In this document: positions 1-32,064 of the stretch, one piece after another
How positions within the stretch are numbered: position 1 is the first letter of the stretch
How the letters are laid out: each line of letters opens with the position of its first letter
Notes under the pieces: model-generated
The model's input: the letters and a program-made list of their open reading frames with translations, nothing else
What the model was told of the DNA's origin: nothing
Databases searched by the model: none
Made by a program: the position numbers and the translations under genes
From: a virus
Taxonomy: Duplodnaviria > Heunggongvirae > Uroviricota > Caudoviricetes
Direction: 5' to 3' (one strand)
IMG/VR virus record: IMGVR_UViG_2693429524_000019
Span: 1 to 32,064 of that record
DNA: 32,064 bases

Positions 1-84
1 ATGGCGGGTTATTTGTCCTGGTTATTCCCCCGTTGTAAAATCTCTCCTAAACTTAACGGTACGGCACCACACTTCGGGGATGAA

Positions 85-276
85 ATGTTCGCGCTGGTAC
101 TTTTTGTTTGCTACCTGGATGGCGGTTGTGAAGATATTGTTGTGGATGTCTACAACACGGAACAGCAGTGTCTTCATTCTATGAGCGATCAACGGATCCG
201 CCAGGGCGGTTGTTTTCCGATTGAGGATTTTATAGATGGTTTCTGGCGACCTGCGCAGGAGTACGGTGATTTTTAA
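85..276 (+). CDS. yebW: small uncharacterized host protein, YebW-like (63 aa from the internal ATG; the ORF-track N-terminal extension from position 1 is probably not real)
   Basis: 63-aa product MFALVLFVCYLDGGCEDIVV...GDF; length and position convergent with pphA match the yebW-pphA neighbourhood of E. coli as I recall it; sequence identity not verified. Confidence 0.4.
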   Translation: MFALVLFVCYLDGGCEDIVVDVYNTEQQCLHSMSDQRIRQGGCFPIEDFIDGFWRPAQEYGDF

Positions 277-933
277 TTATTGCAATTGCACAAGAGTCAG
301 TTCGCCCCCAAAGACAGCACCGGTATCAATATAATGCAGGTTGCCAATATCCACGCGATGTCGCAACGGTGTATGACCAAACCAGAAATGATCAGCACCT
401 GTAATTCCCTGCCCTTTTGGGCGTTCACCTAATCGTGAGCGGCTCCACAAGACCTGATGCAAATCAACGTCCTTTTGCCATTCATAAACATCATCTGGAT
501 AATCGGCATGAGCAATAACATGTTTGCCGGTGCGGCTGTGTACTTCAAGAATAAAGGGCAAATGCTGACATTTTTCCAGCGCCGTTTTCGCTTGTTTCTG
601 TTGATTATCTGCCAGCGCAATAAACCAGTCGCCGCCATTCATCAACCACAAAGACATCTGCTGGGATGCCAGCGCATCCATCGCCATCTGTTCATGATTG
701 CCTCTTACCGCACGAACCCAATGTTGTTCCAGTAACTGCAGACAACGTAAACTTTGCGGCCCACGATCGATAACGTCTCCCACTGAGATAAGTAAATCTC
801 GCCACGGATCAAAACGACAATGCCATAATTTGCGGCGCAACTGCTCAAGACAACCGTGTATATCGCCAGAAAGCCAGATATGTCGCCATTGATGACCCGC
901 AATTCTCTGATAAACGGGCGCAGGCTGTTTCAT
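277..933 (-). CDS. pphA: serine/threonine protein phosphatase 1 (PrpA), calcineurin-like metallophosphatase
   Basis: 218-aa product from the second codon (ATG at 933; the track start at 936 is TTG); N-terminus MKQPAPVYQRIAGHQWRHIWLSGDIHG and GDxxDRG / GNHE metallophosphatase motifs match recalled PrpA. Confidence 0.8.
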   Translation of the reverse strand: MKQPAPVYQRIAGHQWRHIWLSGDIHGCLEQLRRKLWHCRFDPWRDLLISVGDVIDRGPQSLRCLQLLEQHWVRAVRGNHEQMAMDALASQQMSLWLMNGGDWFIALADNQQKQAKTALEKCQHLPFILEVHSRTGKHVIAHADYPDDVYEWQKDVDLHQVLWSRSRLGERPKGQGITGADHFWFGHTPLRHRVDIGNLHYIDTGAVFGGELTLVQLQ

Positions 934-1067
934 CAATATTTTCCTCCCGCGCTAAAGATCACATAATCTTAACAAGAATGTTAAAAAACGCTGGACTCAG
1001 ACAGTAGAGTGTGTGTTATGGTTGACTATAAAGTCAGCGAAGGAAATGCTTCTGGCTTTTAACAGAT

Positions 1068-1092
1068 AAAAAGAGACCGAACACGATTCCTG
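1068..1092 (-). ncRNA. sdsR: 3'-terminal fragment of sRNA SdsR (RyeB): distal terminator half plus U-tract; probable prophage attachment core
   Basis: minus strand reads CAGGAATCGTGTTCGGTCTCTTTTT, matching the recalled 3' end of SdsR; similarity decays immediately upstream (GACGAAAA versus recalled GACCGAATA); lies ~135 bp from the pphA start as expected for the sdsR locus. Confidence 0.45.
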
Positions 1093-1397
1093 TTTTCGTC
1101 AACAAACGACAAAATCCTTTAGAATTAATGTGTTAAATAAATTTATGCTCATCTTTTAATCCCTAACACATACCATTACATATTAATACATTCAATTAGT
1201 TACCATTTTTTTCGAGTTTTTTAGAGAAATTTTCGGGAATATTTCAGGTCAATCCATGCATACACAAGCAATTCCTGTATTGAATAATTCCGTAGCAATT
1301 ATGTAAAATCACCTTCGGCTGATTTTCATTCAAACTCGCGCTATCGAACGTCCATCAGCCAGCCGTGGCACGTTCTTGCATACGACGTGCTGCGGTT
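1093..1397. other. AT-rich non-coding prophage arm between att core and invertase gene (probable attP arm with integrase/IHF arm sites)
   Basis: ~300 bp, very AT-rich, no ORF above 20 codons, sits at the tail-fibre end of the prophage where lambdoid P-arms lie. Confidence 0.3.
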
Positions 1398-1987
1398 TCA
1401 TTTATCTCCGACCGGAAACTTCTTATACAAAGTCGATACGCCAACATCATAGATGATCTCCACATTCTGGCGATGAACTCCTGATGCAATTAGTCGCCCG
1501 GCCTGCGCCCATTGTTCTGATGAAAGTTTGGGACGGCGACCGCCAATTCGTCCCTGTGCGCGAGCAGCTTCCAGTCCAGCTTTTGTTCGTTCAACAATCA
1601 GTTCACGCTCCATTTCAGCCAGGGCACCCATGACATGAAAAAAGAAACGGCCATTGGGGTGCTGGTATCAATACTGTCAGTCAGGCTTCGGAAATTCACG
1701 CCACGCTGACGCAACTCTTCTATCAGCGTAACAAGATGCCGCATACTGCGCCCCAACCTGTCCAGCTTCCAGACAACCAGAGTGTCTCCTGCCGATAGTG
1801 TCCTGAGCAGTTTTTTAAGCCCCGGTCTGTCGGACTTAGTGCCACTGATTTTATCCTCAAAAACCCGCTCACATCCCGCGCAGTTCAGTGCATCACGTTG
1901 CAGATCGGTGTTCTGGTCATTTGTTGATACGCGTACATAGCCAATAAGTATGTTAAATCCCCCTGGTAAAAGCAGGAATGATGCCAT
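1398..1987 (-). pseudogene. pin: DNA invertase of the Pin/Gin/Hin serine recombinase family, disrupted
   Basis: two ORF fragments (1598..1987 and 1398..1631) together align to recalled Pin/Gin: ..IGYVRVSTNDQNTDLQR.. then ..MGALAEMERELIVERT..GRIGGRRPKL..; canonical start codon is ATA (the peptide reads ILIGYVRV); a one-base loss near 1648-1651 (ATGGCC where ATGGGCC is expected) shifts the frame between the catalytic and HTH domains. Confidence 0.8.
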
Positions 1988-2005
1988 TTGCTTGTTATTT
2001 CTGCA

Positions 2006-2031
2006 TTTTCATAAACGTTGGTTTGGGAGAA
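2006..2031. repeat. candidate invertase crossover site A (gix/pix-like), adjacent to pin
   Basis: TTTTCATAAACGTTGGTTTGGGAGAA resembles recalled gix/hix consensus (AAACC-NN-GGTTT core); shares core TTGGTTT with site B in inverted orientation. Confidence 0.4.
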
Positions 2032-2487
2032 GGTGCTCCAGCTATTGGCGTTCCGTTCTTCTGGCCGTCCGCTGCAATGCCAAATACTGTAATCGACAGC
2101 TGGTCCAGTATGGTGTTTTTGAAGTTCAACGGGGCGAAATTTTCTGCCTCTGATTACCCTGTGCTGGCAAAAGTGTTTCCTTCGCTGGTATTACCTGAAG
2201 CCCGCGGTGATTTCATTCGTATCTGGGATGATGGCCGTGGTGTTGATAGTGGCCGTGCGTTACTTTCCGCGCAATCAGACGATTTCAAAACGCACGAGCA
2301 TAAATTTTTAGGGCTAAATGGAAGTGGCAGTAATGTAGTGTTTGGCACCGTTTCGAATGCTTCTCCATTATATACCAGCGGCGTTAGTCAGCCGGGTGGA
2401 AGTGCTTTGCCCGCTTTTCAAAACCCAGGCGGTACTGAAACGCGTCCCCGTAACATCGCATTCAACTTTTTAGTAAGGGCTAAATAA
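2021..2487 (+). CDS. alternative tail-fibre C-terminal segment (Sv'), silent orientation, no own start
   Basis: reading frame continuous from crossover core; encodes GAPAIGVPFFWPSAAMPNTVIDSWSSMVFLKFNGAKF...GDFIRIWDDGRGVDSGRALLSAQ, a conserved tail-fibre C-terminus of the Mu S / P1 S / e14 StfE type. Confidence 0.6.
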
Positions 2488-3080
2488 TGAAACCTGTTTT
2501 TGATGAAAATGGGCTGGCTACAGTGCCGGGCGATATGCGTTGTTTTTATTATGATGCAGTAACGTATGAATATACGGGCTGGTCTGATGAATATATTAAT
2601 ACTGGCGTAAGTATGCCCGCCTGTTCCACTGGTATTGACCCTGGCGAATACATTCCGGGGAAAGTGGCAGTATTTACGGGTAAGGGATGGAGCCATGAAG
2701 AAGACCACCGCAATGAGACTGTTTACTCAATCGAAAATGGCGCAGCTGTTACAGTGGATTATATCGGTGCCATCAAAGACGGTTATGTCACGCTTTCACC
2801 GTTAACGCCATACGATAAATGGGATGGTGAGAAATGGGTGACCGATACTGAGGCACAGCATAGCGCTGCAGTAGACGCGGCAGAAGCACAGCGTCAGTCA
2901 CTGATTGATGCTGCAATGGCTTCCATCAGTCTGATTCAGCTGAAATTGCAGGCCGCACGTAAACTGACGCAGACAGAAACAACCCGACTTAACGCCGTGC
3001 TGGATTACATTGACGCGGTGACTGCAACAGATACCAGCACCGCGCCGGATGTCATCTTGCCTGAACTGCCGGAGGCGTAG
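2487..3080 (+). CDS. tail fibre assembly protein (U'/Tfa), silent orientation
   Basis: 197 aa; ATG overlaps the Sv' stop (TAATG); C-terminal ..LNAVLDYIDAVTATDTSTAPDVILPELP is a typical Tfa C-terminus; convergent with the other tfa. Confidence 0.7.
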   Translation: MKPVFDENGLATVPGDMRCFYYDAVTYEYTGWSDEYINTGVSMPACSTGIDPGEYIPGKVAVFTGKGWSHEEDHRNETVYSIENGAAVTVDYIGAIKDGYVTLSPLTPYDKWDGEKWVTDTEAQHSAAVDAAEAQRQSLIDAAMASISLIQLKLQAARKLTQTETTRLNAVLDYIDAVTATDTSTAPDVILPELPEA

Positions 3081-3489
3081 GCCATTCAATATCTGGAGCA
3101 CTGGAGGTATCAACCAGTTCCAGTGCGTCCAGATAATCCAGCCACAAATTATATTGCGCCAGTTCCTCACCTTTCAGACGACCAATAGCTGCTTTACCTG
3201 GCCATTGCCTGTTATTCATGTGCTCATTGGCAGTATCTATGCGCCGCTGACGCTCGTATTCTGCCATCTTTATCAGTTCTTCAGGTGCCAGTGGCGGAAT
3301 ATCACTCCATACGGGATAACCATCATCACCCGCAATCCTCATTTTTCCCTCCGGTGGCTTCTGAAATGCAACAAAAGTCTCTTCATCAACTTCCACGCCT
3401 TTTTCGGGCCACATCCCTGCCGCCTCATAGTCTGCCTGCATTGCTAATGGATAAAATGCGTTAGTTACTGCGTCGTATAAATATTTCAT
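3052..3489 (-). CDS. tail fibre assembly protein (U/Tfa), expressed orientation
   Basis: 145 aa, SD AGGAAG upstream, immediately follows tail-fibre gene; C-terminus ..NLWLDYLDALELVDTSSAPDIEWPTPP is paralogous to the U' C-terminus. Confidence 0.7.
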   Translation of the reverse strand: MKYLYDAVTNAFYPLAMQADYEAAGMWPEKGVEVDEETFVAFQKPPEGKMRIAGDDGYPVWSDIPPLAPEELIKMAEYERQRRIDTANEHMNNRQWPGKAAIGRLKGEELAQYNLWLDYLDALELVDTSSAPDIEWPTPPAVQAR

Positions 3490-3491
3490 TT

Positions 3492-4640
3492 TTATCTTCC
3501 TATTGCTATCCAGTTGGCACCAGCTCCTTTGACAGCCCCCTGACGCGATGACGCGAGATAAAAACCATAGTTATTTATCTTACTTGTCGAGAATGCCGGG
3601 CAGTCTTCTGCACTGGTTGGCGTATCGAAAGAACATGCGACGCGATAATCATCGGTAAAAGGTATCGGGAAATTAACAGCAGTTGGGTAGCCAGCAGAGC
3701 CTGAAATGTTCGTACCAAACTGCATGATGGTGCCGTCAGGAAATTTCACCCAGCCAGGACCTGATGTGAAATTAGCCATTGTCGGAACCTGATTAGCCCC
3801 ATTTCCCAGGTTTGCTGTTGCTGCTGAGCCAAGCCCTAAATTTGCTCGTGCGTCGGCAGCTGTGGTCGCGCCGGTTCCGCCCTGACTAAGCGCTAGAGCC
3901 ATTGGCGTTCCGATATTGTTAAGTACGCCCCATGCACCACTATCATTCACAAACAGCCGATAGTTATCGCTTTGTGAAGTAATGTATGTGTCAACTAAGC
4001 CTTGTACTAAACGATTGACGCCAAGGTTACTACGCGCTTCTGCCAGAGAAGTCCCGCCAGTTCCCCCCTTAGACAGAGGTACTGTGTTCTCCGTTGCCAC
4101 ATCTCCCAGACCAAGATTACTACGCGCGCTGGCAGCATCTTTTGCACCTGTACCGCCAGATGATAATTGCAGTGCAATAGTCCCTGCCTGGGGACTTATT
4201 GAATATGCCCCCCATCCATCATTCTGCACAAAAACATAAGATTTTTTGTTTGGTGACCAAATGCGTGTTTCGTTAGTGTCCTGATCACATCTTTCTAAAC
4301 CAAGATTTTCGAGAGCCGTTTTCACCGTGCCGTCCGATTTGATATCGCCAAACGGATTCTTGCGGCTCAGGTATTCAACAGCAAACCCCGATCCCAGCAA
4401 TTCAACAAAACCGGACAGATCACCATTATCAAGCACATCCCGTTGCGTTTTATCACTTACAAACTGGGCCAGAGCTGCAGCAATAAAGCTGGCCTGCCGA
4501 ATAACCTTATTGACTTGCGCACTGGATGCTTTACCTGCTGTAAATCCGGATAAAAGCGCAGGCAACGCTTCCCATTCCTCCTGCGACATAACATTGGCAT
4601 TTTTACCCGTTGCGAATGCTTTAAAGTCATTTTTTGCCAT
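3492..4640 (-). CDS. tail fibre protein (S): constant N-terminal part plus variable C-terminal part
   Basis: 382 aa from ATG at 4640 (TGATG coupling with upstream gene); three repeats of LSxGGTG..(A/S)xxARxNLGLG; last gene of the baseplate operon before the tfa. Confidence 0.75.
   Translation of the reverse strand: MAKNDFKAFATGKNANVMSQEEWEALPALLSGFTAGKASSAQVNKVIRQASFIAAALAQFVSDKTQRDVLDNGDLSGFVELLGSGFAVEYLSRKNPFGDIKSDGTVKTALENLGLERCDQDTNETRIWSPNKKSYVFVQNDGWGAYSISPQAGTIALQLSSGGTGAKDAASARSNLGLGDVATENTVPLSKGGTGGTSLAEARSNLGVNRLVQGLVDTYITSQSDNYRLFVNDSGAWGVLNNIGTPMALALSQGGTGATTAADARANLGLGSAATANLGNGANQVPTMANFTSGPGWVKFPDGTIMQFGTNISGSAGYPTAVNFPIPFTDDYRVACSFDTPTSAEDCPAFSTSKINNYGFYLASSRQGAVKGAGANWIAIGR
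4290..4316. repeat. candidate invertase crossover site B inside the tail-fibre gene
   Basis: plus strand TCTTTCTAAACCAAGATTTTCGAGAG; reverse complement carries the same TTGGTTT core as site A; encodes ..ENLGLER.. in S, frame-compatible with ..NVGLGEG.. at site A. Confidence 0.4.
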
Positions 4641-5320
4641 CAGAGTAATACTCCCCATGCCCCTACATCAAAACCACTGATAAATTCGTTATCCATATCA
4701 AAACCAAAAAATTTTGAGCCTTCCGATGGGGTTTCCACCGAAGGTGTTTCAATGCCACCCGCCCATACCCCGGCGGCTTTTACTGTGAGATACCCCTGTT
4801 TAATTGCCGCAATTAACTCACGCGATACATCTGAAATATCAGTATCAGGAAAGACCCAGACCGATATCGTCATGTCCTGGTTATCGACTATCTGCATTCG
4901 CAGCCCGGATCCTGCTGTTGCAGCGTCAAGAATTGCCGGAAGCGAATCATTCCGTCCATCCCAGTTATTAATCGCAATCTTCGCTTTAAGAATGACACGA
5001 TAAGTTTCATCGCTGAGATACATGTATCCTGAATCAGGATCGTATGGTCCCTGCCATACCCCCTGATCATATCCAAGCCCGTCGGTATCCCAGCTGAAAT
5101 AGACACCTGAGATAGGCTGGCTGACAACACGGCTACGTCCGATCCACAATCCAAGAATGTCAAGTTGCACACCAACCGCAGAGTCAATATCAAATGCAGT
5201 AATCAGCCCTCTGGTGGCAGCCGCAACATCAATAAGTGGCCGGGTCATCAGATCAACATGCGCAAGAAATTTAGGTTTGGTGGCGTGGTAGTTCGTGATT
5301 AGTTCGGTGTATTTGCTCAT
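4640..5320 (-). CDS. tail/baseplate protein (P2 gpI / Mu gp48-like)
   Basis: 226 aa, ATGA overlap with the J-like gene upstream, position between baseplate J and tail fibre. Confidence 0.55.
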   Translation of the reverse strand: MSKYTELITNYHATKPKFLAHVDLMTRPLIDVAAATRGLITAFDIDSAVGVQLDILGLWIGRSRVVSQPISGVYFSWDTDGLGYDQGVWQGPYDPDSGYMYLSDETYRVILKAKIAINNWDGRNDSLPAILDAATAGSGLRMQIVDNQDMTISVWVFPDTDISDVSRELIAAIKQGYLTVKAAGVWAGGIETPSVETPSEGSKFFGFDMDNEFISGFDVGAWGVLL

Positions 5321-6516
5321 GACTCCACCGTTATAACGATATTTTCCGGGGTACAGGACGCAGATTCGTTGTATCTGATATCAATGTTTGATGACGACAA
5401 AGCCCCCGGGGATTTCCCAATCGTCAGTTCCTGAATATCGTAATAGCGTGCATTCCCGCCACTCACCACGCCAAGATTCGCCGGTGAGTAAATGCGACTT
5501 AAAAGGACCGAATCACCAATCATCAGACTATTGATATAGTCGGAAATAGCCTGCTGGATCTGCTGCCCTATCTGTGAGGTATAACCCGTAAAAACTTTTA
5601 ATTTAATCCGAGCGTAAACAGGCACATCACTGGAACGCGAGAATTTGATTACATGGGGATTGCCGTATTTATCCGGAACCGTAACGGATGTTGTACCGTG
5701 AGTGGCTGTCCCCTGGCCTTTATTTCCTCTGATAGCCTGAGCAATATCCGTCACATCACCGCCATCCACAATTACAGCAACAGAGTGTGGCGGTAACCCG
5801 TTACCGTCCTCCGAACCAGTATCGTTTTCATAGAGTTTGTGGCGGGTTACACCGGTAACATTAGAAACAGCACCATCCAGTGCTTCAAATGGGGTTATTG
5901 ATGGCAACGCAACACTTTGCGACTGGCGGATACGTAACTCCGCATCAGTTTCTGCTGGAGTGCCTACAGTAGCTGCAGCAGGATTGGTTACCGAAACCCA
6001 GCCACGGGTTGGCGTATTAATTTCAGTGATAGTTCCAGCCAGCGCCGCCACTGCACCACTGACGGAACATTTTGCGGTCACCATCACTGTACCATCCACG
6101 CCGACCACCACTGAAGCAGGCAAACGCCATATCACATTATTACTGTCTTTCACGCTGCCATTAATGATGGTTGTTCCGGCAGTTCCTGTAAGAAGCAAAT
6201 CAACCGTAGAATTCGTCGCGCCTTTACGTGAAATACCATTTATTTTCACGTTACTGGTCAGTGCAGCCCCATAGCCGGTTGCCGGTGAAAAACAGTTGTA
6301 GACAGTTATCGCCATATTATTGGCATCATGAATCGCCAGCGCCATCAGAGCCACCATCTGGCCGTCTTTGCTGTCCGGTTCGAGGTAGGCATCACTGCCA
6401 TAAATCTGCTGAAAATAGCTAATCAGGGTGCTGAGTATCGTCTGATAATCAGGCGCACTGATCCCCTCCGCGGTTACCTTTGCAGATAAACCGAGAGAAT
6501 CAAGGTTCAGAGCCAT
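5317..6516 (-). CDS. baseplate J-like protein (Mu gp47 / P2 gpJ family)
   Basis: 399 aa, translationally coupled to flanking genes, position and size typical of baseplate wedge J. Confidence 0.65.
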   Translation of the reverse strand: MALNLDSLGLSAKVTAEGISAPDYQTILSTLISYFQQIYGSDAYLEPDSKDGQMVALMALAIHDANNMAITVYNCFSPATGYGAALTSNVKINGISRKGATNSTVDLLLTGTAGTTIINGSVKDSNNVIWRLPASVVVGVDGTVMVTAKCSVSGAVAALAGTITEINTPTRGWVSVTNPAAATVGTPAETDAELRIRQSQSVALPSITPFEALDGAVSNVTGVTRHKLYENDTGSEDGNGLPPHSVAVIVDGGDVTDIAQAIRGNKGQGTATHGTTSVTVPDKYGNPHVIKFSRSSDVPVYARIKLKVFTGYTSQIGQQIQQAISDYINSLMIGDSVLLSRIYSPANLGVVSGGNARYYDIQELTIGKSPGALSSSNIDIRYNESASCTPENIVITVES

Positions 6517-6869
6517 TACGCCTCCGATGTAACAGTCGTTATTCCATAAAGAGTGTCGATTTCAGCGGAAAACATGACACGTCGGGTCGTGGTATCCACC
6601 GTCGTATTGAAAGAGAGGATTGATTTAACGCCCCGCGTTTCGAGGATGCGCTTACGGATCGCCAGGTTGTAGGTTTCCGGCTTCTGCTTACCGAGTACGG
6701 ACTGGATCCACGGAGTCCCCTCGGTGGTGTCGAGAAACCATTGCCCATACCACAATTCGAATCGCGTTTTTACCGCCTGCGCCACGGCCTCCGGTGAGTT
6801 AATCAGCCAGGTGTCATCACCGCTGCCAAAGGTGTAATCGCCATCGGCGTCTTCACGTCTGTATCGCAT
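6516..6869 (-). CDS. baseplate protein, GPW / gp25-like (Mu gp46)
   Basis: 117 aa, coupled between V-like and J-like genes; size and position match the GPW/gp25 family. Confidence 0.6.
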   Translation of the reverse strand: MRYRREDADGDYTFGSGDDTWLINSPEAVAQAVKTRFELWYGQWFLDTTEGTPWIQSVLGKQKPETYNLAIRKRILETRGVKSILSFNTTVDTTTRRVMFSAEIDTLYGITTVTSEA

Positions 6870-7621
6870 CAGTTTACCCCATCGGTATTGCTTCCACCGC
6901 GCTGAACACCGCCATGAGTGTGCGTATCATCGATTGGCTTGCCGTTAGCCTTCACGCTACCCAAAAACTCAACAGCACCAGTGATTTTTGAAGCCACACC
7001 AGAAACAACAGCCCCCACCATGCCTCCCATCCAGGTTAACAGGCCATGAATGGTTACTTTCTCAGAAAAATCAGCCAGAGGGGCAACCACATCAAGGCCC
7101 CCCGGAGCGACAATTTTAATTTTCCTGGTATCAGGATTAAGCTCAAAATAGGTGCTGCCGTCATCACTACGCAACTGTGTGGCACTGGTATTAATACCGC
7201 TAATCTTCCTTGCCTGCGACTGGGGACCGACAATACAAAACGCATCCGATAAATCATGCATTCTGTCATCGACCGGCTCCTGTATCCCGCCACTCTGCCA
7301 CCAGAAATCAATACAACGATCGGCAAAAATCACCAAACATTCATCACCGGCTTTAACTGGAAACGTTAGCGTACAGCCTCCGCCGCGCGGGAATACCACT
7401 GGTACATCCACCAGCAGGGGTAATGTCGTCGACTGGTTGATTCCATTTGAGTCCGGCTCATAGCCTTTAATCGCAGGTTGAACAACCACTGTTACCGTGT
7501 CCGGATCAAATGACTGGACGATGCCGGGCATAGAAACACGCAGCGCCGACATGACAGAGCCAGCAAGTCTTACATCGGCCTGTTCTTTGCTACCAAGTTG
7601 AGCGCTTAAAGAAACTGGCAT
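6869..7621 (-). CDS. baseplate assembly protein V / central spike (Mu gp45 family)
   Basis: 250 aa, SD GGAGG 8 nt upstream; glycine-rich C-terminus; first gene after the moron terminator. Confidence 0.55.
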   Translation of the reverse strand: MPVSLSAQLGSKEQADVRLAGSVMSALRVSMPGIVQSFDPDTVTVVVQPAIKGYEPDSNGINQSTTLPLLVDVPVVFPRGGGCTLTFPVKAGDECLVIFADRCIDFWWQSGGIQEPVDDRMHDLSDAFCIVGPQSQARKISGINTSATQLRSDDGSTYFELNPDTRKIKIVAPGGLDVVAPLADFSEKVTIHGLLTWMGGMVGAVVSGVASKITGAVEFLGSVKANGKPIDDTHTHGGVQRGGSNTDGVN

Positions 7622-7639
7622 TCATATGCCTCCAGAAAG

Positions 7640-7665
7640 CAAAAAACCCACTCGAAGGCGGGTTT
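7640..7665 (-). terminator. intrinsic terminator downstream of the moron genes
   Basis: minus strand AACCCGCCTTCGAGTGGGTT hairpin (7-bp stem, one GU) followed by TTTTGCTTTC. Confidence 0.6.
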
Positions 7666-7729
7666 TATGTAGCTAGTTTTCTTTCCATGGTGATAGAAGC
7701 AATTACCGTGGAAAGTTAATTTAGCGAAC

Positions 7730-8071
7730 TCATTTCTTATTTTCAGATAGCACCAATCTACATTCTTCTTTTTTTAGAATCGTAAGAGATTGGCCACTAT
7801 CGGAAAAAGAATAACCGCACTCGGAAGCGAGTTGACGCAGAGCTATTTCACCATAACTATCACCATGTTCTTTCATTAACTCATCACCAAAATCCGCCTC
7901 ACGACCATTAGATACAGCGTCCATAGCCGCATTAGAAACAGCCCTATTTGTGATCTCTCTCTTGATGATGTAGTTATCAGCCAGTGAGGTGTGCAGTCCA
8001 AAAAAATCATTCAGCGTTCCACCTACACAAATTGTTGGAGTCAACACTGCGAGAAGGAATATTTTCTTCAT
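7730..8071 (-). CDS. secreted (Sec signal peptide) protein of unknown function, moron
   Basis: 113 aa, N-terminus MKKIFLLAVLTPTICVGG is signal-peptide-like; lies in an AT-rich block unlike flanking phage genes. Confidence 0.5.
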   Translation of the reverse strand: MKKIFLLAVLTPTICVGGTLNDFFGLHTSLADNYIIKREITNRAVSNAAMDAVSNGREADFGDELMKEHGDSYGEIALRQLASECGYSFSDSGQSLTILKKEECRLVLSENKK

Positions 8072-8106
8072 TACAAATGTCTCTTATAGCTGATTTCTTA
8101 AAAAAA

Positions 8107-8349
8107 TTAATTACAGTACGTTGTGCCAGTATTGGTCGTCTGGCATTCACGATGTACTGCACTCCCATTAATCGTTCCTGTGGTATACGTAGTACCTGTA
8201 TTGGTTGTATAAGATTCTGTTTTAACTGTAGAACCACTACTGTCTGTACCAGTACAGTAAGTTGTTCCTGTATTTGAAGTGGTGCATGTTACCGCAGCCA
8301 CAGAAGACAAAGTCACAAAATATACCAGTAATAAGATCCATTTAAGCAT
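8107..8349 (-). CDS. small secreted Thr/Gly-rich cysteine-containing repeat protein, moron
   Basis: 80 aa from ATG at 8349 (overlaps the stop of the upstream baseplate gene); signal peptide MLKWILLLVYFVTLSSVAA; mature part has TNTGTTY(C/T) repeated three to four times; AT-rich codon usage. Confidence 0.5.
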   Translation of the reverse strand: MLKWILLLVYFVTLSSVAAVTCTTSNTGTTYCTGTDSSGSTVKTESYTTNTGTTYTTGTINGSAVHRECQTTNTGTTYCN

Positions 8350-9382
8350 TTGGTACCCCACTTATTTTCGCTATCGTATCAGGAGTGAGTAAACTTTTAC
8401 TCCCTTTAGCCAGGCAAAGCAGGTCCATATACCACGCCTGCCCTCGGGTGTCGCCAGTATAATCAATGCTGCCCACAATGTAATCACCGTCAGTATTAAT
8501 ACTGGCAGGCTGTGACATGCCTGGCAGACCGTTAACGTAGAGATTACCGTCGCTTTCAGACTCACCCAGTCGTGCTGGCGATTTCGCTACCTGGTCATTA
8601 CTCAAAGAGGCACGGTATACAGATGCCTGATCCAGACGAATAAGCCCACCGAGCTTAATATTTGGATTAATCAGACATCTGACATTTACGCCCGCTCCCA
8701 TTGTCTGCTGTGGCATACCGATAAGCCCGGTGTTAGCATTCAACACCGTAGCAACACCAATATATTTATCTTCAGGAACAATATTTACCAGATTATTTTC
8801 ATACCACCAGTTAGCTTTACACTGCCCTGCGATATGATTCATCAACCTTGATGTGTTTTGATAAACAACGCGACCCCGGGGAAATACCGTTTCCGGCATG
8901 TCAGGAACTGCACCGGATTCGATTCCATATGGTTCGAATGATTTCATACCCAGACTGAAAAGATCGCTGTACTTCCAGCCAGCTGCCACTGTGGTTTTCA
9001 CACTTGCGTTCAGGTGGCCTTCCCAGCTGTCAATACACTGCAACATGATCCAACTGTCTGTGGCATTATCTTTACCAGTGACAGTAAAACGGATATCTCC
9101 ATTGAATATCATACCAACGTTTTCATCAGGATAATTACCTGCTGCATCCGGTTGCCCCTTGTATCCGGCAATAACCTGTATACGCGAAAACTCCTTCTGC
9201 ATAATCCGGTTCTGAGTGGTAGGAGACAGGTTATAAACCTTAAAATTTCCAACAAATCCATTAAATATGGTCGCAGGCATTTTCTGAATATTGAAAGTGA
9301 CTTTAAGCTCAGAAATTTTTATCCCGTCTCCCTTATCATCAACAAGCAATAATTCAAAGTGACGCATCCAGTTTTTCGACAT
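8342..9382 (-). CDS. baseplate hub / tail protein (Mu gp44 / P-like)
   Basis: 346 aa, SD GGAG upstream, position after two small tail genes downstream of the tape measure. Confidence 0.5.
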   Translation of the reverse strand: MSKNWMRHFELLLVDDKGDGIKISELKVTFNIQKMPATIFNGFVGNFKVYNLSPTTQNRIMQKEFSRIQVIAGYKGQPDAAGNYPDENVGMIFNGDIRFTVTGKDNATDSWIMLQCIDSWEGHLNASVKTTVAAGWKYSDLFSLGMKSFEPYGIESGAVPDMPETVFPRGRVVYQNTSRLMNHIAGQCKANWWYENNLVNIVPEDKYIGVATVLNANTGLIGMPQQTMGAGVNVRCLINPNIKLGGLIRLDQASVYRASLSNDQVAKSPARLGESESDGNLYVNGLPGMSQPASINTDGDYIVGSIDYTGDTRGQAWYMDLLCLAKGSKSLLTPDTIAKISGVPNA

Positions 9383-9384
9383 TG

Positions 9385-9687
9385 TTACTCCGTGAAAACA
9401 TAGAGGTGTGAGAGCGTTCCAAGATCGAATTGCGTCGGATTCTCCTGCCCTGCCACATCGCAGAGCACCACCAGAGAAAAACCCAGATCCATATATCGAT
9501 ACTGTGCCAGCAGGTCAGCCCCCGTAATCATCGGTATACCTGATATAATGGCGGAGCCATTGCTGTCAGCAAGATCCAGAACCCAGTACTCGCCTCGCCA
9601 GATGACAGACAGGTGATAAACCGAACCGTTAATTGTGGTGGCAAAAGTCTGATTGTCAGCAACCAGTGGGATTTCTACGGCTTTCAT
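9385..9687 (-). CDS. small tail/baseplate protein
   Basis: 100 aa, tightly packed in the tail operon. Confidence 0.4.
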   Translation of the reverse strand: MKAVEIPLVADNQTFATTINGSVYHLSVIWRGEYWVLDLADSNGSAIISGIPMITGADLLAQYRYMDLGFSLVVLCDVAGQENPTQFDLGTLSHLYVFTE

Positions 9688-9690
9688 GAA

Positions 9691-10341
9691 TCACCTTCCC
9701 AGAAATAAATTGCTCAAATACCCATCAACAGTGGAGATACCTTCTTGCGCCATCTGTGGCAGCGATTTCAGAATGGAATTATTCGGCGGCACCGTTGTTT
9801 TGGTGCCTGTATTCTGCACAGCAGACGTTCCGACTCCCTCGGTCATATTGTTTTTCGGGGCAACCCTGACTGACTGCGTGGAGGTAATAATTACTTCCCT
9901 GAGGGTAAGTGTCGCCAGAAGCACATTTTCACTACTCTTATCGGTCGTAACCTCCAGCGTTTTTATCAACATATTGTTGTAAATACGCTTGCCGGTTGTC
10001 ACATCGAAAGGAATACGATTCCGCTGCAGGTTAAGCAGTTCCTGATACAGTTCTTTCGGGCTCAGCCCCAGTAAACTGGTAGCCGTCAGGTTACTGGCAA
10101 AATCAAGCAGCGATCCGCCTCCGGAAAAACCGGTTTCCATCACAACCTCAGAAGGGCGCCTGAATGCGTGTTCTGATATATAACCAGCGCCCTCACCACT
10201 GGCACCAGCATTCGTGGGCTGTTCAACCGGATGTTCCGTAATTTCCAGGGCGTCAGTGTGCTTTTCGGTAATAACCACATCAGGAATAATGATTCCTATT
10301 GAGCGGGTTCGCTGCTGCAGTAAAACAGATAAAAAGTCCAT
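9691..10341 (-). CDS. tail protein following the tape measure (DNA-circulation N-like)
   Basis: 216 aa, ATG overlaps the tape measure stop. Confidence 0.4.
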   Translation of the reverse strand: MDFLSVLLQQRTRSIGIIIPDVVITEKHTDALEITEHPVEQPTNAGASGEGAGYISEHAFRRPSEVVMETGFSGGGSLLDFASNLTATSLLGLSPKELYQELLNLQRNRIPFDVTTGKRIYNNMLIKTLEVTTDKSSENVLLATLTLREVIITSTQSVRVAPKNNMTEGVGTSAVQNTGTKTTVPPNNSILKSLPQMAQEGISTVDGYLSNLFLGR

Positions 10342-12347
10342 TACGCAGGTCCTTTCAATTGCTGTACCGCCCTGGCATTTACAGCCCCCTGCTTGTCAGC
10401 GATCAGATTAGCCGCCTCCTGAGGGTTGTTAACTCCATGAACATTTATAACAGTCTGCTGGTTAAGGCTGCCAGCGGCGGCCTGATACGCCAGCGGGCTG
10501 TTCCAGTTTGAATAACCTTCTTTGCGCGCCATCGACTGCATCAATGCTCCCATAGTCTGGGGATCTGTAAGATTCAATATTGCATTCGGTGATACTCCCA
10601 TCCATTTCGCAACATCCTGTGCATACTTTTTCGGATCGTTGTTATCACCTGCCGGGGCCCAGGTACTGACAATATCCTGAATAGTCTGTAATGCTCGTCC
10701 GGTTGTTTTCCCGGTAAAGTAACGCATGAGCTGGTTTTTCATCGCCTCCCAGCCCTCAAGAGCTGATTCGAAAAACCGGAACCCTTTACCGCTCACCGGG
10801 CGAATGTTCCCGGGGTTATTGTTGCGATCAGCAAGAGTACCGCCGCCGGGGATGTCGGGCTGGACGTTGGAGCCATGCACTACACCGTTACTCTGTCCCT
10901 GCCGGATAACTTTACCGGGTCCCCCGTGCAACCAGTCCATCCACGCAGGCCATTCACGGACCTCACTGACATCCCTGCGTCCGATATCTGTTTTTATACC
11001 AATAGCAGCCAGCGTGTCGCCGATAATTCGCTTCGTATACCTCAGTGAAGATTTTGCGCTATCGGCAATATTTTCTCTGTCACTAACAATATAGCCCGCG
11101 TAAAGCGCCCACAATTTAAGCCAGGGTGGGACCGGTAAACCTGATATTTTTCCGAAAGCCCCCAGAACCTTGGATACCCAGACACCCGCGATGAATGTAC
11201 CGAGGATTTCCAGTGCATTTTGCCAGCCGCCAACACCATCTTTTAGTTCCAGAAGGTGATCACGAAGCCAGGTGATCGCATCCTTCGCTTTATCTATTGC
11301 CGGTTGCCATTTTTCCCAGTCGATAAGACTGTTACCGCCTTCTTTCCATGTTTTGTAGTCTTCCCACAAGAGACCGAGAGCCACGATCAGACCGGTAATC
11401 AGCCTTATAGGTGACATCCAGAAAGTAGAGTTAAGTATCCGCATGGCGACAACCAGGCCCCCGATAACCTCTATCAGGGTTTTCGTTTCGGCATCCAGTT
11501 TCCCCCACCACTCGATGATATCGCCGACACCATCGACTATCCGAAATGCTACCCGCCCGACTATCTCACCCAGCCAGAGGATCCCCTTTATGACCTTTGT
11601 GATGGTGACTTCAATTTTGGGAAAATTTTCAATTATCTTTTTGCGCAGGTTATCAATCTGCCCCGCCAGTCCGTCCGCAAGATTCGATCCGATTTTGTCC
11701 CGCGCCATCCCGGCCATTTCACCGAGCGATTTCAGCGAGGTCATAAACCGGTTTGACGATAAGGCAGCCTGATCGGCATTAAATCCGATCGCTTTCACCA
11801 TTTCTGAATACTGAGCGCTGAACTGCCCCACACCACGACGCATGGCCATCAGGGTATTTTCGTCAATGCCCAGCATCTGCGCATACTGGTTAGCCCGGTA
11901 ATACGGCATACCGCTGAGCTTCTGGCCTACACCTGTAAAAATAGCGGCCATGTCACGCATGTTGCCGCTGGCATCACGGGTCTGTACGCCCAGGCGATTC
12001 AGAAAGCCTTCTGCTCCGGGATTGTTACGAATAAACCGGGAGAGGCTTTCCAGAGAAGATCGCGCAGCGTCCACACTGCCGCCAACCTGCGAAACCGCAT
12101 AGCCAATAGACTGAATTCCCTGGACTGTCGCGCCGGTGCGCTGTGACGCCCAGTAAAGATTATCCAGGCCGGAGGCGATCTTAGCCGTGAAGGCCACCAC
12201 GGACAGCGCAGCTCCTTCAACGGCCAGTCCCATTTTGATGACATTTGCAGTTGTACCGGCGAGGACAGAACCGAACTTTTTCGCTCCTGCATCATCCACA
12301 CTGAAGCCAAGCGAGACGAGGAAATCTTTAATAGTTTCAGCGTTCAT
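10341..12347 (-). CDS. tail tape measure protein
   Basis: ~668 aa from ATG at 12347 (strong SD GGAGAGAGGA; track start at 12368 is TTG); long helical N-terminal part, hydrophobic segments, C-terminal domain typical of tape measure proteins. Confidence 0.75.
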   Translation of the reverse strand: MNAETIKDFLVSLGFSVDDAGAKKFGSVLAGTTANVIKMGLAVEGAALSVVAFTAKIASGLDNLYWASQRTGATVQGIQSIGYAVSQVGGSVDAARSSLESLSRFIRNNPGAEGFLNRLGVQTRDASGNMRDMAAIFTGVGQKLSGMPYYRANQYAQMLGIDENTLMAMRRGVGQFSAQYSEMVKAIGFNADQAALSSNRFMTSLKSLGEMAGMARDKIGSNLADGLAGQIDNLRKKIIENFPKIEVTITKVIKGILWLGEIVGRVAFRIVDGVGDIIEWWGKLDAETKTLIEVIGGLVVAMRILNSTFWMSPIRLITGLIVALGLLWEDYKTWKEGGNSLIDWEKWQPAIDKAKDAITWLRDHLLELKDGVGGWQNALEILGTFIAGVWVSKVLGAFGKISGLPVPPWLKLWALYAGYIVSDRENIADSAKSSLRYTKRIIGDTLAAIGIKTDIGRRDVSEVREWPAWMDWLHGGPGKVIRQGQSNGVVHGSNVQPDIPGGGTLADRNNNPGNIRPVSGKGFRFFESALEGWEAMKNQLMRYFTGKTTGRALQTIQDIVSTWAPAGDNNDPKKYAQDVAKWMGVSPNAILNLTDPQTMGALMQSMARKEGYSNWNSPLAYQAAAGSLNQQTVINVHGVNNPQEAANLIADKQGAVNARAVQQLKGPA

Positions 12348-12977
12348 TATCCTCTCTCCATTTCTCAATGCGCCGCTGGTTATCTGCTTTTACCGCCAGA
12401 TGGTCATTCAAGAGAGCAATGTCATACAAATCGACAGAGCCATCTTTAAGTGCTGTATAGGGAATTAACCCGGCGTCAACCGGATTGAGAAGGTAGGACA
12501 GCCCGTCCGGCAGGCTGTTAAACGTCAGCCCTGTTGCAGGCTCTGCGTCGTGCTGGTAAGGGGTGTAGGCAAAAAATTTCCCAGCGAATCGGCGACCACC
12601 CGCGCCACCAGCTGCAGCATGACCAGCAGGTCAATATCATCAAACATCAGTTCGCCCTGAGTAAATACCGGAACCCATCCGTCCATATGACGCCGCGATA
12701 CCACCGCAAGACAGGGATGAATAATCGCATCGGTGTCATCTTCGGTCAGGGAAGACAGTTCCTCAGCGATACGCGGGAGCATGGTTTCAAACACCGGTTT
12801 TAACTGCTCTAATTTCACGGTGTCGATTTTGCCATCAGCAGGCAAACGGGAGCGAATGCTCCCGAAATCTGACATCATTCCCGCCAGTACTGGCAGAAGT
12901 TTGCGGGTCACTTTCAGCTGGTCAAAAACGCTGAGTTTTGCCGCGCGATATTTCACGCCTTTAATTTCGAATTCCAT
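12337..12977 (-). CDS. tail assembly chaperone, predicted -1 frameshift-extended product
   Basis: slippery heptamer T TTT TTG at minus-strand 12576..12570; the -1 frame stays open about 78 codons to a TGA at 12337, just past the tape measure start. Confidence 0.45.
12525..12977 (-). CDS. tail assembly chaperone (frame-0 product)
   Basis: 150 aa, located between tail tube and tape measure genes. Confidence 0.6.
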   Translation of the reverse strand: MEFEIKGVKYRAAKLSVFDQLKVTRKLLPVLAGMMSDFGSIRSRLPADGKIDTVKLEQLKPVFETMLPRIAEELSSLTEDDTDAIIHPCLAVVSRRHMDGWVPVFTQGELMFDDIDLLVMLQLVARVVADSLGNFLPTPLTSTTQSLQQG

Positions 12978-12980
12978 GTA

Positions 12981-13421
12981 TTAAAACTCCCCGAGAACCT
13001 GGTCAATCTTGCCACAGTCAAACACCCACGGCATCGTATTACCGGTTTTAGCGTTAGCGTTATCCGGTTGTTTCTGGAACGCAACACTGCGTGCTGTGAT
13101 GATGTCGCCGCTGACCTTGTTGCGGATCACGATAACGTTATTCCCCCATGTGGCAGAAGACTGGCTCTGTGCGTTATACGCCAGCGACAATTTTTTATTT
13201 GTCGGTGATGTCTTCAGAAGGTTAACGGTAATCGTCCCGCTTTTATCTGCATGGAGACTGTGCATCACTTCGCCATCAGCACCGATGGTCATGGTGTTTT
13301 TAGGACCGCCCATCGCAACCACAATCCCCTCTTCAGAACTTGCAGAACCGTACCCGAGGTCAATCGAACCGGTCGGCCCGGTCAGCGTCGCAGTGACATC
13401 CATAAAAGAATAGGTAGACAT
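12981..13421 (-). CDS. tail tube protein
   Basis: 146 aa, directly downstream of sheath gene. Confidence 0.6.
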   Translation of the reverse strand: MSTYSFMDVTATLTGPTGSIDLGYGSASSEEGIVVAMGGPKNTMTIGADGEVMHSLHADKSGTITVNLLKTSPTNKKLSLAYNAQSQSSATWGNNVIVIRNKVSGDIITARSVAFQKQPDNANAKTGNTMPWVFDCGKIDQVLGEF

Positions 13422-13431
13422 TCACTTCCCC

Positions 13432-14577
13432 TTAGCGAACAACGTTAATCTGTACGTCAGCGTAATGAACCGCGCCTGCAAGTTTTATTGCAGCCTGAAT
13501 CACCGGAGCCTTACGGGCTTCACGTTCTGATTGTGCCTGTTCATCCAGCGGCTGGGCGTATACGTAATAACCTTTGGGCAGTGTGTCACCTGATGACAAC
13601 TGACCAAGGTCGCCCCCGTTCCATACGCCCGAAGCAATCAGTCCATTCTGAACGGTCTGATCCAGTGATTTTTCAACATTTGATAACAGTCGGGTAATAC
13701 CGGCTTCAGTCTGGGGAACTTTCGTGGTGCTGGTATAAAGCAGGTTATAGAGGTTGGTCTGCACATAATTCTGTAACCAGTCCAGGCCGTGGCGTTCATC
13801 AAAGAAATCGCCGTTAGCCATCACTCCCTGCTGGAGGATAGCTGTATCATTCTGGTAGTACACGAACACATTGCAGTTTTTTGCATCAAGTGCCGATGCC
13901 TGGCTGACTGTCAGTGTTTCATACCCAACACCCGGCTCCTGCTTAAACTTGAGCGTAATCGCGGTATTACTGCCATTGAAATTAACCGTGAATGCCCGGC
14001 CAAATGCAGATAACGCAGCGTATTTATTACCCGATGAATATTGAATAAAACTGCGTGAATATCCGGCGGTTTTCAGTTTTGATGCCAAATCATCACTGGA
14101 TGCAGTCTGCAGGCATTTCTCATCGCTTGTCGTAATCGCCAGAATACGGCTTACAGAAGAGGATTCGATCGCCGCAGCCACTTTCAGCCAGTCTGCATCC
14201 GGAATATCTTCATCGTCTGCAATCCCCAGCCCATACCATGAAGTATAATCGAGCATGGCATTCACAGCCTGCTCCAGCGTCTCAGTCGTGGCCTGTTCGC
14301 TGTCTCCCCTCGTTTTCACCCAACGACCAACAAAAACCTCCTGAGGTTTCGGTGATTGTGAGAAAAACACCTGCGCAGCCTTATATTCTGGTGATTCCAC
14401 GCCAAAATCTTTTCCAATATCTTCCGCGGCAGAATAACGGCGAATGCGCTCACTTACCGGAATGATTGTGGACGGGCCGAGAATGAGTAATGCACCAAAA
14501 TTTCGCCCTGATGCTGCACGCGGCGACATGATCACATCAACATTAACAACGTTTGATACAGGCAAGCCCTGTGCCAT
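13432..14577 (-). CDS. contractile tail sheath protein
   Basis: 381 aa, size and position upstream of the tube gene. Confidence 0.65.
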
Positions 14578-14580
14578 AGC

Positions 14581-15189
14581 TTAATCTCCGAAAAAGATGA
14601 CTGGTGCTTCCACCAGCGATTTAATACCGTACTCGCGCACAACCTTCCGGCGCAGACGCACCGTCATATCGTAGCGGCGGACCCATTGCTGATTAATAAG
14701 TTCAGGGAAGGGAGTCAGACCTGTGTAATCGCCAAGAGACAGCCCCAGCGCATTCAGTGCTGCGTTGTTCTGCGGTACAGATATACCGTCACGAAACCGG
14801 GACGCATACACCATCCCCGCCGGACCATAAAACGAAGCCATACACTCAATCGTTTCATGCCGCCAGAGCTGAGAGCCATCATCGGTCTGTCTGGTGAATG
14901 CCGGACTGTCATCACCTGACCATCCGATAACCCCAAACGCACACCAGTTCGTTTCAACCGGTAGCAGTGGCGGCTGCTCTTTCTGCCAGCGCGGGCGAAC
15001 CATCCCGGCAGACAGACCGGAAACGTTACGCATCCACTGGCTTAACAGCCTGTCGAGCGCTTCGTCATAATCCGGATCGCCACTGGTTGGTATTAACCAT
15101 CCGCGCTCTGTGCTGGTGTTATTGCTCAACCGGAATTCCCCCATCAAACGGCAGCAACTCACAATGCGCCTGAACGAATCCGGCACCAT
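14581..15189 (-). CDS. tail completion / sheath-terminator-like protein
   Basis: 202 aa; true start uncertain (overlaps upstream gene by 71 nt if ATG at 15189 is used). Confidence 0.35.
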   Translation of the reverse strand: MVPDSFRRIVSCCRLMGEFRLSNNTSTERGWLIPTSGDPDYDEALDRLLSQWMRNVSGLSAGMVRPRWQKEQPPLLPVETNWCAFGVIGWSGDDSPAFTRQTDDGSQLWRHETIECMASFYGPAGMVYASRFRDGISVPQNNAALNALGLSLGDYTGLTPFPELINQQWVRRYDMTVRLRRKVVREYGIKSLVEAPVIFFGD

Positions 15190-15508
15190 ACGCTGTATAT
15201 GGGTCGACGAAAGTCACACGATAATCACGGCCCTGATACGTCACGATATCGGCATCACGGCCAGTCTGTCCCTGCGTCAGTCGCTCAGTCGTCACAATCA
15301 GAATTGCACCGCTGATCACCTGCCCTGCCTGCATACGGCGGTTTTCCAGAGAGCGATCAACAGTTACGACTCCGGCAAACTGCTTTTTAACTTCGCTGTC
15401 GCTGCCGATCCCGTCCTCATCCACCGTTTGCACTCGGCATGTTACCCACAAATTGAAGTCGCAAAAATCGGGGTCAAAAAGCACATCTGTTACATCAAGA
15501 GTCGGCAT
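15119..15508 (-). CDS. head-tail connector (neck) protein
   Basis: 129 aa, position between head and tail modules. Confidence 0.35.
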   Translation of the reverse strand: MPTLDVTDVLFDPDFCDFNLWVTCRVQTVDEDGIGSDSEVKKQFAGVVTVDRSLENRRMQAGQVISGAILIVTTERLTQGQTGRDADIVTYQGRDYRVTFVDPYTAYGAGFVQAHCELLPFDGGIPVEQ

Positions 15509-16049
15509 TTTTATCCCTCACAACATGGGTAATCGCTCTGCGATATTGCCCGGTGTCGATTAGCGGTTTCACCAGATCGGTTCCAGGAGACTCACCAGCA
15601 GCGCGCCGCGCAAGTTCCGCTTTTGCCCCTTTGCGCCCTCGACGTGCACGGGCTTCAACAGTGCTGTCAGCAAGCGGCGTAAAGCCGGTAATAGTCATGT
15701 AACACCTGACGCCATTAGCGGCCAGCGTTCCGGCACGGTTGAGTGCGCGTTCCGCACCCGACGCATTACCATCAAGCGCAGCCTGCGCCGCTGCTTTGAG
15801 CTGCGGCACTGTCTGTCCCTCTACCGATTTAACGCCGGGGGTCAGGTGCGGGCGTGGGGGGATGTTTTGCGCTGGTGAGCCGTATTCGTTGACATAGCCG
15901 ATCCCGGCATTACCAAACGGAACATCTTCACGCTCGCTGTCTTCCGAAGGGATGCCGACCAGCACATCCTTTTTGGTTAGCGACCTGAGCGCATCCAGAA
16001 TGGCCTGAGCGTTATCCACCCTCGTTGTTACACCGCTTTTGAAGCTCAT
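15495..16049 (-). CDS. head-tail joining / head completion protein
   Basis: 184 aa, overlaps neighbours. Confidence 0.35.
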
Positions 16050-16453
16050 AGCTGGCGACCGCCTGCACCAAACATCGTGATCAACTGATAAAATTCAGCG
16101 CCATATCGGGTGTTATTCCAGAAACCTGCATCAGGATTCAGCGTCGCGCTGGTGTCATAACTGACGCTTACCTTATCCACGGACTTTGAGGACTGAACAC
16201 CATTGGTTGAACCGCCAGGGCCGCCAACCAGCATCGCCCGGCTGTCTGCCGCCCAGAGCGTCATGTAGTGTGCAACGAACAACCCGGCAAAGTACGGAAA
16301 CAACTTTTTGCCGGTGACGTTTTCGCTCAGCAGTTCATCGGCCAGATTCAGACGAAACTGGATTTGCGCTTCGGGATATTTGGCAGGGTCAGCAAACTGC
16401 GGGAAGTCGCGGCGAAAATCACTTACCGCTGGCAGACTTTGATTCTTTGGCAT
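16046..16453 (-). CDS. phage head-proximal structural protein
   Basis: 135 aa, coupled. Confidence 0.35.
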
Positions 16454-16640
16454 TTTTTACCTCGTTACGCGCGTCTGTAGCTTTGCCAACGGATACTTCC
16501 GCGTGCGCACGAGTGAACCAGTGCGTGGCAACGTCTTCCTCCACTGCATGACGGCCTTTAACAAACTCGCGCCGAGAACCGTCGGGAAGCGTGAGCACAA
16601 ACGGGGTATGTACGTGTATTACTGCATTATTTTTTGCCAT
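16419..16640 (-). CDS. small phage protein downstream of major capsid gene
   Basis: 73 aa from ATG at 16640 with SD AAGGATGA; the longer track ORF overlaps the capsid gene in another frame. Confidence 0.35.
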
Positions 16641-16680
16641 CGGGTCATCCTTAATGGCCCCGCCAGGGGCCATGTGGCTG

Positions 16681-17622
16681 TTAAATGCCATCAACGTACG
16701 AAATGGTTTCTTTGTACACTGGCTCGACTGCACCCAGCTTGCCGTAGTAAGTGACGATCTGATACAGACCGCGATACTGCACCGGCACGCTCTGAAGCGG
16801 AACCAGCGGGTAGCGGACGTATTTTTTATCGTTGGTGTACGCAACCATGCGATCCTTATTCCCCACACCACGGCCTTTCAGCCATTTAACCGCGCGGATA
16901 TTCAGCGGAACACCGTTCTGGTGATAGCTGATGGTGTTGGTCTGAAGGTACGTCAACAGGGACTGGTTACCCGCAGATGAAACGATGATGCTGGACAACA
17001 GAGCAAACTGCTCAGGCGGGATCAGCAAATCACGCGGAACCACAGAGTAACCGGAAGCGGCCCACGCATCAGACAGCACCTGGTTAATGCTTGCGCGGAT
17101 TTCGTCCGGTGTTGAGGTTGCCCACGTTTTGGCAGCGTTGTTGACAGGCACACCGTCCAGGGTAACAAGGCCTTTCAGGTTTAATGCAGAATCGCCAACA
17201 TATACCTGTTCATCGTTATCCATCTGCCATTTCAGTTGCATACCGTCATACTTCTGCGTATCAATCGGGCGGCCGACCTGCTGAGCAGCCTGCAATTCTA
17301 TGACCGTCCAGCCAAGTTCCATCCCCCACAGGTTCAGCGGGTTACCGGATTTGCCGATATCCACGTTCACGCCAGCAATAGCGGTTGAGTCTTTGCCTAC
17401 CCAGTTTTTGCCATTCGGATTTGCACCAGTACCCGCAGCGGCGAAGCTGGTATTCGTCCAGCTGGAAATGTCATCTGCGATGGAGACATCTTCACGCAGT
17501 TGAATATCGCGGGTCCAGGTGTACCCCACCAGTGGCAGGTTCAGCGTCTGGTCGAGTCGCTCCAGCTCCCCGATGAGAAAGGCACCAGAGCTGTCAACGG
17601 TTGCCTGATCAAAAGTAATCAT
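16681..17622 (-). CDS. major capsid protein
   Basis: 313 aa, position after protease/scaffold and decoration-like genes. Confidence 0.65.
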   Translation of the reverse strand: MITFDQATVDSSGAFLIGELERLDQTLNLPLVGYTWTRDIQLREDVSIADDISSWTNTSFAAAGTGANPNGKNWVGKDSTAIAGVNVDIGKSGNPLNLWGMELGWTVIELQAAQQVGRPIDTQKYDGMQLKWQMDNDEQVYVGDSALNLKGLVTLDGVPVNNAAKTWATSTPDEIRASINQVLSDAWAASGYSVVPRDLLIPPEQFALLSSIIVSSAGNQSLLTYLQTNTISYHQNGVPLNIRAVKWLKGRGVGNKDRMVAYTNDKKYVRYPLVPLQSVPVQYRGLYQIVTYYGKLGAVEPVYKETISYVDGI

Positions 17623-17633
17623 TCGTCTGTTCC

Positions 17634-18140
17634 TTAAATCTTCCAGGAAATTTCTGCATTGCCGTCAGCATCACCGGCACCTGTGAATTCAGCGTTGGTC
17701 AGCACCACGTTTTTGCCACTGACTGACGTGGCCATGAATCCACCCAGCGGCACTTTGATGGATTCATCAGTGGAGACGACAACGTATACCGGGTCGCCTT
17801 TTTTGATGGTGCTGGCATCAAAATCAGAACCGAGATTAACGGTCACGTAGCCACGCTTCATGGCGTCGCCCGGGAAGTTCTTGCCAGTCCCCACCTGGCG
17901 AACCATGTCCGGCTGCGAAGTGGTCGGATAAGGGCGCACGTAGATCCCCTTCACCTTGTCTGCGGTATCACCATCTGCCAGCGGCACGAAAAAACCGTCA
18001 TCATCGTATTTACCAGCCAGGCCATAGGCAGCGAAGGCGTTATCGGATTTAAGGACCACCGGTTCGACGGTTAAGTCCTGCGGGCGAGAGACGGCCCCGG
18101 CAATGCCAACAGGCATCCGGTACAGAAATACATTATTCAT
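17634..18140 (-). CDS. putative head decoration / capsid-associated protein
   Basis: 168 aa between scaffold/protease and major capsid genes. Confidence 0.3.
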   Translation of the reverse strand: MNNVFLYRMPVGIAGAVSRPQDLTVEPVVLKSDNAFAAYGLAGKYDDDGFFVPLADGDTADKVKGIYVRPYPTTSQPDMVRQVGTGKNFPGDAMKRGYVTVNLGSDFDASTIKKGDPVYVVVSTDESIKVPLGGFMATSVSGKNVVLTNAEFTGAGDADGNAEISWKI

Positions 18141-18143
18141 TTT

Positions 18144-19364
18144 TTACCCTTTACGGTTTGCCCAGAATTCAGCGTTTTGTTTGTTCAGGGAAGCGATACT
18201 GGTCATGCCCATGTTTAGGCGCTGTGCATCGCCGGTGGTGGCGCGGGTGTTTCGCCCTTTGGCAATCTCAGACACGGCATTAAACGCCATGTCGACCGAT
18301 TGTTTCGGCAATTTGCGGATATCCGCATCACCGACTATCTGGCGAACCAGCGTTTTGTCAGCGGAAGCCAGAACCTCGCGTTTGAACGCGGTCGGTTTCA
18401 TCTTACGGCTCAGATCGATACCCGGAACAATAACTTCGGCACGCCAGGCTGAGTCACCAGTAATCGTGGTTTCCTCTTCATCGTCCTCGCCGTCACCGGT
18501 CGGATTATCGTCAGGCTTATTATCGTTATCGCCCGTGGCATTTCCTTCCAGCTTAGCCAGCAGGGCTTTCAGTAATGTTTTGAGGTCATCATCACTGTCG
18601 CCGGTTGGACCTCCGCCCATCTCTGGTGCTTTGTCCGGTAGCGGTTGCTGCGGGGACAGGTTGATGTTGAGATTAACGCCCTGCGGCAAATCCCCCTCAT
18701 CTCCTGTAACCGATGCGGGAGCCGACTCCACCAGTTCGTTCATGGTGTCAGCGTCACCCGTTTTGATGGCCGTGCGCATGCGGGTCCACCAGCTTTTCTT
18801 TTGATTTGCCATTGTGTCTCTGTCTCCAATTGCACAACGATTTCCGGCTCTGCCTTTAGGGACAAGAGCCACATGGTTTCCGGTAATATCGACCTGCTCG
18901 GCTTTACCTGGCTCGGTCTGCTCATACTCCGCGTCATAGCCGCACGACACTTCGCGCAGGCCATCTTCGATAAGCTGAATGGCGCTTTCGTCTTTGACGA
19001 TAAGGTCAGCCAGCATCAAATCAGACTGCTCACCCGTCCCGCGCCGGACATTCTGAAGATGCCCGACCGCGAGCTCTTTCCAGTTCTCTGGATTCACCAG
19101 CCGCACATCCCCGTTTTCATCCTCGGGATGCAACACCGTGATACTCATTCCTTCGAATGAGGCAAGCGTGGCGGGATGGAATACCTGCTCAGGAGAACGC
19201 GTGACGACTATTTCACCGAACTTATCGGGTTTCAGTTTTGGCAGGTCATCAGCACCATAGAGCTGCTTACCTGTTCGTCCTATCGGCACGTCTCTGCACA
19301 GCAATGAGCCGTCAGCCAGCTGATAGCGGGTTTCCCCCAGCCGGGTATTGAAAAAATATTTCAT
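18144..19364 (-). CDS. prohead protease / scaffold protein (Mu gpI-like)
   Basis: 406 aa with an acidic low-complexity linker (GDSDDD..DDEEE) and a C-terminal scaffold-like region. Confidence 0.5.
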   Translation of the reverse strand: MKYFFNTRLGETRYQLADGSLLCRDVPIGRTGKQLYGADDLPKLKPDKFGEIVVTRSPEQVFHPATLASFEGMSITVLHPEDENGDVRLVNPENWKELAVGHLQNVRRGTGEQSDLMLADLIVKDESAIQLIEDGLREVSCGYDAEYEQTEPGKAEQVDITGNHVALVPKGRAGNRCAIGDRDTMANQKKSWWTRMRTAIKTGDADTMNELVESAPASVTGDEGDLPQGVNLNINLSPQQPLPDKAPEMGGGPTGDSDDDLKTLLKALLAKLEGNATGDNDNKPDDNPTGDGEDDEEETTITGDSAWRAEVIVPGIDLSRKMKPTAFKREVLASADKTLVRQIVGDADIRKLPKQSVDMAFNAVSEIAKGRNTRATTGDAQRLNMGMTSIASLNKQNAEFWANRKG

Positions 19365-19378
19365 GTGTTACCTGCGAT

Positions 19379-20152
19379 TCAGGCGGGATAAGATTGGGAG
19401 GTGGGAAAAACGATTTCTTTATAACAGCGACAATTCGGGAGCTCGCCAGCGTGACCTGTCATGCCGTCAAGCGTTGGAGGTTTGCCCCATTCGACAAATT
19501 TACCTTCCATTTCCCGATGAGAATGCCTGACGTCACCATCTTCGGCTGTACGCCAGATATAACCATTCGAACCAATTGACAGCGCACGTGCCTGATCCAG
19601 CGCGCCGGTTGCACGTCCAAGTTCAGTACGGGCAATCAGGTCAGCTCTGGACTTTGCTATATCACCCGATGCGGCTATTTCTTTAGCAAAATGTTCCGCT
19701 CGCCCACCGGTCACAACAGCTTCAATCGCCCGATTCTGGATGTCGTACACCCTGTCAGCCGCCTCGAGGGGTAGCGATTTAATGTACTTAACCTGTTCAG
19801 CAACGATGGATTTCATCACCTGCCCTGGCGGGGCACTGTTTACCAGATTGCGTAGCTCACGGCTGATGGTTTTGCTGTGTTTACGCCACTGCTCATCATT
19901 CTTGCGCACAATATCGGCGGTAAAGTTTTCCGCGACCTTTGTCGCCCAGGGGGTGATGATTTCACTGTAGCGTTCCAGCGCCTCAATAATTTCCGTGATA
20001 CTGTCATTTGAACCATCGTAGTGACCATTTACGATGTCCCCGACCGCCCGCGCTATCCTGCGTAGGCTGGTTCGATACCGGATTTCCGCCTGACGGTTCC
20101 TGCGGTTCGTCACCAGGTTCGCCGATGCCGGGCGGCGCTTCATCTTCGGCAT
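19379..20152 (-). CDS. head morphogenesis protein (Mu F / SPP1 gp7 family)
   Basis: 257 aa, follows portal gene; start overlaps the portal 3' end by ~149 nt. Confidence 0.55.
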   Translation of the reverse strand: MPKMKRRPASANLVTNRRNRQAEIRYRTSLRRIARAVGDIVNGHYDGSNDSITEIIEALERYSEIITPWATKVAENFTADIVRKNDEQWRKHSKTISRELRNLVNSAPPGQVMKSIVAEQVKYIKSLPLEAADRVYDIQNRAIEAVVTGGRAEHFAKEIAASGDIAKSRADLIARTELGRATGALDQARALSIGSNGYIWRTAEDGDVRHSHREMEGKFVEWGKPPTLDGMTGHAGELPNCRCYKEIVFPTSQSYPA

Positions 20153-21470
20153 TCTTGATGTCCTCGTCGGTAATGGATGCCCCGATGCCGGTTACGTCAG
20201 AATTTTCTCGCAAATCAGTCATAGCGGCTTTCAGTGTCATCAGACCATCACCCAGCGCTGTACTGATTGCGTTGGTGGTGTTTAACGCCACCGTTGAGCG
20301 ATCGACATCAGACATTTGCCAGAGCGGGTTAAACTCAAACGTGAAATCGTCCGGCAGTGGTTTGCCAAGTTCCGAACGATGCATGATATCCAGTATCCGC
20401 CGCACCGGAAGACGTAAACGTCTCTCCTGCAGCGAGCTTACCCGGTCGTAATAGTTGGCAAGGTCTGCATCACCGGTAGAAAATCCCTTCGGGGACTGTC
20501 CGAACAACCGCACCAGTGGGATACCAACAGCGCCACTAATCTGTTCTGCAAACTGTGAAAGGATGTCATCCAGACCACTGAAGCTGTACTGATGGGTTTC
20601 AAACTTATCCCGCGAGTCCATGAGCGTCATGCCTTCATTGCTCTGGAACTGTCGAATCAGGTCGATATTCTTCAGCAACGCTTCATACGCAGGACCACCA
20701 AGTGCGATAAGCTCGCGTAGCTTCTCCACGCTGTAGGTACGCAAATGCGCCTTGTAGACCAGCTGCGCCGCGCCGACAGTAGCGCTGTCGAACGCGGTAA
20801 GACGATCCCAGATACGCTCTACAACCGACATTCCCCATTCGTTCTCGGTCATCTTCTGCTGGAATGGCAGCGTGACGCCATCAAAGCGAATCAGACGACT
20901 GTGATGAATGCGCCAGGCAGGAATGCCCGTTGCTGTGGTCACCACATCGTAAAACTCAGGTTTACCCAGGTCCGGCCCCATATCTTTAATGCGGCGGGTC
21001 AGTACCGGGTCAATCATCCAGCGGTCGAGCGGGAGAATCCCCTTAAACTTGCCTTTACCGATGGTTTCGGGTCGCAGCGGGGTCATTGGTGCCTGCCCCT
21101 CAATCATGATGAAACCCACCGCGCCGCCGTAGAGGCGCGACCATTTCAGCACGTCATTCAGCGCATCCCAGATTTGCAACTCATCCAGTTGTGATTCTAG
21201 AATGCCACGATCTTTTGCATCAATTTCCGAAGTAATGCGAATGCCTTTGCGGGTCATATCATCCGGGATAGCATCGACTGCTTCGCCGATAATCCAGGAT
21301 GAACGATAGGACCATTCCACCAGCATGCGGTTACGACTGGTGAAATTAGCCCGATAGGTGGATGCTGAGTGCTGGTTAGGTGTCTGCATCCCTACGCGGG
21401 CAATAAAATTCTCATAACCATCAGCTGTGGCCTGCGCAGTTCGCCGCAGGGCTTGTTTGTTTCGTGCCAT
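20004..21470 (-). CDS. portal protein
   Basis: 488 aa, ATGA overlap with the terminase large subunit stop; acidic proline-rich C-terminus. Confidence 0.7.
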   Translation of the reverse strand: MARNKQALRRTAQATADGYENFIARVGMQTPNQHSASTYRANFTSRNRMLVEWSYRSSWIIGEAVDAIPDDMTRKGIRITSEIDAKDRGILESQLDELQIWDALNDVLKWSRLYGGAVGFIMIEGQAPMTPLRPETIGKGKFKGILPLDRWMIDPVLTRRIKDMGPDLGKPEFYDVVTTATGIPAWRIHHSRLIRFDGVTLPFQQKMTENEWGMSVVERIWDRLTAFDSATVGAAQLVYKAHLRTYSVEKLRELIALGGPAYEALLKNIDLIRQFQSNEGMTLMDSRDKFETHQYSFSGLDDILSQFAEQISGAVGIPLVRLFGQSPKGFSTGDADLANYYDRVSSLQERRLRLPVRRILDIMHRSELGKPLPDDFTFEFNPLWQMSDVDRSTVALNTTNAISTALGDGLMTLKAAMTDLRENSDVTGIGASITDEDIKNAEDEAPPGIGEPGDEPQEPSGGNPVSNQPTQDSAGGRGHRKWSLRWFK

Positions 21471-22873
21471 CAGGCCTGTCTCCCCAGCTGTTCCCAGATA
21501 TCCAGCGATGTATCAATTGGCGCGAAGGCCATAATGAATGCGTCAGCAACGTTTGGTGACAGTATCTCGCGTTTTGCGAGGTCTTTTTTACTTTCGACCA
21601 TCACACGTCCGTTACGGTCAAAATCGCGATGAGGTGTTGTCAGTTCCAGTTTCAGCTTTTCAAGCAACGGACAACGAGAATCTATGCTGATCAGCTCATC
21701 CACAGGATACTGTTCTCCGTTGTTAATGGCGTTAAACGTATTTCTGAAACGGTCAGCCACCAGCCACCATGCCTGAGCCTTAAGATTTGCGAAAAAGTCT
21801 TTGTTGGGGATGCCGTTGTATTCGTCATCTGGCTCATGCACACCAGCACCGGCGTTAAACCTCTGGTAATTCACTCGTCTCGCGTATGCATTCTCGCTCT
21901 TCCGGTCAGCGTTAATTTCAGAGAATTTAGCACCGGCAGACGCACCAACACCGATAGAGTCGTAAACAATATCTGCTTCACGCTCCAGCGCCGCCTGATA
22001 AGTACGCTGGCAGCTCTTCAGTAATTCATCTTCTTTGGCCTTCCATTCGTCGGCCCAGAAAACAACGGATCCGTGACGGTAAACGTTAGCGCACTTATCT
22101 GTACCACTGTCAGCCACGTCAAAGCCAATACGCTTTCTTCCACTGGGTTCGAAATTTAACGTTTTGTGCGCATCCACTGCGGCTTCTATCCAGGACAGTT
22201 TGATGATTGCCGCATCATCATCAGACTCCGGAACGCCCTCATACACATGTTTAAAACCATCCGGATCACGGCGTCGCGCCGCGTCGATAACCTTAAGCAT
22301 GGTGTCAGACAGAAACGGATTTTCGTCATAGTTAATTTTGCGGATGAGAGTGCCTTCGGGCGGATCAACAACGAAGTTGCGCCAGACGAAATCAGTAACC
22401 AGTCCGGGGTTGAATATGAACCAGCATTCCGACCCCTCTTTACGGATCGTTGGCTCCAGAATTTTCCACTGGTATTCCGTCAGTGCGTGGGCTTCTTCCA
22501 GCCACAACACATCGATCCCCTCCAGTGACTTAATTTCTTCGATGTTGCGCCATAATCCATAAAAAACAAATTCCGAGCCAGTAACCCGGTTAATGATTTT
22601 GTTGTTCAGAATACGGAAACGGTGCCGCAGGCCAAACCTGTCTATCTGAATTTTGAGCAGGGTATACACCGACTCTTCGATTTTGTTCTGGATCTGACGG
22701 GCACAACAAAAACGCAGGGTGTATTTATTCGACAGAAATATGGCAATGCCAGCGGCATCCCATGATTTTGACGATGACCGGCCACCATAAAGCACTTTGT
22801 TACGTGCCCGCGTAGTCCAGAAACTACGTAAAGCCGGATTAAGCGTCGGTTTGGATGTCAGAGTAGAAGTCAT
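21470..22873 (-). CDS. terminase large subunit
   Basis: ~467 aa from ATG at 22873; Walker A-like GGRSSSKS near the N-terminus. Confidence 0.8.
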   Translation of the reverse strand: MTSTLTSKPTLNPALRSFWTTRARNKVLYGGRSSSKSWDAAGIAIFLSNKYTLRFCCARQIQNKIEESVYTLLKIQIDRFGLRHRFRILNNKIINRVTGSEFVFYGLWRNIEEIKSLEGIDVLWLEEAHALTEYQWKILEPTIRKEGSECWFIFNPGLVTDFVWRNFVVDPPEGTLIRKINYDENPFLSDTMLKVIDAARRRDPDGFKHVYEGVPESDDDAAIIKLSWIEAAVDAHKTLNFEPSGRKRIGFDVADSGTDKCANVYRHGSVVFWADEWKAKEDELLKSCQRTYQAALEREADIVYDSIGVGASAGAKFSEINADRKSENAYARRVNYQRFNAGAGVHEPDDEYNGIPNKDFFANLKAQAWWLVADRFRNTFNAINNGEQYPVDELISIDSRCPLLEKLKLELTTPHRDFDRNGRVMVESKKDLAKREILSPNVADAFIMAFAPIDTSLDIWEQLGRQA

Positions 22874-23588
22874 TGAGGTCACGCTCTCCATTGCCATCAT
22901 CAATACCTGCATCACGGCGAAGACGATCAGCCTCCAGAGACACCTTATCAGTGGCGGCCTTGCGGTAGGCTGTATCAGCAAATATTTTTCCTACCGTCGC
23001 AAGCGTGCCAACGATGGACTCAATACGAACTGTATTGCGCATCATTGCTTTCTCGGCGGCGCTGATATTTTCCATCAGCATCTTCCTTTCCTGGTCCCCA
23101 TTAGCATCTTCCAGCGACACCAGCCACCGACCAATATTCTCTGCAGCGACAAGGTTGTTAGCACGAAGGCGAAATAATTCGTCCTCGAGCGTCAACGCTT
23201 TAGCGTCCTCTATCACCTCATCTTTGAGCAGAAGGCGACGGGCATAACCACCGTGTTTTAATGCCTGCTGGTTACCGGGTTGGAATGGGTTAGTCGGGGG
23301 ATCGGTACGCATTCCGCGTATCGGTTTCGTATCCGGTGTAGCTTCTGTTTTTGGTTGCGTACCTTTTTGTGTAAGGCCAGTAATGGCAGGCTTTCTGCTG
23401 GTACGCACTTTTCTTTTTTGCGTACCATTTTTGCAAACCTGCGTACCGCCACTGCGTACCCAACCAAGCTTTTTAGCCCTCTTCCTGATAGCCCCTTCTG
23501 TTACGCCGTATTTCTCGCCTATATCACGGAGGCTAAGGACTCCGGCCCGGTATGCCGATTCGATGGCCTCCCAGTCCGGTTTTGCCAT
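22839..23588 (-). CDS. terminase small subunit
   Basis: 249 aa, SD AAGAGGAAA; N-terminal HTH-like region and ..NPFQPGNQQALKHGGY.. motif typical of small terminase subunits. Confidence 0.6.
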   Translation of the reverse strand: MAKPDWEAIESAYRAGVLSLRDIGEKYGVTEGAIRKRAKKLGWVRSGGTQVCKNGTQKRKVRTSRKPAITGLTQKGTQPKTEATPDTKPIRGMRTDPPTNPFQPGNQQALKHGGYARRLLLKDEVIEDAKALTLEDELFRLRANNLVAAENIGRWLVSLEDANGDQERKMLMENISAAEKAMMRNTVRIESIVGTLATVGKIFADTAYRKAATDKVSLEADRLRRDAGIDDGNGERDLNDFYSDIQTDA

Positions 23589-23645
23589 GAATTTTTCCTC
23601 TTAGTGACATTATCGAAGCCCCTTATCAAAGGAGCTTCTGTAATG

Positions 23646-23831
23646 TCAGTCCCGAACGAACGTAACCTTCGTGTTTGTCGCTCGCCGTACAAGGCGCGCC
23701 GCTTCGCGTTGCATTTCATCGATAACTTTTGGCGTCATCGGCTGATGCGCATATTTACGTTCAATCTCTGCAAAAATCCCGTTCATCGTTTCGATGTCTG
23801 GTGGGATAACTTCAACGTTTAATCGTGCCAT
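23646..23831 (-). CDS. small hypothetical protein between lysis and packaging genes
   Basis: 61 aa from ATG at 23831; protein-like composition; weak SD. Confidence 0.3.
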   Translation of the reverse strand: MARLNVEVIPPDIETMNGIFAEIERKYAHQPMTPKVIDEMQREAARLVRRATNTKVTFVRD

Positions 23832-24090
23832 TAGTTTGTGCTGCCCTGTTTTTCTCAAAAGTCCTGATATCAGCCTTATCCCTGTTGCACTGTGCTAACG
23901 CTGACAACAACGCAACATTCAGGTTAAGGCTGGCTCCCCACGTAAACGGGTCGGGTAAATCTGGCTGGGGTGTTTCATCCGTCAGACTGGCTGGTAACGG
24001 AACGACCGGCACCGACACGTATACCGTTCGCGTACTCGTGCAACCGCTTAACTGCGCCAGAAGGAACGATACGAACAGCGCAATCATCAT
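23812..24090 (-). CDS. o-spanin Rz1 (outer-membrane lipoprotein), overlapping the 3' end of Rz in another frame
   Basis: MMIALFVSFLLAQLSGC lipobox followed by a proline-rich segment PVVPLPASLTDETPQPDLPDP. Confidence 0.5.
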   Translation of the reverse strand: MMIALFVSFLLAQLSGCTSTRTVYVSVPVVPLPASLTDETPQPDLPDPFTWGASLNLNVALLSALAQCNRDKADIRTFEKNRAAQTNGTIKR

Positions 24091-24367
24091 CCGCAACAGC
24101 CACTTTGATATCTTCCTGGGTTCTCTGTGACTCCAGTGCGATCTGCTGTTTTGCATGCTGGTTAGCCTCTATAACTGTGTTGATGATTTGCAGTGATTGC
24201 AGGACGTTACGGGTAATGGCTGTTGCTGATTCAGCATTTCGTACAGCCTCATCAGCGCGCTCCTTTTCGTGCTGATATTTGCTGTAGTAATGCCCGGCAG
24301 ACCAGATAAAAGAACCGATGACGGTAACAAAGAAGGCAACAATAACCAGCTTATATCTCAGCTTCAT
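23975..24367 (-). CDS. i-spanin Rz
   Basis: 130 aa, N-terminal transmembrane anchor KLVIVAFFVTVIGSFIW then coiled-coil; directly downstream of the endolysin. Confidence 0.65.
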   Translation of the reverse strand: MKLRYKLVIVAFFVTVIGSFIWSAGHYYSKYQHEKERADEAVRNAESATAITRNVLQSLQIINTVIEANQHAKQQIALESQRTQEDIKVAVADDDCAVRIVPSGAVKRLHEYANGIRVGAGRSVTSQSDG

Positions 24368-24827
24368 TTACCACCCCACCAGCTTCTTTAAATCGGGAAA
24401 TCAGGTCACCGATTCTATGTTCATACTGACCGTAACCTGCACCAGGTAACGACGCCCAGATATTGCTGCAACGGTCGATTGCCTGACGAATATCGCCGCG
24501 GTCAATCATCGGTAAAGCGCCACGCTCTTTAATCTGCTGCAGCGCTACAGCATCCTGGCTTTCTGGAGAAAAATCTTTCAGACCAAGTTGCTTGCGGTAG
24601 GCATCCCACCAGCGTGAAAGAAGCTGGTAACGTCCGGCGGCTGTTGATTTGAGTTTCGGATTTAGCGTGACAAGTTTGCGAGGGTGATCGGAGTAATCAG
24701 TGAACAGTTCGCCACCAACAATAACATCATAACCGTGGTTACGTGTCGGTTGTCGCCCGTTATCCGTTCCTTCTGACCATGCCACCATATCAAGGAAAGC
24801 TTTACGCTGGGAATTAAGTGTCTGCAT
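24351..24827 (-). CDS. endolysin, lambda R-type lytic transglycosylase
   Basis: 158 aa closely matching recalled lambda R (..NSQRKAFLDMVAWSEGTDNGRQPTRNHGYDVIVGGELFTDYSDHPRKLVTLNPKLKST..); strong SD AAGGAG. Confidence 0.85.
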   Translation of the reverse strand: MQTLNSQRKAFLDMVAWSEGTDNGRQPTRNHGYDVIVGGELFTDYSDHPRKLVTLNPKLKSTAAGRYQLLSRWWDAYRKQLGLKDFSPESQDAVALQQIKERGALPMIDRGDIRQAIDRCSNIWASLPGAGYGQYEHRIGDLISRFKEAGGVVNEAEI

Positions 24828-24830
24828 TAA

Positions 24831-25190
24831 TTACTCCTTATGGGCACCGAACTTGTTACCGATGACCCTCATTGCCGCACCACGAATAGCATCAACACCA
24901 ATCAGCCCCACCCCACCACCAATGGCAACAGAAAGTGATTTAGGCCATCCGACATACTCAAGCGCGGATGCAAAGGTCAGCGTCAGGGCACCACAGAGCA
25001 AAATCTCAAGCGTTTTTCGTTTCCAGCCCCCACCACCGCCAAAATAGGCGATGCGCAAACCAGCCATAACGATCGACATAATCACTGCACCCAGCGGTGT
25101 GTCTCCACGCCACCAGCTCTGAAACAACTCCAGCCAGTCCGGCCAGGTATTTGGGTTATGAGGCATTTCATCATCTCTCACCTCGCACAT
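24831..25190 (-). CDS. holin, three predicted transmembrane helices (class I), possible dual start
   Basis: ATG at 25190 and second ATG at 25166 eight codons later; three hydrophobic segments; immediately upstream of the endolysin. Confidence 0.6.
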   Translation of the reverse strand: MCEVRDDEMPHNPNTWPDWLELFQSWWRGDTPLGAVIMSIVMAGLRIAYFGGGGGWKRKTLEILLCGALTLTFASALEYVGWPKSLSVAIGGGVGLIGVDAIRGAAMRVIGNKFGAHKE

Positions 25191-25289
25191 ATCGCGGGTG
25201 CAAATTGAGGGAATAAAAAATCCCCGAATATTCCAGGAGCGGAAACGGGGAAAGGCGTTGCACTAAATGGGCCTGTCTGCGGCCTTAAA

Positions 25290-25318
25290 TAAAAAAACCC
25301 CGGCAAATGCCGAGGTCA
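25290..25318 (-). terminator. strong intrinsic terminator ~100 bp upstream of the holin gene
   Basis: minus strand CCTCGGC-ATTT-GCCGGGG (7-bp stem) followed by seven T. Confidence 0.65.
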
Positions 25319-25527
25319 GTTAATCGTTGCCGCTGTGAGTGCCGCGGTGCACTATCTCTTTATCAGGCTACTTACGCGTTAAACCGGGTGCCAACCGTAA
25401 CTCAGTGATGCTTTACGCTTCCTCTCCCTCACTACGTCGCCATGGGAGCCCGACCAGATTAACGCTGTCGTCACGTTGCCAATATATGGCATCCAATGCA
25501 TTCTTTTTATTTAGCTATTTCATTTTT

Positions 25528-25558
25528 CTATCCGTCAGAAACAACAAAACCCGCTCAA
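25528..25558 (-). terminator. intrinsic terminator downstream of the ORF6N-like gene
   Basis: minus strand AACCCGCCATTGAGCGGGTT followed by TTGTTGTTTCT. Confidence 0.5.
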
Positions 25559-25662
25559 TGGCGGGTTCTGGTAAAGTTCATGCGCTTGGTTCGCCTCGCG
25601 ATACAGCTTTGCGAAGCGTACCGAAATTGAAGCAGTTTATGGCTAAAATTGCAAGAACTTTT

Positions 25663-26214
25663 TTAAAGCTGCATCAGCCTTTCCACCAGTTTATCTCTGC
25701 GAACAACAAACCAACCATTGGCTCTCGCCAGTTCCAGCCATGACTCAAGGGAAATAACAATATCATCATCCCGCAACTGAATTGTGGAAACAGTGACACC
25801 GCCTCGCTGATAACAGAGAACTCGCGTGTCGTAACTTTTCTGGCATGAAGCTGGCGCTGACAGATCCTTTTGTCTGAAATAGCAGTCTTCCAGTTTTTCG
25901 AACACTTCCCACGCCTGATCGGTTTCCAGCATTTTGGCGTGGCGGGCTGCTCCGCGTTCTGTCCAGAGTATAAGCGAGCGGGTTTTGGGCGAAATTTGTA
26001 ACTGACTTACTGTCAGTCGCAAATTTTTAAGCTCCTCGCCCATAACCTTAAAAAAATGTTTACCTTCAATAAAACGCACAGAGTTGCGCTTATGATTTTG
26101 CTGGATACTGTTTACATCCGCGCCATAGAGGTGCGCCAATAGTTCTGTGGTAATAACTGGGATCTGATTATGGGTAATTGGGGAAAGGTTTTCGACAGAA
26201 ATTTGAGTCGTCAT
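25663..26214 (-). CDS. ORF6N/antirepressor-like DNA-binding protein (moron between Q and lysis genes)
   Basis: 183 aa, SD GAGGG; N-terminal ..ITTELLAHLYGADVNSIQQNHKRNSVRFIEGKHFFKV.. resembles ORF6N-type phage antirepressor N-domains as recalled. Confidence 0.4.
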   Translation of the reverse strand: MTTQISVENLSPITHNQIPVITTELLAHLYGADVNSIQQNHKRNSVRFIEGKHFFKVMGEELKNLRLTVSQLQISPKTRSLILWTERGAARHAKMLETDQAWEVFEKLEDCYFRQKDLSAPASCQKSYDTRVLCYQRGGVTVSTIQLRDDDIVISLESWLELARANGWFVVRRDKLVERLMQL

Positions 26215-26375
26215 GATAACGCCCTCTGGTTGATGAATTTAACTATCACCACCGTCAGGTTCCAATCATTGGGTGGTGAGACGTACAGGGTTGGAACTAC
26301 CGGATCAACCAACCGGCGAGCCTTTCGGCTCCCCCATACGCCCCACCATAATTCAGATGTGCGTGTGCTTACGAC

Positions 26376-26400
26376 AATAAAAAACACGCTCGCGGCGTGT
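26376..26400 (-). terminator. intrinsic terminator ~90 bp downstream of Q (tR'-like candidate)
   Basis: minus strand ACACGC-CGCGA-GCGTGT followed by TTTTTATT. Confidence 0.5.
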
Positions 26401-26488
26401 ATCTGTCGCGGTTGAATATCCGGGGTTCCAATCCCGACGCCAGATTTTGCTGGCGCGTGAGGAATATAGCCCCGGATAACAGATTGAG

Positions 26489-27043
26489 TCAACAGACGGT
26501 TTTTGAATCCCCGGAAGAGAATGCATCACGCATCGGCAGATAGAGCATAAACTCTGCCATTTTCAACCACGCATCTATGCGATTACGGCACGTGGCGTAA
26601 CACCACTCAGGGTGTGCGTCATTCAGCAATTCAGCCATTTTTCGCTTAGTCATCCCCCTCCCTTCATATCGTTGCCGGAGGATACAAATCAATCCTGGGT
26701 GTTCTGCCAGCACTTCACTAATCACACGATCAATGCATAACGCCTCTGCATCAGTACAATGCACCAGCCAGCTTTTTTGCTTGCCGTTGATCATATCCCG
26801 CAAAAAAGCCTCAAGTTCAGGTTTGTCCAGCCCTGCTTTTTTCATCCTCCGGAGCGCCTCGTTAATTGCCGTTTTTGTCAGCTTTTTAGAGGTCAGCAAC
26901 TGGTTAAACATATTTCCCGTCTTACCGCCGCCAATATACGACCAGCGCCCCCACATGCGCAGTTTTCCCTGAATCCAGACACTTTCCAGCGTGGTGAGAC
27001 GAAGGTGTTCCCCGCTTTTGCCTGTATTTGTTGGGTAAATCAT
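26489..27043 (-). CDS. late-gene antitermination protein Q-like
   Basis: 184 aa from ATG at 27043 (ATGA overlap with the ybcO-like stop); ..KLRMWGRWSYIGGG.. and the position upstream of the lysis genes fit the Q family; family assignment from memory only. Confidence 0.55.
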   Translation of the reverse strand: MIYPTNTGKSGEHLRLTTLESVWIQGKLRMWGRWSYIGGGKTGNMFNQLLTSKKLTKTAINEALRRMKKAGLDKPELEAFLRDMINGKQKSWLVHCTDAEALCIDRVISEVLAEHPGLICILRQRYEGRGMTKRKMAELLNDAHPEWCYATCRNRIDAWLKMAEFMLYLPMRDAFSSGDSKTVC

Positions 27044-27330
27044 AAATAACCTTCCTTTCTCCAGATTTCTTGCGTACGAAAAACACCTTCTGCATGCATC
27101 AGGCGTAATTCTTCTTTGGTGTAATCGCTGGTTTTTACCCGCCCGTCGATTAAATCGTGGCATGAGCTGCAGGCAATCGCTGCCTGCATATCGTGTGGTT
27201 TTGTCGCTGTTCCGCACGTCCCCGCCAGCCTGTAATGCGCCAGCACAGATGTTTCGGGATTGTGATTGCAGTAGCCAAGAATTCTGACGGTGCACATCTG
27301 CCCCCGCGCCGCTTTACGTAAATCCACCAT
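27040..27330 (-). CDS. YbcO-like protein (DUF1364, putative nuclease)
   Basis: 96 aa MVDLRKAARGQMCTVRILGYCNHNPETSVLAHYRLAGTCGTATKP..CSSCHDLIDG resembles recalled YbcO Cys pattern. Confidence 0.6.
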   Translation of the reverse strand: MVDLRKAARGQMCTVRILGYCNHNPETSVLAHYRLAGTCGTATKPHDMQAAIACSSCHDLIDGRVKTSDYTKEELRLMHAEGVFRTQEIWRKEGYL

Positions 27331-27929
27331 TACGCAAACTCCAGCAGCTGCGCGGCCACATTTTCGACTTCCTCCGGAGAGGAGAATTTACGGAACAGGA
27401 TCCAGTTCCACAGCACATTCAGTACGGCTTTATAAACCTGCTGAAACTCGGTTTCGTCCATATTCGCAAAAGCGATGGATTTCGCCCGACGCCCGTGGCT
27501 ACCGTCCGGATAAATATGCTCGGTGTAAAATCCGGCCTGAATGGTTACCCACTCGCGGAAAGCGTCAAACGACTTTAGCAATGCCGTATCCCGGGTTCTG
27601 CGTGTTGCAACTGTATTCAGATATTGCTCTGCGGCTTCGCTCAGAGCTGGCGTATGTTCCCGGCCTACTGATTCACACAGGTAATCAACGAATCCTGAAA
27701 CCAGTTTTCGTTCGCGAGGCGTGATCGCCCCTCCGACTGGAGTCCAGTAATCGAATCCGAGTTGCAGAAGTTTGAAAAAACGCTTATGGAATGCGTAGTT
27801 ACGAACGCGCTTAAAATCAGCGTGTATCCACTCACCTATTTTGATTTGATGCAAAAAATCGCAACTCTCCGGCGTCGCCGGGAGAAGTAATCCGGAAGAG
27901 GTTTGTTTGACCAGTTGTATATGCGCCAT
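27330..27929 (-). CDS. nin-region hypothetical protein
   Basis: 199 aa, SD GGAG, coupled (TAATG) to the ybcO-like gene. Confidence 0.4.
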   Translation of the reverse strand: MAHIQLVKQTSSGLLLPATPESCDFLHQIKIGEWIHADFKRVRNYAFHKRFFKLLQLGFDYWTPVGGAITPRERKLVSGFVDYLCESVGREHTPALSEAAEQYLNTVATRRTRDTALLKSFDAFREWVTIQAGFYTEHIYPDGSHGRRAKSIAFANMDETEFQQVYKAVLNVLWNWILFRKFSSPEEVENVAAQLLEFA

Positions 27930-28000
27930 CGTAGTTCTCCGCTGGCGCAGTAGAATGGGTGTTCAGCCCGTTATGTAGTATACCAGAATTAATGCCAATA

Positions 28001-28252
28001 CTAACAGGATGCTCTGACTCGCAATTCATCCAGCAGTTTATCATTTCCCATAATGTCACTTACCCTCATCGGTAAAAAAATTGCCTTTCGACCATTACGA
28101 TACATCATTGATTTTGGGGTTTCAGGGAAGTAATCCATTTCGACTATAACTGACAGGTCATCACGACGTATGACTGCATATTTGCTACTAAATAGTTTCT
28201 TTATTTTTTCCACGATGCCTCCAGGTTTATAAGTACAAACGGTTATATCCAC
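28001..28252 (-). CDS. small protein, possibly Rem-like (Qin-type synteny); start is GTG
   Basis: 83 aa; lies between hokD-like and Q as rem does in K-12 Qin; sequence identity to Rem not verified. Confidence 0.3.
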   Translation of the reverse strand: MDITVCTYKPGGIVEKIKKLFSSKYAVIRRDDLSVIVEMDYFPETPKSMMYRNGRKAIFLPMRVSDIMGNDKLLDELRVRASC

Positions 28253-28395
28253 ATAGAGACAAAAATATTAATCTGAAAAATATTTATTTCACGTCGTATA
28301 TTTGATTATTTAATGTGCAGGTGCAATGACTTTTATTTTTTGTTGTGTATATAATCAAATATATGGTTATTTTTCACCCTGCGTATTCAGCGCGC

Positions 28396-28420
28396 AACAA
28401 AAAACCCGCCGAAGCGGGTT
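28396..28420 (-). terminator. intrinsic terminator at the 3' end of the hok transcript
   Basis: minus strand AACCCGC-TTCG-GCGGGTT followed by TTTTTTGTTG. Confidence 0.55.
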
Positions 28421-28488
28421 AAGTGCGGGTGCGTTGAGGATGCCTGACACATGAGAGGTGGCGAGGGATTTTTCCCCCGCCTGGTCTC

Positions 28489-28644
28489 TTACTCCTCAGA
28501 TTCGTAAGCTGTGAAGACAGCGACCTCCGTCTGGCCGGTACGGATTCGTACCTCGCAGAGGTCTTTCCTCGTTACCAGTGCCGTCGCTATGACGGTTAAA
28601 CAGATGACGATCAGGGCGATTAACATCGCCTTTTGCTGCTTCAT
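28489..28644 (-). CDS. hokD: Hok/Gef family type I membrane toxin, HokD (RelF)-like
   Basis: 51 aa MKQQKAMLIALIVICLTVIATALVTRKDLCEVRIRTGQTEVAVFTAYESEE, near-identical to recalled HokD; SD AAGGAGAAG upstream. Confidence 0.8.
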   Translation of the reverse strand: MKQQKAMLIALIVICLTVIATALVTRKDLCEVRIRTGQTEVAVFTAYESEE

Positions 28645-28854
28645 AGCCTGCTTCTCCTTGCCTTTCGGCACGTAAGAGGCTAACCTACATTTGTGAGACA
28701 TAGATTGGGCCTCAGATTAATGTTAAGCGTCCTGCAAGACGCGTAATGTTAACTGGGGCTTTTCTCTATCTGCCGTTGGTGTTCATGCCTGAGGCAGATA
28801 GCCTCAAGCACCCGCAGCAATTCTACTTAACTCTCCTTTTCCCGCAAACCGTTT

Positions 28855-28938
28855 TTATCCCCAGCGGCAAATCGAATACACAATCAGCGCCACCGCCATT
28901 GCGATTCCTACCGTTGTGAATGCTTCAGGCCAGGTCAT
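28855..28938 (-). CDS. candidate 27-aa hydrophobic peptide (single TM), translationally coupled to upstream gene
   Basis: MTWPEAFTTVGIAMAVALIVYSICRWG; ATG overlaps the stop of the 191-aa gene (ATGA); GGAGG 10 nt upstream; not in the ORF track because it is under 60 aa. Confidence 0.3.
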   Translation of the reverse strand: MTWPEAFTTVGIAMAVALIVYSICRWG

Positions 28939-29510
28939 CGTAAAATATCCTCCGCGCTTATCAGTCCGTTTCGCTTCAGGTAGACCATCGCCTTCTCCGG
29001 TAATTTGCAGTTCGGCTTCGCTTTCCTCAATTGGCTAGCCAGTTGTTTAATCAGCATTGTTAATTCCCGTACCTGAACGTCCCCTTTGGTATCCTCATTG
29101 GTGAGGATACCATCGCCTTTCCCCTGAAGCATGGCGGCGCAGCAGGCGTTCCATGAGATTTCCTGAAGGGAGCGACGAATCTGTGTGCTGCATATACTCC
29201 TCCCTGACTCCTGGCTGTTAAACCATGTTTCAAATTCCGGCACTACCGTCGCTGGCGGGGCGGTGTAAAGTGGAACAACTCGCCCTCCCCATTGCTTAAC
29301 ACTACTCTCAGCGAACACTAAATGCTCAGCCCGATAATACCCGGGGGCATCAATATCTTTTCTTTCGCTATCCCACATGTAAACCACCGGCTCTGCTTCC
29401 AGCGATGCCAAAGCAATCCGTGCCACTTCCATTTGTTCGCTACGAGTAAGCCCGTTTTCAAGCGGATTTTTAATGAACAATTCAATACGTTCTTTGGTGA
29501 TAGCGTTCAT
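28935..29510 (-). CDS. hypothetical phage protein (paralog A)
   Basis: 191 aa, SD AAGGAA; shares RIALASLEAEPV and PLY..PPA motifs with the next gene. Confidence 0.5.
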   Translation of the reverse strand: MNAITKERIELFIKNPLENGLTRSEQMEVARIALASLEAEPVVYMWDSERKDIDAPGYYRAEHLVFAESSVKQWGGRVVPLYTAPPATVVPEFETWFNSQESGRSICSTQIRRSLQEISWNACCAAMLQGKGDGILTNEDTKGDVQVRELTMLIKQLASQLRKAKPNCKLPEKAMVYLKRNGLISAEDILR

Positions 29511-29513
29511 GTG

Positions 29514-29936
29514 TCATTCCTTAACCTGCAACTGCTTCTTAACCAGTTTACGTAGATGTGCCACAGCCATAGAAAGAGTTTCCACCGCTCGTTTATCCAG
29601 CTGTGGGGACAGAGACACCAGTTCGTTTATTGCGATCTCAATTCCCTGTGCCTGCACTATGGGAGCTGGCGGCACACGATACAGCGGAATTACACGACGC
29701 GGGTCTGCGTATTTATCTGGAGGACAAGGTAATAAATAACCTAAACCAATTTGCTCAACATCTCGCAGTTCCTCGTCATCAGTCCATGCAACTGGTTCTG
29801 CTTCCAGCGAGGCCAGCGCGATACGAAACGCATCAGCAAGCAGACTGTTTGATGATTGGTTATCGTGCGCCGGGTCGCTCAGGAAGCCAGTGATGAATGA
29901 TTTAATCTCCGCGCTTTCTCTGGTAATGGTGGTCAT
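29514..29936 (-). CDS. hypothetical phage protein (paralog B)
   Basis: 140 aa from ATG at 29936 with SD AAGGAAA; contains RIALASLEAEPVAW and PLYRVPPAP. Confidence 0.5.
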   Translation of the reverse strand: MTTITRESAEIKSFITGFLSDPAHDNQSSNSLLADAFRIALASLEAEPVAWTDDEELRDVEQIGLGYLLPCPPDKYADPRRVIPLYRVPPAPIVQAQGIEIAINELVSLSPQLDKRAVETLSMAVAHLRKLVKKQLQVKE

Positions 29937-29937
29937 T

Positions 29938-30156
29938 TCAGTTTTCCTTATATGGATTAATTTTATTGTGCAGTGCGTTGAACGACGCCCATACCACGTC
30001 GTTATACAATTCAATAACGGGCTCAATTACTTTTCCGATTATCCAGGCCAGTAATAGCGGGGATATCGGTATCATCAACACGATAAACAGAATGAGAAAC
30101 AAAAATTCTGTCGCTCTACTTTTTCGCGGATATTTTTTTCTGAATAATGTAGTCAT
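29938..30156 (-). CDS. small membrane protein (basic N-terminus plus one TM helix)
   Basis: 72 aa MTTLFRKKYPRKSRATEFLFLILFIVLMIPISPLLLAWIIG..; AT-rich. Confidence 0.4.
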   Translation of the reverse strand: MTTLFRKKYPRKSRATEFLFLILFIVLMIPISPLLLAWIIGKVIEPVIELYNDVVWASFNALHNKINPYKEN

Positions 30157-30188
30157 TTCTTACCGCCCTTTCGGGCGGCCTCCTGACA

Positions 30189-30401
30189 TTAATCGTTGTG
30201 ATAACTCATAGCTTCATTTGCAGCATCAACTGGATCAACATCCCACCAGCAATAATTTGGGTCGGCTCCTTCAGGTGTCCACGGCTCTAATTCATTTTTT
30301 GCCGCATTCTCGTCGCCAGTAATTTTAAAAATCTGCTCAGAAAATTTCCTCACCCACTCGTTATATTTTTCCGCATTAATGGTTTTCTGTGTATTTAACA
30401 T
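30189..30401 (-). CDS. small acidic hypothetical protein
   Basis: 70 aa, SD GGAGG 9 nt upstream, AT-rich codon usage. Confidence 0.4.
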   Translation of the reverse strand: MLNTQKTINAEKYNEWVRKFSEQIFKITGDENAAKNELEPWTPEGADPNYCWWDVDPVDAANEAMSYHND

Positions 30402-30451
30402 AGATATACCTCCAGTTAAGGATTTGATTTTATTTACAGTGCTAAATTTAT

Positions 30452-30808
30452 TTATTCAGTTCTGGATTTTGTCGCCCTGCGTATCCGCGCTTTCGCGTTA
30501 CGCTCAATCTGAATTAACTTTTCTATATTTTTCCGCCTTTCCTGTTCCTCCTGGCGCAATAGCCTTACATCATCTGCCAGTCTGGTTTCTCTTTTCGCCA
30601 CTGAGAGCATCCAGTCAAACAGCTCCACAACTGCACCGCAGATTTTACAGCGGACCTGACGCTCTTTTTCGTCAACCCGGACAGAAGCGTGATGGCAGTA
30701 TGGTCTTTCCGATGGCTCATAAAGAAAATTAACCTGATCACGTGGGTCATCCTCCTTTACCGGAAATAAAACAATATTACTTAACTCATCTTCTGGTTTT
30801 ATTTGCAT
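30452..30808 (-). CDS. hypothetical protein with Cys-x2-Cys zinc-ribbon-like motif and coiled-coil tail
   Basis: 118 aa from ATG at 30808 with SD AAGGAGAGGAG; ..RCKICGAVVELF.. Confidence 0.45.
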   Translation of the reverse strand: MQIKPEDELSNIVLFPVKEDDPRDQVNFLYEPSERPYCHHASVRVDEKERQVRCKICGAVVELFDWMLSVAKRETRLADDVRLLRQEEQERRKNIEKLIQIERNAKARIRRATKSRTE

Positions 30809-31340
30809 GCTCCTCTCCTTTGATGCGAATGCCAGCGGCGCGTGGCACATTAACTTCCACGATGCGCACAGTTGGTTTGTACATCTCAATCGCTGTCAGC
30901 CAGTCAGCGCCAGTCATGCGCTTTTCTGCATCGCCATTAGTCCAATTAACCGGTACACCAATAGCCTTCATCGCTATTTCTATTTCCCCGGCAATGGCGC
31001 TTTTTCCGCAACCAGTAAAACCAGAAACAACGACAAGAACTTCGCCTTTGGCTGGTTTTATTTCCCGTGCTTCCAGTTCTGCAATGCGCTTCTCTGCGGC
31101 TTCCAGCGTTCTGCCCAGCTCGCCATTCTTCTTCTCCAGCGATTCAATTCGGTCAGCCTGCTGGTTGATATGGTTGTCCTGTGCGGACCATGCTTTGTCT
31201 TTGGCTTCCCGTTCATCCAGCAGTTCCAACACAACCTGAGGTGTGACTTTCATGCGAAATGCCAGCAATTTTTGTGGTGTGGCTGCGATTTTTATTGCTT
31301 CTGCCACATCACGCAGTACCTGGTAATTAATTTCACTCAC
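30786..31340 (-). CDS. ead/Ea22-like early-region protein (coiled-coil)
   Basis: 184 aa, GTG start with SD AGGAGG; central coiled-coil ..LEKKNGELGRTLEAAEKRIAELEA.. Confidence 0.35.
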   Translation of the reverse strand: MSEINYQVLRDVAEAIKIAATPQKLLAFRMKVTPQVVLELLDEREAKDKAWSAQDNHINQQADRIESLEKKNGELGRTLEAAEKRIAELEAREIKPAKGEVLVVVSGFTGCGKSAIAGEIEIAMKAIGVPVNWTNGDAEKRMTGADWLTAIEMYKPTVRIVEVNVPRAAGIRIKGEEHANKTRR

Positions 31341-31758
31341 TGACTACCTCCTGAAAATTACCCTGATAAAACGCCAGTACACGCTGCATAACTTCGCTTT
31401 TCCGGCACTCGCGACAGATTATGTTCTGACGCCTGTCATAGCGGCGTATTTCTCCATCCGGTAATGACCAGATAAGGTCCGGATCAACCACAGCCGTTTT
31501 TTTCACCTTTGCCCTGGATAGTTTTTTGCGGGCGTTTTGCCAGCCCTTACGCGCCTGCTCAGACGGGAATAATCCGTAGCCTGAATTGTAAACATCACCA
31601 CTGGCGACCAGTTCTCTGGCGAGAGTGCTTATGTAATACCTTGATGCACCGGTTTTAACCTCCAGAGCCCGTAACGTCTCGCGACCGCTCAGACGTACAA
31701 GTTCAACAACCTGCCCTTTAATTTTTTCTCGCTCTTCTGGTGTAAATACTTTTGCCAT
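31333..31758 (-). CDS. hypothetical early-region protein
   Basis: 141 aa from ATG at 31758 with SD GGAGG; track start at 31773 is TTG. Confidence 0.45.
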   Translation of the reverse strand: MAKVFTPEEREKIKGQVVELVRLSGRETLRALEVKTGASRYYISTLARELVASGDVYNSGYGLFPSEQARKGWQNARKKLSRAKVKKTAVVDPDLIWSLPDGEIRRYDRRQNIICRECRKSEVMQRVLAFYQGNFQEVVSE

Positions 31759-31773
31759 AGGTGCCTCCGGCAA

Positions 31774-32064
31774 TCACTTTTCCGACACAATACGACTGGA
31801 GGAATCGAAAATATGTCGAACAATATCCCGGTGCTTGTTCAGCTCCCGCAGCGCGGCGCAGACTCGCTCCCACTTCTGGACATGATTTTTCGCCCGACGC
31901 AGTTCGCGGTTTGCCATATGCAGCGATGGTAAAACCAGGTCATCCGCTCGCGTTTCAGTAAACGATGGCAGCGACTGCACAATGTCCGCCACAGTTTCTG
32001 TTTTAATATCTTCCTGTGTTGCAGCTTCCTGTACTGGTAACGCAACACATGCAGGCTGAGGAAA
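31774..32064 (-). CDS. 3' portion of an early-region gene that starts beyond the right edge of the window
   Basis: minus-strand frame open without stop from 32064 down to 31774 (at least 97 codons). Confidence 0.4.
   Translation of the reverse strand, partial: FPQPACVALPVQEAATQEDIKTETVADIVQSLPSFTETRADDLVLPSLHMANRELRRAKNHVQKWERVCAALRELNKHRDIVRHIFDSSSRIVSEK

Follow-up and report, generated by a model that had tools for sequence, protein, structure and literature searches.

A probable 27-codon membrane-microprotein gene, coupled to its upstream neighbor and independent of hok, in accessory early operons of enterobacterial phages

Known type I toxins combine tightly repressed translation with a dedicated antisense RNA. 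IbsC (19 aa), ShoB (26 aa), DinQ (27 aa) and TisB (29 aa) are encoded chromosomally, each with a promoter of its own, a long structured 5' UTR and an antisense RNA. The Hok/Gef peptides of hok/sok loci are small hydrophobic membrane peptides borne on phages and plasmids; their HOK_GEF domain (PF01848) comprises about 50 aa with a conserved Cys and a polar periplasmic tail. Other membrane peptides, KdpF, AcrZ, MgtS, MgrB, CydX and PmrR, have fewer than 50 residues, one transmembrane helix and short polar caps (see PMC12648545). Modulators of the KdpF/AcrZ type have a conserved small-residue face for helix packing, are encoded with the operon of their cognate transporter or sensor, and are routinely missed by annotation. 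The small genes of the lambdoid exo-xis region (orf60a, orf61, orf63, orf73, Ea22, Ea8.5), together with Kil and CIII, are non-essential, mosaic and poorly characterised. The exo-xis/'ea' regions are known to influence the induction of Stx prophages and the physiology of the host (PMC4195576, PMC10789677).

The small ORF described here shares some properties with each of these groups. It lies in a 32,064-nt stretch of a Caudoviricetes genome (IMG/VR record IMGVR_UViG_2693429524_000019, positions 1 to 32,064), called the window below. It is similar in size and hydrophobicity to IbsC, ShoB, DinQ and TisB, but lies at or near the end of an operon, shows no promoter of its own, no structured 5' UTR and no antisense RNA, and has no NCBIfam or Pfam similarity. 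With Hok/Gef it has in common that it would specify a small hydrophobic membrane peptide, that it is phage- and plasmid-borne, and that it is adjacent to hok in the window and in phage 933W; it lacks, however, the HOK_GEF domain and is about half as long. Unlike a hok locus, it lacks a mok-like leader frame, a Sok-like antisense RNA, the conserved hok leader and the 3' pairing elements, and a strong ribosome-binding site takes the place of occluded translation. The KdpF/AcrZ-type modulators resemble it in length, single predicted helix, polar caps, small-residue face and neglect by annotation. In contrast to them, it is phage-borne and multicopy, has no sequence relationship to them, and lies as a coupled cistron at or close to the end of accessory early operons. 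It has the same genomic neighborhood as the exo-xis genes, Kil and CIII, presumably the same delayed-early timing, and is likewise non-essential, mosaic and poorly characterised, but it is much smaller, and of all of them it alone is purely a transmembrane helix. The 27-codon ORF is probably a genuine, conserved, translationally coupled and hok-independent gene for a membrane microprotein. Its surroundings are listed in the table.

Table. Features around the 27-codon ORF; positions are those of the window.
Feature	Position	Strand	Details
27-codon ORF	28938..28855	minus	ATG 28938-28936, TAA 28857-28855; product MTWPEAFTTVGIAMAVALIVYSICRWG; predicted single-pass membrane microprotein
Shine-Dalgarno GGAGG	28953-28949	minus	10 nt 5' of the ORF's ATG, within the upstream gene's final codons (…AEDILR)
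191-aa ORF (accessory early gene, phrog_660)	28935..29510	minus	TGA 28937-28935 shares ATGA with the small ORF's ATG
Inferred hok promoter	28848..28820	minus	-35 TTTGCG 28848-28843, 17-nt spacer, -10 TAGAAT 28825-28820
hok/sok type I toxin-antitoxin locus	28489..28813	minus	leader + Sok target 28639..28813, mok 28489..28701, hok 28489..28644
Terminator-like hairpin near hok/sok	28403-28420		

An earlier note on this DNA had described a 27-codon ORF whose ATG overlaps the stop codon of the 191-aa gene, preceded by GGAGG at a reasonable spacing and encoding a single transmembrane-like core. All three features are present in the minus-strand sequence. The GGAGG spacing in the window is slightly long, the commonest sister lineages having AGGAGGT at 7 nt. 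The core comprises residues 6-24 (19 residues) with a mean Kyte-Doolittle hydropathy of 2.13, and has a single acidic residue N-terminal to it and a single Arg C-terminal to it. The 191-aa upstream gene has no match in Pfam.

Since 48 ORFs with 20 or more aa overlap the surrounding 3 kb, a 27-codon ORF alone is not beyond chance, and its significance comes from the comparative evidence. A chance ORF, passively carried and unexpressed, would agree with this abundance and with the omission of the small ORF by PGAP and most phage annotators. It can be given practically no credence, since the spread of the ORF, its fixed length, its coding signature and the edges of the conserved block all contradict it.

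Homologues of the 27-aa peptide have amino acid identities of 55-100% and are nearly all exactly 27 codons long. Full-length matches with 55-96% amino acid identity were found by tblastn in 95 phage records; the carriers include the Shiga-toxin phages 933W and VT2-Sakai. The same method gave homologues on 196 plasmids (166 from Escherichia, 29 from Salmonella and one from Klebsiella), and a blastn search found the ORF in 1632 of 5426 complete E. coli genomes (about 30%), with up to seven copies in each, although many copies belong to near-identical E. coli prophages, so that the effective sample is smaller than these counts. The length was tested by a degenerate pattern scan for both ends of the ORF with the spacing left free over 45-65 nt. 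The end-to-end spacing was exactly 78 nt in 111 of the 120 viral matches, compared with only 2 of 120 among the matches listed for the genome collection as a chance control. That scan, made at species level, is usable only as a control of spacing, as 0 of 120 among the matches listed are family members, and these are chance matches in unrelated GC-rich genomes. Rare length variants of 24 and 25 aa are in frame. Two high-GC pattern matches (L074 and L110) have no common context and were set aside as chance or unrelated.

The cassette is situated at or near the distal end of strings of accessory delayed-early genes in temperate enterobacterial phages. Its sites are the 'ea'/exo-xis region of Stx and lambdoid phages, where in 933W the small ORF follows two genes after an Ea22/EaA homologue, and the DUF551 regions of non-mobilizable P1-size plasmids of 90-100 kb. 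In the prophage of the window it is found just 5' of hok and the nin-type genes DUF1367/DUF1364/DUF1133. The gene is accessory, many phages having no such ORF and some copies being inactivated.

The coding signature was evaluated on 52 unique DNA sequences, corresponding to 32 unique peptides. Over codons 7-24, which were not constrained by the search pattern, the entropies at codon positions 1, 2 and 3 are 0.545, 0.311 and 0.991, respectively. Parsimony on a neighbor-joining tree gave 38, 36 and 98 substitution events at the three positions. Synonymous events number 66 and non-synonymous ones 73, as against a neutral expectation of 74.7% non-synonymous (p=1.4e-8). The pN/pS ratio is 0.42 in the frame of the ORF, and 0.74 and 1.79 in the other sense frames, which contain stops in 52 of 52 sequences. 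Conservation of the frame with synonymous-biased substitution, which the earlier note had suggested as a check, is thus observed, and the ORF is under purifying selection at the protein level. Start and stop codons have been exchanged for equivalent ones across the copies (TAA to TGA, ATG to GTG) with their function kept, and the amino acid replacements are conservative hydrophobic swaps.

A pN/pS of about 0.4 corresponds to only moderate constraint. In the antisense frame that shares its wobble positions with the ORF, the value is equally low (0.37) and 51 of 52 sequences have no stop, so that pN/pS by itself does not choose the strand. A gene in this antisense frame was rejected as a mirror image of selection on the sense strand; it has no start codon before 28916 in the window, and its flanks are unconserved.

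Upon comparing 59 distinct flank combinations, the mean pairwise identity was found to be about 0.35 in the flanks, 0.80 in the ribosome-binding site (measured at positions -12..-7) and 0.72-1.0 in the ORF, and is 0.37 from the first base past the stop codon. The conserved block is the ribosome-binding site and the ORF, and nothing more. Homology breaks off precisely at the ATG (28938) or close to the stop codon, with matches starting at 28860 or 28833. Breakpoints exactly at both ends would also be expected of sequences at the boundaries of exchanged lambdoid modules, and the block abuts the hok promoter in the window; the 84 nt might on these grounds be a nucleic-acid element, such as a recombination linker, a regulatory element of hok or a structured RNA, in which the frame is incidental. 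This is very unlikely in view of the concentration of variation at third positions with its synonymous excess, the fixed 27 codons with in-frame indels and equivalent start and stop codons, and the conservative nature of the hydrophobic replacements. Moreover, there is no conserved RNA structure in the block: the consensus energy is -1.8 kcal/mol and covariation is absent, and with a z-score of +0.74 the folding is no better than that of shuffled sequences. Hok does not follow downstream in 70 of the 99 copies.

About 6% of the copies are broken, namely 6 of 100 hok-adjacent ones and that of Shigella phage POCJ13. The observation that, in the earlier note, would have counted against a gene, a broken frame between conserved neighbors, is therefore made only rarely. 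Beside hok, 94 of 100 copies are intact, which is comparable to hok itself (98 of 105). The proportion of broken copies is consistent with an accessory gene that is lost from time to time rather than with a non-gene.

The stop codon of the upstream gene overlaps the ATG in 94 of the 99 copies, as ATGA in 81 and as TGATG or TAATG in 13, and a GGAGG-type site is situated 7-10 nt 5' of the start in nearly all 99. The upstream gene itself is variable (DUF551, Ea22, EaA and others), and the overlap persists behind at least four unrelated C-terminal tails. The 191-aa gene is not a conserved partner of the small ORF. The coupling to the upstream gene proposed in the earlier note is borne out by this arrangement, which is kept despite the changing upstream gene and has the properties of a translationally coupled pair, that is, a stop/start overlap and a Shine-Dalgarno sequence inside the upstream coding sequence. 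Ribosomes finishing the 191-aa gene would stop at the codon that overlaps the ATG of the small ORF, and the strong GGAGG within the last codons of the upstream gene would recruit or retain these ribosomes, resulting in coupled translation.

The same junction could in principle serve a programmed -1 frameshift, by which a fraction of the upstream protein would acquire a C-terminal membrane anchor. Relative to the upstream gene, the ORF does occupy frame -1, whether the arrangement is ATGA or TGATG, and a strong internal Shine-Dalgarno sequence can stimulate slippage, as it does in dnaX and prfB. Upstream of the ORF, frame -1 stays open over about 18 codons in the DUF551 lineage, and some gene callers give versions of 40-57 aa; a weak match to phrog_4612 covers the last 25 positions of that 57-residue profile. 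However, a slippery heptamer is absent from both main junctions (…GAG GAT ATT TTA CGA TGA and …CAG GAG GTG AAT CAA TGA), an ATG or GTG occurs at the same position in essentially all copies, and some copies have an upstream stop in frame directly before the GTG or 4 nt upstream. Conservation 5' of the ribosome-binding site is at background level, and the lineage of the window has no alternative in-frame start over at least 20 codons upstream. Frameshifting is accordingly a highly improbable explanation of the junction, and initiation at the ATG or GTG by coupled ribosomes is preferred.

The neighboring hok/sok locus of the window is identified by its matches. The hok/mok ORF matches Pfam HOK_GEF (E=4.3e-23), the Rfam sok model RF01794 (28813..28639, 116 bits) places the start of the hok leader 42 nt from the stop codon of the small ORF, and the homologous stretch of 933W is annotated as mokW/hokW/sokW. 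The inferred hok promoter, whose -35 box is 6 nt from the same stop codon, was derived from its spacing to the sok match and is below the threshold of a simple promoter scan; its sequence was used as the anchor for a survey of hok loci. No small ORF lies upstream of 20 of the 120 hok promoters, and hok is downstream of the small ORF in only 29 of 99 copies, showing that the two are independent. Downstream of the remaining copies there is a DUF4222-xis-int block, different genes or a hairpin resembling a terminator. The link to the hok leader implied by the earlier note was therefore not borne out, the more so as conservation ends at the stop codon. The ORF was also considered as a component of hok/sok, either mok-like or a leader ORF, and rejected, because it ends before the leader and does not consistently co-occur with hok. 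The small ORF is beside hok here only by coincidence.

No CDS is annotated over the ORF in phages 933W, Stx2 phage I, ArgO145, YYZ-2008, PhiR12_1 and PhiR5_1, nor in a P1-size plasmid and two RefSeq E. coli genomes, one of which is 100% identical over the ORF. In POCJ13 only a CDS on the opposite strand spans its position. The earlier description of the ORF as unannotated is largely correct, but GenBank contains scattered 27-aa entries named 'bacteriophage protein' or 'hypothetical protein' and longer, mis-started versions of 40-57 aa. The match to phrog_4612, a phage family of 57 aa, is weak (E=0.011), is confined to profile positions 33-57 and is not found with the 933W variant; probably it arises because this ORF has been called too long, as in the 40-57 aa entries. 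A 90% cluster shared with 121-aa DUF551 proteins is an artifact of clustering or naming, as these sequences share nothing with the peptide.

The peptide has no significant match in Pfam, NCBIfam, PADLOC or the PDB, and no Rfam family covers the 27-codon ORF. The only NCBIfam model matched at all is KdpF (TIGR02115), with 13.1 bits where the cut-off is 26.85 (E=0.073). An identity with KdpF was rejected owing to this sub-cut-off score and to the context, which is a phage accessory operon and not kdpFABC. In the searchable literature the peptide strings have one match, a coincidence in a crop-economics paper, and they do not occur in the supplementary data of an EHEC Sakai ribosome-profiling study or of an Enterobacteriaceae microprotein survey. 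No such ORF is named or studied in the exo-xis papers, and it does not appear in the main-text passages of a UPEC small-protein preprint that deal with prophage, hok, transmembrane or DUF551.

The peptides of the family have a common layout, in which a W-P-E/D cap is followed by the 19-residue core and an R-W anchor. The mean Kyte-Doolittle values of the cores are 1.85-2.63, with a flanking charge of -1 N-terminally and of +1 or +2 C-terminally. Among the 32 unique peptides, the residues conserved at positions unconstrained by the search are G11 (31/32), A15 (30/32), C24 (31/32), I23 (31/32) and Y/F21. They contribute to a small-residue face, G11xxxA15 with A13/A17, and to a conserved Y21-S-I-C24 motif. 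The predicted insertion energy is borderline, between -1.9 and +1.6 kcal/mol on the Hessa 2005 scale. Having no more than 50 aa, one predicted transmembrane helix and protein-level purifying selection, the product has the attributes of a small single-pass membrane protein.

These properties suggest that the 27-aa product, if translated in the cell and inserted as predicted, would form a single inner-membrane helix that packs against a host or phage membrane protein and modulates it during the early lytic programme. Such modulation by helix-helix packing is argued by analogy only, and the chance that it is correct may be put at somewhat short of even. A more specific and more tentative proposal, which we regard as possible but rather doubtful, is that the peptides constitute a new family of phage single-helix microproteins that bind one particular machine of the host inner membrane, for instance a transporter, a sensor kinase, a protease or a route of DNA entry, and re-tune it soon after induction or infection.

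The small-residue face might just as well promote self-association. The peptide might then be similar to a membrane-damaging type I toxin or a holin, oligomerising and dissipating the membrane potential once the early operon is on, and causing host shut-off or the death of cells with a de-repressed prophage. Its size and hydrophobicity match those of Ibs, ShoB, TisB and DinQ, and it often occurs beside toxin-antitoxin loci, with hok in the window and 933W and with another pair in ArgO145. A nonsense mutation at Trp3 arose in several backgrounds, and these recurrent, independent knock-outs of codon 3 could reflect selection against a harmful product; TGG is, however, the only codon type in the ORF that is one transition away from a stop, so that mutational opportunity alone explains them. 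As to the properties of type I toxins, the locus has the small hydrophobic membrane peptide, but neither an antitoxin RNA nor structurally repressed translation. The ribosome-binding site is strong and exposed and is coupled to an ordinary upstream gene, and nothing is conserved outside this site and the ORF that could encode an antitoxin RNA or its promoter. There is, in addition, no conserved RNA structure and no match to Hok/Gef or to the toxin models of PADLOC, NCBIfam and Pfam, and genomes tolerate as many as seven copies. A toxin-like action is on balance unlikely.

If the peptide is made, annotation pipelines miss one of the most widespread phage accessory genes of E. coli, Shigella and Salmonella. 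The comparison also corrects the impression that the small ORF belongs to the hok/sok system. Deletion or overexpression of exo-xis/ea regions changes induction and physiology, and the effectors are poorly understood. The small ORF was never considered in the exo-xis/ea constructs, and given its overlap with the preceding stop codon, cloning or deletion of 'ea22'-type genes may have included it. The small ORF is a compact test case for translational coupling and for the way in which small transmembrane proteins find their targets. Should the re-tuning of a host machine prove true, the ORF would provide a membrane-directed effector for the enigmatic exo-xis/'ea' accessory regions.

Every element named in the earlier note is present in the window: the 27-codon ORF, its ATGA overlap with the preceding 191-aa gene, the GGAGG and, downstream, the hok leader. 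Accessory early genes precede the small ORF and hok follows it, then come DUF1367, DUF1364 and DUF1133 (nin-type) genes; the same order is found in a relative with 100% identity. The 191-aa gene and the gene before it are tandem partial paralogues with a common N-terminal motif, ...RIALASLEAEPV...; both match mosaic PHROGs (phrog_660, 60, 5117, 924 and others) and no Pfam family, which fits modular Ea22/ead-like accessory proteins. The hok/sok locus is complete and HokD-like, having a putative promoter, leader and Sok target (RF01794), mok, hok and a terminator-like hairpin. Rfam also gives a match below threshold (33.8 bits; threshold 50) to the Gifsy-1 sRNA IsrK, overlapping the 3' end of hok and the terminator. 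The long ORFs of the window are mostly on the minus strand, with a series of large tandem ORFs after hok and the nin-type (DUF1367) genes, and the layout looks like a complete prophage late region (lysis, packaging, head, tail). The small ORF is thus situated here in the rightward delayed-early region and not beside int/xis as in Stx phages. With 48 ORFs of 20 aa or more overlapping the 3 kb around it, the small ORF is unremarkable by itself, and the question is therefore settled by comparison.

Positions of the small ORF and of neighbouring features in the window
Feature	Position	Strand	Remarks
Small ORF	28938..28855	minus	ATG to TAA, 27 codons; peptide MTWPEAFTTVGIAMAVALIVYSICRWG
Small-ORF start ATG	28938-28936	minus	overlaps TGA 28937-28935 of the 191-aa ORF, as ATGA
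Upstream 191-aa ORF	28935..29510	minus	C-terminal codons ...AEDILR
Paralogue of 191-aa ORF	29514..30026	minus	
GGAGG	28953-28949	minus	10 nt 5' of small-ORF ATG, within final codons of 191-aa gene
Putative hok promoter	starts 6 nt 3' of small-ORF stop	minus	TTTGCG-17 nt-TAGAAT; adjoins hok leader
hok leader	28813..28639	minus	placed by Rfam sok model, 116 bits
mok/hok	28701/28644..28489	minus	HOK_GEF, E=4.3e-23
Terminator-like hairpin	28420-28403	minus	3' of mok/hok
hok/sok locus	28399..28813	minus	
IsrK match	28399..28480		sub-threshold
57-aa antisense ORF	28746..28919	plus	
Late-region-like stretch	1..27300	minus	

Conservation is confined to the ribosome-binding site and the small ORF. With 59 distinct flank combinations aligned at the ATG, the mean pairwise identity was found to be about 0.35 upstream, 0.80 at positions -12 to -7 and 0.72-1.00 over the 84 nt, falling to 0.37 in the first interval past the stop. 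The search pattern partly fixed alignment columns 0-17 and 72-77, and left columns 18-71 and 78-83 free. In the viral scan the spacing between the two ends was free over 45-65 nt; 111 of 120 hits span exactly 78 nt, as against 2 of 120 chance hits among the genome-collection matches listed.

This self-contained cassette is under selection at the protein level. Across 52 unique DNA sequences, corresponding to 32 unique peptides, the entropy at codon positions 1, 2 and 3 is 0.545, 0.311 and 0.991 (codons 7-24), and the parsimony events at these positions number 38, 36 and 98 (Fitch, neighbour-joining tree). Codons 7-24 have undergone 66 synonymous and 73 non-synonymous events against an expected 74.7% non-synonymous (binomial p=1.4e-8). 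The pairwise pN/pS is 0.42 in the small-ORF frame; the other two sense frames have values of 0.74 and 1.79, with stops in 52/52 sequences. Conservation of the frame with synonymous-biased substitution, the check proposed in the earlier note, is thus observed. In another upstream context the start is GTG in place of ATG, and length variants of 24 and 25 aa remain in frame. No conserved RNA structure was found (consensus -1.8 kcal/mol, essentially no covariation; window fold z=+0.74). A DNA or RNA element, a frameshift fusion and a chance ORF are each highly improbable explanations of the block.

The antisense frame whose wobble positions coincide with those of the sense frame is mostly open and has a pN/pS of 0.37. 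A low value in such a frame is a known mirror effect, and the sense frame is favoured by position 2 being the most conserved, by the stop varying from TAA to TGA, by the GTG starts and by the in-frame length variants. A gene in this antisense frame was rejected on account of the mirror effect; in the window its first start codon is not reached until 28916, and its flanks are not conserved. The 57-aa ORF lying antisense to the hok promoter and most of the small ORF was treated as a chance ORF, since the two remaining reverse frames, one of which is its own, are interrupted by stops in 14/52 and 37/52 homologues.

The small ORF has the architecture of translational coupling. In 94 of the 99 IMG/VR copies with sufficient flank, the upstream stop overlaps its ATG (81 as ATGA, 13 as TGATG/TAATG), and nearly all have a GGAGG-type site 7-10 nt 5' of the ATG. 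At least four C-terminal tails, unrelated to one another, occur among the upstream proteins (...EPPQEVNQ, ...ISAEDILR, ...DDRQEVNQ and ...NIEQEVNR). The junction is constant despite these unrelated tails, which argues for the coupling to the upstream gene suggested earlier. A 24-aa variant, MSWPEAFAIVGVAMAIAAIFIFWG, found at two IMG/VR loci (L015 and L066), follows another upstream gene (tail ...AVWRLEVR) with a TAATG overlap and a GAGGTG ribosome-binding site. It lacks the C-R-W motif, showing that the C-terminal anchor is not indispensable.

The cassette is independent of hok, which follows it in 29 of the 99 copies. There are about ten different downstream continuations, those other than hok including the DUF4222-annotated gene of phage YYZ-2008, two other genes and several distinct terminator-like hairpins. 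Phages 933W and relatives match the window from the small-ORF ATG exactly (query 663 = window 28938; 93% identity; megablast of a 1.2 kb query against phage genomes); in 933W the gene upstream is another one, L0139, whose stop makes an identical ATGA overlap, and the frame of the small ORF is intact (peptide MTWPEAFANVGTVMAVVLVVYSICRWR). In ArgO145 the ORF is preceded by a hypothetical gene and followed by a toxin-antitoxin pair on the opposite strand, and in POCJ13 by EaA and opposite-strand hypothetical genes, respectively. In YYZ-2008, PhiR12_1 and PhiR5_1 it follows DUF551 or Ea22, and a 243-nt gene (annotated DUF4222 in YYZ-2008) begins 5 nt past the stop, then a small ORF and int; xis is annotated in YYZ-2008 and PhiR5_1. 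Thousands of hok loci in complete E. coli genomes align only from about the small-ORF stop codon onward, and a second group, preceded by DUF551 genes, aligns from the ATG.

Broken copies were surveyed at 120 loci anchored on the hok promoter sequence directly 3' of the stop, an anchor uninformative about the ORF. The 27-codon ORF is intact with an ATG in 91 and with a GTG in two; one has an in-frame two-codon deletion, six are broken and 20 have no upstream homology to it. Broken frames beside a conserved neighbour, named earlier as evidence against the gene, do occur; they are rare (six, against 94 intact hok-adjacent copies), and the copy in Shigella phage POCJ13 is also broken, by a TAG at codon 3 (position 1207-1209). 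Of the six, three have Trp3 nonsense codons and three have lost 1 nt, two of them by a shared deletion in codon 2 and the third in the final codon. Spans of 83 or 85 nt occur in a few E. coli genome matches. As hok is intact in 98/105 of the anchored loci, the small ORF is preserved about as well as a bona fide neighbour, and its occasional loss resembles that of accessory prophage genes. Trp3 nonsense (TGG to TAG or TGA) recurs behind different upstream genes (IMG/VR loci L251, L254 and L322; L006, from POCJ13). It probably reflects mutational opportunity, because TGG is the sole codon type in the ORF one transition from a stop, but it could also be a sign that some hosts select against the product.

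With the peptide as query, tblastn finds 95 phage records at 55-96% identity, of which 92 are matched over nearly the full length. Among 5426 complete E. coli genomes, 1632 carry the ORF, in up to seven copies each, with 163 of the places on plasmids (blastn, 84 nt). Plasmid records number 196 (tblastn): 166 from Escherichia, including E. albertii and E. fergusonii, 29 from Salmonella and one from Klebsiella. Non-mobilizable plasmids account for 188 of these records; they are typically 90-100 kb, like P1-type phage-plasmids, and size and mobility class suggest that they are phage-plasmids. The ORF was for the most part rightly called unannotated: no same-strand CDS covers it in 933W, Stx2 phage I, ArgO145, YYZ-2008, POCJ13, PhiR12_1, PhiR5_1, one 99-kb plasmid or two RefSeq chromosomes, of which one has the ORF at 100% identity, and the sole overlapping CDS in POCJ13 is on the opposite strand. 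Protein databases hold sporadic exact entries, named 'bacteriophage protein' or 'hypothetical protein', and over-extended versions of 40-57 aa whose starts lie in a different frame inside the upstream gene. Some of these versions or fragments are mislabelled 'DUF551 domain-containing protein, partial' (NCBI; entries P0013, P0017, P0028, P0036 and others), and the 27-mer is assigned to a 90% cluster represented by an unrelated 121-aa DUF551 protein. Both look like artefacts of the overlap with DUF551 genes.

The peptide consists of M-[TSN]-W-P-[ED]-A (residues 1-6), a 19-residue hydrophobic core (residues 6-24) and R-W-[G] (residues 25-27). At positions unconstrained by the search, G11 (31/32), A15 (30/32), A17 (28/32), C24 (31/32), A13 (A/V), Y/F21 and I23 are conserved among the 32 unique peptides. 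G11xxxA15 and A13/A17 make a small-residue face, which is typical of transmembrane helix packing. The core is flanked by a charge of -1 towards the N terminus and of +1 or +2 towards the C terminus, which is weak evidence for an N-out, C-in orientation. Pfam, NCBIfam, PADLOC and the PDB yielded no significant match; KdpF in NCBIfam scores 13.1 bits (cut-off 26.85), and PHROGs gave one weak partial match (phrog_4612, E=0.011).

Ribosomes that have reached the end of the preceding accessory gene would re-initiate at the overlapping ATG, aided by the internal GGAGG, so that the peptide would be made whenever the delayed-early operon is on. It would then insert into the membrane as a single helix and may act by lateral association with another membrane protein, a tentative proposal. 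The main rival, a toxin-like peptide that damages the membrane, is unlikely: the ribosome-binding site is open, any antitoxin RNA element is lacking and the multicopy state is tolerated. By their defining tests the small ORF is not Hok/Gef, a hok/sok component or KdpF, nor a classical type I toxin, having no RNA antitoxin or translational occlusion. The proposed lateral association would place it with the bacterial small single-pass membrane modulators in manner of action, although it belongs to no described family.

The searchable literature, including exo-xis papers and supplements of microprotein surveys, does not describe the ORF, nor do the main-text passages of a UPEC small-protein preprint retrieved by context keywords; it is therefore rated as new and uncharacterised. 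Conceptually it is unsurprising. It is of moderate interest, being widespread, carried by Stx phages and located in regions already associated with prophage induction phenotypes.
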